IMG/VR virus record: IMGVR_UViG_3300045988_019467
DNA from: a virus
Lineage: Duplodnaviria; Heunggongvirae; Uroviricota; Caudoviricetes
Direction: 5' to 3' (one strand)
Length of the DNA: 43,946 bases
Part shown: in pieces, positions 1 through 43,946 of the stretch
Position numbering within the stretch: position 1 is the first letter of the stretch
Layout: every line of letters starts with the position of its first letter
Notes under the pieces: model-generated
Told to the model about the DNA's origin: nothing
The model's database searches: none
Seen by the model: only the letters and a program-made list of their open reading frames with translations
Translations under genes and position numbers: made by a program

Positions 1-1145
1 CCCGCGCGGCCACTATGCGTCTCCTGTATCTCATGTTGCGCGAGCGCGGGATAAACACCCTATACACCATGCCTACGTATGACCTGTTGAAGCTGCGCGC
101 CATCCCTGGTGTGGTTGATGACCTGAATATGATGGGGCTTAAGTATGACCTCAACAAATCGGAATACAGTATCCACGTTAAGGGGTACGGTACTATGTTT
201 TTCAGGTCCTATGACAACCCGAACCGTCTAATCGCTTTTGAAGTAGCCCATTCTGTCGCCGATGAACTTGACGTTCTTACTAAAGAACAGGCGTCTCTGG
301 TGTGGCGTAAAATTTCAGAGCGTACCCGACAGCCTTGCAGAGGGGGTAACAGTATTGCTGCTGTGACCACACCTGACCAGGGATTCTCTGGATTTGTGTA
401 TGACTATTGGGTTACTAACGCTGACAGTTCTACGGAACTGATTAAGGCGTCTACATTGTCGAACCCATATTTACCTGAAGGCTACGTCGAACAGATACGC
501 AGGAACTACGACGCGGCTTTGGCTGATATGTATATCAACGGTGAATTTGTCAGTTTGACGGCCAATAAGGTGTATCACTATTTCAAACGAAGCACACATG
601 ACTCCACTCGCACCCTGCAGAATGAAGACGCTCTGCACATAGGGCTGGACTTTAATATAGGCGGATGCTGCGCCACTGTGAGCATTATCGAAGACGGCAA
701 CCCGACGGTTGTTGATGAGTTTGTCAGCCATAATACCGACGACTTCGTCAATAATGTCAGGATACGGTATCCGGGCCATACGGTTACGGTTTACCCTGAC
801 GCCTCTGGTCGCTCAGGCCACACTAACGCATCATTATCCGACATAGGTATCATCGAAAAAGCCGGCTTGCGTGTTAACGCTCCAAGTAAGAACCCATTCG
901 TTAAAGACAGAATAAACGCGGTTAACGCTCTTTTGTCACATAGCCGTTTGAGGGTTAACACTTCAAAATGCCCTAAATTAACACAGTCACTGGAAACGCA
1001 GGGGTATAACGATAATGGTGAGCCGGAGAAGTTTAAAACTCACCCGGCTATTGACGACTGGAACGACAGTTTAGGTTATTGTATGCATAGGTTGTTCCCT
1101 GTCGTCCGCCCGGTTATCAGCACTCCTGTCAGATTCGCACTTTAA
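1..1145 (+). CDS. terL: terminase large subunit, C-terminal part (N-terminal part is 43757..43946 across the circular junction)
   Basis: Frame open from window start and in frame with the ATG at 43757, whose N-terminus has a Walker A P-loop (GLGAGKS); lies between the putative terS and a portal-sized ORF; bases 1..99 duplicate 43848..43946. Confidence 0.8.
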   Translation, partial: RAATMRLLYLMLRERGINTLYTMPTYDLLKLRAIPGVVDDLNMMGLKYDLNKSEYSIHVKGYGTMFFRSYDNPNRLIAFEVAHSVADELDVLTKEQASLVWRKISERTRQPCRGGNSIAAVTTPDQGFSGFVYDYWVTNADSSTELIKASTLSNPYLPEGYVEQIRRNYDAALADMYINGEFVSLTANKVYHYFKRSTHDSTRTLQNEDALHIGLDFNIGGCCATVSIIEDGNPTVVDEFVSHNTDDFVNNVRIRYPGHTVTVYPDASGRSGHTNASLSDIGIIEKAGLRVNAPSKNPFVKDRINAVNALLSHSRLRVNTSKCPKLTQSLETQGYNDNGEPEKFKTHPAIDDWNDSLGYCMHRLFPVVRPVISTPVRFAL

Positions 1146-1157
1146 GAGGATTATTCA

Positions 1158-2651
1158 ATGTTAACTATGAACGGTCAGAATCAGGGTGTTAAGACAAAAC
1201 ACTGGGAATGGCTGCATCACTTTAGTAAATGGCAGAAGGTCCGCCACGCTCTGGAAGGCGACCTTATTCGCTATCTGCGCAACGTCGGGAAGAACGAGCC
1301 TGACCCTACCTACGCGGCACAGCGCCAGGAAGAATACGAGAACGGCGCCATCTGCTACAACTTCACCAAGAGAACGCTGGCAGGGATGGTCGGCAGTGTC
1401 ATGCGCAAAGACCCTGAGCAGATTATCCCGCCTGAGCTTGAGTACCTGTTACGTAATGCAGACGGTTCCGGTGTCGGGCTGTGGCAGCACGCGCAGGACA
1501 CTTTGATGGAGATTGACTCGGTAGGCCGTGGCGGGTTGCTGGTGGACGCGCCAGAGACAGCCGCGGCAACGGCAGCCGAACAGAACGCGGGATTATTAAA
1601 CCCGGTCATTGCATTCTACACTGCTGAGAACATCATCAACTGGCGATTGACTCGCGTCGGTTCGGTTAACCGGGTGACAATGGTAGTGTTGCGTGAGGTA
1701 TGGGAATACTCGGAACCGGGTGCAGAGTTCGAAACAAAGTTCGGTGAGCAATACCGCGTTCTCGATTTGATTGACGGGCGCTACCGCCAGCGCATTTACC
1801 GCTTCGATGCCGAAGGTGGTGCTCAGGGTGAAGTAATCGAAATATTCCCGGAACTTGGCGAACAGTTGCGCGGCAAAATCCCGTTCACGTTCATTGGCGC
1901 AAGCAACAACGATGCAACCATCGACGATGCGCCTTTGCTACCGTTGGCTGAGCTCAATATCGGACATTTCCGCAACAGCGCTGACAATGAGGAATCCAGC
2001 TTCGTTGTAGGCCAGCCTACTTTGTTCATCGCCCCCGGTGAGAACATGAGCATGGAGCAGTGGAAAGAGGTTAACCCTCACGGCGTTCGTATGGGGTCGC
2101 GTTCAGGCCATAATATCGGTTACGGCGGCAACGCGTTTCTGGTTCAGGCAGGAGAGAACAACCTCGCCAAACAGAATATGCTGGATAAAGAGAACCAGGC
2201 CATCCAGATTGGCGCACAGCTTATCACCCCGACGCAGCAAATCACCGCCGAATCAGCCCGTCTGCAACGCGGCGCTGATACGTCCGTTATGGCGACAATC
2301 GCACGTAACGTAAGCATGGCTTATACAGATGCATTGCGCTGGGTAGCCGCGATGTTAGGGCTGCGTGAAGGCACAGAGATTGAGTTCAAACTGAATATGG
2401 AGTTCTTCCTGCAACCGATGACCGCGCAGGACCGTGCACAGTGGATGGCAGACATTAACGCTGGTCTGTTACCGGCTACTGCTTACTATGCTGCGTTGCG
2501 TAAAGCGGGTGTAACTGACTGGACTGACGAGGATATTCAGAACGCTATTGAAGATGCGCCGCTGCCATTAGGTGCTGTTGCTCAGGTACAGGGGGAAATT
2601 CCTGCTACAGCAAGACAGGAACAATCCCCGCAAGACCAACAGCAGCTATAA
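1158..2651 (+). CDS. portal protein (putative)
   Basis: 497-aa ORF directly after terL with RBS AAGAGGA 7 nt upstream; size and position typical of portal genes; no motif directly recognised. Confidence 0.65.
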   Translation: MLTMNGQNQGVKTKHWEWLHHFSKWQKVRHALEGDLIRYLRNVGKNEPDPTYAAQRQEEYENGAICYNFTKRTLAGMVGSVMRKDPEQIIPPELEYLLRNADGSGVGLWQHAQDTLMEIDSVGRGGLLVDAPETAAATAAEQNAGLLNPVIAFYTAENIINWRLTRVGSVNRVTMVVLREVWEYSEPGAEFETKFGEQYRVLDLIDGRYRQRIYRFDAEGGAQGEVIEIFPELGEQLRGKIPFTFIGASNNDATIDDAPLLPLAELNIGHFRNSADNEESSFVVGQPTLFIAPGENMSMEQWKEVNPHGVRMGSRSGHNIGYGGNAFLVQAGENNLAKQNMLDKENQAIQIGAQLITPTQQITAESARLQRGADTSVMATIARNVSMAYTDALRWVAAMLGLREGTEIEFKLNMEFFLQPMTAQDRAQWMADINAGLLPATAYYAALRKAGVTDWTDEDIQNAIEDAPLPLGAVAQVQGEIPATARQEQSPQDQQQL

Positions 2652-2654
2652 GAA

Positions 2655-2674
2655 AAGGCCCCGAAAGGGGCCTT
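2655..2674. terminator. bidirectional intrinsic terminator hairpin (AAGGCCCC-GAAA-GGGGCCTT)
   Basis: Perfect 8-bp GC-rich stem with GAAA loop, flanked by an A-run upstream and T-rich run downstream; sits between convergent genes; identical 20-mer at 12429..12448. Confidence 0.6.
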
Positions 2675-2678
2675 AATT

Positions 2679-2999
2679 TTATAGCTTAAGTTCTTCCGGC
2701 ACATCCGGCACGGCGTTATATTCCCACCATTCAGAACCATCGTATTCTCCGCGAGAAGACCATGTACCATCTTCGTACCAAATTACCCCGAAGAAGTTTT
2801 GACCGCCATAACCGTTGTGATATTCAAAATCAAGTGCGACCATTAGGCTTTCCCATTCTCCGCGGGAGTAATTCTCCCGCAGGATCCATTTACTCCCCTC
2901 AACGAAACCGTAATCCGCGTCATAGTCTGCAAACCAGGCGCATTTAACTACATCTTTACCATCCAGATGGGCGAGCAACTCTTCTTTAGCATTAATCAT
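2679..2999 (-). CDS. hypothetical small acidic, aromatic-rich protein (moron)
   Basis: 106-aa minus-strand ORF inside the plus-strand head module; strong RBS AAGAGGAAG upstream of ATG 2999; about 22 D/E versus about 8 K/R with many W/Y/F. Confidence 0.55.
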   Translation of the reverse strand: MINAKEELLAHLDGKDVVKCAWFADYDADYGFVEGSKWILRENYSRGEWESLMVALDFEYHNGYGGQNFFGVIWYEDGTWSSRGEYDGSEWWEYNAVPDVPEELKL

Positions 3000-3024
3000 G
3001 TTTTCTTCCTCTTTGCCGTTTAAC

Positions 3025-3056
3025 TGAATAGTACCCTATTATATTGGTGTCTGCAA
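3025..3056 (-). promoter_or_regulatory. class-1 promoter-like element, copy 1 (on minus strand: TTGCAG-N7-TATAAT-AGGGTACTATTCA)
   Basis: Perfect TATAAT on the minus strand about 40 nt upstream of ATG 2999; conserved about 30-bp motif repeated at 5180, 15061, 37806 and 39002, each oriented toward the adjacent operon. Confidence 0.5.
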
Positions 3057-3100
3057 ATATTATTTTTATGCGTTACACTGGCGATACTACAGGAGGGCAC

Positions 3101-4144
3101 ATGAGCTTACTTACATCCCTAATCAGCCACCAGATATGGCTGCAACGCGCCGCATCCGGTGAGGTGAAAGACCTTGCACCGTTTCTTCAGGAAATGCGGG
3201 ACGAAATCAAACGGCAGGTCCTGTTATTCGGCGACGACAGGCGAAGCACCGCGCGACTGAATAAACTGTTACGTGACCTTGAAGAAGCATTAACCGGACT
3301 TACGGGTGACTGGCGGACAAAGCTGACAGAAGACCTTAAGGAACTGGCGGCGTATGAGGCCGAGTGGAACGTAAAGACACTTACCGCCAACGTAGACGCG
3401 GAATTTGTTACGCCTACCGCCGAACAGGTGTGGGCCGCTGCCGAGTTTCAGCCCTTATCGTTAAGCGACAAGCCCGTCGATTTCACGAAACTTATGGAAG
3501 GCTGGGGTGAAACAGAAGTATCACGCCTCGTTACCGGCGTTAAGATGGGCTTTGTCCAGGGCCAGACGACACGGCAGATTATCAAGAGCGTGGTCGGCTC
3601 TGGCGGACTGGCGGACATCTCGGAACGCAATGCAGCTACCGTAATCCGCACTGCGCTGTCTCACGTGTCCAACGAAGCACGCAACGAGACGTACCGCCAG
3701 AACTACGACATCATCGAGAAATACGAATGGGTGTCAACGCTGGACAGCCGTACCAGTACGATTTGCAGAGCCAGAGACGGAATGACGTGGGAAATTGGTA
3801 AAGGGCCGATGCCTCCGGCCCATTTTGGGTGCAGAAGTACCACGGCCCCGGTAATTAGTTCCGAGTTTGACTTCCTCGATAAAGGCGCAAAACGAGCGGC
3901 TAAGGGCGCGGACGGCGGCACTCAGGTAAGCGAAGACACCACTTATTACGAGTTCCTCAAACAACAACCGGCATGGTTTCAGGACCAAGCGCTCGGGCCG
4001 ACCCGCGGTAAGATTTTCCGTAACAGCGGTATATCGCCGGAGGAGTTTCGCGTAATATCTGTAGATGGTTTCGGGAATCCGCTCACGCTTAAGCAGATGG
4101 CGGAACTCGATAAACGTGTTGCCGATTATCTGAAAGGGGAATAA
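3101..4144 (+). CDS. head morphogenesis protein (putative, Mu F / SPP1 gp7-like by position)
   Basis: ORF downstream of portal; start chosen at ATG 3101 with RBS AGGAGGG at 3091..3097; assignment is by synteny and size, not a recognised motif. Confidence 0.5.
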   Translation: MSLLTSLISHQIWLQRAASGEVKDLAPFLQEMRDEIKRQVLLFGDDRRSTARLNKLLRDLEEALTGLTGDWRTKLTEDLKELAAYEAEWNVKTLTANVDAEFVTPTAEQVWAAAEFQPLSLSDKPVDFTKLMEGWGETEVSRLVTGVKMGFVQGQTTRQIIKSVVGSGGLADISERNAATVIRTALSHVSNEARNETYRQNYDIIEKYEWVSTLDSRTSTICRARDGMTWEIGKGPMPPAHFGCRSTTAPVISSEFDFLDKGAKRAAKGADGGTQVSEDTTYYEFLKQQPAWFQDQALGPTRGKIFRNSGISPEEFRVISVDGFGNPLTLKQMAELDKRVADYLKGE

Positions 4145-4146
4145 TT

Positions 4147-4605
4147 ATGGGCTTTTTCAAAGTAACTGATGTGCCGTCGCGCCGTGTCGTCCAGTACGCT
4201 CGCGTGTCTGGCTCCGGGGAGAGCGTGGTGTTTATTGAAGATGAAAGTGTGCTCGGTACACCCGTAGACGATATGCCGTTTGCGGATAAAACCGGTATTG
4301 CGCTGCCAGCGGCGGGCATGCTTTACGAGATTCCGTATCTGGCCGATGCTGGTGATGTGTATTTCTCTATGCAACCGAAAGACACTGAATTGGTGGACGG
4401 CAGCGCAACTATCACTGTCGAAGTTAAGGCAGGCAAAGCGCCGTATGTTCTGACCTGGTACAAAGATGGTAAGGAAGTAGTAAACGCCCCGGAAGAGGCT
4501 TTGTCTCTGACGGTTAACGCGGTGGGTGAATACTTCGTTAAAGTTACTGATGCCGATGGTGTAGAGGCCGTCAGTAAAGCGGCGAAGGTCACCAAACCAG
4601 AATGA
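4147..4605 (+). CDS. Ig-like domain protein (possible capsid decoration or accessory structural protein)
   Basis: C-terminal region has an Ig-like beta-sandwich sequence pattern (TITVEVKAGKAPYVLTWYKDGKEV...GEYFVKVTDADG); a similar pattern recurs in 8306..8647. Confidence 0.5.
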   Translation: MGFFKVTDVPSRRVVQYARVSGSGESVVFIEDESVLGTPVDDMPFADKTGIALPAAGMLYEIPYLADAGDVYFSMQPKDTELVDGSATITVEVKAGKAPYVLTWYKDGKEVVNAPEEALSLTVNAVGEYFVKVTDADGVEAVSKAAKVTKPE

Positions 4606-4608
4606 TAT

Positions 4609-4629
4609 AAGGCCCCTTAACGGGGCCTT
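4609..4629. terminator. bidirectional intrinsic terminator hairpin (AAGGCCCC-TTAAC-GGGGCCTT)
   Basis: GC stem followed by TTAGTTTTATTT; between convergent genes 4147..4605 (+) and 4634..5155 (-); same stem sequence as 2655, 12429 and 24233. Confidence 0.6.
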
Positions 4630-4633
4630 AGTT

Positions 4634-5155
4634 TTATTTAAATCGCGCAGGCATTAACACCATAAAGGCCGTGTTTGAAAATGATATTTTGCATCCTCTG
4701 GTTTGGTCCTGGAAATCGAAACGAGAAATTTCATTTTTGTACGCCTTAGAAATCTTGTACGCGTCTGCCAAATAACGCAGAGTGAACCCTATACTATCGA
4801 CAACACCCGGTGTGATGTGCGCCACGCGTTTCCAGTCAGGAAAGTTTCCTTCTACAACATCTACCGGAAGTGTACATATAAGCGCGCGACTATCGTCATA
4901 GAAAGAAACACTGCCGTTGTCGTGGTCTACCTCTGCGTAGTTAAATTTAGAAGGCTCTCTCCCTTTGATATCAATGAGAACCCCTTTCTCAACGTTTGTC
5001 TTCACATTGTCGCAGAACAATCTATGCCCATTCGTAGACACTATCAACCCCTCAGGTTCTATGTAAAAAGCGTTCAAATAGTAGCGCACATCGTTTTTAG
5101 CCCTGCAGATTTTCGCCCCTACATACGCAGGGAAAGTAATTACCGTAGTAACCAT
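4634..5155 (-). CDS. hypothetical protein (moron, unknown function)
   Basis: 173-aa minus-strand ORF with RBS AGGAGATG before ATG 5155; own promoter-like element and terminator; no motif recognised. Confidence 0.55.
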   Translation of the reverse strand: MVTTVITFPAYVGAKICRAKNDVRYYLNAFYIEPEGLIVSTNGHRLFCDNVKTNVEKGVLIDIKGREPSKFNYAEVDHDNGSVSFYDDSRALICTLPVDVVEGNFPDWKRVAHITPGVVDSIGFTLRYLADAYKISKAYKNEISRFDFQDQTRGCKISFSNTAFMVLMPARFK

Positions 5156-5179
5156 TTCTCATCTCCTGTTTAAGTTAAC

Positions 5180-5211
5180 TGAATAGTACCCTATTATATT
5201 GGAGTATGCAA
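5180..5211 (-). promoter_or_regulatory. class-1 promoter-like element, copy 2 (on minus strand: TTGCAT-N7-TATAAT-AGGGTACTATTCA)
   Basis: Same motif as 3025..3056; TATAAT on the minus strand about 40 nt upstream of ATG 5155. Confidence 0.5.
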
Positions 5212-5263
5212 ACTATTTGTTTACGCATTCCAGTTATTACACTCAATTGTAAATGTTGGAATA

Positions 5264-5306
5264 AACTATTCGAATAGTTGACTTTTCACTAAAAATATGC
5301 TAAGCT
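5264..5306 (+). promoter_or_regulatory. 16-bp perfect palindrome AACTATTCGAATAGTT overlapping a sigma70-like promoter (TTGACT-17-TAAGCT)
   Basis: Perfect palindrome at 5264..5279 built from the same CTATTC/GAATAG half-sites as the repeated operator; TTGACT at 5278..5283 and TAAGCT at 5301..5306. Confidence 0.35.
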
Positions 5307-5487
5307 CCACCTGAGCTTGTGAAGTATGAACAAGCGACCGCGTCGCGGGCAGGTAACGGAGCTGGACGTAAGTCCTGAGTGTAGTTACGCTGACGCGTCC
5401 GGAAGGGCCATACTCTATTGCTTGTGTAAAAAAGTAACTGATTTACTGAGATTACGCCGTTTCTGTGTTTAAATGATAAGGACTAGC

Positions 5488-5512
5488 GCCCCGCTTTAAG
5501 GCGGGGCTTTAC
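5488..5512 (+). terminator. intrinsic terminator or attenuator hairpin just upstream of the spanin genes
   Basis: GCCCCGC-TTTAAG-GCGGGGC stem-loop followed by TTTACTT; lies 20 nt before the i-spanin RBS. Confidence 0.4.
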
Positions 5513-5531
5513 TTATCGAGAAAGGAGAAAC

Positions 5532-5918
5532 ATGAATCTTAAAGCAACTGTCGTAGCGGGAGCATGTTTCATCATCCTGGCTTACGCACACGGCATCTAC
5601 CAGTACCACAGCGGCTGGAACGAAGGCCGGGCGAATCTCGTTTCGCAGCAACAGCAGAAAGCACAGGCTGAGTTAGCGAAGAAAACACAACGGCAGCAGC
5701 AAGATGAATCGAAGGCCGCAGCCGCCGACAACGAAGGCAAGACGAAATCAGAGGTGATTACCCGTGAAGTCGTTAAGTACATTAAAACGCCTGGCCGCAG
5801 CGTGTGCACTTTCGACGATGCTCGCGTCCTGCTCAAGTCCCGCGCCGTCGCAAACGCCAATTCCATCCCCGGATACGACAATGATGCAGCCTCCGTGCAA
5901 ACTGGCGCCGCCAAGTAG
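5532..5918 (+). CDS. i-spanin (Rz-like inner-membrane spanin)
   Basis: N-terminal transmembrane helix (VVAGACFIILAYAHGIY) followed by a Q/A/K-rich coiled-coil-like region; an o-spanin-like lipoprotein ORF overlaps its 3' end in another frame; RBS AAAGGAGA. Confidence 0.65.
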   Translation: MNLKATVVAGACFIILAYAHGIYQYHSGWNEGRANLVSQQQQKAQAELAKKTQRQQQDESKAAAADNEGKTKSEVITREVVKYIKTPGRSVCTFDDARVLLKSRAVANANSIPGYDNDAASVQTGAAK

Positions 5919-6027
5919 CGACGCTGACGAGGATTTAGCTATCGACGTCCAGAACGCCGAATGCGTACGGCAGCTGAGGCTGAAAGTGTTCATGTTGCAG
6001 GATTACGTGAGGAATATTCTGGAATAG
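5764..6027 (+). CDS. o-spanin (Rz1-like outer-membrane lipoprotein), overlapping the i-spanin gene
   Basis: Signal peptide with lipobox L-A-S-C, proline-rich mature region; GTG start with RBS GAGGTGA; begins inside the i-spanin gene in a different frame and extends past it. Confidence 0.65.
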   Translation: MKSLSTLKRLAAACALSTMLASCSSPAPSQTPIPSPDTTMMQPPCKLAPPSSDADEDLAIDVQNAECVRQLRLKVFMLQDYVRNILE

Positions 6028-6109
6028 TTGCCTTGCATGTTGGAATAATTTATTCTTGACATGTAAATCCGGGTGGCCCGGGTTCCAACGTCCAGGGGAC
6101 ATACTGACT

Positions 6110-6811
6110 ATGAATCGTTTTTTACGTTATCCGTTCCAGGAAGAAGCTGGGGCAGAAGATAAAGCTGGTGGCGGTGACGCGCCAAAAATGTTCACAGCCG
6201 AAGAAGTTCAGGCGCTGATTGAGAAAGAAGTCGCCGGTCTTAAGGCTAATCAGGAAGCATTGCTGGCGGAGAAGAAAGAAGCCGCTCGTAAAGCAAAAGA
6301 GGCCGAAGAAGAACGGCAGCGCGCGCACCAGGAGGCACTAAAAGCCGCCGGTAAGATGGACGAGTTCGAAAAGACGATTCGTAGCCAGTATGACCCGGTG
6401 TTAGCCGAGAAAGATGGTCGCATCTCCAAAATGGCGGAGCGCATCCTCGGCAGCGAACGTAAAGCGGTGTTAGGCTCTTTCGCAGGTGACTTCATCACCC
6501 CGGAAGCAGTGGACATTCTTGCACCGTTCGTTAAGACTGAGTTCGAAGGCGATGATGTGGTTACTAAGTTTGTTGGCGCAGATGGCAACGTAATCACGAC
6601 TGACCCTGAACAGTTCCGCAAATACCTGCGCGAACATAAAGCGTTTTCGCATTTGATTAAAGCAAATGCAGCTTCCGGCGGCGGGGCTTCCGGTGGCAAA
6701 GGCGGCGGGGCCGCACCAGCGTTTAAAGACATGAGTGAATCGGAGCGTTTAGCTCTGTATAAATCGAACCCTGCCGAATTTGAACGGCAACTTAAAGCCC
6801 TGAGGAAATAA
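6110..6811 (+). CDS. capsid scaffolding protein (putative)
   Basis: Highly charged, Ala/Glu/Lys-rich, coiled-coil-like protein immediately upstream of the major capsid gene; start taken at ATG 6110. Confidence 0.55.
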   Translation: MNRFLRYPFQEEAGAEDKAGGGDAPKMFTAEEVQALIEKEVAGLKANQEALLAEKKEAARKAKEAEEERQRAHQEALKAAGKMDEFEKTIRSQYDPVLAEKDGRISKMAERILGSERKAVLGSFAGDFITPEAVDILAPFVKTEFEGDDVVTKFVGADGNVITTDPEQFRKYLREHKAFSHLIKANAASGGGASGGKGGGAAPAFKDMSESERLALYKSNPAEFERQLKALRK

Positions 6812-6813
6812 TA

Positions 6814-7863
6814 ATGGCAATTACCACTATCGGCGATATCGTAACTGGCAACATCCCGGTCCTGGCGTCTTATATGACCGAGGACCCGGTGGAAAAAACC
6901 GCGTTCTTTCAGTCCGGTATTCTGACCCCGACTCCGTACGCTGCCGAGATTGCTCGCGGCCCGTCCAACATCGCCAACATTCCTTTCTGGAAAGCGATTG
7001 ATACTTCTATCGAGCCTAACTACTCGAACGATGTGTACCAGGACATTGCAACCCCGCGCAACGTGCAAACCGGCGAGATGATGGCCCGTGTTGCGTACCT
7101 GAACGAAGGTTTTGGTCAGGCGGACCTGACTGTTGAACTTACCAGCCAGAATCCGCTGCAATCCGTGGCTTCTCGTCTGGATAACTTCTGGCAGCGCCAG
7201 GCACAACGCCGTCTGATCGCTACCGCGCTCGGTCTGTACAACGACAACGTAGCCGCTACCGACGCGTACCACGAGCAGAACGACATGGTTGTAGACGTGT
7301 CCGCTACTCTGGGCTTCGATGCTGGCGCGTTCATCGACGCTACCCAGACTATGGGTGATGCACTGATGGGTAACGGTGGTGAAGTGCTGGGCGCTATCGC
7401 TATGCACAGCTTCGTATACGCGCAGGCGCGTAAGCAGCAGCTCATTGACTTCATCAAAGACGCTGACAACGACACCCTGTTTGCCACCTACCAGGGCTAC
7501 CGTGTGATTGTTGACGACAGCATGACCGTAGTCGGCACCGGCGGCAGCCGTAAGTTCATCTCCATCATCTTCGGCAACGGCGCTATCGGTTATGGAGAAG
7601 GTAACCCGACCAATCCGCTGGCATATGAGCGCGAAGAGTCCCGCGGCAACGGCGGTGGCGTCGAAACCCTGTGGACCCGTAAGACATGGTTGCTGCACCC
7701 GTTTGGTTACAGCTTCACCAGCGCGGTGATCACCGGCAACGGCACCGAGACTGTTGCACGCTCCGCTTCCTGGCAGGACCTGGCGAACGCATCCAACTGG
7801 AACCGTGTTGTTGAGCGTAAGCACGTACCGATTGCCTTCCTGGTAACTGGTGTAGGGGCTTAA
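6814..7863 (+). CDS. major capsid protein (putative)
   Basis: 349-aa ORF right after the scaffold-like gene and followed by a terminator hairpin; assignment by synteny and size. Confidence 0.65.
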   Translation: MAITTIGDIVTGNIPVLASYMTEDPVEKTAFFQSGILTPTPYAAEIARGPSNIANIPFWKAIDTSIEPNYSNDVYQDIATPRNVQTGEMMARVAYLNEGFGQADLTVELTSQNPLQSVASRLDNFWQRQAQRRLIATALGLYNDNVAATDAYHEQNDMVVDVSATLGFDAGAFIDATQTMGDALMGNGGEVLGAIAMHSFVYAQARKQQLIDFIKDADNDTLFATYQGYRVIVDDSMTVVGTGGSRKFISIIFGNGAIGYGEGNPTNPLAYEREESRGNGGGVETLWTRKTWLLHPFGYSFTSAVITGNGTETVARSASWQDLANASNWNRVVERKHVPIAFLVTGVGA

Positions 7864-7879
7864 GGTTAAGCTATAATCG

Positions 7880-7907
7880 AGAGGGACTTCGGTCCCTCTT
7901 TTCATTT
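7880..7907 (+). terminator. intrinsic terminator after the capsid gene
   Basis: AGAGGGAC-TTCG-GTCCCTCT stem-loop followed by TTTCATTT. Confidence 0.55.
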
Positions 7908-7922
7908 ACTAAGAGGTGAATT

Positions 7923-8294
7923 ATGGCTAAGACCGGAAAAGGCTTGCCGCGCAGCCTTCAGAATGTCGACTTCGGCGACCTGGACATCAGCGTAGGCTGG
8001 GGAGAAGTAACAGGTAAACCGGCGGTAATCGCGGCGGGGGCGACCCAAGAGGCGGCACGTACCGCTATTGGTGCAGGTACGTCAAGCCTTGCGATCGGAA
8101 CAACTTCGACTACCGCGATGGCGGGAAATAAGTTCGTTCAGGGTGCTGCGGTTACAGACGTCGGCACGCAGACCGTTACGGGTGAAGAGGCTGCCGCGGT
8201 TGCTACGTCCGCACAGACTGCGGTTAACGCGGTAGGCACTCAACTTAACGCCTTACTGGCACAACTTCGTGCCGCTAAAATCATCGCATCCTGA
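7923..8294 (+). CDS. hypothetical Ala/Thr-rich structural protein
   Basis: 123-aa ORF with RBS-like AAGAGGTG upstream; inside the head gene block. Confidence 0.45.
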   Translation: MAKTGKGLPRSLQNVDFGDLDISVGWGEVTGKPAVIAAGATQEAARTAIGAGTSSLAIGTTSTTAMAGNKFVQGAAVTDVGTQTVTGEEAAAVATSAQTAVNAVGTQLNALLAQLRAAKIIAS

Positions 8295-8305
8295 GGAGCT
8301 TAAAA

Positions 8306-8647
8306 ATGGTTGATGTAATTAAACGTCGTATTACTGGTGTGTCCGCCGATACCGTGGGTGCTAAAATCGATATGGCAAATATCTCGCCAGCGTCTTTCTC
8401 TTCCGCGCTGGCGGCTACTACCTCCGTTACCGCAGGTGGAACCATGACACTGACCGTAACCGTAACGGGCGGTCTGGAGCCGTATTCCTACCAGTGGTAC
8501 AAGAACAACAACGCTATCGCCGGGGCGAACGCTGCTTCCTATGTGAAGGCGTCCACTACTACCGCAGATTCCGGTACGTATAAAGTGGTTGTTCGCGATG
8601 TGTATGGTAATATTATCTCCAGCAGCACTGTAGCAACTGTGTCTTAA
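8306..8647 (+). CDS. Ig-like domain protein
   Basis: Ig-like pattern (TMTLTVTVTGGLEPYSYQWYKNN...SGTYKVVVRDVYG) similar to 4147..4605; RBS GAGGAG. Confidence 0.5.
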   Translation: MVDVIKRRITGVSADTVGAKIDMANISPASFSSALAATTSVTAGGTMTLTVTVTGGLEPYSYQWYKNNNAIAGANAASYVKASTTTADSGTYKVVVRDVYGNIISSSTVATVS

Positions 8648-8683
8648 TGCGACGGCCCTTCGGGGCCGTAATAAGGAAAGGTC

Positions 8684-8863
8684 ATGGCAGATAATTATGT
8701 AATCCGCGAAAAATACACCCACGTTGATGTTGTTGACGGTCAGGTGATACCAGTTCGCGGTGTTGTAGAAGCGGACGAGCTGGTTGCAACCCAACCGGAC
8801 AGCGAAGAAGCGCACAACAACGGCGGCGGTACTAAGCGTCGTCGCCGTAAGTCAGAGGAATAA
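8684..8863 (+). CDS. small hypothetical protein with basic C-terminus (KRRRRK)
   Basis: 59-codon ORF with RBS AAGGAAAGG; fills the gap between neighbouring + genes; preceded by a GC hairpin at 8652..8669. Confidence 0.35.
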   Translation: MADNYVIREKYTHVDVVDGQVIPVRGVVEADELVATQPDSEEAHNNGGGTKRRRRKSEE

Positions 8864-8866
8864 TTT

Positions 8867-9379
8867 ATGCCGCTAATCGTGGAAACGGGAGAAATCGTAC
8901 CTGGCGCGGACAGTTACATTAGCCTGGCTGACGCCTGCGCGTTAGCGGCTAATTATGGCCTTGAGCTACCGGAAGACGATACCGCAGCAGAGGTGGCCTT
9001 GCGCAACGGCGCTACTTATGTCGGGCTTGCAGAACCGCAGATGTGCGGTAGACGCGTGTCGGCAGAACAGTCTCTTGCGTATCCTCGCACCGGCGTAACG
9101 TTAAATGGCTTCCCTGTAGCGAACAGTGTTATCCCGAAACAGATAATTCTTGCGCAGGTAATCGCCGCAGTTACGTATGGCGCAGGCACCGAAGTGCGGG
9201 CTAACTCAGACGGCCGTTCCGTGCAGACTGAGCGTGTCGAGGGTGCAGTGACAGTGACCTACTTCAACAACGGCAACAGTGGCGCTACGACCGCGATTAC
9301 GGCTGCGGACGACGCCTTACGCCCGTTACTGTGCGGCGGTCTTAACAATGGCTTCTCGTTTAACGTGTACCGGGGTTAA
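8867..9379 (+). CDS. head-tail connector / head completion protein (putative)
   Basis: Position between capsid and tail genes; no specific motif recognised. Confidence 0.4.
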   Translation: MPLIVETGEIVPGADSYISLADACALAANYGLELPEDDTAAEVALRNGATYVGLAEPQMCGRRVSAEQSLAYPRTGVTLNGFPVANSVIPKQIILAQVIAAVTYGAGTEVRANSDGRSVQTERVEGAVTVTYFNNGNSGATTAITAADDALRPLLCGGLNNGFSFNVYRG

Positions 9380-9381
9380 AA

Positions 9382-9996
9382 ATGGCGAATACTAAAACAG
9401 AGATATTCACGCTAATCGGTTCCGAGCTACCAGACAACACGACCGGACTTATCACGCCAGCGAAGCTGCGCGAGGTATTAACCCAGATGGCGGACTCACC
9501 TATTTACGCCACTCCCGGTGTTAAAGAGGTTGAAGTTCTCCGCGCAGCGTCAACAGTAGCGCAAGCGCCCGCCGCAGTAGATACAGCATTGCAGTTAACT
9601 TTCGGCTCTGCTCAGGGTAGCGCATCTGACCCGGTAATGCTTAATGCTGCGGGGCTGGTTACGTTCAACACCGCGGGTAATTATGCCGTCCGCATCAAGT
9701 TACAGGCGGGGCGCACTGGAGCGAGCGGTACATCTATCCTGTTATCGCGCATCCTCATCAACGGTGCTCAGTACGGCTCTCCCGCTGCCACAAAAATAGT
9801 CAGCGCCGACATAACAATTCCTATTGAGTCCCGCGTCGTTATTAACCCAACCGCAGGCCAGACGTTTGCCGTTCAGATTATGCGGGATAGCGCCGGGGCC
9901 AACTTCGGCGGTGTATACCCACAAGCGGCTACAGTAACCTCATGGGGCACGGCACCGTCGGCGCTACTGGTTATCTCGAGACTGGAGGCCGCTTGA
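9382..9996 (+). CDS. hypothetical structural protein
   Basis: 204-aa ORF tightly spaced within the structural block. Confidence 0.4.
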   Translation: MANTKTEIFTLIGSELPDNTTGLITPAKLREVLTQMADSPIYATPGVKEVEVLRAASTVAQAPAAVDTALQLTFGSAQGSASDPVMLNAAGLVTFNTAGNYAVRIKLQAGRTGASGTSILLSRILINGAQYGSPAATKIVSADITIPIESRVVINPTAGQTFAVQIMRDSAGANFGGVYPQAATVTSWGTAPSALLVISRLEAA

Positions 9997-10090
9997 TGAA
10001 TAAGTTCGCATGTGGTTTAGTTTTTGGTTTTCTTACCGCGGTAGTCTTGCACAGTTACGGTGTTCTTTTGACGCTGCAAGAGGTGTTAAA

Positions 10091-10450
10091 ATGAGCACCG
10101 CTTTCAGTAAACGTATGCAAGGCGTGGGTACACGTCTGCTAACCAAATTCGGTAGCACGGTATCTCTGGTTCGTGCTGGCTCGAAAGTGTGGGATGAAGT
10201 TCTCGGTGAGTACGTCTGGTCTGCGGATGAAGTGTTGCCGTTGAAGGCGGTTCCGGTTCCGGTAAACGCGGGACTGGTAAACGGTACGACGATTCAGGCT
10301 GGCGACATGATTGTTAAAGCGGATTGCAGTGTTGTACCGAAGATGGAAGACAAGGTGCAATTCGGCGGCGAGCAATGGTCTGTCGTAGCCATTGAGAAGA
10401 AGATGGTTAACGATGATGTCGTGGCATACTTTATCCAGGTGAGAAAATGA
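10091..10450 (+). CDS. head-tail adaptor protein (putative)
   Basis: Start chosen at ATG 10091 with RBS AAGAGGTG; neck-module position. Confidence 0.4.
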   Translation: MSTAFSKRMQGVGTRLLTKFGSTVSLVRAGSKVWDEVLGEYVWSADEVLPLKAVPVPVNAGLVNGTTIQAGDMIVKADCSVVPKMEDKVQFGGEQWSVVAIEKKMVNDDVVAYFIQVRK

Positions 10451-10842
10451 GTTTCGCGCTTGATGTCTCTAAGTTCGTGGAAAAGGCGAAGAAGAATCCT
10501 GAGAAGGTGATGCGTCAGGTGTCTATCAAGCTGTTTTCCGCTATTATAAAGGCGAGTCCGGTAGATACAGGCCGATTTCGTATGAACTGGATGGCATCTG
10601 GCGGTACTCCTGCTTCCGGGATTACGGACGCTACGGATAAATCAGGAAACATAGCAATCGGAAACGCTACAGGTTTCGTACTGAAAGCCACCGACTGGCG
10701 CGAGTTCACGCTGACAAATAATCTGCCGTATGCACAACGACTGGAGTATGGTTGGTCGCAGCAAGCGCCCGCCGGGATGGTCAGGACTAACGTGTCTCGC
10801 TTCCAGCAACTCATTAATGAAGAAGCCAACAAGGTGAAATAA
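10447..10842 (+). CDS. neck / tail completion protein, HK97 gp10-like (putative)
   Basis: Overlapping start and stop with neighbours; size and VDTGRFR-type motif consistent with gp10-like neck proteins. Confidence 0.45.
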   Translation: MSFALDVSKFVEKAKKNPEKVMRQVSIKLFSAIIKASPVDTGRFRMNWMASGGTPASGITDATDKSGNIAIGNATGFVLKATDWREFTLTNNLPYAQRLEYGWSQQAPAGMVRTNVSRFQQLINEEANKVK

Positions 10843-11255
10843 TGGGCTACTTTGAGGACTTAACCAAAGCGTTTGATGTGCCGTTGGTAGCCTTCGGGAA
10901 CGCAAACGGCATCAAGGTTGCGCTTGAAAACATCGACGCGCCGACGTCAACAGATACGCCGTATCTGGCGAGTTACATGTTGCTGGCGGATACGGAACAG
11001 GCGGATTTGTTCTTCACCGAGCAACGCTCTGGTATCTATCAGGTCGACATTAACTACGCATCGGTGAAAGGTAGCGCGCCAATCAATAAAATGGCAGACT
11101 TACTTAACACGGCGTTTAAAGCAGGTAAGTCATTTTCACGTAACGACATCTGCGCCGAGGTTCAATCGGTTAGCCTGGGGCCGCTGATTGTAGAAAACGG
11201 ATGGGCCAAACGACCATTGTCAATTAACTTTATTGCATTCACCAAGAGGCTGTGA
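10842..11255 (+). CDS. tail terminator / tail completion protein (putative)
   Basis: 137-aa ORF immediately upstream of the tail-tube-sized gene. Confidence 0.4.
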   Translation: MGYFEDLTKAFDVPLVAFGNANGIKVALENIDAPTSTDTPYLASYMLLADTEQADLFFTEQRSGIYQVDINYASVKGSAPINKMADLLNTAFKAGKSFSRNDICAEVQSVSLGPLIVENGWAKRPLSINFIAFTKRL

Positions 11256-12424
11256 ATATGGCTACAACTCCTTTTAAGGGCGCGACTACCGCGCAATTCT
11301 ATGTGGCGGAAACTACCCCTGGCGTAACACCGACTAACCCGGTATGGTCGCCGTTGCGTAACACAGGTGGCGTTCCTGCTATTACCCGTGACACGCTGAC
11401 CTCCAACGAACTGGACGGCAGCCGTGAAACTACATCCATCCGAACCGGTAACAAACAGGTTAGCGGTGAATACGCGGTCGAGCTTAGCTCTAAAAGCCAG
11501 GACGACTGGCTGGCGGGTGCTTTAGGCTCTACGTGGCAATCCGGTGTTTCTCTGTCGGGGCTGTCGATTACCGTCGCACCGGTGGGCAAGACGTTCACCC
11601 GTGCCGAAGGTAGCTTTATTACTGACGGTGTGGAAGTAGGCGACCTGATTGCGTTTACTGACTTAACCGGCGATAACGCTAAACCGTTTATTGTTACTGC
11701 GGTAGAGGCACTGGTGGTAACTGGTGCGGGTATTCAACACACTCTGATCGCCGAGACTGCTACTACCGCGGCTAAGACCGGCGACAAACTGGAAACCGGC
11801 AGCCAGTGTAAGACGTTCTCTATTCTCACCTGGTACAAGGGCCAGTGCGGCGGGACAGACGCGTACACGCTTACCAAAGGCGTGGAAGTTTCTGGTTTCA
11901 CTGTTGAACAGGCCGTTAACGCGATGGTGACGGGCAGCTTCCCGTTCATCGGGCGCAGCCAGGAGATTCTTACCGCGGCGCCGTCTGGTTCCGACTTCTC
12001 CTCTGTTACGTTTGGTGACGAGCCGTTCTCCTCGGTTGACGTTTCCGTGTTCGATGGTTCTACGCCGTTGCGTTGCGACAGCCTGACCATCACCAACGAC
12101 AACAGCGCGTCCGCACAGTTCGAACTCGGCAACACTAACGTTGCATTTGTTGAGCGTAGCCGCGCGGCTAACACCTTCTCTATCTCTGGCAAGCTGTACG
12201 ACATGGCGATGATTCAGAAGTTTATCAACGAACAGCAGGTAGAGATTAACTCTATTCTGGCTGGGGTAAACGGGGCTATGTCTTTCAGTTTGAAACGTGC
12301 AGAACTCACGGCGGTCACACCGGAGATTGGCGGACCTGAGTCAATCACTCAGTCTATTGAAGGCCAGGCTACTGGCAACCAGTACCAGTCGTCTATTGTT
12401 ATCCAGCGTATCACCTACGCATAA
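11252..12424 (+). CDS. major tail (tube) protein (putative)
   Basis: 390-aa Thr/Ser/Gly-rich ORF between neck genes and the tail chaperone/tape measure genes; followed by a strong terminator. Confidence 0.5.
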   Translation: MNMATTPFKGATTAQFYVAETTPGVTPTNPVWSPLRNTGGVPAITRDTLTSNELDGSRETTSIRTGNKQVSGEYAVELSSKSQDDWLAGALGSTWQSGVSLSGLSITVAPVGKTFTRAEGSFITDGVEVGDLIAFTDLTGDNAKPFIVTAVEALVVTGAGIQHTLIAETATTAAKTGDKLETGSQCKTFSILTWYKGQCGGTDAYTLTKGVEVSGFTVEQAVNAMVTGSFPFIGRSQEILTAAPSGSDFSSVTFGDEPFSSVDVSVFDGSTPLRCDSLTITNDNSASAQFELGNTNVAFVERSRAANTFSISGKLYDMAMIQKFINEQQVEINSILAGVNGAMSFSLKRAELTAVTPEIGGPESITQSIEGQATGNQYQSSIVIQRITYA

Positions 12425-12428
12425 AACT

Positions 12429-12454
12429 AAGGCCCCGAAAGGGGCCTTTTTCTT
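12429..12454. terminator. bidirectional intrinsic terminator (AAGGCCCC-GAAA-GGGGCCTT + TTTTTCTT)
   Basis: 20-mer identical to 2655..2674 followed by a T-run; separates the tail tube gene from the convergent moron operon. Confidence 0.65.
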
Positions 12455-12629
12455 ACTCACTTTTGAATGCCATTTCGTAGAAGTTAGTTAACTGACCTCT
12501 GTCACTCCGTTCTGTCATCTCTTTTGCGGCCTCTTCCTTGCTACCTACGGCGTAAATATCAACCCACTCATCCCATTCTTCGTCATATACGCGGATAACG
12601 TATATTGTTCCCATTGTGCCTTCACGCAT
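12453..12629 (-). CDS. hypothetical small acidic protein (last gene of moron operon; start uncertain)
   Basis: ORF in frame to 12659; start placed at the internal ATG 12629 to limit overlap with the upstream gene. Confidence 0.35.
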   Translation of the reverse strand: MREGTMGTIYVIRVYDEEWDEWVDIYAVGSKEEAAKEMTERSDRGQLTNFYEMAFKSE

Positions 12630-13191
12630 TTGGGTAAATCCCCAGGATTCTATTAGCAATCGCGGCCGCTGTTAATGTAATCTCGCCTGGGATGACCACA
12701 ACGTCATGACATACCGCACCATCAATACCGTACAGGTAACCACGACTATCCCCGTCAAACGTATAGCCGTCTCTGCGCAAGCGAACGATTTTTACGTCAT
12801 GCCCTGCGGCGACGATAGGGGACACTTCACTGGCGAATCCACCGTCTGACACTACAAAAACGTCATCGCCGTCGGGCAAGTTTTCAGCAAGATACTTACC
12901 GAAATAATCGCCGCCGAGAACCGGTTTAATGAATTGCTCAGAAATGGCAATCATGAACTGACGACGAGACAAACCATTAAGGAAACCCTCTGGCTTTTCT
13001 TTCCGCGCCCGGTCGTCGTAGCCGTCGAGAAACTCGTGGTACGCATCCGGACCTAACGCTGCCAGAGCAATATTGAACATTGGATTTTTGAAACTGGTAG
13101 CACCCTTCGCAAAGCCCATTTCTACCAGCGCCATAGCAAGTGTGTCTTTCCCACAACCCGCCGGGCCATTAAGAATAATTACCTTAGCCAT
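12622..13191 (-). CDS. P-loop kinase (dNMP kinase-like or polynucleotide 5'-kinase-like)
   Basis: N-terminal Walker A GPAGCGKDT resembling phage dNMP kinase and PNK P-loops; translationally coupled to the upstream HAD gene. Confidence 0.55.
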   Translation of the reverse strand: MAKVIILNGPAGCGKDTLAMALVEMGFAKGATSFKNPMFNIALAALGPDAYHEFLDGYDDRARKEKPEGFLNGLSRRQFMIAISEQFIKPVLGGDYFGKYLAENLPDGDDVFVVSDGGFASEVSPIVAAGHDVKIVRLRRDGYTFDGDSRGYLYGIDGAVCHDVVVIPGEITLTAAAIANRILGIYPNA

Positions 13192-13676
13192 TATTTATCG
13201 CTCCCGTGTGATTTTAAGTGTGTAGAATTCCCGTTACAGTCGTATTCAGTAACCGCGTGAGTGGTTATACCGAGTCCGCGGAAATGCTTTATTACCGCCG
13301 GAGAGTCGTCGAATGCGCACAATATTCTTTCCAGCCCGATAGCACGTAACACCTCTTCTTTAATTACGATGTCTTTTCTGTTGTCGTGTTTGCTGCGCAT
13401 GATTAACTGATAAAATTCGACGCGGTGGCGCTGCAACCACATTCTGGTTTCTTTTTCTGCATCATCACTGCGACCAGTTAAAATAATAACGGCGTAGCGA
13501 CGATTAAGGGCGTTACACAGTTCGATGTTATCTCTAATTGGTTCATCATCTTTGCACGCCATGTTAAAGGGTTTCCACGCCCATGTTTCGTTGTAGTTAT
13601 CTTTCGGCAGCAGGTGTAAACGATGTGTACCATCTGCCAATGTTCCATCTAAATCGAAAATTACAATATCTTTCAT
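13191..13676 (-). CDS. HAD-superfamily phosphatase (T4 Pnkp phosphatase-like motif I)
   Basis: N-terminal IVIFDLDGTL (DxDGT catalytic motif I of HAD phosphatases, as in the T4 Pnkp 3'-phosphatase domain). Confidence 0.6.
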   Translation of the reverse strand: MKDIVIFDLDGTLADGTHRLHLLPKDNYNETWAWKPFNMACKDDEPIRDNIELCNALNRRYAVIILTGRSDDAEKETRMWLQRHRVEFYQLIMRSKHDNRKDIVIKEEVLRAIGLERILCAFDDSPAVIKHFRGLGITTHAVTEYDCNGNSTHLKSHGSDK

Positions 13677-14803
13677 CCCAGCATCTCCGGTGAAATAGTT
13701 AAACGTGCGACCTCGCCGTATTCGGCGCTATAAGTAATTACATTTGCACTGCGTCCTGACATCCATCCGCCGCGAGAGGCGTAGGCGTCTTTCGCCGCTA
13801 AGGTGCGGTGTTGCTCAACAATCATGTTACGGCTTTCTACAATCTTCTGGTGGTGCAGGTGGCCTACGTGGGCGTAGCTGTACACGCTTTCGCCAAATGC
13901 TTTGCGGAACTTGGCAATCATAACCGGTTCGATAGCGTCGAATCGTGCTTTATGCCCGTGGTGAAAGAACAACGTCGTTTTGCCGTGTTGCACCATCTTG
14001 TAAACATCCGGCGACGTATCGACGAACACACGCGGCTCATTGTCGTACAGCGTGTTGAACATCTCAGCCAGCCAAATCATACCCGATTCGTCGTGGTTCC
14101 CTTGCACGATAAGCAAGCGAACGGTTTTATGTTTAACAAGCGCCATATCAACAACACGGCGCACCATACGAATCATGTAGCGAACCAGTTTCTGATAGCG
14201 AGTATCGGCGTCCAACACATGGCGCGACTCAGGTGTAACGGCGTCCAGGCTATCGAAGTGAGCAAAGTCACCCAGCAGGTTAATAACCCCGGTTCCCGCA
14301 TCTGGTGCTTTCTGAAACGCCGCATCGAACCAGCGAGAAAACAGGTCTTCCGCAATCTTCATATCCCAGTCGTCGCCGCTCTCGTCAGCCCAGGCCAGCA
14401 TACCGAGATGGAAATCAGATACCGTGTAAAGATTGAGCAGCTTGTCGTCGCGTTTGGTGCGGGCGGCTTTAACAGGCGCAACTGGAGTAATCTCTGACTT
14501 CATGCCCTCGATTACGGCTTTCATCAATTCGACCTGACGTTCGGCATCGGTATCGGTCTTAACCCATTGCAACTTAGTGTTGCCGAACTCGTCCACAAGT
14601 GACGATGTTCCTTTAATCTTGTAGCCGTCCGGCACAAGGTGGCTAACGTCACGCCCATGACCCACGCCTTTCTTCGCCAGCTTCGCTTTACGGATACGAA
14701 TAACGCGGTCTGAGATTCCGTACTTACGTGCGATATCAATAATCTTCATTCCGGCGTTCAATTCTTCCTGTAACTGTTCGTCGGTTATTTTCTTCTGGGC
14801 CAT
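13673..14803 (-). CDS. calcineurin-like metallophosphoesterase with N-terminal HTH domain
   Basis: MPE motifs D-x-H (VSDFHLG), GDxxH (LLGDFAHFD), GNHD (VQGNHDES), HHGH and GHLHH; N-terminal HTH-like segment (IARKYGISDRVIRIRKA); start at ATG 14803 with RBS GAGGAAG. Confidence 0.6.
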   Translation of the reverse strand: MAQKKITDEQLQEELNAGMKIIDIARKYGISDRVIRIRKAKLAKKGVGHGRDVSHLVPDGYKIKGTSSLVDEFGNTKLQWVKTDTDAERQVELMKAVIEGMKSEITPVAPVKAARTKRDDKLLNLYTVSDFHLGMLAWADESGDDWDMKIAEDLFSRWFDAAFQKAPDAGTGVINLLGDFAHFDSLDAVTPESRHVLDADTRYQKLVRYMIRMVRRVVDMALVKHKTVRLLIVQGNHDESGMIWLAEMFNTLYDNEPRVFVDTSPDVYKMVQHGKTTLFFHHGHKARFDAIEPVMIAKFRKAFGESVYSYAHVGHLHHQKIVESRNMIVEQHRTLAAKDAYASRGGWMSGRSANVITYSAEYGEVARLTISPEMLG

Positions 14804-14841
14804 GCTTACTTCCTCGTGTTTAGGATTTGTCTTATAGTAGC

Positions 14842-15033
14842 TTACTTCTCTTTCACGTTCGAGTTGCAAGCCCAGATTAAAATAAATACCCACGGCAGCA
14901 GAACCCAACCAAGAAACAGGTTAGCCATGAATATAGCTAACTTCGCTTTATGGTTACGGAAGTACGCAACCAGGAAAGGTGCGAAATAAGCGAGCAGTGC
15001 AAACAGAATTAAGGAAACTGGTAAACTGGACAT
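14842..15033 (-). CDS. small membrane protein (two predicted TM helices), first gene of moron operon
   Basis: Hydrophobic 63-aa ORF; start taken at ATG 15033 preceded by AAGGGG (an upstream ATG at 15048 is also possible). Confidence 0.4.
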   Translation of the reverse strand: MSSLPVSLILFALLAYFAPFLVAYFRNHKAKLAIFMANLFLGWVLLPWVFILIWACNSNVKEK

Positions 15034-15060
15034 TTTAAACCCCTTCATTGTTGGTGTAAG

Positions 15061-15092
15061 TGAATAGTACCCTATTATATTGGGGTGTGCAA
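15061..15092 (-). promoter_or_regulatory. class-1 promoter-like element, copy 3 (on minus strand: TTGCAC-N7-TATAAT-AGGGTACTATTCA)
   Basis: Same conserved motif; TATAAT on the minus strand about 40 nt upstream of ATG 15033. Confidence 0.5.
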
Positions 15093-15199
15093 GTAATATG
15101 GTAGAATAATTTTGCGCCTAGTGTCGCACACGAAAAGCGGGTGGTTCCCGTCTGGCGCATTTCCTTTAACCAGTAACCTCTTAACCAAAGGATTAAAGA

Positions 15200-15616
15200 A
15201 TGAAACTTTCTGATTTTTATTACGAAGCTGAAGCCGAAAAGGGTGCGCGTATGCCGATACCGTTAAAAGACGGTACCGATTCTGGGGAATGGCTTAATGT
15301 TGTTTCTCCTGAGGCAGACGTTGCCGTTAAGGCTATGCGCGCGTTCACCCTTGCATACCGGGCAGTGTTAGGGAAATTAAAACCGCTTCGTGATAAGTGC
15401 GAAGAGATGAAAGATTTCTCTGAATACAACCTGAAGATGGAAGATGCGGCCACGGACCTTAACCGACAGTTAGCAATTGAATTGATTAACGGGTGGAGCC
15501 TGGACGACGAATTCAATAAAGAGAATCTGAACACACTCCTGACGCAATATAAACGACTCGCGGAACTTGTTGTTGTGTTTCATAACGAACAACTGCGCCA
15601 GTTACAGGAAAAGTAG
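15200..15616 (+). CDS. tail assembly chaperone (gpG-like, putative)
   Basis: 138-aa acidic ORF immediately upstream of the tape measure gene; a -1 frame ORF overlaps its end. Confidence 0.5.
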   Translation: MKLSDFYYEAEAEKGARMPIPLKDGTDSGEWLNVVSPEADVAVKAMRAFTLAYRAVLGKLKPLRDKCEEMKDFSEYNLKMEDAATDLNRQLAIELINGWSLDDEFNKENLNTLLTQYKRLAELVVVFHNEQLRQLQEK

Positions 15617-15981
15617 ACGCGTTGCTCCAGTTCGCTCGTTGGAACTTCATAACCCGCCACAAACGGCGGGAATTTGACAGTATCGCCGACGGGCATAAAG
15701 CCGCGCTAATTGCTATGGGGGTTATGCAAGACGCGCCGGAAGCAACGCAGGACACCGGGCCGGAATGTCCCCCTGAGCTATTAACCACCTTCGAGAAGTA
15801 CCGGGAAATCAAATTTACCCGCCGAGTAGATGACGACGACATCAAGATGTACCCGCGAGAACAGTTACGATGGTCGGATTTAGTGGCGTACAGCACCGTT
15901 TCGGGCCAGAATATAGGCATGTTTGAATCTGACATCATCATGAGCTTAGACGCTATTTTCGAGGGTAGAAACGATGGCTGA
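15586..15981 (+). CDS. candidate -1 frameshift extension of the tail chaperone (gpGT-like)
   Basis: -1 frame is open from 15586 through 15981 and overlaps the chaperone stop; near-canonical slippery heptamer GGAAAAG at 15607..15613 (lambda uses GGGAAAG). Confidence 0.3.
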   Translation, partial: RTTAPVTGKVDALLQFARWNFITRHKRREFDSIADGHKAALIAMGVMQDAPEATQDTGPECPPELLTTFEKYREIKFTRRVDDDDIKMYPREQLRWSDLVAYSTVSGQNIGMFESDIIMSLDAIFEGRNDG

Positions 15982-18313
15982 TGTAGCTAGTTTAGTCGTA
16001 AAAGTATCAGAGCAAGGCGCGAAAGCCACGTCAGACCGTCTTGACAACCTTTCAAAGTCCGCAAAAGTAGCGGGGGCCGCTGTAGCAGGCCTTGCTTCTA
16101 TCGTAGCGGCTACCGCATATAAAGCCGCGCAAGAACTGGTTGACTCACAGCGGCAACTGGACAAGATGTCCGCTAGTTTGAAGACCTTAACCGGAAGTAC
16201 CCAGGGCGCTAAACAGGCGCTTAGTATCCTGCAAGATTTTGCGCGCGACACCCCATACGGGCTTGAGCAGGCGGTGGAAGGCTTCCGTAAGCTGGTGGCT
16301 CTGGGCCTTACCCCATCCGAGGAGGCGTTGCGGTCCTACGGCAATACCGCATCGGCTATGGGTAAGGACCTTAATCAGATGATTGAGGCGGTAGCCGACG
16401 CCAGTACGTTCGAGTTCGAACGCCTCAAAGAATTCGGCATCAAAGCCAAGCAGAACAAAAACGACGTAGAGTTTACGTTCCAGGGAACGACAACGGTAGT
16501 TAAGAAAAGCGCTGCCGATATCGAGCAGTATTTACTCAATATTGGTAACGTAAATTTTGCGGGGGCTATGGCGGACCAAGCCAACACCCTTAATGGCGCT
16601 ATCGCGAGTGCCAGTGACTCATGGTCGCAGCTAAAAATGACGCTTGCCACCGGTCTTGATGTTGGCGCACTTGCTGAACCTATCAGGTATATCGATGACT
16701 TGATTCAGGAATTAAACGCGTCTGTTGCTTCCGGTGAATTAGCCGCTGAAATGCAGATGTGGGGCGACATCGCGTCGGAAGTAGGAAGCGCTATCGAGAT
16801 GTCATTCGACGCTGCGTTTGGCTTTGTCGGCGACGCCATCAACGGGCTTAATGAACTGTGGGATTTCAGCAGCAAGAGTATTACCGATAGCGGAGAACAA
16901 ACAGCTACCACCATCGCGGAATCCGCTGCCGATGCGCTTGACTTCATCGCGGAAGAGTTCACCGCGATGGAGAGATTCTTTGAAGATATGGTTAAAGGTG
17001 CGCAGGACGCGGGCCGTCTTGTACGAGCCGCTTTCACCCCCGGGGAATCAGTAGACGTAGCTAAAAATATCAACTTCCAGCTTGGCTTGGCTTTGGATAC
17101 CCAGCGCGATGTCGCCGACGTTACGCGTAAAAGTTTCCGCGAACAGGTAGAAGCTCAACAGGATATTGTAGCGTTAAAACGCGCGGCATATGACATCGAT
17201 AAGGAATCCGCAAAAGCTGAGGGGTTAAACAAATTTAAGGTAACCGGAACTGGTGGCGGTTCTGACGATGACGGGTCCTCCGCAAAAGCCGCTAAGAAAG
17301 CAGCGGACGCGTTCGAGCGCCAGAAAAAAGCGGCGGAAGACTTCTACTATCAGTCAATCCATCTTAATGATGACGTATTCCAGAAAATAGAAGCTAACCA
17401 GGAAGAGCAACTGTCTAAGTTGCAGGATTTCTATAGCAATAAGCTTCTTAGCGACCAGCAATACGAAAACGCCAAGACGCAGATTATGTTATCCGCTGAG
17501 CAGGCCCGCCAGGAAGAACTGGACAAGAAAAGGAAGGAGGCCCAGGAAAAGCAACAGAAAGGTGACGATTTCATGGCTCAGATTATGGGCCAGAATGCCA
17601 CCGAGCTTGAGCTTCTGGATATTCAGGAACAGCAGAAACTGGCGGTAGCGGATAAGTACCGGGAACAGGGTCTTATTAATGAAGAACAATACCAGGCTGC
17701 GCTTAACGCCATCAACGAACAGTACGCAACCAAGCGTGCTGACGCAACGGCAACAGCTTTTGGCAATATGGCATCCAACATTGGGTCCGCGTTAGGTGAA
17801 GCATCTGGCGCTTATAAAGCGTTCGCTATCGTACAAGCCACTATCGCTACGTACACCGCAGCTATTGAGGCATATAAGTCAACTGCTGCTATCCCGGTTG
17901 TCGGACCGTTCCTTGCACCGGTAGCTGCTGCTGCTGCCGTTGGGGCAGGTATGGCGCAGGTTTCCGCTATCAGGTCTGCGCGTGAACAGGGTGGTCAGTT
18001 ATCCGCAGGGCAGGCTTCCACCATCGCAGAACGTGGTAAACCCGAAGTTATCATGCCAGCTGGCGCATCGCGTGTTCGCACCGCGCAGCAGATGAAAGAA
18101 ATTATGGGGCAAAACGGGTCTTCTTCCGGCCCGTCTAATGTTACTATCGTAAACAACACATCGAGTCAGATTGGCAATGTATCCACTGAGCAGGATGACG
18201 AAGGCCGCTTACGCATCATCATCGAAGAGCAAGTGGCAGCCTCTTTGCAGAACAGCAACAGTAAGATTAGCAAGGCCCGCAAGGCCACAAGAAACGCGCC
18301 GGGGTTCAAATAA
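15974..18313 (+). CDS. tail tape measure protein
   Basis: 779-aa Ala/Gln/Glu-rich, coiled-coil-like protein with a hydrophobic Gly/Ala segment near the C-terminus; canonical position after the chaperone pair. Confidence 0.8.
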   Translation: MADVASLVVKVSEQGAKATSDRLDNLSKSAKVAGAAVAGLASIVAATAYKAAQELVDSQRQLDKMSASLKTLTGSTQGAKQALSILQDFARDTPYGLEQAVEGFRKLVALGLTPSEEALRSYGNTASAMGKDLNQMIEAVADASTFEFERLKEFGIKAKQNKNDVEFTFQGTTTVVKKSAADIEQYLLNIGNVNFAGAMADQANTLNGAIASASDSWSQLKMTLATGLDVGALAEPIRYIDDLIQELNASVASGELAAEMQMWGDIASEVGSAIEMSFDAAFGFVGDAINGLNELWDFSSKSITDSGEQTATTIAESAADALDFIAEEFTAMERFFEDMVKGAQDAGRLVRAAFTPGESVDVAKNINFQLGLALDTQRDVADVTRKSFREQVEAQQDIVALKRAAYDIDKESAKAEGLNKFKVTGTGGGSDDDGSSAKAAKKAADAFERQKKAAEDFYYQSIHLNDDVFQKIEANQEEQLSKLQDFYSNKLLSDQQYENAKTQIMLSAEQARQEELDKKRKEAQEKQQKGDDFMAQIMGQNATELELLDIQEQQKLAVADKYREQGLINEEQYQAALNAINEQYATKRADATATAFGNMASNIGSALGEASGAYKAFAIVQATIATYTAAIEAYKSTAAIPVVGPFLAPVAAAAAVGAGMAQVSAIRSAREQGGQLSAGQASTIAERGKPEVIMPAGASRVRTAQQMKEIMGQNGSSSGPSNVTIVNNTSSQIGNVSTEQDDEGRLRIIIEEQVAASLQNSNSKISKARKATRNAPGFK

Positions 18314-18813
18314 TGAGCGACTTATATTTCCCACGTAGCCTTAAGCCTATTGTGTCGAAAGGCTACTCAATGACCAGGCGCAACAACGTCTGGAGCGTTG
18401 ATTTAGCCGGTGGAGGTGTGCGTCAGGGGCGAGACACGTATTATGACGTGTTCCCGATAAGCGTAACCCTGATTACATCTGCACTAGGGCGGCAGGCGTT
18501 TCTGTCGTTCCTTGAGAAAGTCGACGGCGGTGCGTCAAGTTTCTGGATGGCGCATGACTTCGGAATGGGTATTGAGGATTATCAGGTAACAATCACGTCA
18601 ACCATCGCCGAGTCCACCGAAGACGGGGTCAACTGGACTATTACTTTTACGGCAACCGCAGAGAAATCGCCGTTCCAGAACCTTGAGAACCAGTGCCTTG
18701 TTAACAATCTGCCGGACTTGTATGGTTGCTATGGTGATGGGCTGGGATGTTTCCTTAAAGCCTACGGAACCGCGCAATCAACGTTTCCACGAATTTGGGA
18801 CCCGATGCAATGA
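18313..18813 (+). CDS. minor tail protein (lambda gpM-like position)
   Basis: Start overlaps the tape measure stop; first of the tail-tip gene series. Confidence 0.45.
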   Translation: MSDLYFPRSLKPIVSKGYSMTRRNNVWSVDLAGGGVRQGRDTYYDVFPISVTLITSALGRQAFLSFLEKVDGGASSFWMAHDFGMGIEDYQVTITSTIAESTEDGVNWTITFTATAEKSPFQNLENQCLVNNLPDLYGCYGDGLGCFLKAYGTAQSTFPRIWDPMQ

Positions 18814-19325
18814 GCCAGGAATCAGTAGAAGCCTCCTATCGCCGTAAGCTGGCCTCAAATCCCGACGGCGAGATGGACTACATCACGTTGCAAGTCAGCC
18901 ACCCGTTGCTGTCAAAGACGTACTATCTTGTGCGCGGACTGCAGGAACTTACGGCAACGCTGGAGACAGGCGAAACAATCACGTTCGAACCAACCCCGAT
19001 GGAGGCGTCGGGGGCTGCTAACAATAACGACATGGACCAGACGACGACGTTTACCCTTCCTGACGTCGGAAATTTACTGGACGATGAGCTGGATAATATT
19101 CCGATGGATAGCACTGAGTTGCCGAAGTTCATATTTCGCCGTTATGTCAGCACCGACCTGTCATACCCGGCAGATGGCCCCGTGGTATATGAGGCGCAGA
19201 CCATAGCTCAGGACAAGGGGCGGTTCTCTGCTAATTTAGGGACGCCTATGCTGAACCAACGAAGCACTGGTATACTTATGACACCTAAAGAGATACCGTT
19301 ATTACGCGGTCTGTTAATCACATGA
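18810..19325 (+). CDS. minor tail protein (lambda gpL-like position)
   Basis: ATGA start/stop overlap with the preceding gene; synteny only. Confidence 0.4.
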   Translation: MSQESVEASYRRKLASNPDGEMDYITLQVSHPLLSKTYYLVRGLQELTATLETGETITFEPTPMEASGAANNNDMDQTTTFTLPDVGNLLDDELDNIPMDSTELPKFIFRRYVSTDLSYPADGPVVYEAQTIAQDKGRFSANLGTPMLNQRSTGILMTPKEIPLLRGLLIT

Positions 19326-19687
19326 ACATTAACGACTACACGGGAATACCTTACGACTTTCGCAAACGCAATTGCTGGCATCATGTGCGTATTGTCCGTG
19401 CGGATGCCGGGTTAGCAACCCCGGCGTTCGACGCTACAAGCCCAACGGCAATTAACGAAGCGTTTGATGAAGGTCATCGTGACACGAAGGGGCTTACGAA
19501 AATTGATAAGCCTGAAAACTTGTGCGCGGTTCTTATGGGTAGGCGCCGCGGCGGCAGAATCGTGTGGCACGCCGGGGTCTACTTTGACGGAATGGTGAGT
19601 CATTGCGAAATGGCCTCCCGTCAGGTACGGCTTGACAGGCTTGTTGACCTAAGAGACTTGTACACGGAGATTGAATTTTGGCGATAA
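19322..19687 (+). CDS. tail assembly protein K-like (NlpC/P60-type fold)
   Basis: Cys/His pattern (NCWHHV ... VWHAGVYFDGMVSHCE) resembling NlpC/P60 catalytic residues found in gpK; position before the I/J-like gene. Confidence 0.5.
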   Translation: MNINDYTGIPYDFRKRNCWHHVRIVRADAGLATPAFDATSPTAINEAFDEGHRDTKGLTKIDKPENLCAVLMGRRRGGRIVWHAGVYFDGMVSHCEMASRQVRLDRLVDLRDLYTEIEFWR

Positions 19688-22224
19688 TCCTGCACTACAC
19701 GCGAAATGCTAACGGTGTTTTCGACCGTACAAAACACGTCGGGATGCCAATGGAGTTTGTTGTTAACCATATCCCTGACGGCGTTCCTGTGCGCGTATAT
19801 CTCGGTGAGATTGGTGACGACACCGATATCACTGACGACTTCGACGCGCTTAAAGACGAAGACGCGGTGTATCACATAGTAGAAGGAGCTGGTGGAGGTG
19901 CGCTTGTAGTAGGTGCGCTTGTTGCTTTGGTCGTCGTTGCGGCTACGGTTTTACTAACTAAGAAACCGAGTCTGGCGGTAACAGCGACAAATAACCAAGC
20001 AAAATCCGCTAATAACAGCCTAACAGACCGCTCCAACAAGCCGCGTCCTTACGAGCGCTCTTATGACATATGCGGGACTGTGCAGACAATCCCTAACGAC
20101 CTTATGCAGACGTACAAGGCGTTCAACTCCACTGGTGCTTTGCTGGAGTATTCGTACTATGACGCTGGTCGCGGGCATCTGCATATTGAGGCTGATGGCG
20201 TCACGGAAGGCGACACCCTGATAAGCGACATCACAGGTTCTTCTGTTGCCGTGTACGCCCCCTATACATCACCAAACAATACAACTACCCCGCAACTACA
20301 AATCGGCGACGTCATTGACCAGAAACTCTATGTGACGTACTCCAACGACGACGTTGACGGTATTGTACTGAAAGCACCGAACGATATCGGGGCCAACCCA
20401 AGCGCCGACGGCACCGCTAAACGTATTTCAAACACCGGCTACATCTATGACCCGTCAGGAGACTCTGCTTTTTCTGAGTTTCTTAGCGTCGGTGATGTGG
20501 CGGTGCTGAGCAACTTTGACGTTGCGGATGTCACTAACCTGAACGGCTCGTTTGAGGTTTTATACGTTGACGACTTCGAAGTAAGATTAGCCGTAAACGG
20601 TGCGTCTAACTGGGCCGCGTTGACCAGCGGACAGACGTACACGCTAACAGAGCGTTCAGATACGTTTATCGGCCCGAGCAACACATATGACGTATCTCTT
20701 ACGGACTGGTATTACATGGTACGCGGAGAAGTTGACCGGGTACTTGCTAACGTTGCCGGGCAGAACGGCCTCTACAAATACGACGGCGGCTATAACCGTA
20801 CCAGCGTAACCGTAGAACTCCAGTATCAGATGATTGACTCTCAGCGTAACCCGTTGGGCGATATTTACACGGTACAGGCTACAATTACAGGCAACAATAC
20901 GGATTACGTCGGTACGTCTATCTATGGCCAATTGCCGACAGCGTCTCGTTTCCGTGCCCGCATGCGCCGCGTAACGAATTTCGACAAGGACTACGACGGG
21001 ACGGTAAGTGACGAGATAACCTTCATCAACCTGTACGGGCAGTCACTGGACACAACCCCACACTACGGCAACCGAACTACCGTACATTGTGCCCGTAAAC
21101 AGACGCCGCGCGCTGCCAGTATTGATAACCCTGAACTGCGCATGATCGCGACCGAGATGTGCTACAAATACTTAGGCAATGGGGTATTCGATACGGTAAT
21201 GACACCAAACACTCAGGCCGTGCAGTCGCTAATCAGGCTGGCGCGCGACCCGGCGGTGGGTAATCTGGAACTGACAACGGCAAACATGGATAAGTTACTA
21301 TCCGTGCAGGAAGAAATAGAGTCCTATTTCGGAAGTGAATTAGCGGGGCAGTTCTGCTACACGTTCGACGACTACGACACCACGATGCAGGACATCGTTC
21401 AGACCATAGCGGAAGCCGTGTTCTGTACTGCGTACCGTAAAGGCGCGGATATTATGCTGCGATTCGACCGTCCTGTCGCGGGGCCTGAAATGGTATTCAC
21501 ACACCGCAGTAAGACAACTGGTACGGAGAAATGGACCCGCACGTTCAACGATTCGACAACCTACGATAGCCTGTCGTTCTCGTACATTGACCCTGATACT
21601 AACGTACAGGAAACGATTTATATCCCGGAAGAACTCGGCGCAAACACCGAGGAGTACGAATCGAAGGGGGTGCGCAACTACCAGCAGGCGTACTGGCTGG
21701 CGTGGCGCCGCTACCAGCGCAACACGTTAAGTAAAGTTGTCGTAGAGTTTGAAGCTACGGAAGAAGGTGCGCTCGCCACCCCCGGCGGGGTAATCAGCGT
21801 TGTTAAAGGCTCTCGCATTGCGCCGCAAGATGGTTATGTTGTTGCCGTTAATGGGCTTACACTGACATTGTCCCAGCCTGTTACGTTTACCCCCGGAGAC
21901 GACCACTCCATCATTCTTAAGAAGCGCGACGGCTCCGTACAGAGTATCTCCGTTATCAAAGGAAGTCATGACCGCGAAGTGGTTATGCTCTCCGCGCCGG
22001 AGGAGGCAATCTACACGGGGAATAGCGCGCTAAAAACTGAGTTTTCATTCGGCAACGAAGCAAGGCATAATGCTCAGAAGATAGTTGTTTCTTCAATAGA
22101 CCCGGGCGATGACCGCACGGTCAAGATTACTGGCTACAACTATGACGACGGATTCTATAAATACGACGGCGTCGCACCTTTAGGCCGCGGTTTCTCCGAC
22201 GGATTCAGCAATGGTTTTAATTAA
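19678..22224 (+). CDS. tail tip protein: gpI-like N-terminal segment fused to a host-specificity gpJ-like region
   Basis: N-terminal region ends in a Gly-rich hydrophobic stretch (GAGGGALVVGALVALVVVAATVLL); downstream RARMRRVT resembles the lambda J IRMRRMT motif; start uncertain (TTG 19678 or ATG 19744). Confidence 0.55.
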   Translation: MAIILHYTRNANGVFDRTKHVGMPMEFVVNHIPDGVPVRVYLGEIGDDTDITDDFDALKDEDAVYHIVEGAGGGALVVGALVALVVVAATVLLTKKPSLAVTATNNQAKSANNSLTDRSNKPRPYERSYDICGTVQTIPNDLMQTYKAFNSTGALLEYSYYDAGRGHLHIEADGVTEGDTLISDITGSSVAVYAPYTSPNNTTTPQLQIGDVIDQKLYVTYSNDDVDGIVLKAPNDIGANPSADGTAKRISNTGYIYDPSGDSAFSEFLSVGDVAVLSNFDVADVTNLNGSFEVLYVDDFEVRLAVNGASNWAALTSGQTYTLTERSDTFIGPSNTYDVSLTDWYYMVRGEVDRVLANVAGQNGLYKYDGGYNRTSVTVELQYQMIDSQRNPLGDIYTVQATITGNNTDYVGTSIYGQLPTASRFRARMRRVTNFDKDYDGTVSDEITFINLYGQSLDTTPHYGNRTTVHCARKQTPRAASIDNPELRMIATEMCYKYLGNGVFDTVMTPNTQAVQSLIRLARDPAVGNLELTTANMDKLLSVQEEIESYFGSELAGQFCYTFDDYDTTMQDIVQTIAEAVFCTAYRKGADIMLRFDRPVAGPEMVFTHRSKTTGTEKWTRTFNDSTTYDSLSFSYIDPDTNVQETIYIPEELGANTEEYESKGVRNYQQAYWLAWRRYQRNTLSKVVVEFEATEEGALATPGGVISVVKGSRIAPQDGYVVAVNGLTLTLSQPVTFTPGDDHSIILKKRDGSVQSISVIKGSHDREVVMLSAPEEAIYTGNSALKTEFSFGNEARHNAQKIVVSSIDPGDDRTVKITGYNYDDGFYKYDGVAPLGRGFSDGFSNGFN

Positions 22225-22236
22225 AGAGGACTCTAT

Positions 22237-24228
22237 ATGTCAAGCGGATGCGGTGATGTTTTAAGCCTGGCGGATTTACAAACCGCCAAGAAACACCAGA
22301 TTTTCGAAGCAGAGGTAATTACCGGTAAATCTGGCGGAGTAGCCGGGGGTGCAGATATTGATTACTCCACCAATCAGGTTACTGGACAGACCCAGAAGAC
22401 GTTACCTGCCGTGTTGCGCAGCCTGGGTCTAGCCCCTGCATCTTTCGATTTCACATCTGGGGGTACTTTAACTACTGACGACAGGAACAAGGCCGTGTTA
22501 TGGCCCTCTACGGACGGCGGCGACGGGGACTGGTACTATTGGGCAGGTAGTTTGCCGAAGACTATACCGGCATCATCTACACCCGCATCTTCCGGCGGTG
22601 TAGGGGGAGGCGCATGGTTGTCTGTTGGGGGGGTTATTTTACGACAGGACCTGGCTGCTTTTGGTGGAGCATCATTGATTGGTCCAGGTGTAATGTCCCG
22701 CGGAAACGATAAGTTTTCTATCATGCAAGGGAGAACCGGGGAGTATCAAAACGATGGTATGACATACGGGATAGGAGTTATCCTTACGGACCCTATCACT
22801 GGCACTATACCCAACGCCAGCACTGCAAAATTTAACTACCTTGCTATCATAGACGACCAGGTTAATGCTGTTGACGATTTAACGGCCGGGACAAAAGTTG
22901 ACGGGCTACAGGTAAACCATGTTTTCGGCGGCACCGCAGCCAAAGGTGGCAGGCACGCGGCAGAATTTGTATCTACCCATAAATCACCTACCAGTGTCGA
23001 CAACCCGGACCGTAACTATGTGGGTGTGGTTGGGTTGGCAGTGTCGCAAAATGGCGACGGAGGGGCAGTATCAACGTCCCCGAGCACATTCAAAGGTGGG
23101 TACTTTGGCGGGAATATGTACGGTAGTTTGAGCCCATCCGCCGTTGGTGTATATAACGTGACCGCATGTGAGTTTAACACAGTAGCCTCCGAAGGGTCGT
23201 CTGTATGGTATAGGTCAGGGATTCAGGTCATTGGTGGTGGGGCCGTACAAGGAAGCGCCGTAGACGTTGGGGTTGCCTTGTCGAATCTTTCGACAGCTAC
23301 GGTCCGATGGAGAAACGCCTTTCGTATAGGGAACATGAATGGGGGGCACGCGTTAGCATCGGACAGCAAAATACTTGTAGCGTTTACCGATGTGACGTCG
23401 ATCGCATCTGGGTTCGAGATACCAAAGTGCTCAACTACTATTTTAACATCCGGAGACGTTAATTTACAGAACGATAAATTAATCATGAGCGCTTCTGGGT
23501 CTGCTATTGAACTGGGAAGCACCACAGCCCCAGGTACGGCATACATAGACTTTCACTCAAGCGGAAACCCTAACGATTATGATGCAAGGGTTGTGGTTAG
23601 TGGCGGGGCGTCGTCTTCCGGGCAAGGCACTTATGGGGTTAACGCGGGTGTTATTCAGCTTAATGCTTCTACTGAAGTCATAGCCGCCGCCAACATAAGA
23701 CCCTCTACGGACAATACCATATCGAATGGCACCGCGTCTAGACGGTGGTCTGTGGTATACGCGGGAACCGGGACGATAAACACATCAAATGAAGACCTCA
23801 AAGTACGGGATAAGATACTTGAAGCCGAACGTGCCGCGGCCCTGGAAATAAAGAATGACATATGGAAATTTAGATTCAAAGATGCTATCGCCGAGAAAGG
23901 CAACGGTGCCAGGTATCACTTTGGCGTAGGTGCGCAATCTATAGGTAAAATTTTGCGTAAGCATGGACTGGACCCTGAAATGTACGCTTTCTACTGCCAC
24001 GATACCTGGGACGCGGAGTATGAGCCAATCATGGCTAAGCGTACCGTACTTAAGGACCAAGAAGTAACGGAAATAGACGACCTAACCGGCAAAACTATTA
24101 CTACCACTAAGACGATTGAAGTCGAGGAAGAGTACGACACCGGGGAAAAGAGATGCACCTTAGAGGCAGGTGAAAACTTCGGCGTTCGCTATGAGGAACT
24201 TCTTTGTTTTATTATGGCGGCCCTGTAA
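22237..24228 (+). CDS. tail fibre with C-terminal intramolecular chaperone (peptidase S74-like) domain
   Basis: C-terminal region (...RAAALEIKNDIWKFRFKD...YHFGVGAQSIGKILRKHGLDPEMYAFYCHDTWDAEY...) matches the self-cleaving chaperone domain of endosialidase and L-shaped tail fibres; Gly-rich central region. Confidence 0.65.
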   Translation: MSSGCGDVLSLADLQTAKKHQIFEAEVITGKSGGVAGGADIDYSTNQVTGQTQKTLPAVLRSLGLAPASFDFTSGGTLTTDDRNKAVLWPSTDGGDGDWYYWAGSLPKTIPASSTPASSGGVGGGAWLSVGGVILRQDLAAFGGASLIGPGVMSRGNDKFSIMQGRTGEYQNDGMTYGIGVILTDPITGTIPNASTAKFNYLAIIDDQVNAVDDLTAGTKVDGLQVNHVFGGTAAKGGRHAAEFVSTHKSPTSVDNPDRNYVGVVGLAVSQNGDGGAVSTSPSTFKGGYFGGNMYGSLSPSAVGVYNVTACEFNTVASEGSSVWYRSGIQVIGGGAVQGSAVDVGVALSNLSTATVRWRNAFRIGNMNGGHALASDSKILVAFTDVTSIASGFEIPKCSTTILTSGDVNLQNDKLIMSASGSAIELGSTTAPGTAYIDFHSSGNPNDYDARVVVSGGASSSGQGTYGVNAGVIQLNASTEVIAAANIRPSTDNTISNGTASRRWSVVYAGTGTINTSNEDLKVRDKILEAERAAALEIKNDIWKFRFKDAIAEKGNGARYHFGVGAQSIGKILRKHGLDPEMYAFYCHDTWDAEYEPIMAKRTVLKDQEVTEIDDLTGKTITTTKTIEVEEEYDTGEKRCTLEAGENFGVRYEELLCFIMAAL

Positions 24229-24232
24229 AACT

Positions 24233-24258
24233 AAGGCCCCAAACGGGGCCTTTTCTCT
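24233..24258. terminator. bidirectional intrinsic terminator (AAGGCCCC-AAAC-GGGGCCTT + TTCTCT)
   Basis: Same stem as 2655, 4609 and 12429; between the tail fibre gene and the convergent minus-strand replication module. Confidence 0.6.
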
Positions 24259-24394
24259 ACTCTTCTGATAACTTCTCCAGTACAAACTCCAGTTGCGCAT
24301 TAGCGGCATCTCTCTGTTGCCGTAGTCGTAGAACCTCCTCCTCAAGTTCCTTGATACGTTTTTGCAATGCCGGAATCGGGGCTATGATGTTCAT
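24257..24394 (-). CDS. small coiled-coil-like hypothetical protein
   Basis: 45-aa ORF whose ATG overlaps the stop of the upstream Toprim gene (ATGA); ends at the terminator. Confidence 0.3.
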   Translation of the reverse strand: MNIIAPIPALQKRIKELEEEVLRLRQQRDAANAQLEFVLEKLSEE

Positions 24395-24906
24395 CTGGTA
24401 AATTTCCTCGCAAGATACGTTATTTCTTCTTCACAAAGTTCATCAAGGTCGTTAGATACAAATCCTCTGGTGAATGTTTTGCGGAACTTTAATCCAGCTT
24501 TATCATTGTCACCAGCGCACACCCAGTCATACGGCAAAAGTGACATTTGCTGCCGTAGGTCGGTTGATATATTTGACCCCAACGCGCTAACTGCATTAAA
24601 CCCGCAATTCATCAAAGCAACAGCTTTAAATATGCTTTCGGTAACAAATACCACCCCGCTACTTGGCAAATACTCAAGCCCCCATAAACACGGCCTTGTT
24701 GTTCGGGTAAAGTACCGCGCGTCTTTAGGGTTTTTACAGTTCTTTTCTGCGTGTGGTTTGTAGTGCTGGTATCCGCGTAGCTTACCGTCAAAACCCCACA
24801 GGTAAAACGTAGCTACTCCAGCGCCTAAGACTACACGTAAACGGTCGGCGTCAAAACCACGCGACAGCAGATGCGCCTTAAGTAGAAGCTCCTCACCATT
24901 CATCAT
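24391..24906 (-). CDS. Toprim-domain protein (primase-like)
   Basis: Toprim signature: conserved Glu (VFVTESIF) and DxD (CAGDNDKAG). Confidence 0.5.
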   Translation of the reverse strand: MMNGEELLLKAHLLSRGFDADRLRVVLGAGVATFYLWGFDGKLRGYQHYKPHAEKNCKNPKDARYFTRTTRPCLWGLEYLPSSGVVFVTESIFKAVALMNCGFNAVSALGSNISTDLRQQMSLLPYDWVCAGDNDKAGLKFRKTFTRGFVSNDLDELCEEEITYLARKFTR

Positions 24907-26327
24907 TTCTTACCTCTGCGCTTCATATAATTAAGTAGTTCGTCCTGTACAGACCTTTTCTCGTCTGTACGCGCGGCGACAACTTCATCAAGAGTATCTC
25001 TGGCTATTATTTGATAAATGAATACAGACCGTTTGTATCCAGATTGCATCTGCCTTACCGGGCCTATGCGCTCGATAACCTGCAGATAATGCTCCAGGTT
25101 CCACCCCTGACTCATAAATGCCATGTGGTGTCCGCCGTGTTGTAGCGACAGCCCGTGACCCGCGGAGGCCGGGTGTATCAGGAGCATAGGTATTTCACCG
25201 CGGTTCCATGCTTCCATCTGCTTATTACCCTTAGCACCTTTGGCAAACGCCTGCGCCTGAGGGAATCGCTTAAGGATGCGCTCCAGTTCGTGCTTGAACT
25301 GATAGGCCACCAGCAACGGCGCGCCCTGTAACTCCTCTACAATGGACTCGAGCGCATCAAGTTTCGTGTCGTGCACTTTTTCCCAATCTTTGGTTGCTTC
25401 GCCGTCGGGGCCCGACACATATACGGCACCGGATGCAATCTGCAAGCACTTCGACGTCTTCGCCGCGGCGTTAGCCGCTTCAACTTCCCCACTTTCCAGT
25501 TCTGCGAATAGCTTCTCCTCCATATCTATGTACGCCTGACGCGCTTTCTTCGGCAGGTCAATTTCCACCGGCACGATAATAGGTGCTTCACAACCAAACC
25601 ACTCGGCAGCGTCAATCGTGAGACTAATGTCCTTCATCTTCTGGTGAATCTCGTTATCTGCTCCCGGGCGGGCATGGTACTCGCGTGCCATCGCTGATTT
25701 GCCTTTCTGTACCGAGTTAAACCATCTGTCGGTGAATGCCGTGTACGAGGAACCCAGGCGCTCACCTGCGTCGATAAACCAGTTCTGACCCCACAAGTCC
25801 TTGAGGCCGTTTGGCGAGGGCGTACCGGTCAGGTTGATAAAACGCTTAACCTTTCCGAATGCCACTTTACTAAGTGCCTTTGCCCTCTTGCTACCACCTG
25901 AACGGCTGCGGAACGATTTCAGCTTCGTGCTCTCATCAGCAACGATAACCGTAAAAGGCCAGTCGTCTTTGCCGTAGTAGTCAATCAGCCACTCTATTAC
26001 CTCGTAGTTGATACAAATCACATTGGCGTCTGACTCCAGCGCCGCGATGCGGCGCTTCTCTGAACCAGTTGCATCGGCGACACGCAGACAAGGGAATTTC
26101 CATTTCTCTTGTTCCGCGGGCCACGTACCCGACGCAACGCGTAAAGGGGCAAGAATTAACACTCGGTCGTCGTCATTAAGTTGCCCATTACGGAACAGGC
26201 GGTTTAAAGTCCACAAGACGCTGCCCGTCTTCCCGGCGCCCATGCTTGCCCATATGTTGCAGCGATGGTGCCGCAACATGAACGAAGTCATTAGCTTCTG
26301 GTACTCGCGCCTTTGAAACTTACTCAT
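24903..26327 (-). CDS. SNF2 / DEAD-DEAH-type superfamily 2 helicase
   Basis: Walker A SMGAGKTGS, DExx-like box VIVADEST, and C-terminal helicase-domain-like region. Confidence 0.65.
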   Translation of the reverse strand: MSKFQRREYQKLMTSFMLRHHRCNIWASMGAGKTGSVLWTLNRLFRNGQLNDDDRVLILAPLRVASGTWPAEQEKWKFPCLRVADATGSEKRRIAALESDANVICINYEVIEWLIDYYGKDDWPFTVIVADESTKLKSFRSRSGGSKRAKALSKVAFGKVKRFINLTGTPSPNGLKDLWGQNWFIDAGERLGSSYTAFTDRWFNSVQKGKSAMAREYHARPGADNEIHQKMKDISLTIDAAEWFGCEAPIIVPVEIDLPKKARQAYIDMEEKLFAELESGEVEAANAAAKTSKCLQIASGAVYVSGPDGEATKDWEKVHDTKLDALESIVEELQGAPLLVAYQFKHELERILKRFPQAQAFAKGAKGNKQMEAWNRGEIPMLLIHPASAGHGLSLQHGGHHMAFMSQGWNLEHYLQVIERIGPVRQMQSGYKRSVFIYQIIARDTLDEVVAARTDEKRSVQDELLNYMKRRGKK

Positions 26328-27117
26328 TTACGGCCCCCATGAACGCCTTTATAAATTCAGCGGCTACTTGCGGGACGATAGCATTGCCGTAACCGCGCAG
26401 GCGCCCCACTCTGGCGGGAACCCCATTATCTGACGAGCCATAATCGGGTGGAATGATTCGAGTTTTACCATCTGCTCCTTTGTCGGTTTTCCATTCGGAC
26501 CAAAAGTGTGTAGCCACATCTGGCGATATAGCGTGTCGTTTCTCATCCTCCCATCGTTTCTCATGAATGACCGACTTAAATCCCCTGAATCCCTGTGTGA
26601 CCGTGTTGTAGCGGTAGCCCAGGGTTGCCCCAAAGAAGAGTCTTTCTCTTTTGTGCGGTGCGCCGACGCTACAAGCTGGGAGTACGGCAAACCCGACGGC
26701 GTAGTCTTCTCCTTCCAGGTGAGTTTGTAAATCGCACATCCACGATTTTGCAATTGCTGGCGCAACCTGCTCCCCAAAGAGGACTGGAGGGTGGCACTCG
26801 CTGATGAGGTCGAGGAAGACTGGCGCGAGGTGTCTCGGGTCGAACTGTCCGAGTTGTTTTCCTGCCGCGCTAAACGGTTGGCAAGGCGGGCTTCCCGTCC
26901 AGAGAGGCGTATCTTCCGAAACTCCCGCAAGTCTGAGCGCGAGAGGCCAGCCGCCGATACCAGCGAAAAAATGACACTGGGTGAATCCGTCAAGGTCTTC
27001 TGGTCTAATTTCGGTAATGCTTCTTTCATCTACAACTCCAAAGGGTATTTGACCCTGTTTTATTAATTCACGCAGCCACGCGGCGGCGCCTTTATCCCAT
27101 TCATTGTAATAGTTCAT
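26320..27117 (-). CDS. DNA (cytosine-5) methyltransferase, orphan
   Basis: C5-MTase motif I FFAGIGG, motif IV GSPPCQPFSAAGK (catalytic PCQ), ENV-like GEQV, C-terminal GYGNAIVPQV; no adjacent restriction endonuclease. Confidence 0.7.
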   Translation of the reverse strand: MNYYNEWDKGAAAWLRELIKQGQIPFGVVDERSITEIRPEDLDGFTQCHFFAGIGGWPLALRLAGVSEDTPLWTGSPPCQPFSAAGKQLGQFDPRHLAPVFLDLISECHPPVLFGEQVAPAIAKSWMCDLQTHLEGEDYAVGFAVLPACSVGAPHKRERLFFGATLGYRYNTVTQGFRGFKSVIHEKRWEDEKRHAISPDVATHFWSEWKTDKGADGKTRIIPPDYGSSDNGVPARVGRLRGYGNAIVPQVAAEFIKAFMGAVNE

Positions 27118-27305
27118 TTCGCCACCAGAACTAACTCTTTACGCCCGAACGCCGTAACGTTACCCGTTACATCTTCGATAACCAGTTTCCCGTTCGACTC
27201 GACGAACACCGTATCAACGGCAACAGGACGACGTGTCTTAACGTTGAAAATCATGTCACCCGGTACGATGTCACGTGCTGGTTTGCGGTCATATTCGTGT
27301 TTCAT
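27114..27305 (-). CDS. hypothetical protein
   Basis: 63-aa ORF with start overlapping the downstream MTase gene. Confidence 0.4.
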   Translation of the reverse strand: MKHEYDRKPARDIVPGDMIFNVKTRRPVAVDTVFVESNGKLVIEDVTGNVTAFGRKELVLVAK

Positions 27306-27323
27306 TTCTCAATTCCTTATAGT

Positions 27324-27340
27324 TAAGGCCCCGAAGGGCC
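27324..27340 (-). other. intergenic GC hairpin (AGGCCC-CGAA-GGGCCT), possible attenuator or RNA stability element
   Basis: Stem-loop between two co-oriented genes, without a clear U-tract. Confidence 0.3.
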
Positions 27341-27344
27341 TGTA

Positions 27345-27599
27345 TTAGTTAGATAATTCGGCTTGAACTTGCTTAATAAGTTCTCCAGCCGTTGTGAAAT
27401 CTACAGACAGCCCTTTAGCGACGTCTTCCGCAAGCACCTTGCGGCCAACTGACCCGAAACCGAGAATACGGTTTACTTCCGAAACCTTCATAGACCATGA
27501 GTAATTAGCTGACGCTCCTGTGTATTTACAGATACGAACAGATGAATCGATTGAACCCATAACCATGGTGTTTACTGACAGTTGAAGTTCGATAGCCAT
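27345..27599 (-). CDS. hypothetical protein
   Basis: 84-aa ORF with RBS AAGGAA, downstream of class-2 promoter copy 7. Confidence 0.4.
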   Translation of the reverse strand: MAIELQLSVNTMVMGSIDSSVRICKYTGASANYSWSMKVSEVNRILGFGSVGRKVLAEDVAKGLSVDFTTAGELIKQVQAELSN

Positions 27600-27600
27600 T

Positions 27601-27918
27601 TTATAATTCCTTATATTGTTGGGGTATGTGCTTACTATAATAGTTCGCTATTAGGGTGTCAACCTGTTTTATCGAACCAACGACAAAAACATTTGCACCG
27701 CGTTTACGCATACGCTCATGCTCTCGTAACTGGTGGGGGTCTGGCTTCGTGTTTTCGTCTTTCTTAACCTCGACGAACCAGACGATGCTGTAGGGGAGAA
27801 TTACCAGCAGGTCAGGAGCGCCCACTCTATTTTCGTAGGAAAGTTTACGAACGAGGCCCCCCAGGGCCTCGAATCGCTCTTTTGCGTATTTCTGCACGCG
27901 CCCCTCAGGCGTACTCAT
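27601..27918 (-). CDS. VRR-NUC domain nuclease (PD-(D/E)xK fold)
   Basis: PD...(D/E)xK-like signature (GAPDLLVIL ... VEVKK) in an approximately 105-aa protein; start taken at ATG 27918. Confidence 0.55.
   Translation of the reverse strand: MSTPEGRVQKYAKERFEALGGLVRKLSYENRVGAPDLLVILPYSIVWFVEVKKDENTKPDPHQLREHERMRKRGANVFVVGSIKQVDTLIANYYSKHIPQQYKEL
27623..27662 (-). promoter_or_regulatory. class-2 promoter, copy 7 (minus strand: TTGACACC-N12-TATTATAGT), inside the 3' end of the VRR-NUC CDS
   Basis: Minus-strand TTGACA (plus 27657..27662) and TATAGT (plus 27634..27639) with about 18-bp spacer; near-identical elements at 31214..31242 and 34199..34228. Confidence 0.5.
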
Positions 27919-27994
27919 AATACACACCCCTCACGTTTCGTATGTTCAATCCCGCAGCGCGGACAGATTCGACAGTCTTCTTCGTAGAACCAAT

Positions 27995-28132
27995 AAATTT
28001 TCACTCCATCACCCACAGATAAATTGCGATGAACATGCCCAATACAGCAACCATCATGCTGTATTGACTCTCGTGACAGTAGACACCGGCGGCGAATCCC
28101 GCCAGTACCGCAATAATCAGTTTACTTGGCAT
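27995..28132 (-). CDS. small hydrophobic protein (putative, very short)
   Basis: 45-aa ORF with two hydrophobic segments between the DNA polymerase and VRR-NUC genes; too short for confident calling. Confidence 0.2.
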
Positions 28133-30323
28133 AGCGTTTTAACTCCTGACCTTCTGCTACAAGAGGGAACCCTTCAGCCCACTCAGGCAACGCGCACATT
28201 AATTTTTCCAGTTCAGCCACCGTGTACTCGGGGGTGTCCGGAGTTTCACATACCAGTTCATCGTGTACCGAAAGCACGATGGGGTACCCGCCGCCCTCAA
28301 CATTAATCATCGCATATGCGAGTAAATCACGGCACAGCGCCTGAACAATGTTTTCGCAGGCTTTGCCGCCGTGGGTGTACAGGGTAGTCCATTGACGGGT
28401 TAACTGGTTTTCGCCCTGATACTTGATTCGCACATTCGTATTCACCCGTCCATCTTCATCTGTTTCCTTTGTCACACTAACGCCGATTCCCGGATACGAG
28501 AGGACGCGACCTGACGGCAACTCCATGCATAACCACCAACCAGGAACCTTCCTGCCGGATGAATCAAATTCTACCGTACGCCATATGCGGATAGCCCTTC
28601 CCCCCTTCCTGCGCAAGTGTGCTCCCGCCCAAAATTCACGACCAGGATTACGAACAGCGGCTAAAATTCCGTCTTTAAGGTCGCGCCAGAACGCTACTGT
28701 TTCCGGGTGTGACTCGCGCCACATACGCTTGATTGCGTCGCAGGTACGCCACACCTTCTTGTCCAGAATATACGACGGTCGGTCGTCCTTTTCACCAGGA
28801 TGTGGTGGTCGCTTTGCTTCCTGGATACGCGCCCATTCATAACCACGTGCAGTAGCCGCCCATATATGATCAGGGAAAGTCCCGTCCATTGTTTTTGCCA
28901 TCTCAATAAGGTCAAGACCTAAATTTTTAGCGAACGTAACGAACGCTCCGACGCCCCCCTCGTAGCCGAGGCCAAGCTCGCAGGCCTTGCCTATCTGTCT
29001 GATTTCCTTGAAGTTTTTCTTAATATCATCTGGGTCCATGCCGAACATCTTACCCGCGGTTACACAGTAAATATCAAGGCCGGCGCGGAACGTATCGAGC
29101 GCGGTTTCTTCACCGGCTAGCCACGCTAAACCGCGACCTTCGACGTTAGAATAATCGGCAACAACAAACTTATGTCCTGCTTCCGGTATGATGCAGCTAC
29201 GCACTGTCGACGCCGTTAGCTTGGCTACGTCGAAACGGCGATGAGCACGACCCTTAAGTAACGCAGAAATGCCTTTATCCAGTTCATCATCGTGATAGTA
29301 ACCGCGCGCCAGGTTCTGTGGCTGGAAGCCTTTACCTGCCCATCGCAGGGTACGTTTTGCTCCGCCGTACTGTAAGCAACCGCGGCGTCGGTCGTCCGAA
29401 GAGCGACCCAACAGCAGCGGGTTATATTTCGTTGATGCGGTGGACGCAGCCCCGAGGCGCATTTCGATAATCGCGCGGGCGTCGTCCGGTAAATCGTCGT
29501 TGGCAAGCAGGTCGTTAAGCGTTGACTTCTGCGCGTTGTGGATTCGGTGTGCTGGTGCGAGTTCCCGCAAAATAGGCAGAAAGTCCTTTCCAGTAAGCGA
29601 GCCGCCGTATTTGCGCTGTGCTTCTTCCTGTAACTGCGCTTTGTGTTTCTCCACGGCTTCAATCGCGGCTTCCGCCAGTGCGACGTCAACCTTAAAGCCT
29701 CGGTCGTTGATTAACTGGTCCAGTTCCAGCACACGGTCCTCAAACTCGGAGTTACCCCAACGCGGCAGCTTATGGAAGACTTCACGCATTGCGGTGATGT
29801 CGCTAACGGCGTACTTGATGAACAGCGCCCACTCGTCTGGGTGCGTTTCTGCGGTGTAACGGCGGATTTTGTAGTTCTTCGGTGTTGGTTTAGAGAAACG
29901 CTGAATCAGCGCCTTACCGCGTTTGTCTTTTGCATTGTCCGCGGATACGCCAAGCACTTCGCACAAGGCATCAAGAGAACCCGGCAGCGCGTGACGAAAC
30001 GCCCAAATCATCGTATCAATGGTGTTGCTCACCGGAATATCAAAGTCCCAACAGTGCTTCATGATGAGCCTGTCGAACATTGATCCGTTGTGCCACACCA
30101 TCTTGATACGGCTGTTCGGCTTAACCAGGCGGCGTAGAGCGCGGTGCAAATCCCCCGGCATGTCGCTGCCATCGGTGCAATCCCACACCTGCACAGGCTC
30201 GTCATCGAAAGCATAGGTACAGATTAGCACTTCGGTAGTTGGGTGTTCTGCGTAAGCATAGGAACCGACTTTCTTTAAATCGGCTTCGGAGAATGTTTCA
30301 AAGTCCAGGTATAAGTAGCTCAT
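28122..30323 (-). CDS. DNA polymerase, family A (Pol I-like) with N-terminal 3'-5' exonuclease domain
   Basis: N-terminal exonuclease motif LYLDFETFS (DxE); C-terminal polymerase motif C (VLSVHDELVCE); 733 aa. Confidence 0.8.
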   Translation of the reverse strand: MSYLYLDFETFSEADLKKVGSYAYAEHPTTEVLICTYAFDDEPVQVWDCTDGSDMPGDLHRALRRLVKPNSRIKMVWHNGSMFDRLIMKHCWDFDIPVSNTIDTMIWAFRHALPGSLDALCEVLGVSADNAKDKRGKALIQRFSKPTPKNYKIRRYTAETHPDEWALFIKYAVSDITAMREVFHKLPRWGNSEFEDRVLELDQLINDRGFKVDVALAEAAIEAVEKHKAQLQEEAQRKYGGSLTGKDFLPILRELAPAHRIHNAQKSTLNDLLANDDLPDDARAIIEMRLGAASTASTKYNPLLLGRSSDDRRRGCLQYGGAKRTLRWAGKGFQPQNLARGYYHDDELDKGISALLKGRAHRRFDVAKLTASTVRSCIIPEAGHKFVVADYSNVEGRGLAWLAGEETALDTFRAGLDIYCVTAGKMFGMDPDDIKKNFKEIRQIGKACELGLGYEGGVGAFVTFAKNLGLDLIEMAKTMDGTFPDHIWAATARGYEWARIQEAKRPPHPGEKDDRPSYILDKKVWRTCDAIKRMWRESHPETVAFWRDLKDGILAAVRNPGREFWAGAHLRRKGGRAIRIWRTVEFDSSGRKVPGWWLCMELPSGRVLSYPGIGVSVTKETDEDGRVNTNVRIKYQGENQLTRQWTTLYTHGGKACENIVQALCRDLLAYAMINVEGGGYPIVLSVHDELVCETPDTPEYTVAELEKLMCALPEWAEGFPLVAEGQELKRYAK

Positions 30324-30475
30324 TTCTTTTTCCTTAAATCCAGTGCCTTCGTTTCACTTAATCTTATTTTCATACAATCACGGCAAATCCACACATGCCT
30401 GTACCCGGCCCGGTACTCATCTGCGTACCACGGAAGCGGTTTCATATAGCGGTATACGTGCTTACAGAAAATCAT
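30320..30475 (-). CDS. small Cys-containing (zinc-ribbon-like) hypothetical protein
   Basis: 51-aa ORF whose stop overlaps the DNA polymerase ATG (ATGA); contains C-x25-C-x2-C. Confidence 0.3.
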   Translation of the reverse strand: MIFCKHVYRYMKPLPWYADEYRAGYRHVWICRDCMKIRLSETKALDLRKKK

Positions 30476-30495
30476 TATTTTCGACCCTTAGTAAA

Positions 30496-30515
30496 AAGGC
30501 CCAATGAAGGGCCTT
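30496..30515 (-). terminator. intrinsic terminator-like hairpin after the SSB-like gene
   Basis: AAGGCCC/GGGCCTT stem followed on the minus strand by TTTTTAC. Confidence 0.4.
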
Positions 30516-30534
30516 AGTTAAATTGATTCAGATA

Positions 30535-31161
30535 TTAACGGCGACGACGTTCACGGCGTGGTGCTCCATCTTCTTCGTCGTCTTCCAGGTCGTCGACACT
30601 TGCGGCGACTTTAGAGCCGCCGAACGCTTTACCTTCGCCGACGTATTTAATGGCCAGCAGGTTAACGCCGAGAACTTTGTATTTCTGGCTAAACCAGATT
30701 TCAACGCTTACGTTGGCAACACAGCCACTGTAAACCTGTTCGCCTTCAATCTGTTCTCCGTCTACATTAAAGTCCTGCTCTACCTGAGTCTCACCTTTTT
30801 TAGAGGTTACAATCAGTGGCTGTTTCTGTGCCTTCGCTTTGAAGTAGAATCCTTCCGGGAAATCTTCAAACGGATTGTCGCGCTCAGCAATATCTTTAAT
30901 CGCACATTTATCCATGTGCTTACCCTCGCCGTAGTTGGATTTCATCCATTTCTCGGCAGCGGCTGCGCCTAACGCTTCTTCAACTACGGCGTAAACAGTG
31001 TCGTAGAGCGCATCGATTTGAGCATGGTCAGACGGCAGGATAATAGTCGCGCTGTACTGGCCTTTAGTGATTGAGCCATCATCGTTTTCACGGTCTTTTT
31101 CGCGTTCGAATACGTTAACCCATGCAGTGTTTACTTTACGCAGATTCAGTTTCAGTCCCAT
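30535..31161 (-). CDS. single-stranded DNA-binding protein, T7 gp2.5-like (putative)
   Basis: Size, position upstream of the DNA polymerase, and an FGG-plus-acidic stretch (AFGGSKVAASVDDLEDDEEDG) recalled as similar to the gp2.5 C-terminal region; basic extreme C-terminus is atypical. Confidence 0.4.
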   Translation of the reverse strand: MGLKLNLRKVNTAWVNVFEREKDRENDDGSITKGQYSATIILPSDHAQIDALYDTVYAVVEEALGAAAAEKWMKSNYGEGKHMDKCAIKDIAERDNPFEDFPEGFYFKAKAQKQPLIVTSKKGETQVEQDFNVDGEQIEGEQVYSGCVANVSVEIWFSQKYKVLGVNLLAIKYVGEGKAFGGSKVAASVDDLEDDEEDGAPRRERRRR

Positions 31162-31213
31162 TTGATTTCTCGCTTTTAAGTTTACTCCGGGAGCTGCCCG
31201 GCCAGTGATTAGA

Positions 31214-31242
31214 ACTATAATAGCTAACTATTCAGGTGTCAA
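31214..31242 (-). promoter_or_regulatory. class-2 promoter, copy 8 (minus strand: TTGACACC-N12-TATTATAGT)
   Basis: Minus-strand TTGACA (plus 31237..31242) and TATAGT (plus 31214..31219); about 50 nt upstream of the SSB-like ATG at 31161. Confidence 0.5.
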
Positions 31243-31397
31243 CGCTTAATTTTAGAAACTTTCTCACACCAAAGAAAATAGCGCTCGATTGACTCACTAT
31301 CGCGAAGTTTACGGTCTACCCACGCGATAGACGAAGTGAACGCGCCTATTACTATAAAAGGAGAAACAAGCGCCCAATACTTAATTTTACGAATCAT
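31239..31397 (-). CDS. small membrane protein (one TM helix)
   Basis: 52-aa ORF with hydrophobic core (YWALVSPFIVIGAFTSSIAWV); ATG overlaps the stop of the upstream gene (ATGA). Confidence 0.35.
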   Translation of the reverse strand: MIRKIKYWALVSPFIVIGAFTSSIAWVDRKLRDSESIERYFLWCEKVSKIKR

Positions 31398-32644
31398 TCT
31401 AAATCCTCCTCTGTTACCTGATTCCACTCAGGCCGTTTGTCGTCTGCCGCTGCAACACATGGTGCCCCCGGCTTGCGTGTGATAAATGGCTCAAGCGCAG
31501 CCATCTCGTCCGCCGACAGAACTTTGGCGGCTTCTGTTGGTGACATCAAAACCTCTTTTTTGAGGATATCGCCGTGTGAAACTTCAATCGCGTCCGCGTC
31601 TTTCCACGCACGATTACCAGGGCGACCCTCAACCAGCTTGTACCCCGGCACTTTCTTGCCGGAATGCAACGCGGCAGACATCGCTTTCTCAACCTTGTCG
31701 ATGTGCTGGCGCAACAACGGCAGCTTCTCATACTCAGTTACGAGTTGCTCCGGTGTCAGTTCCGGCGCAAAGTCGTCTTCAAGTTCTTCCGCCAGCACCG
31801 CGTTAACGGTTTTTGTACGCGCAGCACACTGTTCAGAGAACCGGCACCACTGACAACCACCGACAGACGGCCTGAAGTCAGACGCTTTCAGATTCTTCTT
31901 GCCACGGAAATACGCATCAAGAGCCAACAGTGCACGTTTCTGCGCAAACTTAGCGAACAGTTCCAGACCTTCAACCGAGATGTCCCACTCCGACGCACCG
32001 CCAGCATACGGCTGGAAGATGACCAGACGAACCACGGTGATGTTATAACGCCTCTTTAGTCGGCGATAAACACCGAGAGCGTAAAGCATAAGCTGCTTGT
32101 TTTCTTTCGCTTCGACACGATGCCGCCCGGTTTTCAGGTCGCCGACGGTAAGCATGTGCTCGTCAGTGTTAGCCAATTCCTGAACGGCAACAAGGTCAGC
32201 GGTTCCGAACGTCTCAACGCCTTCGTAACCGGGATGCAATACCTCAGTAAGATTGACACGCATTTCCAGCTTGGCGTAAGTCGCTACATCGATAATCGCT
32301 TTGCAGTAGTCGGTATACTTGCGTACCTGCTCAATCATATCAGCCGTAATCAGTACCGCGCCTTTCATCGGACTGATTAGCGCCTTAATCTGGCCTTTAC
32401 CCTCATCCAGCACATAAGCACCGACTTCACGCTCTAACGGCAACGCAGTACCTTTGATGTACTGATTTAAATGGACCTCGGCTATGGTGTGACACGCGGT
32501 CCCTGTAACGGCAGCTTTACCAGACGTGTTAGGAATATCTTTTTCACAGGCCAGTGATGCACTGCACGTCAGCCACTTCTTAGCACCTGACGGCGATAAT
32601 AAGGCGTGCACATCGTTATTGCCACCGCGTTCTTTTAGAATCAT
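31394..32644 (-). CDS. PD-(D/E)xK exonuclease, Cas4-like (DUF2800-type) with C-terminal Cys cluster
   Basis: N-terminal HALLSPSGAKKWLTCSASL signature; C-terminal Cys cluster (GGCQWCRFSEQC) as in Cas4/AddB-type Fe-S nucleases. Confidence 0.6.
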   Translation of the reverse strand: MILKERGGNNDVHALLSPSGAKKWLTCSASLACEKDIPNTSGKAAVTGTACHTIAEVHLNQYIKGTALPLEREVGAYVLDEGKGQIKALISPMKGAVLITADMIEQVRKYTDYCKAIIDVATYAKLEMRVNLTEVLHPGYEGVETFGTADLVAVQELANTDEHMLTVGDLKTGRHRVEAKENKQLMLYALGVYRRLKRRYNITVVRLVIFQPYAGGASEWDISVEGLELFAKFAQKRALLALDAYFRGKKNLKASDFRPSVGGCQWCRFSEQCAARTKTVNAVLAEELEDDFAPELTPEQLVTEYEKLPLLRQHIDKVEKAMSAALHSGKKVPGYKLVEGRPGNRAWKDADAIEVSHGDILKKEVLMSPTEAAKVLSADEMAALEPFITRKPGAPCVAAADDKRPEWNQVTEEDLE

Positions 32645-33153
32645 TTCTCAGCCCCGTTAACTGTAAACCCATATTTAATCTCGGCTTGCCTACGAGCCTT
32701 AGCCGCGTTCTCTAACTTATCGTAGGCCCCTAAATAAATCGGCCTGCCGTCTACATAAATTCTCGCGACCCACTTACCGTAGCGTTTATGAAACCCAACA
32801 CCTTTAACCCCTGAAGTATTGTCCGTCCGTATGTTGGTGCCGTGTGCGATACTACCTCGGCGCATTTTTATAAGATTTTCTATTCTGTTATCAGTTCTAT
32901 CTTTATTTTTATGACGAATTACTTCCCCCGGCGCTATCGGCCCGTTAAACATCTCCCAAACTACGTGGTGGATAAGTTTAGTAGTCCCGTTAAAACGTAG
33001 TATTTTAAATTCACTCCCGTCGTTGTCCTCCCTCGTACTGCCAGCTTCTTGCCCTATTTTTACAGATTTTGACGGACTTATTTTCCAAAATAATTTACCG
33101 GTATCAGGGTCATAGTCAAAAACTTCATGCCAATTCATACTCTGCTCTCCCAC
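32641..33153 (-). CDS. HNH homing endonuclease with AP2-type DNA-binding domain
   Basis: HNH-like motif (IRHKNKDRTDNRIENL) and AP2-like segment (GVKGVGFHKRYGKWVARIYVDGRPIYLGAY). Confidence 0.65.
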   Translation of the reverse strand: MGEQSMNWHEVFDYDPDTGKLFWKISPSKSVKIGQEAGSTREDNDGSEFKILRFNGTTKLIHHVVWEMFNGPIAPGEVIRHKNKDRTDNRIENLIKMRRGSIAHGTNIRTDNTSGVKGVGFHKRYGKWVARIYVDGRPIYLGAYDKLENAAKARRQAEIKYGFTVNGAEK

Positions 33154-33407
33154 TGGTCAATTAAATGTCGTGTCTGGTGGTGGCAATGCATCGCCCATCC
33201 ATACATCGACTCGAAGACATAAAAGTCAGGTTTGGCGAAAGTCGTGCGCTTAATCTGCGACACGTGACGGCCTATATCTTTAGGCCGTGGTACTTTGCCT
33301 AAGTACGCCATCTCTTCCATCTGGTGCGCACCGGACGGCGCGCGCAACAGCCATAACGCCTCTGTGTTATCCCGCCGGTCAACGGCGCGGTAGAGTTGGT
33401 AAATCAT
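33135..33407 (-). CDS. hypothetical protein
   Basis: Start set at internal ATG 33407 (RBS GAGGG) to avoid overlap with the upstream gene; His/Cys-containing C-terminus. Confidence 0.35.
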   Translation of the reverse strand: MIYQLYRAVDRRDNTEALWLLRAPSGAHQMEEMAYLGKVPRPKDIGRHVSQIKRTTFAKPDFYVFESMYGWAMHCHHQTRHLIDQWESRV

Positions 33408-33419
33408 AATTCTGACCCT

Positions 33420-33443
33420 CAGTTTGGTGCCCTCAATAGCGAG
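33420..33443 (-). other. perfect 9-bp stem hairpin (GGTGCCCTC-N6-GAGGGCACC) in intergenic spacer
   Basis: Perfect inverted repeat between two co-oriented minus-strand genes; no U-tract. Confidence 0.35.
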
Positions 33444-33462
33444 GGCACCATAAGTTAAGTAG

Positions 33463-33990
33463 TTATTCTTCTTCGAAATACTTGTTCTTGATTGCCGTGA
33501 GGCGTTCCAGATATTCAGCCAGGTCTTCGTCTTTAATCGCGGCAATCTTCATTTTCTTACCGGTGAACTCTTCCAGTATTTCATCGGAATCGTCGCACGC
33601 GGCATCGCTCGGACCTTCGTTAATCGCATCGTCGATAGCCTGAATCTGGTCACGCAGAGACTGGTAATCGACTTCTTCTTCCGGCTCCGGTGTTGGTTCC
33701 TCTACAGGTTTAGGGGCTGGTTTTGATTTGCCAGGCTTGCGTTTCGGCTTCTCATCTTCTGCCGGTTTAGTGTCAACGACGTCTTCACCTTCAACCGGGA
33801 TTTCTTTCGCCTTCTCGACTTCTTCAAGTGCTTTAGCCAGTTCTTTTTTAACTGTCTCTACCCCCGTTACCGCGACGTCAACAGTCAATTCACCTACAGA
33901 TTTATTAGTCGGTTGTTTCACACTGTTCGCAGCAATCAGTTCATGCGCAACTACGAAACGTTCCAGTAATACTAAGAATTTCTCTAACAT
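33463..33990 (-). CDS. hypothetical acidic, Pro/Glu/Lys-rich protein
   Basis: 175-aa ORF with low-complexity PKPx/EEE region; stop and start coupled to neighbours. Confidence 0.45.
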   Translation of the reverse strand: MLEKFLVLLERFVVAHELIAANSVKQPTNKSVGELTVDVAVTGVETVKKELAKALEEVEKAKEIPVEGEDVVDTKPAEDEKPKRKPGKSKPAPKPVEEPTPEPEEEVDYQSLRDQIQAIDDAINEGPSDAACDDSDEILEEFTGKKMKIAAIKDEDLAEYLERLTAIKNKYFEEE

Positions 33991-34166
33991 TATTTGTTCT
34001 CCTGTTCGGCGATATTGTTAAGTTCTTTAAGAATGTCTTTCTGCATGTTTTCGGGTAAGAAACGGAATGCCTGAGTAATCATACCTTCAACATCCCCACG
34101 TCCTTCTAGGATGACGTTGGGAAACCACACTTTCCAGTTAGCATCATAATCTTTACGTTTAGCCAT
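33990..34166 (-). CDS. small hypothetical protein (first gene of leftward operon)
   Basis: 58-aa ORF with RBS GAGAGGAAAG downstream of class-2 promoter copy 6; stop overlaps the next ATG (TAATG). Confidence 0.4.
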   Translation of the reverse strand: MAKRKDYDANWKVWFPNVILEGRGDVEGMITQAFRFLPENMQKDILKELNNIAEQENK

Positions 34167-34187
34167 TTTGTTTCTTTCCTCTCGTTT

Positions 34188-34228
34188 GGTATGTGCTAAC
34201 TATAATAGCGAACTATTCATGGTGTCAA
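34188..34228 (-). promoter_or_regulatory. class-2 promoter, copy 6 (minus strand: TTGACACC-N13-TATTATAGT)
   Basis: Minus-strand TTGACA (plus 34223..34228) and TATAGT (plus 34199..34204); divergent from the Cro-like gene. Confidence 0.5.
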
Positions 34229-34292
34229 TGGGCTTTTCTAAAATAATTAATATGGTACTATTCACATATCAACTGACTAAGGAGTAATTGAC

Positions 34293-34508
34293 ATGCAACC
34301 ATCTGAACTAGGCATCCGTGTAGAACAACGCCGTAAAGAACTCGGTATCTCCCAGCGCCGTCTGGCTGTCCTGACCGGCGTTTCTCAGGGCGCGATTAAC
34401 CAACTGGCACTTGGGGTAACTCAGGACGTCCGCCCGGCGACGCTGTTTAAACTGGCGGAAGTGCTGGAAGTAGACGCTAAGTGGCTGGCGTTCGGTGAAG
34501 GGGCTTAA
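34293..34508 (+). CDS. XRE-family HTH transcriptional regulator (Cro/CI-like)
   Basis: Classic HTH_XRE pattern (ELGISQRRLAVLTGVSQGAINQLALG); RBS AAGGAG; transcribed opposite to the surrounding replication operon. Confidence 0.7.
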   Translation: MQPSELGIRVEQRRKELGISQRRLAVLTGVSQGAINQLALGVTQDVRPATLFKLAEVLEVDAKWLAFGEGA

Positions 34509-34524
34509 TGCCCCTTTCTTTTTA
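34498..34524 (+). terminator. intrinsic terminator of the Cro-like gene
   Basis: AAGGGGC-TTAAT-GCCCCTT stem overlapping the stop codon, followed by TCTTTTTA. Confidence 0.5.
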
Positions 34525-34525
34525 C

Positions 34526-36808
34526 CTACTCCAAATCTTCCTCTGTCACCACCAGCATTTCATTCGGTTCGTATATTGTCTTCGGCCTTAATCTATCCCC
34601 TATTCTTTCAGGTATACGATATGTTCTCGGTACTACTTCGCCGTTTGCATCGCAGCCAAGCATTAGTTCACCATCTTTCAACATTTTATCAAGATGGGTG
34701 TTAGTCACAGAGAAGTCACCAGAACGGGCCACTATCTGCTGCTGAGTAAAACCGCGTCCGGTGTCATCAGACTGTTGCAGGTCTTCCAGCGCCGAAAGTA
34801 TTGACTCCTTCCTTCCTTCATCCCTGCCGCGTTTAACCTCTTCCTTTACTTTTTCTTTACCTTTATCAGATAGCCCTTCTTCCCGCTCTTTCTCCTCGTC
34901 AGTTTTGAACGGCTCGAAGCCCCACGGCATCAACACAAGCGCCTTGTGTGGCTCTGGCAGGTCGAGGTTAACGATTGTGCCGTATTCCTCGGTGCTACCC
35001 AGGAACTCAACTGCGCGGTATTCTTTCGGCGGTGGCGCTTCACGGAACTGTACCGACTCCAGAACCATGCCAACCGTCTTCTGTTGAGGCCCGTGCTTAA
35101 ATTTAGAGTGGTATACGTTTATCTGACGGTCTGTAGCGCGTTCGATTGTCAGTTCCACGTCGACACCGGCATACAATGCCCCACTGCCACGGGCTTTCTT
35201 TCCGCCCTTCGGTGTATGGTGGACGACGCCCACCGCGGCTTTAGTTGCGTCACGTACTTCTTTCAGGATGGCGATAACTTTACCCATGCCGATTGCCGTT
35301 GATGAACTGTTCTCGTCGAACTTATCAATCGTCAGTGCCAGCGTCTGGTTGAGGGTGTCGAACGCCACCATGCCGATTGGCTCGCCCTCCGCAGTTTCGC
35401 GCATTAACTTAATCAGGTTTTTCAGTTTTCCGACTTCACCCATGTCGATGACATGTACATAATCTTTACCTTCCTCGCCATATTTAGCCGCGAGTGCGTC
35501 GATACGTGTGCGCGTAGCTGCGCCACCCTCACCGTCGATATAGAAATGGTGGCAACGCTGGGTGTCTGCCCCTGCAAACCGATATCCGGCGGCGCTGAGG
35601 TACATCATCCCCAGCGTATAGAACGACTTGTACGTACCAGACTCACCGACAATATCCCATATGCAATCTGACGGCATATACCCTTCGACGACGAAATCAG
35701 CCTTTACCGGTGCCGGTAACTCATCCTCCTCTGAGTCCTCATCGTCTTCCAGGTCGTCGAGGCTGCATGAAACAGATTCACGCGCACCCCAGCCGATAGC
35801 CTCTGCGACTTCACTGAACGGCAGGCCAGTCGCATCGCACGCATATTTCCACACCTCTTTCGGCGACATGCCTTCGGTTGCCGTAATGTCGGTGTTGTGA
35901 ATCATGGTTACGTTCGGCGCTTCATATCCTTCACGCGGGAAACACAGCAGGAAGTCGTCAGGACGCGGCGTCGGGTCGCTGTAGTTTTCTGCATGCTCTG
36001 GTGTGGCTGGCATCTTAAGGCCGCGCGGCGTCATGATGCCGCCGTACTCGAACGCCAGTGCCTCGAACGCATCAGTAAACGCGGTGCGCAGTTCTTCCGG
36101 TATCTGGTAATCCGATGCGCCGCTAACGTCAACGGCGGGGATGCCTTCCAGCAACTCGTCCGGGTCAATCAGGTCGTTGCGGCGCGACCAGATAACCTGC
36201 GAGCCGACCGGCGGCAGGTACATAGGCTGGGACAGAGTGAACCCGCTGCGGTCAGCACCCATGCCCTTAAAGAAATGCTCCAGCAACCCGTGGCGAACAC
36301 GGATGACGTCACCACCCTCAACCGGGCGGGCCAGTGGCATGACGACGCGAAAGCGCGGTGATTCATCGGTATGGGATGCCGTGGTGTAAATGCACATCGC
36401 CAGGCGGCTGCGCTTAACCAGGCGCACAGCTTCCTGGTACTCTTCCGGTGTTGCACTGTCGAAGTCCAGATACGCCAGCGACGATTTGCTTACAGACGCG
36501 TCACAGCGGTAAAAGAAGCCTTTACGCGCTTGCTTAAAGTCGCCTGTTTCCGGGTCTTTTACGGTGCTGCGTGTCGAGTCGCACGCGGCTGTGATATAGC
36601 CGGGCGCTGTCTTCGGGTTAATTCCATCACGAACAGCATCGAGCGGCTGGATTAACTCTTTCAGGTCGTCCAGTGTTGCCGTGTGTGTGGTTCTGACGTT
36701 TATATCCTTTTTCTCTGCCCGCGCGTTGCGACGGGACCAAGAGTAGGATAAAATTACATCGGACATGTTGTATATTCCTTCAGCAAGTAATTTGGCCTCG
36801 GCGTTCAC
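34526..36808 (-). CDS. DNA primase/helicase (RecA-like ATPase domain)
   Basis: 760-aa protein with Walker A-like GESGTYKS in the C-terminal half; calling the N-terminal half a primase domain is by analogy with P4-type replicases, not a recognised motif. Confidence 0.55.
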   Translation of the reverse strand: MNAEAKLLAEGIYNMSDVILSYSWSRRNARAEKKDINVRTTHTATLDDLKELIQPLDAVRDGINPKTAPGYITAACDSTRSTVKDPETGDFKQARKGFFYRCDASVSKSSLAYLDFDSATPEEYQEAVRLVKRSRLAMCIYTTASHTDESPRFRVVMPLARPVEGGDVIRVRHGLLEHFFKGMGADRSGFTLSQPMYLPPVGSQVIWSRRNDLIDPDELLEGIPAVDVSGASDYQIPEELRTAFTDAFEALAFEYGGIMTPRGLKMPATPEHAENYSDPTPRPDDFLLCFPREGYEAPNVTMIHNTDITATEGMSPKEVWKYACDATGLPFSEVAEAIGWGARESVSCSLDDLEDDEDSEEDELPAPVKADFVVEGYMPSDCIWDIVGESGTYKSFYTLGMMYLSAAGYRFAGADTQRCHHFYIDGEGGAATRTRIDALAAKYGEEGKDYVHVIDMGEVGKLKNLIKLMRETAEGEPIGMVAFDTLNQTLALTIDKFDENSSSTAIGMGKVIAILKEVRDATKAAVGVVHHTPKGGKKARGSGALYAGVDVELTIERATDRQINVYHSKFKHGPQQKTVGMVLESVQFREAPPPKEYRAVEFLGSTEEYGTIVNLDLPEPHKALVLMPWGFEPFKTDEEKEREEGLSDKGKEKVKEEVKRGRDEGRKESILSALEDLQQSDDTGRGFTQQQIVARSGDFSVTNTHLDKMLKDGELMLGCDANGEVVPRTYRIPERIGDRLRPKTIYEPNEMLVVTEEDLE

Positions 36809-36825
36809 CGCGTCGGGGCTTTCTT

Positions 36826-37059
36826 TTATTCCAGGTCTTCTAAAGTAGCGGTCATTCCGCGAACTTCGGCAACGGCACTATATTTCCCGCCAACATTTTT
36901 CACGACACCGGATTTAACCAGTACACGTAACGACCCTTCAATAATGGCTGAACTATAGTACTTAAAATAACTACGGCGCAAGTCCATAACGCTGCACGAC
37001 CTTTTTTTACGGGTTAATGAAACGACCGCCGTAAATACGCGTGACTGGAACTCTGTCAT
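36826..37059 (-). CDS. hypothetical protein (C-terminal ...TLEDLE)
   Basis: 77-aa ORF; ATG overlaps the stop of the upstream gene (ATGA). Confidence 0.4.
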   Translation of the reverse strand: MTEFQSRVFTAVVSLTRKKRSCSVMDLRRSYFKYYSSAIIEGSLRVLVKSGVVKNVGGKYSAVAEVRGMTATLEDLE

Positions 37060-37226
37060 TTCACATTCTCCTTAATCCAGGCTTCCACTTTCTCCGGGTC
37101 AAACGTACCGGGCTGACGACGACCCATAATACGGATACAGCAATCAGGGAACTTCCCACTCTTTAACCAGTTATTCAGCGTGCGACGAGTAACCCCGATA
37201 CGCTCAGCTACTTCATTCTGCGTCAT
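37056..37226 (-). CDS. small HTH DNA-binding protein (AlpA/excisionase-like fold, putative regulator)
   Basis: 56-aa ORF with HTH-like segment (QNEVAERIGVTRRTLNNWLKSGKFP). Confidence 0.4.
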   Translation of the reverse strand: MTQNEVAERIGVTRRTLNNWLKSGKFPDCCIRIMGRRQPGTFDPEKVEAWIKENVK

Positions 37227-37365
37227 CTTTAATCTCCTTAATTACTTCCCGTGCGAACGCTGTAGCTGTGCCGTATTTATTAGGGCAGTATCTGCTCTCG
37301 TCATGCCCGTTAAACCACGCCTCTATCAGCAACTCTTTCAACTGTTCTTCTGTCAAAGTAACCAT
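37213..37365 (-). CDS. small hypothetical protein (first gene after the leftward early promoter)
   Basis: Start taken at ATG 37365 with RBS GAGGGT. Confidence 0.3.
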   Translation of the reverse strand: MVTLTEEQLKELLIEAWFNGHDESRYCPNKYGTATAFAREVIKEIKDDAE

Positions 37366-37397
37366 TCTCAAACCCTCATTATCAGTTAACGAAACCA

Positions 37398-37426
37398 AGT
37401 ATACATTGCGAATAATGGGAAATCAA
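37398..37426 (-). promoter_or_regulatory. sigma70-like promoter for the leftward operon (TTGATT-17-TATACT on minus strand)
   Basis: Minus-strand TTGATT (plus 37421..37426) and TATACT (plus 37398..37403) with 17-bp spacer, about 30 nt upstream of ATG 37365. Confidence 0.4.
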
Positions 37427-37703
37427 ACATAATCGCACCTATTGACATTATGAAAATCTTCGTTTAAGGTGCTTCTATATCTTAGTTACTTTGATTCCTG
37501 TTCACCTTGTAAGAATGTTTAACCCGTGCGTCAAGCAAAGGGTTAAACACAGGCTTACTGAACACAAGAATTATCGTAACTTTCCTTCCTTAGTATCTCC
37601 GGTTGCCCTGGGCAAGCTCTATTCTCATCAGCGGCATATCTCTTAAGTATCTGATTTTCTTAATGTGCCGTAGATTCGCAACCGTAAAAATGTAACGATT
37701 ATT

Positions 37704-37724
37704 GGGCAGGCTTAAGGCCTGCCC
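37704..37724. other. GC-rich hairpin (GGGCAGG-CTTAAGG-CCTGCCC) in the large intergenic control region
   Basis: Inverted repeat around a CTTAAG core, with only a short T-tract after it. Confidence 0.3.
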
Positions 37725-37805
37725 TTTAGTTACCAAGTAACAAGAATAAAGGCACAACCTTTCCTGAAGAATCACAACGGCAACGTAACCATTTTCAATG
37801 AATCT

Positions 37806-37838
37806 CTTGCGCACCCCAACATAATAGGATACTATTCA
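37806..37838 (+). promoter_or_regulatory. class-1 promoter-like element, copy 4 (TTGCGC-N7-CATAAT-AGGATACTATTCA)
   Basis: Same motif as the minus-strand copies, here on the + strand about 45 nt upstream of ATG 37870. Confidence 0.5.
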
Positions 37839-37869
37839 CTTATCGAAACGAGACAGAGGAGTGAGGGTT

Positions 37870-38061
37870 ATGTTTAAGAAGGGTCAGTTGGTTAAATACT
37901 CCGACGATAAACACGGCATAATTGAATTAAAATCTGCTTTATTTCCAGGAAAGTACGTAGTTACCGTGCAAAATGTGAGAGGAGTAAATTCACAAATATA
38001 CGTAGCGGAGGAGAACTTAAAACTAATCGGCAACAATTTTAAATTCAAAGAGGCGAAGTGA
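37870..38061 (+). CDS. hypothetical small protein
   Basis: RBS GAGGAG 9 nt upstream of ATG 37870; first gene of the rightward block. Confidence 0.45.
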   Translation: MFKKGQLVKYSDDKHGIIELKSALFPGKYVVTVQNVRGVNSQIYVAEENLKLIGNNFKFKEAK

Positions 38062-38267
38062 TGGAAGAATTATTTGAAGAACTGAAACACCATAAACTGG
38101 AAGAAGTGCATTCCATAATTACCCAGTACAGGGTTACTTTATTAGACGGTCCAACTATTTCTTCCGGGTCATGCGAGGATTCGCGGAAATTTTTACGTTT
38201 ACTACGAACGGCATCGAATCATGGTGCCAGTGCCGACGACTCTGAGGGAGGTTGCCGTGTTAAGTAA
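38058..38267 (+). CDS. hypothetical small protein
   Basis: ATGA start/stop overlap with the preceding gene. Confidence 0.4.
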   Translation: MMEELFEELKHHKLEEVHSIITQYRVTLLDGPTISSGSCEDSRKFLRLLRTASNHGASADDSEGGCRVK

Positions 38268-38466
38268 ATACCGCATAGTTAGTGTAGAGTGGGTTACCGC
38301 CTTCGGTGAGAAACGAATTACACCCGCCGTGCAGGTGCGGGTTGGCTTTTTCTGGTGGGTTACTCTGACCCATTGCGAAAGCGTCAAGCAGGCGCGTTAC
38401 TACATCGAACACGGTTGCACCCGGCGCGAGAAATCTAAAGTTATCGGAGTTATTAGTTATGAATAG
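38221..38466 (+). CDS. hypothetical small protein (start uncertain)
   Basis: ORF overlaps the previous gene by 47 nt; the true start may be downstream. Confidence 0.3.
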   Translation: MVPVPTTLREVAVLSKYRIVSVEWVTAFGEKRITPAVQVRVGFFWWVTLTHCESVKQARYYIEHGCTRREKSKVIGVISYE

Positions 38467-38635
38467 CCGCACCTTTATTTTGAGAGAAGCGTTCGAACGG
38501 TGGGCCGTCGTTGAGGGTCTGCCGGTTAACAAGGGTTCAAAGAAAGAGTACCTGAACGTTAAGACGCGTCTCGCGTGGCGGGCGTGGAAAGCTGGTGTGC
38601 AATCCTTGATTGAAAGAGGTGTGAGATATGGGTAA
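38459..38635 (+). CDS. hypothetical small protein
   Basis: 58-aa ORF overlapping both neighbours at start and stop. Confidence 0.3.
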   Translation: MNSRTFILREAFERWAVVEGLPVNKGSKKEYLNVKTRLAWRAWKAGVQSLIERGVRYG

Positions 38636-38840
38636 GTGGATTAAGTGTAGTGAGCGGATGCCGCCGAAAATGACAGGCGTTCTTGTAGCTACAGAGTTTG
38701 GACATAAAGGCGATTGGCGGATGAAGTGGGCTACTTATATCCCCGGTCATCCTGACGCTGATGATGGGTGGCTAATTCCTGGGGCTTCCTGGAAACCGTC
38801 ACACTGGATGCCGCTACCTGAGCCACCTTCGCTGGTATAA
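38628..38840 (+). CDS. DUF551-like small protein
   Basis: Pattern W-x-C-SERMP...GVLVAT...W...P...WMPLPEPP, recalled as typical of the phage DUF551 family. Confidence 0.45.
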   Translation: MGKWIKCSERMPPKMTGVLVATEFGHKGDWRMKWATYIPGHPDADDGWLIPGASWKPSHWMPLPEPPSLV

Positions 38841-38885
38841 CAGGTGGTGTAACAGGTCAATAGCTTACTATTTTACTGAGTGACT

Positions 38886-38925
38886 TACGCTGCTACACAG
38901 CAGCGTATCATTTTTCTCATTTTTG
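38886..38925 (+). terminator. intrinsic terminator (TACGCTGCT-ACAC-AGCAGCGTA + T-rich tail)
   Basis: 9-bp perfect stem followed by TCATTTTTCTCATTTTTG. Confidence 0.6.
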
Positions 38926-39001
38926 TTCTATTTCACCAAACGCAACAATCGAAGCGACTATTGCAGGAGATGCAACAATATAACACACCAATAAAATTTA
39001 C

Positions 39002-39033
39002 TTGCACACTGGGATAGAATAGGCTACTATTCA
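39002..39033 (+). promoter_or_regulatory. class-1 promoter-like element, copy 5 (TTGCAC-N7-TAGAAT-AGGCTACTATTCA)
   Basis: Same motif; + strand, about 45 nt upstream of ATG 39062 and just after the terminator. Confidence 0.5.
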
Positions 39034-39061
39034 TTTACACAAACGAGAGGAGAGACGGAAG

Positions 39062-39181
39062 ATGTATAAGTATCTGACGGTTGAGAAACTGGAACAGCTT
39101 TATGCTGAGTTGCGAGTTTGCAGTGTATGCAGCGGCGACAACGAGCATGTTTACGGCGAACTGGAGGTAGCTGATGAGTAA
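39062..39181 (+). CDS. very small hypothetical protein (CxxC-containing)
   Basis: 39-aa ORF with RBS GAGAGGAGAG; overlaps the next gene start. Confidence 0.25.
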   Translation: MYKYLTVEKLEQLYAELRVCSVCSGDNEHVYGELEVADE

Positions 39182-39599
39182 CAAAAACGAAGTATTCGAG
39201 TACCTGATTGACCAGCTACGGCAGCAGGTGAACAACAGCCCGTACAAGCAACAGTGCGAAGACCTGGCGCACGAGGTGTTGTCACTCAAGAATCAGTTAC
39301 GTGATGCTTCGGCGCAGATTAAGGAGTTGCATCTGGCTCTGGCCCAAGCTACGGGTGACGTGGAGGCGTATAAACTTATCCGCAAAGGTGGGTACGTTTC
39401 CGCAGGCCAGCGCTACGTGGTTGGCGAACATGCGCCAGGGCCAACGGTAAATTGTCGGTGCACACAGACGCCTGTACCGCCGGAGCAATCTGGTTGCCGT
39501 AAGGAAGATACGCAGGAGTGCCGCCACGACTTTGAATACATATACCCTGAAAGCGGGGTGCACCGTCATTGTATTAAATGTGGATGGATAACCGAATGA
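39174..39599 (+). CDS. hypothetical Cys-rich protein
   Basis: 141-aa ORF; coiled-coil-like N-terminus, Cys/His-rich C-terminus (CRC...CRKE...CRHD...HRHCIKCGW). Confidence 0.45.
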   Translation: MSNKNEVFEYLIDQLRQQVNNSPYKQQCEDLAHEVLSLKNQLRDASAQIKELHLALAQATGDVEAYKLIRKGGYVSAGQRYVVGEHAPGPTVNCRCTQTPVPPEQSGCRKEDTQECRHDFEYIYPESGVHRHCIKCGWITE

Positions 39600-39799
39600 C
39601 CAGCATCTTATTTATCTGGGTACTGTCTGCGGGCCAGATGCACCTGGCGGCATCGGAAACGTTTTACTCGATGGAGGCGTGCCAGTCAGCGGCACGCGCC
39701 GCAGAGAACGCGCACTTCCTGTTTCAGGGCGACAAGCCCAACGATTCAGAGGTACGCGCTATCTGCTCACCTAAGCGACTTGGTAAACAGGAGAAGTGA
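39596..39799 (+). CDS. small protein with N-terminal signal-like hydrophobic segment
   Basis: ATGA overlap with the previous stop; N-terminus MTSILFIWVLSAGQMHLAAS followed by a polar Cys-containing region. Confidence 0.35.
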   Translation: MTSILFIWVLSAGQMHLAASETFYSMEACQSAARAAENAHFLFQGDKPNDSEVRAICSPKRLGKQEK

Positions 39800-40092
39800 T
39801 GTCTCTTGCAACTGACATCCTGAAACGAAGCGGCCTTGCGCCGCTGTCGCCGAGGGCAAACACACGGATATACAAGCGCCGCCGTAATGCGCTGTACCCA
39901 GAGATTCAGGCCAGACGCAAAGCTATCCGCGCCTGTGGATTCCAGAACGGTAAGGCCGTGAACCTCGGTGAGTTTAAAACACAGGAACGTGCGGCTATCG
40001 CTAATCGGCTATTTAATTACTGGAAATCGCTGGGGTACGAGGATATTCCGACGAAACCGCAGAGACGACAATACATCTGGAGACACAAATAA
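39796..40092 (+). CDS. hypothetical basic protein
   Basis: 98-aa ORF with ATGA overlap to the previous gene. Confidence 0.4.
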   Translation: MMSLATDILKRSGLAPLSPRANTRIYKRRRNALYPEIQARRKAIRACGFQNGKAVNLGEFKTQERAAIANRLFNYWKSLGYEDIPTKPQRRQYIWRHK

Positions 40093-40167
40093 ACTGTTAT
40101 TAAGATAATTCCTACCCGTGCTATCCTCCAGTTACTGCATACTTAATACGCACCTGGAGGATTCATC

Positions 40168-40476
40168 TTGGATAAATTTACTGAAACAGTGACAGGCTGG
40201 CTTCTGGCTGCCGCGCTAGCCGGAGGGGTCATCGGACTACGACAACATAAGTCCGTTATTTCTGGCCCTATCGACGGCTTCTGCTTTATTGCTACCGGCT
40301 TCACTTGCGCCGTATTTGGCGCACCTCTCGCGGCTCAATGGTTTGGCATTACCGGTGAGCGTGAGATAGCTGGCCTCGGATTCATCATTGCCATTCTCTG
40401 GATGCCCATCTATTCCCGCCTATCCGGTATCGTCGCCGGAGAATACATCGCACGTCGAGGAGGCACAGATGAATGA
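40168..40476 (+). CDS. holin (three predicted TM helices; TTG start)
   Basis: Three hydrophobic helices and a charged C-terminus; RBS GGAGG 7 nt upstream of TTG; immediately upstream of a second membrane protein and the endolysin. Confidence 0.5.
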   Translation: MDKFTETVTGWLLAAALAGGVIGLRQHKSVISGPIDGFCFIATGFTCAVFGAPLAAQWFGITGEREIAGLGFIIAILWMPIYSRLSGIVAGEYIARRGGTDE

Positions 40477-40741
40477 GTTATTCTGGTTCGGTGGTATGCT
40501 GGCAATCGGAGGCGCATCGCTGTTTAATGTGTATCACCCCCGCGTGGACGACGGACTATTTGGCCGGGTGCTCTATATCCTGACTGCTATTGTCTGCGCC
40601 GCCGGAGGCATTCACCTGTTACAGGGCAGCATGTCGCCCACGTTGCCTGAGACCTTAATCACATTAGTTGCGCTGCGTCAGATTCGTCAGGCGTGGCTGT
40701 CGTACGGAGGGCATAAGCGTGTCTCGAAACATTTCAGATAA
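40469..40741 (+). CDS. second holin-like membrane protein (holin or antiholin; two predicted TM helices)
   Basis: RBS GAGGAGG; two hydrophobic segments; overlaps the holin 3' end and the endolysin 5' end. Confidence 0.4.
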   Translation: MNELFWFGGMLAIGGASLFNVYHPRVDDGLFGRVLYILTAIVCAAGGIHLLQGSMSPTLPETLITLVALRQIRQAWLSYGGHKRVSKHFR

Positions 40742-41207
40742 TGGATTGCATTTTACCGCTGCGTTTGAGGGATTCCGTGGAACTGCGTATCGCGCTACGC
40801 CGAATGAGAAGTACCTGACTATTGGGTATGGAAGCTATGGCCCTCATGTGTATGAAGGGCAGAAGATTACGAAGGGGCAAGGCCTCCTGTTACTGAATCG
40901 TGATATGGCTAAGGCCGTAGCCGCGGTTGACGCCGCAGCGCACCATTCACTGACACAATCACAGTTCGACGCTGTGTGTGACCTGGTCTACAACGCGGGA
41001 GCTGGTGTGATTGCCGCAACTACCGGCACAGGTAAAGCGCTGCGTTCTGGCGATATTGCTACGCTGCGGGCTAAGCTGGCGCTGTTCATCAACCAGAACG
41101 GCAAACCGTTACTCGGCCTGCGTCGCCGCACTGCGGGACGTCTGGCCTTGTTCGACGGTAAACCGTGGCAGGAGGCTGAGGCTATTGGGCGCGCGGTGAA
41201 AGGTTGA
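40719..41207 (+). CDS. endolysin, lysozyme-like (GH24-type)
   Basis: N-terminal motif GLHFTAAFEGFRGTAYRA...TIGYG typical of phage lysozymes; GTG start with RBS GGAGGG 8 nt upstream (the frame is open from 40668). Confidence 0.65.
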   Translation: MSRNISDNGLHFTAAFEGFRGTAYRATPNEKYLTIGYGSYGPHVYEGQKITKGQGLLLLNRDMAKAVAAVDAAAHHSLTQSQFDAVCDLVYNAGAGVIAATTGTGKALRSGDIATLRAKLALFINQNGKPLLGLRRRTAGRLALFDGKPWQEAEAIGRAVKG

Positions 41208-41273
41208 CACCTAAGACTAATCCGCCGATACTTAAATCACCTCCTGTTCCATCCCTCTGCTCTCCAGTTTTAT

Positions 41274-41303
41274 CCCGGCCCTGACCCAGCCGGGATTTTT
41301 TTT
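41274..41303 (+). terminator. intrinsic terminator after the lysis cassette
   Basis: CCCGGC-N9-GCCGGG stem followed by a run of eight T. Confidence 0.7.
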
Positions 41304-41324
41304 ATCTATTTTCTGCTATGACTA

Positions 41325-41353
41325 GTTGACTAATACCATCGACCCTATTATAT
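41325..41353 (+). promoter_or_regulatory. sigma70-like promoter (TTGACT-17-TATATT) containing the CCCTATTATATT half-motif
   Basis: TTGACT at 41325..41330 and TATATT at 41348..41353; shares CCCTATTATATT with the class-1 elements. Confidence 0.4.
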
Positions 41354-41387
41354 TTACTCCATCGACAACGAGAACGGAGTAGAGAAG

Positions 41388-41585
41388 ATGAGTAACGTAT
41401 CGACGATAGAAATAACCGAGGAACTTGAAGCTAAATGCATCGCGTCTGCTATGGGTGGGGATTCGGTGGAAAAACTACAGATGAGGGCCGCTGCGGGCTA
41501 CATACGCAGAGCTAATTCCGCGATGACTGATGTTTTACGTAAACGTTACCTCGTGAAAGCGTTAGAAATCCTGGAGAATAACTAA
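41388..41585 (+). CDS. hypothetical small protein
   Basis: 65-aa ORF with RBS-like GGAGTAGAGAAG; first gene after the promoter. Confidence 0.4.
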   Translation: MSNVSTIEITEELEAKCIASAMGGDSVEKLQMRAAAGYIRRANSAMTDVLRKRYLVKALEILENN

Positions 41586-41734
41586 TGAAAATCACAGATA
41601 TTGAAGCATTCGAAGACGCGCAACTGATGGCACGCATCGCCGTTAGTAACCTGAGCAACAGCATTCCGGCTGACGCGTTCTGGTTCGCCGCAATGCAGAC
41701 ACTTAAAGCAGCTTATGCAGGAGAGAAGAAATGA
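41585..41734 (+). CDS. hypothetical small protein
   Basis: 49-aa ORF with TAATG coupling to the preceding gene. Confidence 0.3.
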   Translation: MKITDIEAFEDAQLMARIAVSNLSNSIPADAFWFAAMQTLKAAYAGEKK

Positions 41735-41892
41735 GCGAACAAGGTCAAGTAAGTCAACCCTTACGAGTAGGCCGTAAAGTCAGTCACACCCCGTTCCCGA
41801 CACGTGAGGAACTGATGAAACGTAACAGTTTCCCGGGGCCGGACAAGAACAAGTATCTCAATCGCATGTGGGGAGAGCGTAAAAATGACTGA
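41731..41892 (+). CDS. hypothetical small protein
   Basis: 53-aa ORF with ATGA coupling. Confidence 0.3.
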   Translation: MSEQGQVSQPLRVGRKVSHTPFPTREELMKRNSFPGPDKNKYLNRMWGERKND

Positions 41893-42070
41893 CCGTGAAT
41901 ATGAAAAGATGATGGTAGAGGCCGTTAACAGTGGCGTAGACATCGGTCACGTGATGCACGTCCTGAATACTAAAATCGCGGTAGCCGAGCAAATGGTTGA
42001 GTCACTTTACGAGACGCGCCGTGAACTGATTAATCGCTTCAACCTGAACAAAGGTGACACCAATGCCTAA
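41885..42070 (+). CDS. hypothetical small protein
   Basis: 61-aa ORF overlapping its neighbours. Confidence 0.35.
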   Translation: MTDREYEKMMVEAVNSGVDIGHVMHVLNTKIAVAEQMVESLYETRRELINRFNLNKGDTNA

Positions 42071-42311
42071 AATCACAATCGCATCACTTGAGCGCCGTAT
42101 TCTGGTGCTCGAGTCAGAGAAACAGACGTTAGGTGGGCAACTGTCGATTAACGGTGAGTACCAGTTAGCCGCATTTAAGGTTCTTCTCATGTTGTTGAGA
42201 GGAGAAGAGGAAAAGATGAACGCCTGCGAGCATGATTACCGCCTGCATTTAGTTGATGGGGTGCATCGAGTCACATGCTTAAAATGCGGTAAAGCGTATG
42301 AAGTCGCCTGA
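42063..42311 (+). CDS. hypothetical small protein with C-terminal Cys/His cluster
   Basis: 82-aa ORF; coiled-coil-like N-terminus and CEHDYRLH...CLKCGK. Confidence 0.35.
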   Translation: MPKITIASLERRILVLESEKQTLGGQLSINGEYQLAAFKVLLMLLRGEEEKMNACEHDYRLHLVDGVHRVTCLKCGKAYEVA

Positions 42312-42480
42312 ACCAGTAGTTATAGATGGCGTCCTGTGGAAACCTTACTCGGTTAACCACATCGACGCCGACGGGAAGAAGTTCAGCTTCTACATTTTTG
42401 CAATTAGCCGTGAGCACGCCGCCTGTGTGGTAGACGATATACGAGAAACGGCGTGGCTCGGTGATGAGATAGTGGGGTGA
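42298..42480 (+). CDS. hypothetical small protein
   Basis: 60-aa ORF overlapping the previous stop. Confidence 0.35.
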   Translation: MKSPEPVVIDGVLWKPYSVNHIDADGKKFSFYIFAISREHAACVVDDIRETAWLGDEIVG

Positions 42481-42484
42481 GAGT

Positions 42485-42568
42485 ATGAGTCTGGAGGTGG
42501 TTATCGGTCTGGTTGGCCTTAGTTACTTCATTGGGTTGTTGGTTGGCCTTCTGTGGGGTAGATACTAA
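42485..42568 (+). CDS. 27-aa hydrophobic peptide (putative)
   Basis: Short ORF encoding a single TM-like helix; TAATG-coupled to the next gene; very short. Confidence 0.2.
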   Translation: MSLEVVIGLVGLSYFIGLLVGLLWGRY

Positions 42569-42738
42569 TGTTCAGTGACATTAACGCGGCAATCGAAGAA
42601 GCAATCTGGCGGCGCTACAACGGCGAGCAGCAGCGGCACTTCTGCCTCGTACAACGAGGTAACATGATTGCCGTAGTGCAGGACCGCGATAACAAATATC
42701 CGAATGCGATGTGGACAACGAGGAATTTCTTAGGATGA
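42568..42738 (+). CDS. hypothetical small protein
   Basis: 56-aa ORF coupled to its neighbours. Confidence 0.3.
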   Translation: MFSDINAAIEEAIWRRYNGEQQRHFCLVQRGNMIAVVQDRDNKYPNAMWTTRNFLG

Positions 42739-42971
42739 TTACCAGCATTCCGAACCTGATTAAAGAATACGGCACGATGGCTGAGACATGCCGACAAACC
42801 GGCATCAATGAAATGACTATTGCGAAGTACAGCAAAGACGTTGATTGCGAACGCCACGTAATTTATAACAACCGTCTGATGACGCACGTTAAGACAAGCC
42901 CGGTGTTATTCACGCGCCGGGGTATCACTAAAACTGAGCAACGTATTGCTAAAGAGGAGAGTGGGAAATGA
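42735..42971 (+). CDS. hypothetical small protein
   Basis: ATGA overlap; 78-aa ORF. Confidence 0.35.
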   Translation: MITSIPNLIKEYGTMAETCRQTGINEMTIAKYSKDVDCERHVIYNNRLMTHVKTSPVLFTRRGITKTEQRIAKEESGK

Positions 42972-43117
42972 TTGAATTCGATGATGTTTCATTCACGGAG
43001 AACGTAGACAGGGTTGTTTTAATTGTTTCCTGGGGTTATTACGTGAAAGCGTTCGAAGGTTACACGAAAGCCGATTGCGTAAATCAATTACTGCAATGGG
43101 TGTCAAGCCGGAAATAA
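42968..43117 (+). CDS. hypothetical small protein
   Basis: 49-aa ORF with ATGA overlap; followed by a terminator. Confidence 0.3.
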   Translation: MIEFDDVSFTENVDRVVLIVSWGYYVKAFEGYTKADCVNQLLQWVSSRK

Positions 43118-43127
43118 CCAACCAACA

Positions 43128-43151
43128 AGCCCTCTACGGAGGGCTTTTCTG
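43128..43151 (+). terminator. intrinsic terminator (AGCCCTC-TACG-GAGGGCT + TTTCTG)
   Basis: 7-bp GC-rich stem followed by a T-rich tract; separates the small-gene block from the terminase genes. Confidence 0.55.
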
Positions 43152-43173
43152 TACATCCCGCCCAATCCCCTTA

Positions 43174-43204
43174 TATAATCCCTTTAGACGCGTAGGGCGC
43201 GTCT
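43174..43204 (+). promoter_or_regulatory. TATAAT box followed by inverted repeat AGACGCG-N5-CGCGTCT upstream of terS
   Basis: TATAAT at 43174..43179 with no good -35; perfect 7-bp inverted repeat at 43186..43204; AGACGC recurs at 43222. Confidence 0.3.
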
Positions 43205-43244
43205 GGTGCGCTCTGATGGTCAGACGCATATGCAAGGGGATTCT

Positions 43245-43757
43245 ATGAAGCTGAAACTTAAGCAGCCATCGCCAGAGGTGGTGCAAGCTGCACATGAAGA
43301 AGCTGTTAGCGCAAACCGTCGCCGTAAACGGCCGCGCGGTAAACAGAGCCTTTATCAATCATCCCGTAATTCCGCTGCGTTGTGGGACCCGGACTATTGC
43401 GACGAATTAATCGAGTTCTTCGACAGAACGTCGTGGGAGCTTGTGCCCACATCTAAGGGTGATGAACGCCCGCTGATTCAGGATAAACCACCGTCACTGG
43501 CTCGCTTTGCCTTACACATCGGCGTCACTATCCCGATTATTAAGCTGTGGCTGCGCGAGATTCCTGCATTTGCAGAAGCATACGAAACGGCGCTGGCGCT
43601 GGAAGAGGCGTACTTCACTGAGACAGGGGCTGCAGGTATCTCTGCTACGTTTGCTGCTGCTAAACTGGGACTGAATAAGAAAGAAGAATCGACTGGCGAG
43701 GGTTCTGAACCTATAGAGATTCGTTTCGTTAAGGCTGTTAAACCGGAGGGCGAGTAA
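43245..43757 (+). CDS. terS: terminase small subunit (putative)
   Basis: 170-aa ORF immediately upstream of and translationally coupled (TAATG) to the Walker-A-bearing terL; basic N-terminal region; start at ATG 43245 with RBS AAGGGGA. Confidence 0.55.
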   Translation: MKLKLKQPSPEVVQAAHEEAVSANRRRKRPRGKQSLYQSSRNSAALWDPDYCDELIEFFDRTSWELVPTSKGDERPLIQDKPPSLARFALHIGVTIPIIKLWLREIPAFAEAYETALALEEAYFTETGAAGISATFAAAKLGLNKKEESTGEGSEPIEIRFVKAVKPEGE

Positions 43758-43946
43758 TGGATATCCCATTAACAGAACCCCAACAGGATTTTGTATTCAG
43801 TACAAAGACACATCCAGCTATTGTCGCGGGACTGGGGGCAGGCAAGTCCCGCGCGGCCACTATGCGTCTCCTGTATCTCATGTTGCGCGAGCGCGGGATA
43901 AACACCCTATACACCATGCCTACGTATGACCTGTTGAAGCTGCGCG
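43757..43946 (+). CDS. terL: terminase large subunit, N-terminal part (continues at window start)
   Basis: ATG 43757 overlapping the terS stop; Walker A GLGAGKS; frame continues into 1..1145 through the duplicated 99 bp. Confidence 0.8.
   Translation, partial: MDIPLTEPQQDFVFSTKTHPAIVAGLGAGKSRAATMRLLYLMLRERGINTLYTMPTYDLLKLR
43848..43946. repeat. 99-bp exact duplicate of window bases 1..99 (circular-closure overlap)
   Basis: Direct comparison: the last 99 nt equal the first 99 nt, and the duplication lies inside the terL coding sequence. Confidence 0.9.

Follow-up and report, generated by a model that had tools for sequence, protein, structure and literature searches.

What does a phage gain from five genes that run backwards through its tail gene module? 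The question is raised by the DNA analysed here (the window, a stretch of 43,946 nucleotides), which is the near-complete genome of a Kagunavirus, a K1G-like coliphage. The initial annotation had read these genes as a moron whose kinase and phosphatases might heal nucleic acid ends cleaved by the host, and had named work on the nucleotide pool by a deoxynucleoside monophosphate (dNMP) kinase and a nucleotidase as the alternative. It is the alternative that the evidence favours. On balance, we lean towards the view that the cassette is a conserved Kagunavirus operon that combines DNA and nucleotide metabolism, in the form of dNMP salvage, with superinfection immunity. This view is built on the families and folds assigned to the proteins, on their intact active-site motifs, on synteny, on the lack of repair partners, and on the published behaviour of a homologous dNMP kinase.

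The layout of the locus is clear. The ORFs, together with the Pfam matches of the flanking genes (Table 1), confirm a block of five minus-strand genes with the tail tube gene on one side and the tail chaperone genes on the other; the latter occupy two frames, for which the K1G annotation gives a CDS joined by frameshift. When sought in related phages, the same cassette was found, annotated, in EcoPhCCP1, which is 96% identical to the window, and an equivalent order of the enzyme genes was found in phage VAC2. Successive genes overlap by 4 nt (metallophosphoesterase, MPE, and HAD phosphatase), 1 nt (HAD and kinase) and 8 nt (kinase and small ORF), and these junctions are consistent with an operon in which translation would be coupled. 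For the MPE gene, a 411-aa ORF starting at a TTG was dropped in view of the 376-aa annotation in K1G and EcoPhCCP1. The GC content drops slightly, from 0.53 in the flanks to 0.48-0.50 in the cassette, across which the GC skew is negative.

Table 1. Features of the cassette, its flanks and its putative regulatory elements, in window coordinates.
Feature	Position	Strand	Remarks
Tail tube protein gene (flank)	11252-12424	+	PF18906, 3e-40
Bidirectional intrinsic-terminator-like hairpin	12429-12448	both	8-bp stem, 6 GC pairs, 4-nt loop
Small acidic ORF, variable accessory gene	12453-12629	-	53-58 aa (58 aa in EcoPhCCP1)
Predicted P-loop dNMP kinase (DNK)	12622-13191	-	189 aa, Walker A GPAGCGK15D
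HAD phosphatase, stand-alone, Pnkp type	13191-13676	-	161 aa
HTH-MPE	13673-14803	-	376 aa, start as annotated in K1G and EcoPhCCP1
Imm-like small membrane protein, putative superinfection immunity family	14842-15033	-	63 aa
Promoter-like element ('class 1')	15064-15092	-	TTGCAC-N17-TACTAT
Further copies of the promoter-like element	3028-3056, 5183-5211, 37807-37835, 39002-39030	-, -, +, +	conserved spacer
Tail assembly chaperone pair (flank)	15200-15616, 15622-15981	+	PF08748 and PF23812

At the sequence level, both regulatory signals that had been described for the cassette, a promoter-like element of its own and a two-way terminator, were recovered. The promoter-like element occurs in five copies in the window, all with a conserved spacer, and its 20-nt core is identical upstream of the cassette in K1G, in EcoPhCCP1 and in 10 of 15 Kagunavirus metagenome loci; a simple sigma-70 scan missed it because its -35 hexamer matches at 3 of 6 positions. 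The cassette, placed backwards within the tail gene module, would probably be transcribed by the host polymerase. A hairpin with T-rich tails on both strands separates the tail tube gene from the end of the cassette. A U-rich tract following the int-alpA structure was also considered as a terminator and rejected, as the tract is not conserved among relatives. The term moron is only partly apt: the promoter-like element and the terminator hairpin agree with it, but the cassette is conserved across the subfamily and seems not to be a recent insertion. All Guernseyvirinae genomes that we checked have at least the MPE gene at this site, and the cassette as a whole is a common phage operon that has already been annotated. 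The tube and chaperone genes of VAC2 are adjacent, but they have diverged so far that they barely or do not align to those of the window.

The two outer genes are of different kinds. The first encodes a putative superinfection-immunity membrane protein, which carries the Pfam domain of the T4 Imm type (PF14373 Imm_superinfect, 9e-13, 48.3 bits; cut-off 27.9) and matches phrog_1039 (5e-23). We place its start at the second ATG with its ribosome-binding site AAGGGG, and K1G and EcoPhCCP1 annotate the gene likewise. The last gene, the small acidic ORF, has no match in Pfam, PHROG, NCBIfam or PADLOC; it is found only in 23 Kagunavirus-type records, with 61-98% amino-acid identity, and is absent from K1G.

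The motifs that the initial annotation had named for the three enzymes were all located in the predicted proteins. PDB searches, with single sequences as well as profiles, gave nothing significant beyond the P-loop for the kinase and only HTH matches for the MPE, so that fold prediction was needed for both proteins. The kinase, whose Walker A motif GPAGCGKDT spans residues 9-17, is predicted to adopt the fold of gp1-type dNMP kinases with a P-loop of the type GxxxxGKD; T4 gp1 is its closest match, and its viral fold neighbours, where named, are nearly all dNMP kinases. It also matches phrog_139 (4e-44). Its tie to kinases that have been tested experimentally runs via the Klebsiella phage VAC2, to whose P-loop gene it is 49% identical (1e-41); we infer that this gene is the tested VAC2 DNK, because it is the sole P-loop kinase candidate annotated in the examined 50 kb of VAC2. 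The VAC2 DNK has been reported as a trigger of Kongming, a defence that senses dNMP kinases, and R1DNK of phage Rao1, which was described in the same study, phosphorylated dAMP, dGMP, dCMP and dTMP, needed Lys15 for doing so, and upon deletion lowered dATP. Sequence and model together thus predict a phage dNMP kinase of the T4 gp1 type.

The HAD protein, with its motif FDLDGTL at residues 7-13, is by family a true Pnkp-type phosphatase with an intact set of catalytic residues. It matches PF25109 HAD_PNKP (3e-19, 69.9 bits; cut-off 27.6), in the PDB it is matched best by Pnkp1 (4xrp) and the phosphatase domain of T4 Pnk, and its residues D8, D10, T67, K106, D123 and D124 correspond to D165, D167, S211, K258, D277 and D278 of the T4 enzyme. 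A stand-alone HAD that is 41% identical is encoded by Krischvirus FL38 immediately 3' of nrdA-nrdB; an RNA ligase gene lies in the same stretch of that genome, which at another place has one further, weaker HAD match. A more distant relative is Dmp of phage T5, a 5'-dNMP phosphatase that also belongs to the HAD proteins and shares the DLDGT...HR cap motif: with the family HMM, a T4-like Pnkp reaches 58 bits and T5 Dmp 19.6 bits. Given this distant kinship, the substrate of the HAD protein could differ from the 3'-phosphates that we propose below.

All five motifs of the MPE are present (D130xH132, G178D179, G235N236H237D238, H282/H284 and G314H315xH317), and D130, H132, G178, D179, N236, H237, H282, G314 and H317 are invariant among 57 diverse homologues. 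The protein scores below the Pfam thresholds (Metallophos_2, 22.2 against 27; Metallophos, 19.2 against 21.5), belonging to a divergent family without a Pfam model of its own, and its membership of the calcineurin-like superfamily follows from motifs and fold. The fusion of an HTH to an MPE, as claimed before, is borne out by a three-helix HTH at residues ~1-45, a low-confidence linker at ~46-117 and the catalytic domain at ~118-376. The fold matches are led by Mre11 and SbcD, which may point to a generic Mre11/SbcD-like fold; the homologue searches gave proteins 96-100% identical to the query and one further clade brought in via p044 of Rhizobium phage 16-3, so that the alignment is shallow, and the model is only moderately confident. 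A test for the lambda-phosphatase branch (fold, and motif II GDxxDRG) was negative, and neither lambda phosphatase nor CthPnkp appears among the top 60 fold matches. Neither the window nor the annotation of EcoPhCCP1 has a gene for an ATPase of the Rad50/SbcC type, and a literature search on the metallophosphoesterase of the Drexlerviridae returned nothing.

These assignments bear on the proposal that the cassette is a split Pnkp-like module, with a 5'-kinase, a 3'-phosphatase and a 2',3'-cyclic phosphodiesterase that mend tRNA or nucleic acid ends cut by a host defence. The HAD protein, being truly of the Pnkp type and catalytically intact, would suit such a module; in 60 of 80 related viral loci it is encoded 5' of the kinase and on the strand of the latter, a pairing that may be read as a split Pnkp, and in the T1-like phage Tls a stp-like gene is annotated near pnkP and dmk. 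Bacterial Pnkp/Hen1 also uses an MPE as its phosphatase (PMC3675462, PMC2190708), which counts in the same direction. The kinase, however, is closest in fold to dNMP kinases and related to the putative tested DNK of VAC2, and it aligns to the kinase domain of T4 Pnkp across the 25-column P-loop only, with no homology to Pnkp-type 5'-kinases. The MPE is not near the branch of CthPnkp and lambda phosphatase, the gene order is opposite to that of Pnkp, and the genome has neither an RNA or DNA ligase (judging by the ORFs scanned with PHROG and by the annotation of EcoPhCCP1) nor tRNA genes. Moreover, unless a 5'-kinase accompanied it, a 3'-phosphatase would work against ligation by the host RtcB. 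An RNA-repair module for counter-defence would have been a notable find, but the evidence says otherwise: with a dNMP-kinase fold and without ligase and tRNA genes, the proposed action against anticodon nucleases does not hold up, and we consider end healing very unlikely.

If the cassette serves dNMP salvage instead, the gene order MPE, HAD, kinase would correspond to a line that leads from host DNA to dNTPs. The HTH-MPE would act as a two-metal phosphodiesterase that is anchored on DNA through the HTH, most likely as a DNA nuclease in host DNA degradation or end processing. The HAD protein would most likely strip 3'-phosphates off DNA ends or 3'-phosphorylated deoxynucleotides, and so let breakdown products join the 5'-dNMP pool; the kinase would convert dNMPs into dNDPs, and the host NDK would turn these into dNTPs for phage replication. 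The phage consumes dNTPs, since genes for a DNA polymerase, a helicase-primase and an exonuclease of its own lie in the window. In this scheme we infer the substrates of the HAD protein and the MPE as well as the sharing of one pathway by all three enzymes. The reason for a 3'-phosphatase is not obvious, because nucleases of the Mre11 type leave 3'-OH ends. Deletion of the Rao1 DNK did not reduce fitness in the laboratory, an observation that counts against salvage.

A number of host defences respond to molecules derived from dNMPs. Kongming makes dITP from dAMP with the phage's own DNK, and the PUA-Cal-HAD system senses m6-dAMP freed from degraded host DNA. The HAD protein, as a Dmp-like enzyme, and/or the MPE might therefore clear nucleotide signals, their precursors or cyclic messengers, and thereby shield a phage that depends on its DNK. 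T5 Dmp, whose motif the HAD protein shares, blocks Kongming through removal of dAMP, Dmp homologues co-occur with DNKs, HAD and DNK are strongly linked in the related viral loci, and PUA-Cal-HAD itself shows an MPE and a HAD protein as a two-enzyme deoxynucleotide phosphatase cascade. On the other hand, the profile score of the HAD protein for T4 Pnkp far exceeds that for Dmp, and a kinase and a 5'-phosphatase that are co-translated and act on the same dNMPs would run a futile cycle. NCBIfam and PADLOC searches gave nothing useful, with no match to PADLOC or anti-defence families. Furthermore, among 93 coliphages Kongming sensitivity follows the presence of a DNK, except in T5-like phages, which are resistant; since this panel includes BASEL phages, and since the Tls-like loci that we checked carry HAD ~1-2 kb upstream of DNK, the HAD protein appears, by this indirect argument, to be non-protective. 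We regard a counter-defence role of this kind as distinctly improbable. Also improbable is a combination in which the tightly linked HAD-DNK pair goes beyond salvage and manages a dNMP alarm pool, with HAD shielding the kinase, and the widespread HTH-MPE is the host-DNA-degrading nuclease of T1-, Jersey- and Dhillon-like siphoviruses; the background is that host defences turn dNMPs derived from host DNA into alarm signals (dITP for Kongming, m6-dAMP for PUA-Cal-HAD).

The three enzymes need not form one pathway, because the MPE stands without HAD or kinase in four genomes that we checked (Jerseyvirus AG11, a Dhillonvirus, the T1-like SRT8 and a Vibrio phage) and the kinase lacks both partners in 20 of the 80 viral loci. 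It is possible, if unlikely, that the genes are functionally unrelated and merely co-transcribed, the HTH-MPE having a role of its own (as a DNA-binding regulator, in end processing during replication or recombination, or in lysis timing) and HAD-DNK being a separate nucleotide module that landed beside it. The MPE gene is near-core beside holin-endolysin-spanin in the Drexlerviridae (508 of 522), and lone MPE genes in Jerseyvirus, Dhillonvirus, SRT8 and Vibrio phages often adjoin lysis genes; the HAD-DNK pair lies apart from the MPE in 36 of its 60 loci, for example in the early region of Tls, and the first gene of the operon encodes an unrelated membrane protein. Against such independence, the order MPE, HAD, kinase, which is found in 24 of the 80 viral loci and also in VAC2, recurs with overlapping stop and start codons in two siphovirus groups, and the five invariant MPE motifs imply an enzyme and not a DNA binder only. 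The two groups appear only distantly related, their tail genes being barely alignable.

The remaining value of the cassette is modest but real. Neither the HTH-MPE fusion nor the HAD/kinase arrangement is unusual, contrary to the initial annotation: the HTH-MPE family is very large, comprising >4,500 clusters when grouped at 50% identity and turning up in 2,038 phage records, and the HAD-kinase pair is the predominant arrangement among the loci counted above. In three groups of therapeutic coliphages the HTH-MPE gene almost belongs to the core, and as phage dNMP kinases trigger Kongming, knowing which phages carry them helps predict host range.

Several known systems resemble the cassette in part. 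The phosphatase domain of T4 Pnkp/PseT and Capnocytophaga Pnkp1 is homologous to the HAD protein, with which it shares the nucleophile and acid of DxDxT, the S/T and K residues and the DD pair of metal ligands, although a Ser occupies the place of T4 R279 here; the cassette has no kinase domain of the Pnkp type, and its kinase is of a different family and is encoded by a separate gene downstream, without a ligase partner. The CthPnkp system (bacterial Pnkp/Hen1) combines a kinase with an MPE phosphatase, but the cassette has no ligase and no Hen1, its kinase is a predicted dNMP kinase and its MPE is not close to the CthPnkp branch. T4 gp1 is larger than the kinase (240 aa against 189 aa) and 18% identical to it. 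With Mre11/SbcD the MPE shares the two-metal core, but an N-terminal HTH replaces the capping domain and the Rad50/SbcC partner is missing. Gp48, an early MPE of Cluster A mycobacteriophages, degrades host DNA (PMC12287305) and may serve as a precedent for the role proposed for the HTH-MPE. In T5, the pre-early pair of Dmp and A1 unites a nucleotide phosphatase of the HAD class with what may be an MPE, close to host-DNA breakdown, for which A1 is needed, but Dmp acts on 5'-dNMPs and its profile similarity to the HAD protein is weak. Inspection of A1 by eye shows DxH, xD, xNHD, HGH and GHxH in MPE order; profile comparisons were not significant, and A1 was rejected as a relative of the HTH-MPE and kept as an analogy only. 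A further parallel is found in the Drexlerviridae, where a 'DNA repair exonuclease' is most commonly followed by PNK and dNMP kinase beside the lysis cassette (PMC13164509). Their block, as in VAC2, has these three families too, and in an unchanged order (identities of 41% for the MPE and 59% for HAD, besides that given above for the kinase); it lies upstream of holin-endolysin-spanin, whereas the cassette is reversed inside the tail module, headed by the Imm-like gene and ended by the small acidic ORF.

The window spans approximately the entire genome, 43,946 bases, of a siphovirus of the K1G/Jersey type (Guernseyvirinae, Kagunavirus), and its region 12300-15250 is matched by 341 phage records. 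The top match, Escherichia phage EcoPhCCP1, covers 100% of the query at 96.2% identity, and K1G and its relatives share about 91% identity over 90% of the region. In agreement with the initial annotation, five minus-strand ORFs are flanked here by the tail tube gene on one side and by the tail assembly chaperone genes, a two-frame pair, on the other; in 5' to 3' order they encode an Imm-like protein, a metallophosphoesterase fused to a helix-turn-helix (HTH-MPE), a HAD phosphatase, a kinase and a small protein. The start of the HTH-MPE gene was corrected to the ATG at 14803, which makes the protein 376 aa long, and for the Imm-like gene a start at 15033 is the most probable. Each junction among the last four genes is an overlap, as is expected of an operon. 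The regulatory elements described for the block were also recovered: a putative promoter, TTGCAC-N17-TACTAT, is present at 15064-15092 as one of five copies with a conserved spacer, and relatives carry an identical 20-nt core at the same position; at 12429-12448 there is a hairpin flanked by T-rich tails on both strands, which would fit a bidirectional terminator. The fifth ORF, encoding an acidic product of 53-58 aa, is a variable accessory gene: only 23 Kagunavirus-type records carry it (61-98% amino-acid identity), and it is absent from K1G.

Elsewhere in the window, a 551-aa ORF at 6250-7905 (-) overlaps the scaffold and major head genes on the opposite strand and is probably not a gene. 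The K1G annotation contains joined (frameshifted) CDSs for a Neck1-like pair and for the tail assembly chaperone pair, and matching two-ORF arrangements occur in the window at 10010-10450/10447-10842 (Neck1-like) and 15200-15616/15622-15981 (chaperone).

The promoter class of the cassette is shared with two other reversed islands and with a rightward block of small genes that is followed by holin and endolysin genes (see the table). Plus-strand transcription may start anew at weak TGTTGGAATAA sites (5254 and 6038, +). A match to the int-alpA RNA lies in the intergenic stretch that separates the cassette promoter from the divergently oriented tail chaperone gene. Since TGGTAGAAT at 15099-15107, a conserved extended -10-like TGnTAGAAT, lies just 5' of this structure, the chaperone/tape-measure mRNA may have the structure as its 5' end. 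Conservation of the int-alpA region is 90-98% among Kagunavirus loci and 79% in Jerseyvirus AG11, and RNAalifold returned the same three helices, with compensatory changes in three pairs, all from AG11. In EcoPhCCP1 a 37-aa ORF, probably spurious, is annotated here.

Other class-1 promoter copies (TTGCAC-N17-TACTAT), reversed islands and the RNA match in the window
Feature	Coordinates	Strand	Remarks
Class-1 promoter copy	3028-3056	-	conserved spacer
Class-1 promoter copy	5183-5211	-	conserved spacer
Class-1 promoter copy	37807-37835	+	conserved spacer
Class-1 promoter copy	39002-39030	+	conserved spacer
Reversed island in plus-strand structural module	2679-2999	-	phrog_3972, headed by class-1 promoter
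Reversed island in plus-strand structural module	4634-5155	-	phrog_3007, annotated RusA-like, headed by class-1 promoter
int-alpA RNA (Rfam RF02996)	15111-15175	+	36.6 bits vs gathering score 35.8

We lean, with modest confidence, towards the view that the cassette as a whole is a DNA- and nucleotide-metabolism operon with a superinfection-immunity gene at its head. The HTH-MPE would cut DNA, the HAD phosphatase would strip DNA ends or deoxynucleotides of 3'-phosphates, and the kinase would convert dNMPs to dNDPs; the gene order MPE, HAD, kinase would then describe a salvage line from host DNA to dNTPs. The kinase step is the best supported of these. No Pfam domain scored above threshold on the kinase; it matches PHROG 139, "dNMP kinase", at 4e-44. 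In an alignment of 44 homologues the P-loop ILNGPxGxGK(D) is invariant and further motifs are conserved. The AlphaFold model is confident (pLDDT 92.5), and its named neighbours among predicted viral structures are mostly dNMP kinases. A preprint on the Kongming defence reports that it is triggered by phage dNMP kinases, that R1DNK acts on dAMP, dGMP, dCMP and dTMP and needs Lys15, and that the dNMP kinase of Klebsiella phage vB_KpnS-VAC2 likewise triggers Kongming. In the window kinase, too, the catalytic lysine is residue 15. The gene order in VAC2 is phosphoesterase, "polynucleotide kinase" and P-loop "NTP hydrolase", and the window proteins share 41% (MPE), 59% (HAD) and 49% (kinase) identity with their VAC2 counterparts. 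We infer that the VAC2 kinase compared here is the one tested against Kongming, since the annotation of the 50 kb of VAC2 examined contains no other P-loop kinase candidate.

The initial annotation had suggested that the block may be an end-healing counter-defence module, and had itself named a plain dNMP kinase as the finding that would speak against this. The PHROG 139 match, the fold neighbours and the 49% identity to VAC2 point to just such an enzyme. In a profile comparison with T4-like Pnkp, only a 25-column P-loop segment of the kinase could be aligned. No tRNA genes were found in the window, and neither its ORFs nor the annotated genes of the 96%-identical relative include an RNA or DNA ligase. 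All window ORFs of >250 aa were assigned to structural or replication functions, and the genome encodes a DNA polymerase, a helicase-primase, a helicase, an exonuclease, a Gp2.5-like SSB and a methyltransferase. It is likely that the kinase is of the dNMP type and that the block is no end-healing system, and we hold this more firmly than the overall picture; end healing itself, for which the Pnkp-type phosphatase would be the natural argument, appears very improbable. As a separate observation, residues 445-538 within the DNA polymerase ORF (28122-30323, -) match PHROG 93, "endonuclease", as does a 108-aa ORF downstream of it (27601-27927, -).

The HAD phosphatase proved to be of the true Pnkp type (Pfam HAD_PNKP, 69.9 bits vs a cut-off of 27.6), and on sequence grounds its assignment to this family is clear. 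Its closest solved relatives are Capnocytophaga Pnkp1 and the phosphatase domain of T4 Pnk. D8 and D10 (nucleophile and acid) align with T4 D165 and D167, the phosphate-contacting T67 and K106 with S211 and K258, and the metal ligands D123 and D124 with D277 and D278. Its gene lies upstream of the kinase gene, on the same strand, in 60 of 80 kinase-bearing IMG/VR loci, which are non-independent samples. In Krischvirus FL38, a 41%-identical stand-alone HAD gene directly follows nrdA-nrdB (L093, the FL38 record, 2998-3474), overlapping the nrdB stop codon. Both contexts favour nucleotide or DNA metabolism over RNA repair. An RNA ligase gene is present in the same FL38 stretch, about 2 kb downstream of the HAD gene, and a second, weaker HAD match is located elsewhere in that genome.

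The three enzymes can occur apart, which would suit a block of unrelated genes on a shared transcript; we regard this as unlikely, though the least so of the alternatives. In Jerseyvirus AG11 the corresponding site of the tail module holds the MPE alone, with small genes on either side, and in a Dhillonvirus, the T1-like SRT8 and Vibrio phages the MPE adjoins lysis genes without HAD and kinase. Among the same 80 non-independent loci, 20 have no HAD within 6 kb, and 24 contain the complete MPE, HAD, kinase string. In Drexlerviridae, PNK and dNMP kinase are the commonest genes directly after the exonuclease (PMC13164509), and in the T1-like phage Tls pnkP and dmk lie about 1 kb apart in the early region. 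The stretches concerned in the Tls record (L004) are 1865-1945, 3132-3695 and 4681-5139; in that early region pnkP (HAD) and dmk (kinase) are accompanied by an stp-like gene, annotated as a putative "activator of host PrrC lysyl-tRNA endonuclease".

At 50% identity the HTH-MPE family forms 4,582 clusters with E ≤ 1e-3 (1,137 at E ≤ 1e-30); 2,038 of 50,697 phage records contain a member, with a length of about 370-420 aa in most of the best 150 hits listed. Generic Pfam MPE models scored below their cut-offs, and no solved structure was detectable by sequence search. Across 57 diverse members no variation occurs in any of the five metallophosphoesterase motifs, and the protein is therefore predicted to be an active enzyme. 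The N-terminus is a generic three-helix HTH whose hits vary by family member (Sigma70_r4, GerE, HTH_23, HTH_28 and other HTH families). Because homologue searches gave shallow alignments, confidence in the structure model is only moderate (pLDDT 69). From its fold ranking and the DNA-binding fusion, a nuclease is a reasonable inference, and an early-expressed mycobacteriophage MPE that breaks down host DNA in vivo and in vitro (PMC12287305) provides a precedent.

GenBank records and the 2026 Drexlerviridae paper (PMC13164509) already contain these genes, in this order and with their usual annotations, and the kinase family has already been tested elsewhere. Phage T5 offers an analogy; its record (L011) has the genes of Dmp and A1 noted as a pair, 124-858 (-)/1706-3376 (-). 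A1 is needed for host DNA degradation, and its C-terminal half shows DxH, xD, SNHD, HGH and GHTH in metallophosphoesterase order; profile matches between A1 and the window MPE family were not significant. Dmp, a 5'-dNMP phosphatase that blocks Kongming, might suggest that the cassette clears nucleotide signals or precursors. We consider this quite unlikely: the HAD family HMM (59 sequences) gives T4-like Pnkp 58 bits and Dmp only 19.6. Dmp is also a HAD protein, with a DLDGT...HR motif like that of the window HAD and D22 as its nucleophile, but the substrates differ, T4 Pnkp acting on 3'-phosphates and Dmp on 5'-dNMPs.

What the first reader, a model, noticed from the sequence alone, without database searches (positions are those of the whole stretch)
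15586..15622. Candidate programmed -1 frameshift in the tail assembly chaperone (G/GT-like)
The chaperone ORF ends at 15616, but the -1 frame is open from 15586 and continues 120 codons to the tape measure start. The heptamer GGAAAAG (15607..15613) lies three codons before the stop and resembles the lambda G-T slippery site GGGAAAG with one mismatch. The G/GT frameshift is conserved across tailed phages.
Basis: partly seen in the sequence, partly recalled or inferred. Interest (0 to 1): 0.35.

Follow-up and report, generated by a model that had tools for sequence, protein, structure and literature searches.

The report
Tail chaperone -1 frameshift site
This is the ordinary "G/GT" trick of tailed phages, in which a few ribosomes slip back one base at the end of the tail-chaperone gene to make a longer fusion protein; here the slip signal is a short non-textbook one (A-AAG next to the stop codon) that is strictly conserved across the phage subfamily.

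Summary
The window is a Kagunavirus (Guernseyvirinae) genome. ORF G (15200-15616, 138 aa, Pfam Phage_TAC_4) ends CAG GAA AAG TAG. The -1 frame is open from 15586 to 15981 and encodes a Phage_TAC_18 domain that ends 8 nt inside the tape-measure gene.

GGAAAAG alone is no more frequent than chance (6 found, 5.9 expected). The evidence is comparative. In 77 distinct relatives (42-99% aa identity) the junction is always NNA AAG directly followed by TAG or TAA in the aligned set, and one excluded contig puts the stop one codon later. Synonymous diversity falls from a median of 0.50 to 0.003-0.01 at codons 136-141, the minimum of the whole gene. The frame overlap shrinks to 10 nt in some relatives, which confines the shift to the last two codons. 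The supposed TTG start (15622) is CTG in 58 of 77.

The core signal is therefore the tetramer A_AAG (tRNA-Lys slipping onto AAA) next to a stop, with G_GAA giving near-cognate support. No RNA stimulator is conserved across the family. A stable fold downstream is clade-specific.

Four relatives already carry joined frameshift CDSs, while one published announcement rejected a frameshift for lack of a canonical site. Nothing has been tested experimentally. This is an ordinary feature of low interest.

The parts
15200..15616 (+). Gene G: tail assembly chaperone, 138 aa, the product of standard decoding (15.93 kDa)
   Evidence: ORF list. Pfam Phage_TAC_4, 32.6 bits against a cutoff of 21.1. Matches phrog_15027 positions 1-138 of 259. 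An SD-like AAGGA lies about 7 nt before the ATG.
15607..15613 (+). Shift site G_GAA_AAG. The core tetramer is A_AAG at 15610-15613, where tRNA-Lys re-pairs from AAG to AAA. GAA to GGA would be a near-cognate re-pairing for tRNA-Glu, with a G.U at the middle position.
   Evidence: Across 77 distinct relatives: K138 is AAG in 77/77, codon 137 is always NNA across six codon types, and G precedes GAA in 55/55. The gene-wide minimum of synonymous diversity lies here. In L086 and L094 the -1 frame opens only 10 nt before the end of G.
15614..15616 (+). 0-frame stop TAG directly abutting the slip codon (a possible 'shifty stop'). In the -1 frame its TA completes the invariant Val codon GTA.
   Evidence: TAG or TAA, never TGA, directly follows AAG in all 77 aligned sequences. 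L082, which was left out of the alignment, has AAG TTA TAG instead.
15619..15624 (+). Invariant GCG YTG (Ala141-Leu142 of the fusion) 5 nt after AAG. It contains the TTG (15622) that the rival reading uses as a start codon. Why its third positions are frozen is unexplained.
   Evidence: GCG in 77/77, although GCG makes up only 34% of Ala codons elsewhere in these genes. Leu142 is CTG in 58 and TTG in 19.
15613..15981 (+). T segment: 122 codons read in the -1 frame after the slip, plus the TGA stop. Base 15613 is read twice. The fusion GT is 260 aa and 29.95 kDa.
   Evidence: Pfam Phage_TAC_18, 65.3 bits against a cutoff of 27. Matches phrog_15027 positions 143-259. The extension is 119-122 codons in every intact relative. 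The translation of the join was checked.
15614..15708 (+). Predicted stable RNA fold downstream of the site: an outer stem (ACGC with GCGC), an inner stem (GCUCGUUGG with CCGACGGGC) and a hairpin (CCCGCC-ACAAAC-GGCGGG). It is a possible clade-specific stimulator and is unproven.
   Evidence: MFE -37.1 kcal/mol, z = -3.6, 0 of 200 shuffles as stable. It ranks in the lowest 3% of local 100-nt windows. There is no family-wide consensus structure and no compensatory changes within the clade.
15974..18313 (+). Tape measure protein gene (context). Its ATG overlaps the end of the T frame (ATGGCTGA).
   Evidence: phrog_1538, E = 7e-206. Pfam TMP_3 scores 36.1 bits, below its 41-bit cutoff. ORF list.

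Best explanation
This is a programmed -1 ribosomal frameshift of the lambda G/GT type. Most ribosomes translate the chaperone gene 15200-15616 and terminate at TAG, giving G (138 aa). A minority slip back one base on A_AAG (15610-15613). The single E. coli tRNA-Lys leaves AAG and re-pairs with AAA, the next codon read is GTA, and translation continues in the -1 frame to 15981. The product is a 260-aa G-T fusion whose C-terminal TAC_18 domain is made only in this way.

By analogy with lambda, G and the G part of GT coat the tape measure protein, and the T part recruits the tail tube protein. This functional step is inferred, not shown.

The sub-mechanism I favour, at roughly even odds, is a post-translocation slip. 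tRNA-Lys sits in the P site, tRNA-Glu (GAA to GGA) sits in the E site, and the slowly decoded stop codon waits in the empty A site (a 'shifty stop'). The alternative is a classical A/P-site tandem slip driven by a downstream structure.
For: **Shown by sequence and comparison**

- Gene order, frames and coordinates are as described.
- Both ORFs are TAC families, and one PHROG profile spans both.
- In 26 + 7 + 78 related loci the -1 extension is always 119-122 codons.
- In 77 distinct sequences codon 137 is NNA (GAA 55, GCA 14, GTA 4, AAA 2, TCA 1, GGA 1). K138 is AAG in 77/77, although AAA outnumbers AAG 835:501 elsewhere in these genes. All 77 aligned sequences have TAG or TAA next.
- Synonymous diversity is 0.003-0.01 at codons 136-141 against a median of 0.50, the lowest in the gene.
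- Two lineages carry textbook heptamers at the same position: G_GGA_AAG in L066 and A_AAA_AAG in L085.
- The frame overlap is only 10 nt in L086 and L094.
- K138, V139, A141 and L142 are invariant across the junction in 12 fusions of 42-87% identity to the window protein.
- Joined CDSs already exist in K1ind2, Shemara, AH01 and fFiEco03.

**From the literature**

- A_AA.G is the most shift-prone tetramer in E. coli (PMC4066793).
- A_CGA_AAG (B. subtilis cdd) and G_CGA_AAG (IS1222) are precedents, and the sole tRNA-Lys pairs weakly with AAG (PMC5009743).
- Lambda G:GT is made at about 30:1 and is needed for tail assembly (PMC5009743).

**For the shifty-stop sub-mechanism**

- The stop codon is adjacent to the slip codon throughout the aligned set.
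- No downstream structure is conserved across the family.
- In about 20 of 77 sequences the preceding codon cannot re-pair in the -1 frame.
- G precedes GAA in 55/55 sequences.
Against: - There is no experimental evidence for the fusion protein in this phage or, as far as I could find, in any Guernseyvirinae.
- The window's heptamer is not a canonical X_XXY_YYZ.
- Tetramers alone were barely above background without a stimulator in reporter assays, and I could not demonstrate a conserved stimulator.
- Part of the invariance at V139 is forced by its overlap with AAG and the stop codon.
- The window does have a TTG 5 nt after the stop, so some independent initiation cannot be excluded for this particular phage.
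Confidence: 0.88

Rival explanations
1. The downstream ORF is a separate gene. It is translated on its own from TTG 15622, either by de novo initiation or by termination-reinitiation 5 nt after the G stop. This gives a free 119-aa T protein and no fusion.
For: The window and its closest relatives do have a TTG at 15622. An AGGA lies at 15606-15609. Many GenBank records annotate two separate CDSs. The Shashou authors saw no canonical slippery sequence.
Against: The codon is CTG (Leu) in 58 of 77 relatives, while the protein upstream and downstream of it stays conserved. The AGGA is 12 nt from the TTG, overlaps the slip site, and is absent from relatives with GCA, GTA or TCA before AAG. This model does not explain why codon 137 must end in A, why Lys138 must be AAG, or why the stop must abut it. 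One PHROG profile spans both ORFs.
Confidence: 0.05
2. Only a truncated downstream protein is made, from the internal ATG 15715 (88 aa), as annotated in the 99.8%-identical phage EcoPhCCP1. On this reading the region 15617-15714 is non-coding.
For: PQ384582 annotates exactly this CDS, and G AB-2017 has a similar one. The Pfam TAC_18 match starts at residue 38 of the TTG-started ORF.
Against: The 31 codons upstream of that ATG are conserved as protein with normal synonymous turnover of about 0.5 (F159, D160, I162 and H166 are invariant). The ATG itself is ATC or TTC in several relatives (L035, L036, L037, L115, L117). There are no stop codons in this frame in any relative.
Confidence: 0.03
3. 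It is the same -1 frameshift, but by a classical simultaneous A/P-site slip on G_GAA_AAG. The stimulator would be the stable RNA fold beginning just after the stop (15614-15708), and the stop codon would play no active role. (This is a sub-mechanism of the best explanation, so its confidence is conditional on a frameshift occurring.)
For: The downstream 104 nt fold at -37.1 kcal/mol, z = -3.6. This lies in the lowest 3% of local windows, and the same holds across the Golestan, fFiEco03 and Jersey clades and some others. The window structure is paired in 63% of cells against 32-45% for slid controls. G before GAA is conserved in 55/55. In the one relative whose stop is displaced (L082), the 5-nt spacing to GCGCTG is kept. 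Tetramers and heptamers need a stimulator for percent-level shifting in reporters.
Against: RNAalifold finds no consensus structure over 64 relatives (-0.31 kcal/mol). K1G- and K1ind-type relatives have unremarkable downstream stability, with ranks of 0.4-0.6. Changes within the clade break pairs or are wobble-only, and none is compensatory. Synonymous diversity returns to background by codon 143. The hairpin helix is paired in only 41% of cells.
Confidence: 0.4

Closest known systems
Phage lambda G/GT tail assembly chaperone frameshift (Levin, Hendrix & Casjens 1993; Xu, Hendrix & Duda 2004, 2013, 2014; summarised in PMC5009743)
   Same: There are two overlapping ORFs directly upstream of the tape measure gene. 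The second ORF is in the -1 frame and has no conserved start. A Lys AAG codon acts as the slipping codon. The G and GT products are of similar sizes. The arrangement is conserved across relatives.
   Different: Lambda uses the canonical heptamer G_GGA_AAG several codons before the G stop. Here the window has G_GAA_AAG abutting the stop, and many relatives keep only A_AAG. There is no detectable sequence homology to lambda G or T (the families here are Pfam TAC_4 and TAC_18). The tube gene is separated from the chaperone by a 2.6-kb opposite-strand gene island.
Orthologous joined CDSs in Guernseyvirinae: K1ind2 ORF21A/21B (NC_041898.1), Shemara (NC_069152.1), Pantoea AH01 (MZ501269.1), fFiEco03 (MT711524.1)
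   Same: They have the same gene pair, the same junction (NNA AAG TAR) and the same product lengths.
   Different: These are annotations only, with no experimental support that I could find. The nearest record to the window (EcoPhCCP1, 99.8%) and most others annotate two separate genes. The Shashou announcement rejected a frameshift.
A_AAG tetramer -1 frameshift sites: B. subtilis cdd (A_CGA_AAG) and IS1222 (G_CGA_AAG), plus the systematic E. coli tetramer study (PMC5009743, PMC4066793)
   Same: tRNA-Lys slips from AAG to AAA, and the preceding codon cannot fully re-pair. A_AAG is the best tetramer in E. coli.
   Different: Those sites rely on an upstream SD-like element and/or a downstream structure. 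Here no such element is conserved, and the stop codon sits immediately 3' of AAG.
Burkholderia phage KL1 gp18/gp19 (PMC3483164)
   Same: KL1 has a 142-aa chaperone and a 264-aa fusion. Its predicted slip site lies immediately upstream of the stop codon. KL1 shares other structural proteins with K1-type phages.
   Different: KL1 has a canonical heptamer (GGGAAAC) and a TGA stop, and a tail gene intervenes before the tape measure gene. I did not test homology of its chaperone to this one.

Membership tests
G/GT-type tail assembly chaperone frameshift (Xu, Hendrix & Duda 2004) | Two overlapping ORFs immediately upstream of the tape measure protein gene | tested here: met
   G is 15200-15616, the -1 ORF runs to 15981, and the TMP ATG is at 15974.
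G/GT-type tail assembly chaperone frameshift (Xu, Hendrix & Duda 2004) | The pair lies downstream of the major tail (tube) gene | tested here: met
   The tube gene is 11252-12424 (Pfam Phage_tube_2, 138.9 bits) and lies upstream. It is not adjacent: a minus-strand island at 12453-15048 intervenes.
G/GT-type tail assembly chaperone frameshift (Xu, Hendrix & Duda 2004) | The second ORF is in the -1 (or +1) frame and lacks a conserved start codon and SD of its own | tested here: met
   The frame is -1. TTG 15622 is CTG in 58/77. The only SD-like AGGA is 12 nt away and not conserved.
G/GT-type tail assembly chaperone frameshift (Xu, Hendrix & Duda 2004) | A canonical X_XXY_YYZ slippery heptamer in the overlap | tested here: not met
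   The window has G_GAA_AAG. Only 3 of 77 relatives have canonical heptamers (G_GGA_AAG, A_AAA_AAG). The authors of this family also accepted non-canonical sites (from my own knowledge), so this weakens membership but does not exclude it.
G/GT-type tail assembly chaperone frameshift (Xu, Hendrix & Duda 2004) | The arrangement and the site are conserved among diverged relatives | tested here: met
   This holds in 77 distinct sequences down to 42% identity, and synonymous diversity is lowest at the site.
G/GT-type tail assembly chaperone frameshift (Xu, Hendrix & Duda 2004) | G and a minor amount of the GT fusion are both made and both required for tail assembly | not testable with these tools
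   This needs a western blot or MS and genetics. None were found in the literature searches.
Pfam tail assembly chaperone families | A score above the curated gathering threshold | tested here: met
   G: Phage_TAC_4, 32.6 against 21.1. T: Phage_TAC_18, 65.3 against 27.
Z_ZZN tetramer -1 frameshift sites (A_AAG class) | A_AAG in the 0 frame within the window where both frames are open | tested here: met
   A_AAG is at 15610-15613 and is invariant in 77/77. The frame overlap is as small as 10 nt.
Z_ZZN tetramer -1 frameshift sites (A_AAG class) | A flanking stimulator (upstream SD-like element at 10-14 nt, or a downstream hairpin or pseudoknot at 5-9 nt) | tested here: inconclusive
   There is no SD at 10-14 nt. 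A stable fold is present in the window's clade but is not conserved and shows no covariation. An invariant GCG YTG lies 5 nt downstream, with unknown role.
'Shifty stop' frameshifting (Weiss et al. 1987) | A stop codon immediately 3' of the slipping codon | tested here: met
   AAG is followed directly by TAG or TAA in all 77 aligned sequences. L082, excluded from the alignment, has it one codon later. Whether the stop actually stimulates the shift is untested.

The most novel reading that the evidence does not exclude
The Guernseyvirinae site may be a minimal, structure-independent -1 recoding signal with the form A_AAG + UAR + NN + GCGYUG. On this reading a P-site tRNA-Lys slip is driven by slow termination at the adjacent stop. 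The invariant GCG YUG, 5 nt downstream, would act as a compact new kind of stimulator, for example through contact with the mRNA entry channel or rRNA rather than through a hairpin.
Probability: 0.2. Interest if true: 0.45.

Novelty: new member of a known kind. Interest (0 to 1): 0.22.

Why it matters
The main value is for annotation. The nearest GenBank record and most of the roughly 490 related phage genomes list the T segment as a separate or truncated 'hypothetical protein', and one published announcement argued against a frameshift. The comparative data here pin the site to two codons. They support the annotation join(15200..15613,15613..15981) for this therapeutically used group of E. 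coli and Salmonella phages.

There is also a small mechanistic point. A whole subfamily maintains only a tetramer plus an adjacent stop, and sometimes a near-cognate heptamer, with no conserved RNA structure. That makes it a convenient natural test case for stop-codon-assisted -1 slippage.

Tried and rejected
- **Heptamer statistics.** GGAAAAG is not enriched in the window, so I dropped it as evidence.
- **Family-wide RNA stimulator.** RNAalifold on 64 junctions gave essentially nothing. Counting pairs for the window's own MFE structure beat the slid controls, but the structure was derived from one of the sequences and showed no excess of compensatory pair types. I treat this as inconclusive.
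- **Downstream stability ranks.** These split by clade, so I rejected a universal stimulator.
- **Transcriptional slippage.** Rejected, because the A run is only 4 nt in the window and 3 nt in many relatives.
- **Frameshift elsewhere in the 31-nt overlap.** Rejected, because the overlap is only 10 nt in some relatives.
- **The search for homologous proteins with the 260-aa fusion.** It returned only 5 short hits and no fused entries, so it was uninformative.
- **Promoter and terminator scan of 14800-16200.** It found nothing on the + strand between G and T.
- **Literature searches for experimental proof in Kagunavirus, Jerseyvirus and K1 phages.** These found none.

Full report
**What the window is**

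The 1-kb region around the finding is 99.8% identical to Escherichia phage EcoPhCCP1 and 89-96% identical to many Kagunavirus genomes (Guernseyvirinae). It is about 80% identical to the Salmonella Jersey-type phages. The window is essentially a whole siphophage genome.

**Checking the observation**

- ORF G runs from ATG 15200 to TAG 15614-15616 (138 aa).
- The -1 frame has a TAA at 15583-15585 and is then open to TGA 15979-15981.
- GGAAAAG is at 15607-15613.
- The tape measure gene starts at ATG 15974, so the end of the T frame overlaps it (ATGGCTGA).

In frame 0 the end of G reads caG GAA AAG TAG. The heptamer therefore abuts the stop directly rather than lying three codons before it. A slip on AAG gives ...LQEK-VDALLQFARW..., which adds 122 further codons. 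The result is a 260-aa, 29.95-kDa fusion against a 15.93-kDa G.

The heptamer is not informative by itself. It occurs 6 times in the window against 5.9 +/- 2.4 expected.

**What the two ORFs are**

G matches Pfam Phage_TAC_4 and the downstream ORF matches Phage_TAC_18, both above their gathering thresholds. One PHROG profile, phrog_15027 ('tail assembly chaperone', 259 positions), matches G over positions 1-138 and the downstream ORF over positions 143-259. Fused versions of this protein are therefore already in phage protein collections.

The gene that follows is the tape measure gene (phrog_1538, E = 7e-206). The tail tube gene (Pfam Phage_tube_2) lies at 11252-12424.

**Comparative evidence**

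I collected relatives from IMG/VR and from GenBank phages.

- *Extension length.* In every intact relative the -1 extension is 119-122 codons.
- *Junction sequence.* Among 77 distinct G+T sequences, chosen from an alignment set that goes down to 42% identity with the window protein, the junction is always NNA AAG followed by TAG or TAA.
- *Codon 137.* It is GAA (55), GCA (14), GTA (4), AAA (2), TCA (1) or GGA (1). That is six codon families, all ending in A. Only 22% of third positions in these genes are A.
- *Lys138.* It is AAG in 77/77, although AAA outnumbers AAG 835:501 elsewhere in the same genes. Glu137 is never GAG.
- *Val139 and Ala141.* Val139 is GTA in 77/77. Ala141 is GCG in 77/77, while GCG makes up 34% of Ala codons elsewhere.
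- *Synonymous diversity.* A per-codon scan has a median of 0.50. It falls to 0.003-0.01 for the 5-codon windows starting at codons 136-137, which is the minimum for the whole 260-codon gene. It is back to background by codon 143.
- *Canonical heptamers.* Two lineages carry textbook heptamers at exactly this position: G_GGA_AAG in L066 and A_AAA_AAG in L085.
- *Frame overlap.* In L086 and L094 the -1 frame opens only 10 nt before the end of G. The shift must therefore occur within the last two sense codons.
- *The exception.* One old 5.7-kb metagenomic contig (L082) reads GCA AAG TTA TAG. It keeps A_AAG and the K-V-x-A-L reading but moves the stop one codon downstream. It was left out of the 77-sequence alignment.

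**The rival start codon**

The TTG at 15622 is CTG in 58 of the 77 sequences. The residues around it (K138, V139, A141, L142) are invariant in a 12-sequence alignment spanning 42-87% identity to the window protein.

In the window there is no other ATG, GTG or TTG in this frame before ATG 15715. Yet the 31 intervening codons are conserved as protein, with invariant F159, D160, I162 and H166, and they show normal synonymous turnover. That ATG, which EcoPhCCP1 uses as the start of a 'hypothetical protein', is ATC or TTC in several relatives.

The only SD-like element before TTG 15622 is AGGA at 15606-15609. It is 12 nt away, lies inside the slip site, and is lost in relatives with GCA, GTA or TCA. 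By contrast, G and the tape measure gene have good SD sequences at 7-8 nt. Independent initiation is therefore not the family's way of making the T domain.

**Mechanism**

The conserved core is the tetramer A_AAG. According to the systematic E. coli study, A_AA.G is by far the most shift-prone tetramer, reaching up to 5.6% with a strong pseudoknot. Tetramers alone were barely above background (PMC4066793).

The Atkins et al. review gives the rationale. The sole tRNA-Lys pairs weakly with AAG and better with AAA. It also gives natural precedents in which the preceding codon cannot re-pair: A_CGA_AAG in B. subtilis cdd and G_CGA_AAG in IS1222 (PMC5009743).

In the window the preceding codon GAA is itself preceded by G. 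The same holds in all 55 GAA-bearing sequences, through six different upstream codons. tRNA-Glu could re-pair GAA to GGA with a G.U at the middle position, which is my inference. A two-tRNA slip is therefore plausible where the sequence permits, but it is not required family-wide.

For a stimulator I found the following.

- *No family-wide RNA structure.* The RNAalifold consensus is -0.31 kcal/mol.
- *A stable fold just downstream in the window.* It scores -37.1 kcal/mol, z = -3.6, and is in the lowest 3% of local 100-nt windows.
- *Clade-specific distribution.* This fold is shared by the Golestan, fFiEco03 and Jersey clades and a few other lineages. It is absent from K1G- and K1ind-type relatives, whose ranks are 0.4-0.6. 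It has no compensatory substitutions.
- *What is invariant instead.* The stop codon immediately 3' of AAG, and a GCG YTG 5 nt further downstream.

I therefore favour, at roughly even odds, a post-translocation slip. tRNA-Lys would be in the P site, tRNA-Glu in the E site, and the stop codon waiting in the A site. This is a 'shifty stop' in the sense of Weiss et al. 1987. Horsfield et al. 1995 proposed an E/P-site slip of this kind, a point I cite from memory. The alternative is a classical A/P-site slip helped by the clade-specific fold.

Transcriptional slippage is excluded, because the A run is only 3-4 nt.

**Comparison with what is known**

Functionally this is the lambda G/GT system, where G:GT is about 30:1 and both are needed for tail assembly (PMC5009743). 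I did not test sequence homology to lambda G or T.

The orthologous site is already annotated as a joined frameshift CDS in four relatives:

- K1ind2, ORF21A/21B
- Shemara
- Pantoea phage AH01
- fFiEco03

Most records, however, list two genes. [quoted passage not shown]

Burkholderia phage KL1 has a similar layout. Its heptamer GGGAAAC lies immediately before the stop, with products of 142 and 264 aa (PMC3483164). The remote IMG/VR relative L030 has A_AAA_AAC directly before a TGA.

I found no experimental demonstration of the fusion in this subfamily.

**Verdict**

The feature is an ordinary member of a well-known class. It has a non-canonical but well-precedented slip signal whose conservation is unusually clean. 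The residual uncertainty is experimental: no fusion protein has been shown. It is also mechanistic: the role of the stop codon, the role of the invariant GCG YTG, and the role of the clade-specific fold are all open.

Confidence that a -1 frameshift at 15610-15613 produces a G-T fusion is about 0.88. Interest is 0.22.

Noticed in passing
window 15619-15624: GCG YTG (Ala141-Leu142 of the fusion), 5 nt after the slip codon, is invariant at its third positions in 77/77 relatives. GCG makes up only 34% of Ala codons elsewhere in these genes. No stable pairing partner or other role was identified.
   Followed up: partly
window 12453-15048 (minus strand): A 2.6-kb opposite-strand gene island sits between the tail tube gene and the chaperone gene. 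It contains a 68-aa ORF, a P-loop protein (GPAGCGKDT), a PNKP-type HAD phosphatase (Pfam HAD_PNKP, 69.9 bits), a metallophosphoesterase (annotated 'DNA repair exonuclease' in relatives) and a superinfection-immunity protein (Imm_superinfect, 48.4 bits). It interrupts the usual tube-chaperone adjacency.
   Followed up: partly
window 15715-15981; PQ384582.1 28412-28678: The 99.8%-identical GenBank record EcoPhCCP1 annotates the T segment as an 88-aa 'hypothetical protein' starting at the internal ATG. This cuts off 31 conserved codons and looks like a mis-annotation.
   Followed up: yes
L066 1606-1620; L085 1606-1620; L082 (junction): At the orthologous position some relatives carry canonical heptamers: G_GGA_AAG in L066 and A_AAA_AAG in L085. 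One short old metagenomic contig (L082) has AAG TTA TAG, with the stop displaced by one codon but the spacing to GCGCTG kept. This could be a real variant or a sequencing error.
   Followed up: partly
window 22237-24228: The 663-aa tailspike has a Tail_spike_N domain and a weak but above-threshold hit to the endosialidase catalytic domain (End_tail_spike, 29 bits against a cutoff of 25). This hints at a K1-capsule-related depolymerase.
   Followed up: no
window 15974-15981: The T-frame stop overlaps the tape measure start (ATGGCTGA). The tape measure gene could therefore be translationally coupled to the minority of frameshifted ribosomes, as well as using its own GAGGG SD.
   Followed up: no
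window 13673-14908 (minus strand): The mechanical ORF starts at a TTG (411 aa), but relatives annotate 376 aa (1131 nt) from the internal ATG (MAQKKITDEQ...). The longer form is probably not real.
   Followed up: no
L030 (IMGVR_UViG_2899916314_000002), around locus 1630-1640: A remote relative (44% identity over 45 aa) has A_AAA_AAC directly followed by TGA, then a 113-codon -1 extension. Placing the slip site right at the stop may therefore be common beyond Guernseyvirinae. Burkholderia phage KL1 shows the same placement.
   Followed up: no

Follow-up and report, generated by a model that had tools for sequence, protein, structure and literature searches.

Kagunaviruses are glycan-dependent phages whose tailspike is encoded directly 3′ of the tail-tip gene (PMC11990801), and the receptor-binding proteins of the genus follow the rule of a conserved anchor joined to a swapped body (PMC10408124). 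Among the closest described proteins are the endosialidase tailspikes of K1G, K1H and 63D, which are K1 capsule depolymerases, and endoNF of podophage K1F, whose stalk and chaperone are represented by PDB 3gw6. A second point of reference is pb1, the receptor-binding protein of siphovirus T5, which recognizes O-antigen and carries a 133-aa self-cleaving chaperone. The roles of the catalytic-site residues in such chaperones have been described for T5 pb1 (PMC4690869) and for endoNF (PMC8326128). The closest relative of all belongs to EcoPhCCP1, a phage with a host range of only 4 of 41 UTI isolates. Its published description likens the tail spike to an endosialidase, without an analysis of domains or processing (PMC12919940).

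The locus considered here lies within a window of 43,946 nucleotides, the whole stretch of DNA that was analyzed. Its open reading frame very probably specifies the only receptor-binding tail protein of a Kagunavirus-like siphophage, a tailspike built of four modules that ends in an intramolecular chaperone (IMC) and is predicted to cleave itself after assembly (Table 1). A tailspike equipped with a self-cleaving chaperone is a commonplace, well-known design, and the chaperone itself is textbook material.

Table 1. Features of the tailspike locus, with positions counted from the first letter of the window
Feature	Position	Strand	Basis or remark
Shine-Dalgarno AAGAGGA	22224..22230	+	6 nt 5′ of ATG; sequence reading
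Tailspike/receptor-binding protein gene, complete	22237..24228	+	ORF list; 663 aa, ATG start, TAA stop
N-terminal anchor module, aa 1-160	22237..22716	+	Identity to Kagunavirus endosialidase tailspikes; PF18668
Central module, about aa 150-405	22684..23451	+	Unnamed family; presumed receptor-binding, possibly enzymatic body
Stalk, about aa 406-516, endosialidase-type triple-β-helix/prism	23452..23784	+	PF12219; structure alignments
Predicted autocleavage motif T516-S517-N-E-D-L-K522	23782..23802	+	Alignment to endoNF and T5 pb1; conservation
Intramolecular chaperone (IMC, peptidase S74-type), aa 517-663, 147 aa, 16.8 kDa	23785..24225	+	Profile, Foldseek
GC-rich hairpin AAGGCCCC-AAAC-GGGGCCTT, then TTCT	24233..24256		Sequence; 4 nt past stop codon

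The tailspike gene and its genomic setting

The reading frame lies exactly at the coordinates given in the preliminary description, on the + strand, and its product has a computed precursor mass of 69.2 kDa. The Shine-Dalgarno sequence shares the last base of the TAA stop codon of the upstream gene (22222-22224). Over all 663 aa the product shows 97.4% identity to the 'tail spike protein' of EcoPhCCP1 (XHQ01510.1, PQ384582), which is essentially the same protein; the two genomes are 98% identical here and share their gene order. PHROG tail spike families match the product at E = 4e-70 and 5e-65. It had been labeled a tail fiber; workers in the field, like the closest GenBank record, call such a protein a tailspike.

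The gene order runs from the tape measure through the minor tail and tail-tip genes to the tailspike gene. The 848-aa protein encoded upstream matches a PHROG tail protein family (2e-256), and the locus sits directly 3′ of the J-like tail-tip gene, in synteny with EcoPhCCP1, K1G and K1H; the K1-specific Kagunavirus tailspikes occupy the same position 3′ of the tail-tip gene. Both features by which a Kagunavirus tailspike is recognized, a genus-conserved N-terminal anchor and a locus 3′ of the J-like gene, are present. The earlier suggestion that this is the receptor-binding protein gains support from the tail-tip gene directly upstream, the genus anchor and the swapped body, which together constitute the signature of a Kagunavirus receptor-binding protein. 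The receptor would be a host surface glycan, either O-antigen or capsule. As a clue to receptor or serotype, the DNA of the body was compared with complete E. coli genomes; this search returned a single prophage tailspike of 70% identity, which is too little to predict the receptor.

Just past the gene, the GC-rich hairpin folds as RNA with an energy of -15.5 kcal/mol (z = -4.5), and none of 200 shuffled sequences folds as well. It was not reported by a consensus terminator scan. The hairpin is probably a bidirectional intrinsic terminator separating the rightward tail module from the leftward replication module.

Anchor, stalk and C-terminal chaperone

The part of the protein that precedes the chaperone had been characterized as rich in Gly, Ser and Thr. 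The composition bears this out, with G+S+T amounting to 34.5% of residues 1-516 against 15.8% of residues 517-662 (mean over the 27 long ORFs of the window, 20.6%, s.d. 4.8%); nevertheless, this part is no mere shaft but a succession of three modules, namely the anchor, the central module and an endosialidase-type stalk. The anchor resembles those of the K1G, K1H and 63D endosialidase tailspikes, with 73-75% identity over aa 1-160 (75% to a Kagunavirus endosialidase tailspike, 73% to K1G/K1H/63D), and contains a Tail_spike_N domain (PF18668, aa 95-131, E = 3.4e-14). Homologues that carry other adaptors begin to align with the tailspike at aa 112-197, and the sequence comparison places a putative recombination junction between the anchor and the swapped body at about aa 112-167. 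On the virion, the genus-specific N-terminal ~110-160 residues would dock the trimer on the tail tip beside the J-like protein.

At aa 450-516 the stalk scores 29 bits with PF12219 End_tail_spike, whose cutoff is 25, and its sequence can be aligned to the stalk regions of 3gw6, 6eu4 and 4hiz, so that an intertwined triple-β-helix or prism stalk is predicted to precede the chaperone. The same stalk-chaperone build is found in endoNF and in the K1-type Kagunavirus endosialidases, the latter with 39% identity over aa 451-596. It is these likenesses, at the anchor, over the C-terminal stretch and in the End_tail_spike match, that could suggest an endosialidase, a K1 capsule depolymerase like the K1G, K1H and 63D tailspikes, and the EcoPhCCP1 paper indeed remarks on a protein with '73% homology' to endosialidase (PMC12919940). 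The similarity does not, however, extend beyond the anchor and the stalk-chaperone part, with nothing aligning over aa 160-450. Moreover, the protein lacks the PF12217 β-propeller, the PF12195 β-barrel and the PF12218 N-terminal extension, all of which are present in a true Kagunavirus endosialidase (P0029). With its catalytic domains absent, an endosialidase (GH58) identity is refuted at the level of sequence, and the chance that the protein is such an enzyme is negligible. Where the K1 endosialidases have the GH58 β-propeller sialidase, this tailspike has an unrelated module of ~250 aa, and K1 polysialic acid is therefore not its expected substrate.

That the C-terminal ~150 residues form a chaperone domain was proposed at the outset, and sequence, profile and predicted fold now agree on this point, with the domain comprising 147 aa from Ser517. 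A single-sequence phmmer search against solved IMC structures found 3gw6 of endoNF (5.9e-14), 4uw8 of T5 pb1 (4.8e-11) and 3gud of phi29 gp12 (2.9e-10), and a 30-sequence profile found 3gw6 at E = 3.5e-46, 3gud at 2.1e-42 and 4uw8 at 2.5e-35. The full-length AF2 model, built from a 30-sequence alignment, has a mean pLDDT of 58.9 and an unusable N-terminal 200 aa, and only its C-terminal domain was used. These three structures were also the only Foldseek matches of this model at E ≤ 1e-3 (3gw6 4.5e-8, 4uw8 2e-7, 3gud 2.5e-4), each with a probability of 1.00 and with low TM-scores. Residues 520-663, whose pLDDT is about 73-89, comprise three helices (529-542, 562-575, 652-662) and a long β-hairpin (594-642), an arrangement that fits the IMC 'tentacle' topology as far as a monomeric model can depict it; the model used below for the body is likewise a monomer, and confidence in the two is moderate to low (pLDDT 59 and 71).

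Peptidase S74 profiles had been put forward as a check on the assignment, and their outcome was divided. Pfam S74 is found at E ≤ 0.01 in 28 of the 30 close homologues (best E = 6e-16), whereas the protein taken alone reaches only 16.4 bits with PF13884 Peptidase_S74, below the 22-bit gathering cutoff, in an alignment limited to profile positions 25-58. This alignment leaves out profile positions 1-24, and with them the cleavage motif; it is the divergence of these positions, not the absence of the domain, that accounts for the sub-threshold score.

The predicted cleavage motif aligns with T-(S911A)-N-G-E-R-K916 of endoNF and with T1263-(S1264A)-D-A-R-L-K1269 of T5 pb1. By this alignment the scissile bond is predicted to be T516/S517, with S517 as the nucleophile and K522 as the general base. 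The Ser-Lys dyad formed by S517 and K522 shows the S-x4-K spacing and lies at the domain boundary, and the accessory residues are correctly spaced as well, with an Arg 14 residues before the Ser (R503), an Asp 25 residues before it (D492) and a Thr at -1 (T516). In the alignment, D492, R503, T516, S517 and K522 correspond to D1239, R1250, T1263, S1264 and K1269 of T5 pb1, and R503, S517 and K522 to R897, S911 and K916 of endoNF, with which the tailspike thus has both the T-S-N...K cleavage motif and the stalk arginine in common. T516, S517 and K522 are invariant in 30 of 30 homologues; the stalk residues D492 (27/30) and R503 (26/30) complete the cleavage site. From the conserved residues, autocleavage at this bond is inferred, and the protein is presumed to trimerize.

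It is improbable that the chaperone-type domain instead aids trimer folding and then stays in place, uncleaved, as a distal knob on a full-length virion subunit of 69 kDa. Such retention would accord with the divergence just past the nucleophile, where the protein reads S-N-E-D-L-K against a family consensus of S-D-x-R-x-K (N518 and D520 stand against D in 27/30 and R in 19/30 homologues), with the failure of the Pfam S74 model to align over the cleavage motif, and with the presence of the IMC region in the deposited chains 7y5s (668 aa), 9vvr (843 aa) and 6eu4 (716 aa), although these chains perhaps reflect just the expressed construct. All five catalytic-site residues are kept, however, and S-N also stands at the cleavage site of endoNF, a proven self-cleaving protein (PMC8326128). 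Furthermore, T5 pb1 in its uncleaved form fails to block adsorption, an indication that the chaperone has to leave for the receptor site to be exposed (PMC4690869).

Self-cleavage at Ser517, the preferred reading, would convert the 69.2-kDa precursor into a 52.4-kDa mature protein (residues 1-516) and a 16.8-kDa fragment. The mature protein would thus be 147 aa shorter than the ORF, in keeping with the ~150 aa originally envisaged. In the proposed sequence of events, the three chaperone domains would come together first and then serve as a template on which the intertwined stalk folds. A correctly folded stalk would then bring Arg503 of a neighboring chain, together with Asp492, beside a kinked Thr516-Ser517 bond, and Lys522 would activate the Ser517 hydroxyl for cutting of the peptide bond that precedes Ser517. 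Upon departure of the chaperone, the virion would keep a kinetically stable mature subunit of 516 aa.

T5 pb1 is alike in its function and in its self-cleaving domain, but is a long fiber of 1,396 aa with another shaft and a bullet-shaped tip; beyond the chaperone and the ~30 residues at the end of the stalk, no similarity between pb1 and the tailspike was detectable.

The central module

For the body of the tailspike, a central module of ~250 aa, sequence searches of Pfam, NCBIfam and PDB found no match. At E ≤ 1e-3 it is nevertheless found in 2,365 representative clusters (50% identity; metagenomes and prophages), whereas it is rare in culture, occurring in 6 of 50,697 cultured phage records. 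A set of six residues defines the family, R239, R259, Y261, D274, E312 and D343, each conserved at 91-99% over 188 central domains. E. coli and Citrobacter prophages as well as metagenomes encode 'tail fiber domain-containing proteins' (for example P0003, P0008, P0015 and P0059) that are alike in central module, stalk and chaperone, with body identities of 57-71% for the closest prophage and metagenomic relatives and 35-50% for others. These proteins differ at their N-termini, which are of the P22 Head_binding or T7-tail type, and such other adaptors imply that podoviruses or other virion types carry this receptor-binding body as well. With the same body standing behind P22 Head_binding, T7 tail and Tail_spike_N adaptors, the module is, to judge by these sequence architectures, exchanged horizontally among P22-like, T7-like and Kagunavirus adaptors.

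An AF2 model of aa 113-520 (51 sequences; pLDDT 71) was compared with PDB and BFVD by Foldseek, and the body had no global match of significance in either. Across the two AF2 models, the best of the weak matches are all intertwined trimeric fibers, namely the endosialidase stalk, T4 gp34, HylP and VgrG. DSSP assigns nearly no intra-chain strands to the model over aa ~182-402, despite a pLDDT of up to 89. These models hint that the body is an intertwined trimer rather than a classical β-helix. Separately, when PDB sequences were searched with the profile at a permissive threshold (E ≤ 10), only weak matches to β-helix caps (Sf6 tailspike, glucanase, pectin lyase) emerged; these were rejected as evidence of fold, as the part of the profile that they hit derives from N-terminal regions of the relatives and not from the body of this protein. 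Covariation was examined by mean-field DCA over the 188 central domains; a first run was swamped by gap artefacts, and the cleaned run (Meff about 155) left a single pair above the shuffled null, with leading pairs 16-26 residues apart, an underpowered result that serves as a hint only.

The strongest competing account of the module is that it forms a single-chain right-handed parallel β-helix depolymerase, a glycosidase or lyase acting on O-antigen or capsule, in which D274, E312 and D343 would supply the catalytic carboxylates. We regard this as a real possibility, albeit one that stands below even chances. The closest records are annotated as tail spikes, the BASEL Kagunaviruses have enzymatic tailspikes in use (PMC11990801), and the relatives carry a pectate-lyase-like N-terminal cap (PF12708 positions 1-48) just upstream of the shared module. 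The near-invariant R239, R259, Y261, D274, E312 and D343 resemble an active site, and the spacing of the top covariation pairs is what stacked solenoid rungs would produce, although only the one pair exceeds the null. On the other hand, the protein has no PF12708, PF13229 or other Pfam β-helix match, and neither AF2 model matches a right-handed β-helix in Foldseek, abundant though this fold is in PDB. The intertwined trimeric fibers among the weak Foldseek matches and the scarcity of intra-chain strands likewise speak against it. In P0169, finally, a complete right-handed β-helix (aa 168-414) is present separately from the module of the type discussed here (aa 951-1230).

An enzymatic-tailspike activity of the body is thus unsupported, given no right-handed β-helix signature and no match to a known depolymerase. 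The body would recognize a host surface glycan and possibly cleave it, and any enzymatic activity is conjectural; the body may instead be a non-enzymatic, fiber-like binder. Tentatively, and with slightly less confidence than the β-helix account receives, the module could represent a large uncharacterized class of phage receptor-binding bodies, possibly with a new glycan-depolymerase or glycan-binding fold.

Significance for host range and engineering

The analysis identifies the host-range determinant of a phage close to EcoPhCCP1, a published therapy candidate, and corrects the impression that its tailspike is an endosialidase. The junction at aa ~112-167 would offer a natural splice point for host-range engineering. 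For recombinant production, residues 517-663 are predicted to be required for folding, and the active product would be the 52-kDa species. The only matter of wider interest lies in the fold and activity of the central module, which is widespread yet unstudied.

Genomic setting of the tailspike gene

By its sequence affinities, the window is classed as a Kagunavirus-like siphophage (Guernseyvirinae). Identity over the 6 kb around the tailspike gene is 98% with Escherichia phage EcoPhCCP1 and, outside the tailspike body, 87–90% with K1G, K1H, and many other Kagunaviruses; the tailspike itself shares 97.4% identity with the EcoPhCCP1 'tail spike protein'. The tailspike gene is preceded, in order, by the genes for the tape measure, the minor tail proteins, and a tail-tip protein of 848 aa (matching a PHROG tail protein at 2e-256), and on its 3' side lies a convergent replication module carrying Toprim, SNF2 helicase, and methyltransferase. 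This is the tailspike locus of Kagunavirus, a glycan-dependent genus (PMC11990801). Where the tail-tip gene starts is ambiguous: as called mechanically, its ORF opens with a TTG and shares 10 nt with the preceding gene, whereas an alternative ATG at 19744 would yield 826 aa; the EcoPhCCP1 homolog is annotated as 824 aa. Elsewhere in the window, two overlapping ORFs are probably spurious, one of 551 aa that is antisense to + strand genes at 6056–7863 and one of 221 aa in another frame of a methyltransferase-like gene (26320–27117).

The tailspike ORF lies exactly where the preliminary description had placed it. An AAGAGGA ribosome-binding site is located 6 nt 5' of the ATG and shares the last base of the preceding gene's stop codon. 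Positioned 4 nt 3' of the tailspike stop is a strong, GC-rich hairpin (24233–24252; -15.5 kcal/mol, z = -4.5) preceded by an A-run and followed by T-rich sequence on the + strand. Flanked in this way, the hairpin could terminate transcription of both convergent modules; a consensus terminator scan did not report it.

Features of the tailspike gene, its product, and other ORFs of the window
Feature	Window position (strand)	Residues	Description
Tailspike ORF	22237–24228 (+)	1–663	ATG to TAA, 663 aa
Anchor		1–160	
Tail_spike_N domain		95–131	E = 3.4e-14
Central module (body)	22684–23451	~150–405	
Stalk		~405–516	
Intramolecular chaperone		517–663	
GC-rich hairpin + T-rich sequence	24233–24256		perfect 8-bp stem, AAGGCCCC-AAAC-GGGGCCTT
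Tail-tip gene	19678–22224		848 aa from TTG 19678
Minor tail protein ORF	11252–12424		390 aa
Overlapping ORF	6250–7905 (-)		551 aa
Overlapping ORF	26364–27029 (-)		221 aa

The C-terminal chaperone and its cleavage site

The C-terminal ~150 residues had been described as a chaperone domain, and a single-sequence search, a profile, and a structural model agree on this identity. With the query sequence alone, phmmer against PDB sequences recovered the three classical intramolecular chaperone (IMC) structures, those of endoNF (3gw6, 5.9e-14), T5 pb1 (4uw8, 4.8e-11), and phi29 gp12 (3gud, 2.9e-10), as well as the newer IMC-bearing fibers 7y5s, 9vvr, and 6eu4. A 30-homolog profile strengthened the classical matches to 3.5e-46, 2.5e-35, and 2.1e-42, respectively. 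The best-predicted part of a full-length AF2 model is its final 140 residues (pLDDT about 73–89), which display the expected helices and long beta-hairpin (aa 594–642); Foldseek with this model matched only 3gw6, 4uw8, and 3gud at E <= 1e-3, each with a probability of 1.00. The proposed S74 profile match held for the family rather than for the query alone, which scored 16.4 bits against Pfam PF13884, under the 22-bit cutoff, and aligned only to profile positions 25–58. As 28 of the 30 homologs do match PF13884 (best E-value 6e-16), the shortfall reflects local divergence just past the cleavage site. All features of the chaperone family accessible to sequence analysis were found except a score above the Pfam gathering threshold, and we assign the domain to the IMC family of endosialidase, T5 pb1, and phi29 gp12.

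For endoNF and MyRF a Ser-Lys dyad is indispensable, and endoNF also requires the stalk residue Arg897 (PMC8326128). The T5 pb1 site comprises Asp1239, Arg1250 of the neighboring chain, Thr1263, Ser1264, and Lys1269, and the serine departs with the chaperone (PMC4690869). HMMER alignments place query T516-S517-N-E-D-L-K522 on endoNF T-A(S911A)-N-G-E-R-K916 and on T5 pb1 T1263-A(S1264A)-D-A-R-L-K1269, and the query has an equivalent at every T5 pb1 site position: D492 (present in 27/30 homologs), R503 (26/30), and T516, S517, and K522 (invariant in all 30). The Asn at +1 after S517 occurs in only 3 of 30 members of the query's own family but is the very residue that endoNF carries there. With all catalytic-site residues equivalent and conserved, cleavage is predicted at the T516/S517 bond, which would convert the 69.2-kDa precursor into a mature chain of 52.4 kDa and a 147-aa fragment of 16.8 kDa.

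Anchor and stalk in relation to endosialidases

Residues 1–160 (22237–22716), which share 75% identity with a Kagunavirus endosialidase tailspike and contain a Tail_spike_N domain, are assigned as the genus anchor. The stalk and chaperone (aa 451–596) are 39% identical to the same protein, and the stalk matches endosialidase-type stalks (PF12219, 29 bits against a cutoff of 25; 6eu4, 3gw6, and 4hiz). No alignment to this endosialidase tailspike was obtained for aa 160–450, and the endosialidase propeller, barrel, and N-extension domains are absent from the query, which rules out the tailspike as an endosialidase. EcoPhCCP1 was reported to have a protein '73% homologous' to endosialidase (PMC12919940); the value therefore reflects only the anchor, stalk, and chaperone. 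Without the sialidase catalytic domains, K1 capsule specificity is not to be assumed.

The remainder ahead of the chaperone had been characterized as Gly/Ser/Thr-rich, which is correct for composition (34.5% in aa 1–516 vs 15.8% in aa 517–662; mean 20.6%, sd 4.8% over the window's 27 long ORFs) but not in the sense of a uniform shaft, since aa 1–516 are modular. Among the window's remaining ORFs, only that of the 390-aa PHROG 'minor tail protein' (2e-80) has a tailspike-like content, at 32.7%.

A widespread central module

The central module has no match in Pfam, NCBIfam, or PDB sequences. An exhaustive profile search recovered 2,365 clusters at 50% identity (E <= 1e-3; 485 at E <= 1e-30) from metagenomes and prophages, in proteins of 250–1,557 aa, and the module is part of a large unnamed family. 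Among 50,697 cultured phage records, tblastn located it in only 6, those of EcoPhCCP1, four Pseudomonas syringae phages, and one Stappia phage. The body is also found behind P22 Head_binding (6/30 aligned sequences, best E-value 1e-65), T7 tail-fiber N-terminus, and Tail_spike_N adaptors, and homology to proteins with other adaptors begins at query residues 112–197. The same body on various adaptors reflects horizontal exchange of receptor-binding domains, a process described in Kagunavirus as well as in other genera (PMC10408124). Across 188 diverse domains, conservation peaks at aa 230–292, is minimal at the N-terminal edge (aa 150–209), and is also reduced just ahead of the stalk (aa 373–431); the family-defining polar residues R239, R259, Y261, D274, E312, and D343 are each 91–99% conserved.

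On the fold predictions, the body could be either a depolymerase built as a single-chain solenoid or a fiber-like binder of intertwined chains, and it may or may not be enzymatic. A further AF2 run on aa 113–520 with 51 sequences gave a model with a pLDDT of 71, rising to 80–89 over aa ~272–402, and despite these values DSSP assigned almost no intra-chain strands to that segment. Foldseek with the body model yielded no significant PDB match and no right-handed beta-helix; its weak best matches were all intertwined trimeric fibers (endosialidase stalk, T4 gp34, HylP hyaluronidase, and VgrG). DCA, underpowered here with one pair only above the shuffled null, gave leading pairs that form a ladder with 16–26-residue spacing. 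Relatives carry only a 48-residue PF12708 cap, upstream of the shared module. The 1,557-aa metagenomic giant fiber P0169 has a complete right-handed beta-helix (PF12708 + PF13229, aa 168–414) and, 500 residues downstream, a query-type module (aa 951–1230), so the two are distinct and able to coexist in one protein.

Together, the IMC domain, the catalytic residues, and the Kagunavirus tailspike locus support the initial reading of a self-cleaving, likely receptor-binding protein, which we classify as a Kagunavirus tailspike whose body is not that of an endosialidase. Whether to call it a 'tail fiber' or a 'tailspike' is a question of naming, which the predicted body fold does not decide. The domain arrangement is a familiar one, and GenBank already contains a nearly identical protein; what potential there is lies solely in the central module, which is widespread but unstudied.

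Follow-up and report, generated by a model that had tools for sequence, protein, structure and literature searches.

The window analyzed here, a 43,946-nucleotide stretch of caudoviricete DNA (IMG/VR record IMGVR_UViG_3300045988_019467), is the genome of a Kagunavirus-like coliphage. The genes of its leftward module, correctly named in an earlier note on this DNA, encode HNH_3, DUF2800/PD-(D/E)XK exonuclease, Enc34/gp2.5-type SSB, PolA, C5-MTase, SNF2 helicase, and Toprim proteins. Three class-2 promoters lie within this module:

27634-27662, minus strand: copy 1, inside the 3' end of the VRR-NUC gene; -35 at 27657-27662, palindrome AATAGCGAACTATT at 27639-27652, -10 at 27634-27639
Output of copy 1, minus strand: predicted transcription start at ~27627, reading into orf84 (27345-27599) and downstream genes
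31214-31242, minus strand: copy 2, upstream of the gp2.5/Enc34-type SSB gene (30535-31161); -35 at 31237-31242, overlapping the stop codon of a 52-amino-acid ORF; palindrome AATAGTTAGCTATT at 31219-31232, -10 at 31214-31219, predicted start at ~31207
34199-34228, minus strand: copy 3, with an 18-nt spacer and an UP-like A/T tract upstream; -35 at 34223-34228, palindrome AATAGTTCGCTATT at 34204-34217, -10 at 34199-34204, predicted start at ~34192; upstream of orf58 (33990-34166), orf175, and the HNH and exonuclease genes

Three host-type promoters occupy conserved positions

The pattern TTGACACC-N12/13-TATTATAGT occurred exactly three times, always on the minus strand, as had been claimed, compared to 0.00 expected occurrences in 100 dinucleotide shuffles. 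All three sites have TTGACA as the -35 element (6/6 matches to the consensus) and TATAGT as the -10 element (5/6), separated by spacers of 17, 17, and 18 nt, within the 17 ± 1 bp of sigma70 promoters. They were the top-scoring sites in a sigma70 consensus scan (11/12), with the rest of the 44-kb genome reaching at most 10/12. At each site, a start codon with a Shine-Dalgarno sequence follows on the same strand, 38 to 58 nt past the palindrome. The three promoters are unidirectional: the opposite strand offers TATAAT but neither a -35 element nor a gene. A common initial transcribed sequence had also been proposed. Copies 1 and 3 indeed both continue with AGCACATACC right after the -10 element, but relatives do not keep AGCACATACC at copy 1.

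In position and sequence, copies 1 to 3 are kept in ~50 genomes of two genera, Kagunavirus and Jerseyvirus, from which 115 distinct promoter sequences were collected. Among these, the -35 element varies between TTGACA, TTGACG, TTGATA, TTGACT, and TTGCAT, and the -10 element is TATAGT or TATATT in all except two (113/115). Without exception, relatives retain a promoter at the position of copy 2, even where exonuclease identity falls to 44%. In the record of Salmonella phage Jersey (KF148055), two homologues are already annotated as promoters, that of copy 1 inside the VRR-NUC gene Jersey_39 (29238-29266, TTGATA-N17-TATATT) and that of copy 2 upstream of the SSB homologue (32925-32953, TTGACA-N17-TATAGT), together with the reverse promoter of one of the bidirectional modules described below (39893-39920). 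These annotations were made by pattern matching alone ("similar to TTGACA(N15-18)TATAAT"), and the homologue of copy 3 is unannotated. The promoter idea is, hence, not new. Since the three sites are the best matches in the genome, are properly placed relative to Shine-Dalgarno and start codons, are conserved in place, and in two cases are annotated in Jersey, they are very probably genuine host sigma70 promoters.

More distant clades have promoters at the same places, with another overrepresented word, GCAACCAA, in the spacer or the -35 region, which argues for clade-specific factor sites. In an all-against-all ORF comparison intended to find a GCAACCAA reader in these clades, antisense ORFs produced too much noise. 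Annotation of HK578 and Pfam indicate gp45, which has a C-terminal HTH_23/sigma-region-4-like motif, as a possible GCAACCAA reader.

Each spacer contains a palindrome shared with bidirectional modules

The spacer, earlier treated as neutral, is instead occupied by a conserved palindrome that is also found at the class-1 sites. In every class-2 spacer, AATAG-N4-CTATT (14 bp) spans positions -25 to -12, so that its final base is the first base of the -10 element. Across the 115 sequences of the two genera, the arms are ~95% intact and the center is free, with 7 to 11 variants per site. The register between palindrome and -10 element is invariant, and the gap between -35 element and palindrome is 4 or 5 nt in the relatives. 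The window contains 10 exact copies compared to 0.04 expected, including orphan sites without a promoter. What is new here is this conserved palindrome in each spacer, the promoters themselves having been predicted already for two copies.

Five other palindromes lie in modules of the form TTGCnn-N17-TACTATTCA on the opposite strand (5 versus 0 expected), each with a divergent gene start 27 to 34 nt away. In all five modules, the palindrome overlaps the -10 element (TACTAT) of a divergent reverse promoter. The same palindrome in the same register also precedes forward promoters lacking a -35 element, ahead of the late head and tail operons. Such forward promoters belong to the modules at 3027, 5182, and 15063. 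The 5' untranslated regions (5'UTRs) form cassettes whose homology is visible, whether they follow a class-2 or a reverse class-1 promoter. Two sites deserve separate mention:

37807-37838, plus strand: bidirectional class-1 module; rightward TTGCGC-N17-TACTAT toward small genes from 37870; leftward TCGATA-N17-TATGTT in the class-2 register toward orf55/74, HTH_17, orf77, and helicase-primase
34249-34262, plus strand: degenerate second palindrome AATATGGTACTATT, 45 bp from that of copy 3, with a TACTAT -10 element inside and 34 nt upstream of HTH_3; this forward -10 element is decayed

Since the spacer palindrome is shared with the class-1 sites, both classes belong to one regulatory system. 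Moreover, given the 10 palindromes, five of which lie in bidirectional modules, a small DNA-binding protein of the phage probably controls the class-2 promoters through the spacer site; binding of a small AlpA-type HTH protein between -35 and -10 has a precedent (PMC7969949). A MerR-type spacer-binding activator was rejected, as it would need a spacer of 19 to 20 bp and class-2 spacers measure 17 to 18 bp. The TrpR operator, CTAG-N4-CTAG, resembles ATAG-N4-CTAT. None of the host factor sites considered (CRP, Fis, IHF, LexA, ArgR, and TrpR) appears to fit the conserved arms.

The promoter in the VRR-NUC gene constrains codon usage

As described earlier, copy 1 lies within the last ~60 nt of the VRR-NUC ORF (27601-27918, 105 amino acids; a weak match to Pfam VRR_NUC, PHROG 93 endonuclease with E=4e-31), in the stretch encoding ...KQVDTLIANYYSKH... 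The proposal that this stretch is constrained both as protein and as promoter was borne out, because synonymous variation in the gene is at its lowest in the codons that carry the promoter: third-position entropy in the last 12 codons was 0.231 compared to a mean of 0.707, the lowest (rank 1) of 82 windows along the gene. Within the promoter, the single codons GTT, ATA, TAT, TAT, and AGT are used. Residues at the center of the operator and after the -35 element vary, with 5 to 6 amino acids, and the rare codons ATA and CTA are fixed, preserving the palindrome arms while amino acids change. Protein constraint on the IKQVDTLIANYYSKH tail, also suggested before, applies only in part. Most relatives stop at a TAG right after TATAGT, and the KHIPQQYKEL of the window therefore represents read-through into the 5'UTR of the next gene.

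Terminators do not delimit clean transcription units

Three transcription units had been envisioned for the leftward module. The arrangement found is less tidy: no terminator was found upstream of copy 1 or copy 2, a terminator separates SSB from the DNA polymerase gene, and a further, fourth promoter (~37823-37836) leads to the HTH_17 and helicase-primase genes. The following hairpins were located:

24229-24255, minus strand: GGCCCC-gttt-GGGGCC followed by TTAGTTT, the terminator closing the leftward module; convergent with the tailspike gene
27326-27341, minus strand: hairpin GGCCC-UUCG-GGGCC following orf84, the gene that copy 1 reaches first; lacking a U tract, and so not a canonical terminator
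30493-30513, minus strand: canonical intrinsic terminator, GGCCC-ttcatt-GGGCC followed by TTTTT, between SSB and orf51/DNA polymerase
31187-31201, minus strand: conserved GC hairpin CCGGG-cagct-CCCGG, in the SSB 5'UTR at ~+10 to +30 from the predicted start of copy 2
34497-34517: hairpin common to the convergent helicase-primase (minus) and HTH_3 (plus) genes, with a U tract on the plus strand only

A further hairpin lies at ~33427-33450. The hairpin in the SSB 5'UTR shows compensatory changes in 2 of its 5 pairs across clades. In general, a GC-rich hairpin follows one to two genes after each class-2 promoter and, besides the SSB terminator, most of these lack U tracts. Bidirectional terminators are located upstream of minus-strand islands, which makes the forward promoters without a -35 element necessary for the late genes. 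An int-alpA-like leader RNA (15111-15175) was considered as a promoter-proximal terminator and rejected, since its structure but not its U-rich tail is kept in Bas75 and Jersey.

Two phage proteins are candidate readers of the palindrome

Two genes for small HTH proteins were considered as the source of the putative binder:

37056-37226, minus strand: HTH_17 gene, 56 amino acids, excisionase/AlpA/MerR-like winged helix; the favored candidate reader
34293-34508, plus strand: HTH_3 gene, 71 amino acids, Cro/C1-type (DicA-like), divergent from copy 3 and convergent with helicase-primase; the less favored candidate

The HTH_17 product scored 31.6 bits against a Pfam cutoff of 27 and also matched PHROG 66 ("excisionase and transcriptional regulator"). 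It matched neither the Phage_AlpA nor a Q family, the NCBIfam "excise" match was below the cutoff, and a sequence search against solved structures gave insignificant HTH matches only. Its signature, GKFP...G.R...F...VEAWI, is AlpA/Xis-like. The gene is present in palindrome-bearing loci with enough flanking sequence and in none of the loci L050-L079. Between the Kagunavirus and Jerseyvirus clades the HTH is identical and overall protein identity is 87.5%, compared to 64 to 66% for the neighboring genes. When HTH_17 was used to query the viral collection, only the same Kagunavirus and Jerseyvirus genomes came back, so that clade restriction is not an independent test. HTH_17 tracks the operator, yet it is not a Cro/C1-type protein.

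A model for palindrome-dependent regulation

The reading that we favor, and to which we give roughly an even chance, combines sigma70 promoters feeding blocks of the module with a palindrome bound by a dimeric phage protein. Host sigma70 RNA polymerase would start at copies 1 to 3, each supplying one block of the leftward replication and recombination module: copy 3 the early small genes, HNH, and exonuclease; copy 2 the SSB gene, with an attenuating terminator ahead of the DNA polymerase gene; and copy 1, as an internal booster in VRR-NUC, orf84 and the MTase, SNF2 helicase, and Toprim genes. The palindrome would be the site of a dimeric phage-encoded DNA-binding protein, for which HTH_17 is the favored candidate and HTH_3 the alternative. 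Whereas the sequences themselves display the conservation, the fixed register, the codon-level selection, and the co-occurrence with HTH_17, we infer that a protein binds, which one it may be, and the sign of its effect: as a working model, the bound factor would shut the reverse (early) promoters and support or permit the forward ones. Class-2 promoters, because of their consensus -35 element, would fire both before and after this switch.

Several observations sit uneasily with this model. Conservation of HTH_17 might reflect another function, and it is HTH_3, not HTH_17, that physically adjoins two of the sites. In the intermediate relatives L050 and L056, sites resembling the palindrome persist, yet HTH_17 was not detected in these partial contigs (the gene order of L056 is rearranged). 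A consensus promoter with a 17-bp spacer needs no activator, so a protein bound at the class-2 sites would classically repress. Gene conversion between repeated cassettes could aid arm conservation among the copies in one genome. Finally, RNA sequencing (RNA-seq) of phage K1B4 placed the DNA polymerase and MTase genes in the "late" class, with temporal classes that are coarse, as the data are at gene level and cover 5 to 120 min and several infection cycles (PMC12645636).

A more far-reaching version of the model is tentative and, in our view, rather improbable. HTH_17 alone, acting via the palindrome, would run the whole temporal program of a virulent siphophage without its own RNA polymerase or sigma factor, by silencing reverse (early) promoters and enabling the forward (late) promoters that lack a -35 element, with class-2 promoters active throughout. 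The GCAACCAA clades (Dhillonvirus-like and others) would have the same architecture with a different reader. If true, the HTH_17 and GCAACCAA systems would represent a family-wide "promoter-spacer code."

The best-surviving alternative, possible though not probable, is a Cro-type shutoff, in which an HTH_3 dimer made early represses its own promoter, copies 1 to 3, and the bidirectional modules, and so limits or ends early and middle transcription. Copy 3 and HTH_3 point away from each other, and the 65-bp intergenic region holds two palindromes, a layout like that of cI/cro-OR; annotators have named the gene repressor, Cro, or DicA. Dimers of the Cro/C1 type (434 and lambda operators) suit a 14-bp site with 5-bp arms ~9 bp apart, as found here. 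In these strong promoters the site spans the spacer and the -12 position, and proteins bound there normally occlude RNA polymerase. An HTH-domain gene that is a candidate counterpart of HTH_3, vB_Eco_K1B4_008, was among the four earliest in the coarsely timed K1B4 RNA-seq. In contrast, HTH_3 has only 49% identity with the Jersey clade, among the lowest values in the genome, and its recognition helix differs (SQGAINQL in Kagunavirus, SQSLITHL in Jerseyvirus), whereas the palindrome arms are identical in both clades. Homologues with ~41% identity occur in clades without the palindrome. A pure repressor also provides no activation mechanism for the late promoters that lack a -35 element and carry the same site in the same register, and occlusion does not require a strictly fixed distance between operator and -10 element.

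We regard it as unlikely that the palindrome instead recruits HTH_17 to initiating RNA polymerase for Q/AlpA-like loading, and thus for terminator-resistant elongation through the SSB terminator, the orf84 UUCG hairpin, and the hairpin at ~33427-33450. The element does lie between -35 and -10, as do the lambda QBE and the Pseudomonas aeruginosa ABE (PMC7969949), and HTH_17 carries the AlpA/Xis-like signature. The GC-rich hairpins after each class-2 promoter and the canonical terminator between SSB and polymerase would supply targets, and published analyses of Kagunavirus genomes predicted 13 and 23 rho-independent terminators. However, HTH_17 is a bare 56-amino-acid winged-helix domain matching Pfam HTH_17 but not Phage_AlpA, and has no extra segment like the ring-forming one of AlpA, whose ring in the RNA exit channel is assigned to the N-terminal segment. 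The palindrome is symmetric and the ABE (GGGACG-N5-GGTA) is not; no sigma-dependent, -10-like pause element was recognized by eye in the initial transcribed regions; and U tracts are missing from most downstream hairpins. Overlap of the palindrome with the -10 elements of the reverse promoters fits occlusion better than loading.

Plain constitutive sigma70 promoters, with a ligand-free palindrome that is a relic of duplicated cassettes kept alike by recombination or concerted evolution, or that tunes spacer shape, appear quite unlikely. Hexamers and spacing are enough for strong promoters, and the homologous 5'UTR cassettes agree with such an origin; genome mosaicism, seen in an SSB with 98.6% identity to that of Jersey, makes cassette exchange plausible. 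But neither drift nor gene conversion would leave just two symmetric 5-mers intact while the centers diverged over two genera, and rare VRR-NUC codons are fixed in favor of the arms. The excess of exact palindromes, some of them orphans, and the replacement by another repeated word at the same places in distant clades argue against it as well.

That the sites are not promoters at all, but boundary repeats that serve recombination or module exchange, or else sequences on which a phage nuclease or methylase acts, is highly improbable: they do lie at module boundaries of mosaic genomes, and the phage encodes HNH, VRR-NUC, and C5-MTase enzymes, but all three have a perfect -35 element and spacing, an orientation matching the downstream genes, and the proper distance to Shine-Dalgarno and ATG, and clades with changed sequence still keep promoters at the same positions.

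Significance and relation to known systems

Overall, the promoters are ordinary, and the operator system is of modest interest. Few phages are isolated more often than Kagunaviruses and Jerseyviruses for biocontrol and therapy of Escherichia coli and Salmonella, and published annotations conflict over whether these sites are "host promoters" or "phage-RNAP promoters." The present analysis yields a testable wiring diagram made up of some ten operators, two to three candidate readers, and a set of defined terminators. In addition, it presents a clean natural case of a promoter maintained within a coding sequence, with a measurable cost at the codon level, and offers compact promoter parts for phage engineering that depend on host RNA polymerase and can probably be switched. 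The finding would be routine should the palindrome be a plain Cro-type operator.

A literature search with the motif as text returned nothing relevant, and searches on Kagunavirus and Jerseyvirus transcription found only predictions, made with PHIRE or from consensus sequences, and a single RNA-seq study at gene level. The Jersey record mentions neither the spacer palindrome nor the dual coding constraint nor a link to other repeated sites. Closest to our palindrome is the PHIRE motif of fBC-Eco01, tgAATAGTa-ccTATTat-T, which has the same repeated core, with seven copies at class-1 module positions; its PP4, ATAATAGTTTGCTATTATGT, is the homologue of copy 1 (PMC9825357). That paper describes neither the palindromic nature of the motif nor the TTGACA-bearing subclass nor the opposite-strand promoter. 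It credits the motif to a phage-encoded RNA polymerase, a reading we rejected, as the annotations of the close relatives Bas75 (81 features) and Jersey (75 features) list no RNA polymerase or sigma factor gene.

As at the lambda QBE in PR' and the P. aeruginosa ABE in PalpB/PPA0807 (PMC7969949, PMC9371919), a site for a small phage-type factor would lie between -35 and -10. Terminator-like hairpins downstream are a further shared trait, and the candidate reader falls in the same broad excisionase/AlpA-like winged-helix class. Unlike those sites, ours is a symmetric 14-bp palindrome at about ten places, found also over the -10 elements of divergent promoters; the candidate is a minimal 56-amino-acid domain, and no pause element was identified. 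The Cro/CI operators of lambda, 434, and P22 likewise have a 14-bp dyad with short arms over the core promoter, and a divergent Cro/DicA-like HTH gene with two intergenic sites is a common feature. In contrast to lambdoid phages, the phage is virulent, an integrase and other lysogeny genes being reported absent from published Kagunaviruses; its operators are scattered over the whole genome, in a register to the -10 element that stays fixed, and also stand before late operons; and between clades that share an invariant operator, the neighboring HTH_3 is poorly conserved. Lastly, the bidirectional promoters that Warman et al. reportedly described in 2021 in Nature Microbiology arise from -10 symmetry. 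The class-1 relatives resemble them in having overlapping, oppositely oriented elements within one conserved block of ~32 bp, whereas the class-2 promoters are unidirectional and their symmetry is that of an extra palindrome, not of the -10 hexamers alone.

Gene layout and three near-identical promoters

The window represents the whole, or nearly the whole, genome of a Kagunavirus-like siphophage (Guernseyvirinae). Its replication module is 86 to 91% identical to those of Escherichia phages ZCEC5, K1G/K1H, and Bas70-75, and the Salmonella Jerseyvirus phages are more distant relatives. Gene layout was assigned via homology with Bas75, a close Kagunavirus relative, and Salmonella phage Jersey:

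~15-24,228, + strand: genes for packaging, head, and tail, with three small minus-strand islands in between
24,391 to ~37,836, leftward: replication/recombination module
Remainder of the window: small early genes (rightward), lysis genes, and further small genes

The gene identities that the earlier note had given for the module were confirmed (HNH_3[+AP2], DUF2800/PD-(D/E)XK exonuclease, Enc34/gp2.5-type SSB, PolA, C5-methylase, SNF2 helicase, and Toprim). Its claim of three near-identical minus-strand promoters was likewise borne out, as TTGACACC-N12/13-TATTATAGT occurred three times in the window, always on the minus strand, versus 0 expected. We refer to these sites as class 2:

27634-27662, -: copy 1, -35 TTGACA, 17-nt spacer, -10 TATAGT; upstream of orf84 (start 27599)
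31214-31242, -: copy 2, TTGACA-N17-TATAGT; upstream of the SSB gene (start 31161)
34199-34228, -: copy 3, TTGACA-N18-TATAGT; upstream of orf58 (start 34166)

These are the sole 11/12 consensus matches in the genome, all other sites reaching at most 10/12, and each is followed 38 to 58 nt downstream by a start codon with a Shine-Dalgarno sequence. The initial transcribed sequence said to be common to two copies was found as AGCACATACC after the -10 of copies 1 and 3. To assess conservation, 78 loci around the exonuclease gene were collected from viral metagenomes and genomes, with protein identities from 96% down to 44%. All three sites were present at the same positions in every Kaguna- or Jersey-like locus (≥73% identity) with enough flank, and the trio also occurs in phage Jersey. 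The 115 distinct sequences had TTGACA or a variant one step away as the -35, and 113 of them had TATAGT or TATATT as the -10. The intergenic DNA of copy 3 was 92 to 98% identical among 119 phage records. Initiation at the three sites by the host sigma70 holoenzyme is therefore very probable. GenBank record KF148055 (Jersey) already annotates the homologues of copies 1 and 2 as consensus promoters, the former explicitly within the VRR-NUC gene; the promoters are thus of ordinary host type and already predicted, and the observation is correct and statistically solid.

A conserved palindrome in the promoter spacers

A feature missed in the earlier note is a 14-bp palindrome, AATAG-N4-CTATT, in all three class-2 spacers, whose final T is the first T of TATAGT. 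The window contains 10 exact 14-mer palindromes versus 0.04 expected. Both arms were intact in ~95% of the 115 relatives' sequences, with 7 to 11 different central tetranucleotides per site. The register between palindrome and -10 was invariant among relatives, and the gap from the -35 to the palindrome was 4 or 5 nt. Since sequence conservation at -25 to -13 is unaccounted for by sigma70 contacts, a second ligand at the palindrome would be the simplest reading, and we consider it likely that this ligand is a phage protein. The shared core has been published as the PHIRE motif tgAATAGTa-ccTATTat-T and attributed to a phage RNA polymerase (RNAP) (PMC9825357); we rejected that attribution because neither the Bas75 nor the Jersey annotation lists an RNAP or sigma factor. 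A related paper reported seven PHIRE promoters (PMC7203180), the sole RNA-seq study is gene-level (PMC12645636), and we found no transcription start site mapping or binding study of these promoters in the literature.

In one Jersey-like locus (L033), the copy 3 palindrome AATAGAGTACGATT (8783-8796) is the exact reverse complement of the copy 2 palindrome AATCGTACTCTATT (11283-11296), consistent with orientation-independent recognition or exchange between copies. Two exact palindromes in the window lack a recognizable promoter. The one at 38859-38872, which has a counterpart in relative L016, adjoins a terminator (38886-38907) ~150 bp from the palindrome at 39018 and may be an auxiliary operator; the other (21315-21328), within a tail gene and missing from Bas75, is probably due to chance. 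At 5264-5306 (+), the -35 of a sigma70-like TTGACT-N17-TAAGCT promoter is abutted and overlapped by a perfect palindrome of 16 bp whose arms are arranged the opposite way (AACTATTC/GAATAGTT). This element is conserved in Bas75; downstream of it lie a strong hairpin (5488-5507) as well as the genes for spanin, scaffold, and capsid.

Promoter sequence preserved within VRR-NUC

Copy 1 occupies the last codons of the 105-aa VRR-NUC open reading frame. When the codons of 45 distinct relatives were aligned, third-position entropy over the last 12 codons was 0.231 versus a gene mean of 0.707, the lowest among 82 windows of 12 codons. Across relatives, Val was encoded here only by GTT, Ile only by the rare ATA, Leu by CTA or TTA alone, Tyr-Tyr by TAT-TAT, and Ser always by AGT, whereas five amino acids were seen at the residue after the -35 and six at the palindrome center. 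With codons fixed, entropy lowest, and noncritical residues variable, selection at the DNA level is demonstrable. The double constraint claimed in the earlier note thus holds for the promoter codons, but only in part for the window's own C terminus: in most relatives VRR-NUC stops at a TAG immediately 3' of TATAGT (...LIANYYS*), whereas here this codon is AAG and a 10-codon extension, KHIPQQYKEL (27601-27633), crosses the orf84 5' UTR and Shine-Dalgarno sequence to overlap the orf84 start (TAAAATG). This tail is read-through into the next gene's 5' UTR rather than conserved protein. Distant clades keep TTGnnn-N17-TA(T/G)(A/T)(G/A)T at the same place, in a homologous C-terminal helix (...QVD.L(I/V)AE...), which indicates that the internal promoter is old.

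As for the gene's other end, ATG 27918 is a likelier VRR-NUC start than GTG 27927. Between DNA polymerase and VRR-NUC, at 27928-28131 (-), lie two unannotated-looking mini-ORFs. One overlaps the polymerase stop and encodes a hydrophobic peptide of ~43 aa; the other encodes a ~30-aa peptide rich in Cys (CxxC...C).

Terminators and leader hairpins

Minus-strand terminators were sought by a relaxed hairpin-plus-U scan and direct reading:

30493-30513, -: canonical intrinsic terminator directly 3' of the SSB gene, before orf51/DNA polymerase
34497-34517: hairpin after the helicase-primase gene, common to the convergent HTH_3 gene

The first makes SSB a promoter-gene-terminator unit and the polymerase dependent on read-through, which suggests attenuation setting a high SSB:polymerase ratio. 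Neither approach revealed a terminator between polymerase and VRR-NUC or between exonuclease and copy 2 on this strand, so copies 1 and 2 supplement upstream transcription and do not open separate units. The hairpin 3' of orf84 has a UUCG loop but no U tract, and a terminator near 24,240 closes the module. Upstream, it reaches beyond copy 3, with helicase-primase and two small genes under a promoter at ~37823-37836. The earlier division into three transcription units therefore proved too simple.

The SSB mRNA 5' UTR contains a GC hairpin (31187-31201, -), found at homologous positions in relatives L004, L042, and L050-L077. Every clade retains it, even at 44% exonuclease identity, and compensatory changes are seen (CCGGG/CCCGG, CTCGG/CCGAG, and CGGGGT/ACCCCG); it may be an mRNA stabilizer or autoregulatory operator. 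Mosaicism is evident at the SSB protein (30535-31161; 32243-32869 in the Jersey locus), which shares 98.6% identity with its Jersey counterpart against 64 to 88% for flanking proteins; repeated promoters and terminators at module boundaries might act as recombination linkers.

Bidirectional class-1 modules

Five more palindromes (3027, 5182, 15063, 37823, and 39018) lie within a conserved ~32-bp block, termed class 1:

3025-3056, 5180-5211, and 15061-15092: reverse promoter on the - strand
37807-37838 and 39002-39033: reverse promoter on the + strand

The forward strand reads GAATAGTAnCCTATTAT(A/G)TTGGnGTnTGCAA, with the class-2 register and a good -10 (TATATT/TATGTT) but without a -35. The opposite strand carries a complete sigma70-like promoter, TTGCnn-N17-TACTATTCA (5 matches versus 0 expected), whose -10 (TACTAT) sits inside the left palindrome arm, and in all five modules the divergent gene starts 27 to 34 nt from that arm. 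The Jersey record annotates one reverse promoter, there with a perfect TTGACA. Homology between the 5' UTRs that follow the -10s of class-2 and reverse promoters (A(Y)ACCAAACGAGAGGAG) supports the hexamer assignments. Forward promoters precede the head, capsid, and tail operons and helicase-primase; only the reverse promoter is intact, with no forward gene, at 39018 and at a degenerate site (34249) before the HTH_3 gene. Because bidirectional terminators (AAGGCCCC-GAAA-GGGGCCTT) bound every minus-strand island, the -35-less forward promoters would be needed to restart head and tail transcription. Class 2 thus forms the unidirectional branch, equipped with a -35, of one promoter/operator system that also includes class 1.

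Bas75 lacks the 3027 module, a 106-aa minus-strand gene (2679-2999), and a bidirectional terminator (2655-2674), and we regard 2655-3100 as a moron-like insertion carrying its own bidirectional promoter. The same terminator sequence is found again at 12429-12448, and a similar one at 4608-4630. Within the tail-chaperone/tape-measure operon leader, 15111-15175 (+) matches the full-length Rfam int-alpA RNA (RF02996; 36.6 bits versus a gathering score of 35.8; E = 4.6e-4); this match lies ~35 nt 3' of the 15063 forward -10. Bas75 and Jersey retain this sequence and show two compensatory pairs in its first inner hairpin, but they score under the Rfam threshold, and the U-rich tail is not conserved.

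A different word in distant clades

Relatives at ≤58% exonuclease identity had no palindrome but still carry sigma70-like promoters at the VRR-NUC end and upstream of SSB, the latter with the 5' UTR hairpin. These clades, Dhillonvirus-like and two others (L051-L059, L062-L076, L075; e.g., L062 5477-5914, 8783, 11654-11677, and 20564-20590), contain 10 to 14 copies of the 8-mer GCAACCAA per 21 kb (versus ~0.6 expected from a naive uniform-composition estimate). Its copies lie immediately 5' of the -10 within promoter spacers or else cover the -35; some form tandem or inverted (GCAACCAA-N4-TTGGTTGC) pairs, and the word looks like an equivalent factor site. That another word occupies the same architecture speaks for coevolving factor sites rather than drift. 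HK578 gp45 (142 aa; C-terminal HTH_23/sigma-region-4-like motif), a neighbor of helicase-primase, is a candidate reader of GCAACCAA.

Candidate palindrome readers and a proposed switch

The module encodes two small HTH proteins:

34293-34508: HTH_3 (71 aa), Cro/DicA-like, divergent from copy 3 with two palindromes between
37056-37226: HTH_17 (56 aa), excisionase/AlpA/MerR-like winged helix

By tblastn, HTH_17 was detected in those palindrome-bearing loci whose flanks were long enough, and L050-L079 gave no hit; no further genomes came up in a wider search. Both genera share the same HTH sequence (GVTRRTLNNWL), and HTH_17 is 87.5% identical to the Jersey homologue (neighbors, 64 to 66%). This co-occurrence, identical HTH, and higher identity favor HTH_17 as the candidate reader.

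Conservation, register, co-occurrence, selection at the codon level, and the sequence features themselves were observed directly. We propose that a factor at the palindrome would be compatible with or positive for forward promoters and occlude reverse ones. Class-2 promoters would then be active on either side of the switch. Such a factor is favored by the fixed register and by the occurrence of the same site before -35-less late promoters. One main rival is that the palindrome is a Q/AlpA-like loading site. The other is classical Cro-type shut-off by HTH_3; against it, Kaguna and Jersey HTH_3 proteins share only 49% identity and differ in the recognition helix (SQGAINQL versus SQSLITHL) although the palindrome arms are identical, and ~41% identical homologues occur in palindrome-less relatives.

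New here are the putative conserved spacer operator, linking class-2 promoters into a genome-wide bidirectional promoter system, and a gene-internal promoter whose maintenance has been quantified. If true, the single-factor switch would raise the otherwise moderate-to-low significance of the promoters. The divergent HTH_3 gene and copy 3, with two intervening palindromes, resemble cI/cro. A precedent is Pseudomonas aeruginosa AlpA, which binds an element between the -35 and -10 of sigma70 promoters (PMC7969949); HTH_17 falls in the same broad class.

Follow-up and report, generated by a model that had tools for sequence, protein, structure and literature searches.

Why would unrelated replication and recombination proteins of one phage share the same acidic peptide? 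The question is raised by the window analysed here, a stretch of 43,946 nucleotides (IMG/VR record IMGVR_UViG_3300045988_019467) from a Kagunavirus-like phage. A preliminary description had reported that an exonuclease, a primase-helicase and a 77-residue protein (p77) end in this peptide, had pointed to a DDLE stretch inside the ssDNA-binding protein (SSB), and had read the repeat as a common docking motif. The translations confirmed the three tails, and the SSB stretch proved to be real as well, being the same motif at the fixed position where DUF2815 SSB tails open (Table 1). Docking on one common partner is the most likely meaning of T-x-E-D-L-E on the four unrelated proteins.

Table 1. 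Motif copies in the window and the candidate receptor
Feature	Position	Strand	Details
Exonuclease C-terminal tail VTEEDLE	31397..31417	-	From translation; DUF2800 PD-(D/E)XK (Cas4-like) gene 31394-32644; ends ..NQVTEEDLE
Primase-helicase C-terminal tail VTEEDLE	34529..34549	-	From translation; gene 34526-36808; ends ..LVVTEEDLE
Primase-helicase internal motif copy SLDDLEDDEDSEEDE	35720..35764	-	Residues 349-363, acidic stretch directly before AAA_25
p77 C-terminal tail ATLEDLE	36829..36849	-	77-aa protein gene 36826-37059, phrog_5169; ends ..TATLEDLE
SSB tail-proximal motif SVDDLEDDEED	30568..30600	-	Residues 188-198; DUF2815 / gp2.5-like SSB gene 30535-31161
Family A DNA polymerase (PolA), candidate receptor	28122..30323	-	Ends ..ELKRYAK, without acidic tail

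Motif copies and their carriers

The carriers have unrelated annotations: a DUF2800 nuclease, an AAA_25 primase-helicase, a DUF2815 SSB and the winged-helix p77. The exonuclease matches PF10926 and PF12705 (232.6 bits) and has the conserved cysteines of a Cas4-like nuclease (C27, C264, C267 and C273, invariant in alignment A2); its tail lies outside the domain, since the Pfam DUF2800 model stops at residue 405 of 416. The primase-helicase (phrog_3228) probably starts at Met15, its AAA_25 match begins at residue 370, and its linker carries SLDDLEDDED, with the same core as the SSB tail. The SSB matches PF10991 (Enc34_ssDNA-bd) with 57.9 bits, against a curated cut-off of 26, as well as phrog_112 (E 8e-42) and 4JG2 (E 2e-4); the PF10991 match and the acidic tail place it among the DUF2815 / Enc34-type (gp2.5-like) SSBs. 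The acidic motif is followed by a basic end, GAPRRERRRR, and the docking model proposed below does not explain the RRERRRR run.

The AlphaFold2 model of p77 (pLDDT 84) has a winged-helix fold, with helices at 3-18, 24-30 and 37-50 and a hairpin at 53-62, for which Foldseek returned only generic winged-helix matches. Its tail is predicted to be disordered, since pLDDT is below 50 at residues 67-77. BLASTP revealed no similarity between p77 and the C-terminus of the primase-helicase. The p77 gene lies just beyond the region delimited in the preliminary description, although the protein was named there, and the fifth copy, internal to the primase-helicase, had been overlooked.

The SSB and the primase-helicase both have a strongly acidic, disordered C-terminal segment, as in T7-type systems. 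The peptide itself has the attributes of a short linear motif (SLiM): it is short, its flanks are more variable, it lies in disordered regions and it recurs on unrelated proteins.

Conservation and covariation with the SSB

Among the ORFs of about 80 related phage loci, the core [TS]-acid-acid-D-L was found in 78 of 84 exonucleases and 76 of 78 primase-helicases, and in 3 of the 11722 other ORFs. DLE formed the C-terminal end of 116 out of 120 primase-helicase homologues, with D-L tails also kept in primase-helicases of just 29-39% identity. These counts answer the check for tail loss in close homologues that the preliminary description had proposed, the tail being retained in nearly all of them. 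In the exonuclease, which was found in > 1500 phage records, D414 and L415 are invariant (alignment A1). All p77 orthologues in the loci (23/23) end in [TS][LP]EDLE, and every full-length p77 homologue keeps the tail except one, which ends in EDLA. The internal primase-helicase copy recurs in Kaguna- and Jersey-type orthologues as SLDDLED, TLEDLED or DEEDLDDEE, and relatives have a fifth unrelated carrier, a 62-aa protein encoded between the SSB and PolA genes, which ends in ..TATDEDLE. The Leu anchor occupies position -2 in the window phage and positions -2 to -5 in relatives. The polymerase C-terminus, ..RYAK or ..RYRK, is kept in 79 orthologues.

The tails also follow the SSB of each phage. 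Across 22 lineages with a DUF2800 exonuclease / gp2.5-like SSB / PolA module, the motif that opens the SSB tail reappears in the exonuclease tail of the same phage, and its distance from the core-end signature DG[DE]x[FL]GG, which precedes it in the SSB, does not vary. Such SSB/exonuclease pairs include ANDDDLSDD/VSDDDLSN, SAAEDDFDEL/SAEDDFDKL, SDAWDEDED/GAWDDEDD and SAVQAFGAP/SAKDAFQEE, and similarity was higher within than across phages (permutation over 21 clusters, p ~5e-5). The anchor residue covaries, being Leu in the window phage, Phe in most lineages and Trp/Tyr in Chi/Enc34-like phages; the independent covariation events are nevertheless few, because these anchor types largely follow clades. 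A T7-type terminal Phe anchor is absent from the window tails, Phe or Trp anchors being found in other lineages.

The covariation of exonuclease tail and SSB motif is as expected if the two have a receptor in common. Chi/Enc34-like phages (W/Y..DDEV) and Jersey/Kaguna phages (T..DL) bear different signatures although they infect the same hosts (Salmonella, enterobacteria), which argues for a phage-encoded receptor. In Chi/Enc34 phages, tails are also present on the small terminase subunit and on an SNF2 helicase. Conservation in homologues and lineage-by-lineage covariation with the SSB thus support, at the level of sequence, the common docking motif that had been suggested. T-x-E-D-L-E would be the Guernseyvirinae/Dhillonvirus version of an acid-acid-hydrophobic-anchor motif opening every DUF2815 SSB tail.

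Candidate receptors

Our leading reading, held tentatively, is that disordered tails present the peptide as a short linear docking motif, with the SSB groove as preferred receptor and a hand-off of the SSB to DNA. That the motif binds anything, the site it binds and the hand-off mechanism are all what we infer. The motif would consist of [TS]-acid-acid-D-L plus 0-3 residues, T-x-E-D-L-E in the window phage, and would dock on the concave beta-sheet with which a neighbouring SSB molecule binds ssDNA, the receptor best supported by family-specific data. Since the exonuclease, the primase-helicase (in two copies) and p77 copy the SSB motif, they would compete or alternate on the site of the SSB tail. 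The exonuclease and helicase tails would each keep an SSB DNA-free; the single strand exposed by either enzyme would then displace the acidic tail, so that the SSB is released onto it. The SSB hub would hold p77 tethered as well.

In the structures of Enc34 ORF6, 4JG2, 4KLK and T7 gp2.5, the C-terminal tail lies in the concave sheet of a neighbour (PMC5686142), and these crystal contacts may be packing artefacts. Enc34 ORF6 has 200 residues, the last 11 being invisible in the crystal; by residue count, the traceable end inserted in the neighbour would therefore be ..SDAYD, an anchor segment common to the Enc34 exonuclease tail (..GAYDDE). The 4JG2 protein ends in ..AADDFTTIEDD. The AlphaFold2 model of the window SSB, derived from a shallow alignment, has a pLDDT of 37. 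The hand-off step is speculative, because a groove-bound tail would compete with DNA binding. The T7 gp2.5 tail competes with ssDNA for the groove and anchors to the front basic patch of the polymerase.

As T7 suggests, a probable second acceptor would be a basic patch of the polymerase. It is also possible, if doubtful, that the polymerase is the main hub, as in T7, with the primase-helicase, SSB, exonuclease and p77 tails bound on basic patches of the family A enzyme; this would tether the polymerase to the helicase (processivity, polymerase exchange) and couple resection to recombination-dependent DNA synthesis. The acidic tails of T7 gp4 and gp2.5, which are alike, bind the gp5 front basic patch (K587, K589, R590, R591), and structure 6P7E holds a DTDF peptide mimicking the gp4 tail. 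Practically all modules examined include PolA, always without a tail. Its lack of a tail is weak evidence, since the family A C-terminus is at the active site in T7 gp5. The window PolA has only remote relatives among solved family A polymerases (best E 1e-8, over 64 residues), and neither a T7-type thioredoxin-binding insert nor a basic patch could be mapped on it. The tails that Chi/Enc34 phages have on their SNF2 helicase and small terminase subunit are hard to account for with the polymerase as hub.

The SSB-receptor reading can be widened to a lineage-specific "tail code" on up to six proteins, all plugging into the SSB, although we regard this wider form as unlikely. Its versions would be T..DL in Guernseyvirinae and Dhillonvirus, W/Y..DDEV in Casjensviridae and ..DDF.. 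elsewhere, and its carriers would be the SSB, exonuclease, primase or primase-helicase, SNF2 helicase, small DNA-binding proteins and small terminase subunit. Nucleated by the blocky acidic/basic SSB tail, a phage-specific assembly for replication, recombination and packaging would form, possibly as a condensate, and the code would co-evolve as a unit, insulating the machinery from co-infecting phages and host proteins.

The tails could instead work in cis, each folding back as a DNA mimic on its own protein's DNA-binding surface and tuning affinity or specificity with no common partner. All carriers are indeed DNA-binding proteins, Enc34 ORF6 without its tail loses ssDNA versus dsDNA discrimination, and the T7 gp2.5 tail occupies its own groove. 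Pure electrostatics, however, needs neither an invariant D-L nor a lineage-specific signature across unrelated folds, and gives no reason to expect an exonuclease tail that follows the SSB motif by lineage, so that we hold this reading to be improbable.

A host receptor, be it the sliding clamp, the SSB or DnaB of the host, or a degron-dependent protease or chaperone, is somewhat more improbable still. Host-like tips do occur in the wider phage family: primases of certain members end in ..GFDDIPF, ..DFLDPPF or ..DFDQAPF, resembling E. coli SSB-Ct, and gut-phage SSBs end in INPITGMP[MYF]. T-x-E-D-L-E, however, matches neither the clamp motif, the SSB-Ct motif nor ClpX tags as usually defined; the signatures differ between phages of the same hosts, and the motif tracks each phage's own SSB. 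The clamp motif QL[SD]LF has a Gln and hydrophobic residues at positions 4-5, and the SSB-Ct motif is DDDIPF. VTEEDLE and ATLEDLE contain no Gln and no hydrophobic pair, and were rejected as beta-clamp-binding motifs by that definition. SSB-Ct was rejected too, the window SSB ending in GAPRRERRRR and the tails in T-x-E-D-L-E, with SSB-Ct-like ends only on the primases of other phages.

It is highly improbable that the repeat stems from signals in the DNA (ribosome-binding sites, translational coupling, recombination sites) or arose by chance in acidic sequence of low complexity. The codons of the exonuclease tail, GAGGAGGA, directly precede an ATGA-overlapped small ORF and could be its Shine-Dalgarno sequence, and the SSB motif and the internal primase-helicase motif have an identical stretch of 19 nt in common. 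The three tails nevertheless differ in codons (GAG/GAA, TTA/TTG/CTG) and in downstream context (the ATGA-overlapped small ORF, a terminator hairpin and a 17-nt spacer), so the repeat is at the peptide and not the DNA level; the codon data refute a DNA-level origin of the tail repeat and indicate that selection acts on the peptide. Across orthologues, variation at positions -3 (D) and -2 (L) is purely synonymous. As to chance, the exonuclease, primase-helicase and p77 are the only ones ending in [DE]L[DE] among 426 six-frame ORFs of at least 30 aa, the expectation for protein triples with a common C-terminal 4-mer is 1.5e-5 (72 ORFs), and the motif is as rare in the other ORFs of the related loci as given above.

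Known systems and significance

Acidic C-terminal tails organising the replisome are textbook knowledge for T7, T4 and E. coli; to our knowledge, they have been described only for SSB and helicase. The analogy with T7 drawn in the preliminary description holds, the window SSB being of the same family type as gp2.5 (gp2.5-like OB fold), and disordered acidic tails with a hydrophobic anchor being found on SSB and primase-helicase in both cases (T7 ..EADEDGDF and ..WSNDTDF). The anchor differs, with Leu and 0-3 residues after it in relatives instead of a terminal Phe, and the window SSB motif opens the tail, with a basic end after it. The documented partners of the T7 SSB and helicase tails are polymerase and helicase. 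In the window phage the motif is also on a winged-helix protein and a PD-(D/E)XK exonuclease, while gp6, the T7 exonuclease, lacks such a tail; the window primase-helicase, whose tail is a putative docking peptide, is of the AAA_25 type and differs from gp4.

The analogy with E. coli is looser. In bacterial SSB-Ct (..DDDIPF), too, genome-maintenance proteins are organised by an acidic, hydrophobically anchored peptide at a disordered tail, but the peptide sequence differs and the polarity is reversed: in bacteria the SSB alone carries it and each client has a pocket, whereas in the window phage clients and SSB carry it and would share a receptor. Enc34 ORF6 and the DUF2815 SSBs have the same core-end signature followed by an acidic motif as the window SSB, with D-A-Y-D..DEV in Enc34 and A-D-D-F in 4JG2 in place of D-D-L-E. 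Published work on Enc34-type SSBs discusses only the SSB tail, the exonuclease, primase, helicase and small terminase tails of the same phages going unmentioned. The DUF2800 / gp2.5-like / polA module has been described as a recombination module (PMC8093625). As in lambda Exo-Beta and RecE-RecT, a resecting nuclease would be coupled to its cognate ssDNA-annealing or ssDNA-binding protein; Beta couples by a folded C-terminal domain, unlike the 7-residue nuclease tail mimicking the SSB motif proposed here.

The phage thus appears to use the T7 tail logic with a different peptide, anchored by a Leu that need not be terminal. A small winged-helix protein and a recombination exonuclease are included in it, as are a helicase and the small terminase subunit in Chi/Enc34-like phages, and the phage module concerned is very widespread. 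The Dhillonviruses SECphi4 and SECphi18 also use the D-L code; mutations in their SSB, polymerase and primase-helicase are found in escapers of several defence systems, and the SECphi4 SSB and polymerase, when expressed, trigger defence-system toxicity, so tractable experimental models exist. If docking is confirmed, the peptide would give a sequence rule predicting replisome or recombination membership, for instance of p77, phrog_3127 and the 62-aa protein; removing or exchanging the 7-residue tails could separate replisome assembly from catalysis; and the tails may explain exonuclease-annealase specificity in gp2.5-type recombination systems.

Copies of the tail in the replication module

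The 43.9-kb window represents the whole, or nearly the whole, genome of a Kagunavirus-like siphophage (Guernseyvirinae), and many Escherichia phages are 86-91% identical to it across the replication module. The C-termini obtained by translation were ..NQVTEEDLE for the DUF2800 exonuclease, ..LVVTEEDLE for the primase-helicase and ..TATLEDLE for the 77-aa winged-helix protein p77, which confirmed the shared tails that the preliminary description had reported on three replication proteins. The internal DDLE stretch that it had pointed out in the SSB turned out to be the same motif (SVDDLEDDEED, residues 188-198); it follows the end of the OB core, DG[DE]x[FL]GG, at a nearly constant spacing in all DUF2815 SSBs examined. 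A further primase-helicase copy, SLDDLEDDEDSEEDE, was found at residues 349-363, right before the AAA_25 domain (starting at residue 370).

Features of the replication module of the window
Feature	Coordinates	Strand
Family A polymerase (PolA)	28122-30323	-
DUF2815 / Enc34-type (T7 gp2.5-like) SSB	30535-31161	-
52-aa membrane-like ORF	31239-31397	-
DUF2800 PD-(D/E)XK exonuclease	31394-32644	-
HNH+AP2 homing endonuclease	32641-33153	-
Acidic 175-aa protein (phrog_3127)	33463-33990	-
Convergent XRE-type gene	34293-34508	+
Primase-helicase (AAA_25, phrog_3228)	34526-36808	-
p77 (phrog_5169)	36826-37059	-
HTH_17 protein	37056-37226	-

Six-frame translation gave 426 ORFs of at least 30 aa, and a [DE]L[DE] end was confined to the exonuclease, primase-helicase and p77; for 72 ORFs the expected number of triples with a common C-terminal 4-mer was 1.5e-5. 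Both the codons and the downstream contexts differed among the three tails, hence the repeat resides in the peptide and not in the DNA. The SSB and the internal primase-helicase motif have a 19-nt identical stretch coding for DDLEDD, TCGACGACCTGGAAGACGA (approximately 30573-30591 and 35738-35756), which could reflect codon bias or a gene conversion from one copy to the other.

Other features of the module were also recorded. The product of the 52-aa ORF has a hydrophobic segment (MIRKIKYWALVSPFIVIGAFTSSIAW..). The ATG of this ORF lies in an ATGA shared with the stop codon of the exonuclease, and the exonuclease tail codons directly 5' of it, GAGGAGGA, are a possible Shine-Dalgarno sequence; it had no PHROG match, and five homologous ORFs were present in the compared loci. 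The homing-endonuclease gene (HNH_3 + AP2) adjoins the exonuclease gene upstream and overlaps its start by 4 nt, and its C-termini diverge strongly between relatives, fitting a mobile insert. The GC-rich hairpin GAAGGGGCTTAATGCCCCTTT (34497-34517), located between the convergent XRE and primase-helicase genes and overlapping the 3' end of the XRE gene, is probably a bidirectional terminator. The polymerase of Jerseyvirus BPS11Q3 (L001, 21507-24605) is annotated with 1032 aa versus 733 aa in the window and has an identical C-terminus, which suggests an insertion in the gene (intein or homing element).

Conservation of the tails and covariation with the SSB motif

The DLE end was present in 116 of 120 primase-helicase homologues (60-88% identical). 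We have scanned the ORFs of 80 IMG/VR loci, four whole genomes and the window with the pattern [DE].DL.{0,3}$, which matched 78 of 84 exonuclease ORFs, 76 of 78 primase-helicase ORFs and 3 of 11722 other ORFs. One of these three adds a fifth carrier that is unrelated to the others: a 62-aa protein ending ..TATDEDLE and encoded between the SSB and PolA genes (loci L056, L088 and L089). In the four whole genomes (Jerseyvirus, Pantoea phage AH01, Salmonella phage SenTO17 and Dhillonvirus jat) the primase-helicase and the exonuclease each had the core (e.g., TTEEDLG/VTEDDLEA, VEPDDLEN/VSDDDLSN, VEDDLEN/VTDDDLAN and ATDDDLKD/ATDEDLSNE), and the polymerase never did. All 23 p77 orthologues of the loci end in [TS][LP]EDLE; 32 further homologues were found in the database, and the 12 that were aligned end in EDLE, except for one EDLA. 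At tail positions -3 and -2 the codon changes were exclusively synonymous (GAT/GAC; TTA/TTG/CTG/CTA/CTT). Primase-helicase cluster representatives at 29-39% identity still had [DE]xDL plus 0-3 residues at their ends, in one of these contexts (L156) together with the exonuclease; remote AAA_25 proteins were devoid of this tail. BLASTP revealed no similarity between p77 and the primase-helicase C-terminal region, and p77 was rejected as a duplicate of the latter. Many primase-helicase homologues (P0045, P0053, P0054, P0097 and others) were 94-97% identical across only 52-57% of the query and others ~61% identical overall, a pattern indicating that a portion of the gene has been swapped among Kagunavirus lineages in a mosaic fashion, with the tail kept.

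Each phage has an exonuclease tail that copies the motif of its own SSB. For 21 exonuclease clusters (<60% identity), the mean similarity score between exonuclease and SSB tails was higher within the same phage than across phages (23.1 vs. 17.7, permutation p ~5e-5).

SSB motifs and exonuclease tails of the same phage or locus
Phage or locus	SSB	Exonuclease
Window	SVDDLED	VTEEDLE
AH01	ANDDDLSDD	VSDDDLSN
jat	SDEDLD	TDEDLS
APSE-type	SVDDFDDIS	NDFEDVS
Staphylococcus phage 3A	SAAEDDFDEL	SAEDDFDKL
Chi-like SPN19	SDAWDEDED	GAWDDEDD
L106	SADDFDSY	SADDFDDV
L093	SAVQAFGAP	SAKDAFQEE
L132	TAADVFGVI	PEDVFKKI

Primases and helicases often share the SSB motif as well, as in Javan32 (primase ..DDDYDFLD, SSB ..DDDDDFLN) and locus L084 (primase-helicase ..VDDDAF, SSB ..NEDELF). 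In Casjensviridae, acidic ends (..(D/E)EV, ..DDV or ..DDEE(D)) were found on the primase, ORF3, exonuclease, SSB, SNF2 helicase and small terminase subunit, and were absent from the polymerase, VRR-NUC and large terminase subunit.

Further tail classes

The phrog_3127 protein, encoded upstream of the exonuclease, has a conserved aromatic-acidic C-terminus that may be a second tail class (KYFEEE in the window; KYYELED, KYYDLED or KYYEIEE in relatives, at 18733-19269 of L001, 41630-42151 of L002 and 13480-13923 of L004). The proteins in the equivalent position of Chi and Enc34 end in ..GEEDDV and ..GEEEEV; homology to Enc34 ORF3 was rejected, the Dhillonvirus counterpart having no BLASTP similarity to ORF3. 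Past the motif, the SSB tails of the window's clade are blocky polyampholytes (window, 30535-30567, minus strand; SSBs at 16298-17080 of L004 and 11615-12373 of L088); the window has DDEEDGAPRRERRRR, and Dhillonvirus has repeats such as DDDDEDDKPRKSKKSKRR.., reaching ~100 residues. A basic end is unusual for an SSB tail.

The small terminase subunits of Chi-like SPN19 (L086, 10354-10923) and Enc34 (L152, 10318-10893) end in ..DEVDDDEV and ..EADDDEV, tails of the same class as those of the replication proteins of these phages, which hints that packaging may be linked to a replication/recombination hub. The PriCT_2/DUF5906-type primases of ~845 aa (L130, 6122-8650; L122, 2354-4909; L126, 247-2790) end in ..DGFDDIPF, ..DNDFLDPPF and ..DKDFDQAPF, closely resembling the C-terminal peptide of E. 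coli SSB; for L130 and L122, the SSBs that were found have the ends ..EEEFL and ..ADFV. In the metagenomic IMG/VR phages L093-L124 (e.g., L095, 3016-3645), the DUF2815 SSB tails keep a proximal x-A-F, common to the exonuclease tail ..EAFKEEN, and then become Gln/Pro-rich with a terminal INPITG[ML]P[MYF], a tip of another kind that may be directed at the host.

Candidate receptors of the tail

An invariant core of a few residues that lies in disordered tails, is borne by unrelated folds and covaries with the SSB motif is what characterises a docking peptide. Hence, the shared tail most likely docks on a receptor common to its carriers, the reading that the preliminary description had put forward and that the comparative sequence evidence (conservation and covariation) supports. 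AlphaFold2 placed the p77 tail (pLDDT <50) on a confident winged-helix domain, for which Foldseek against the PDB returned only generic winged-helix matches (best E 4e-3) that suggested no function. Tails acting in cis as DNA mimics would require neither the invariant D-L nor the covariation. A host protein as receptor fits poorly, as phages of the same host use different codes: Chi/Enc34-like and Jersey/Kaguna phages share hosts and differ in signature, so that the receptor is probably phage-encoded. Chance and DNA-level signals, including a repeat or a ribosome-binding-site by-product, were excluded, the former by the ORF-end scan, the motif scan of relatives and the 1.5e-5 expectation, the latter by the differing codons and contexts and the synonymous-only variation of D and L.

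As the primary acceptor of the docking peptide we favour the SSB, at its concave ssDNA-binding sheet. The tail of Enc34 ORF6 is reported to enter the groove of an adjacent molecule, a contact that 4JG2, 4KLK and T7 gp2.5 are reported to show as well (PMC5686142). Since ORF6 has 200 residues with the last 11 invisible, we infer that its traceable end is ..SDAYD, the anchor segment common to ORF6 and the Enc34 exonuclease tail. The exonuclease and helicase would then hand off SSB to the strand that each exposes. The SSB AlphaFold2 model (pLDDT 37, from an alignment of only 10 close sequences) was too poor to show docking of the tail on the core.

By analogy with T7, in which the front basic patch of gp5 accepts the tails of both gp2.5 and gp4, the polymerase is likely a second acceptor. 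That PolA has no tail is weak evidence for such a receptor role; the T7 gp5 C-terminus is located at the active site. PolA was too distant from solved polymerases for a T7-like basic patch to be mapped. Modules with shared tails and no polymerase, which would separate the two candidates, were not found among the loci examined; L106, L122, L126 and L130 encode in the PolA position an unannotated ~600-aa protein without Pfam match. In SECphi4 and SECphi18, Dhillonviruses with the same D-L motif, the SSB and polymerase changes shown among defence-escape mutations fall in the cores and are thus uninformative about the tails.

Among the papers that we searched, none describes shared tails in these phages. 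T7 has a two-protein version, with gp2.5 ending ..EADEDGDF and gp4 ending ..WSNDTDF, and its gp6 exonuclease has no tail, unlike that of the window. Compared with the T7-type acidic-tail system, the tails described here are anchored by Leu, occur on more client proteins and follow a lineage-specific code. The sequence comparisons support regarding them as a variant of that system, spanning a very widespread phage module.
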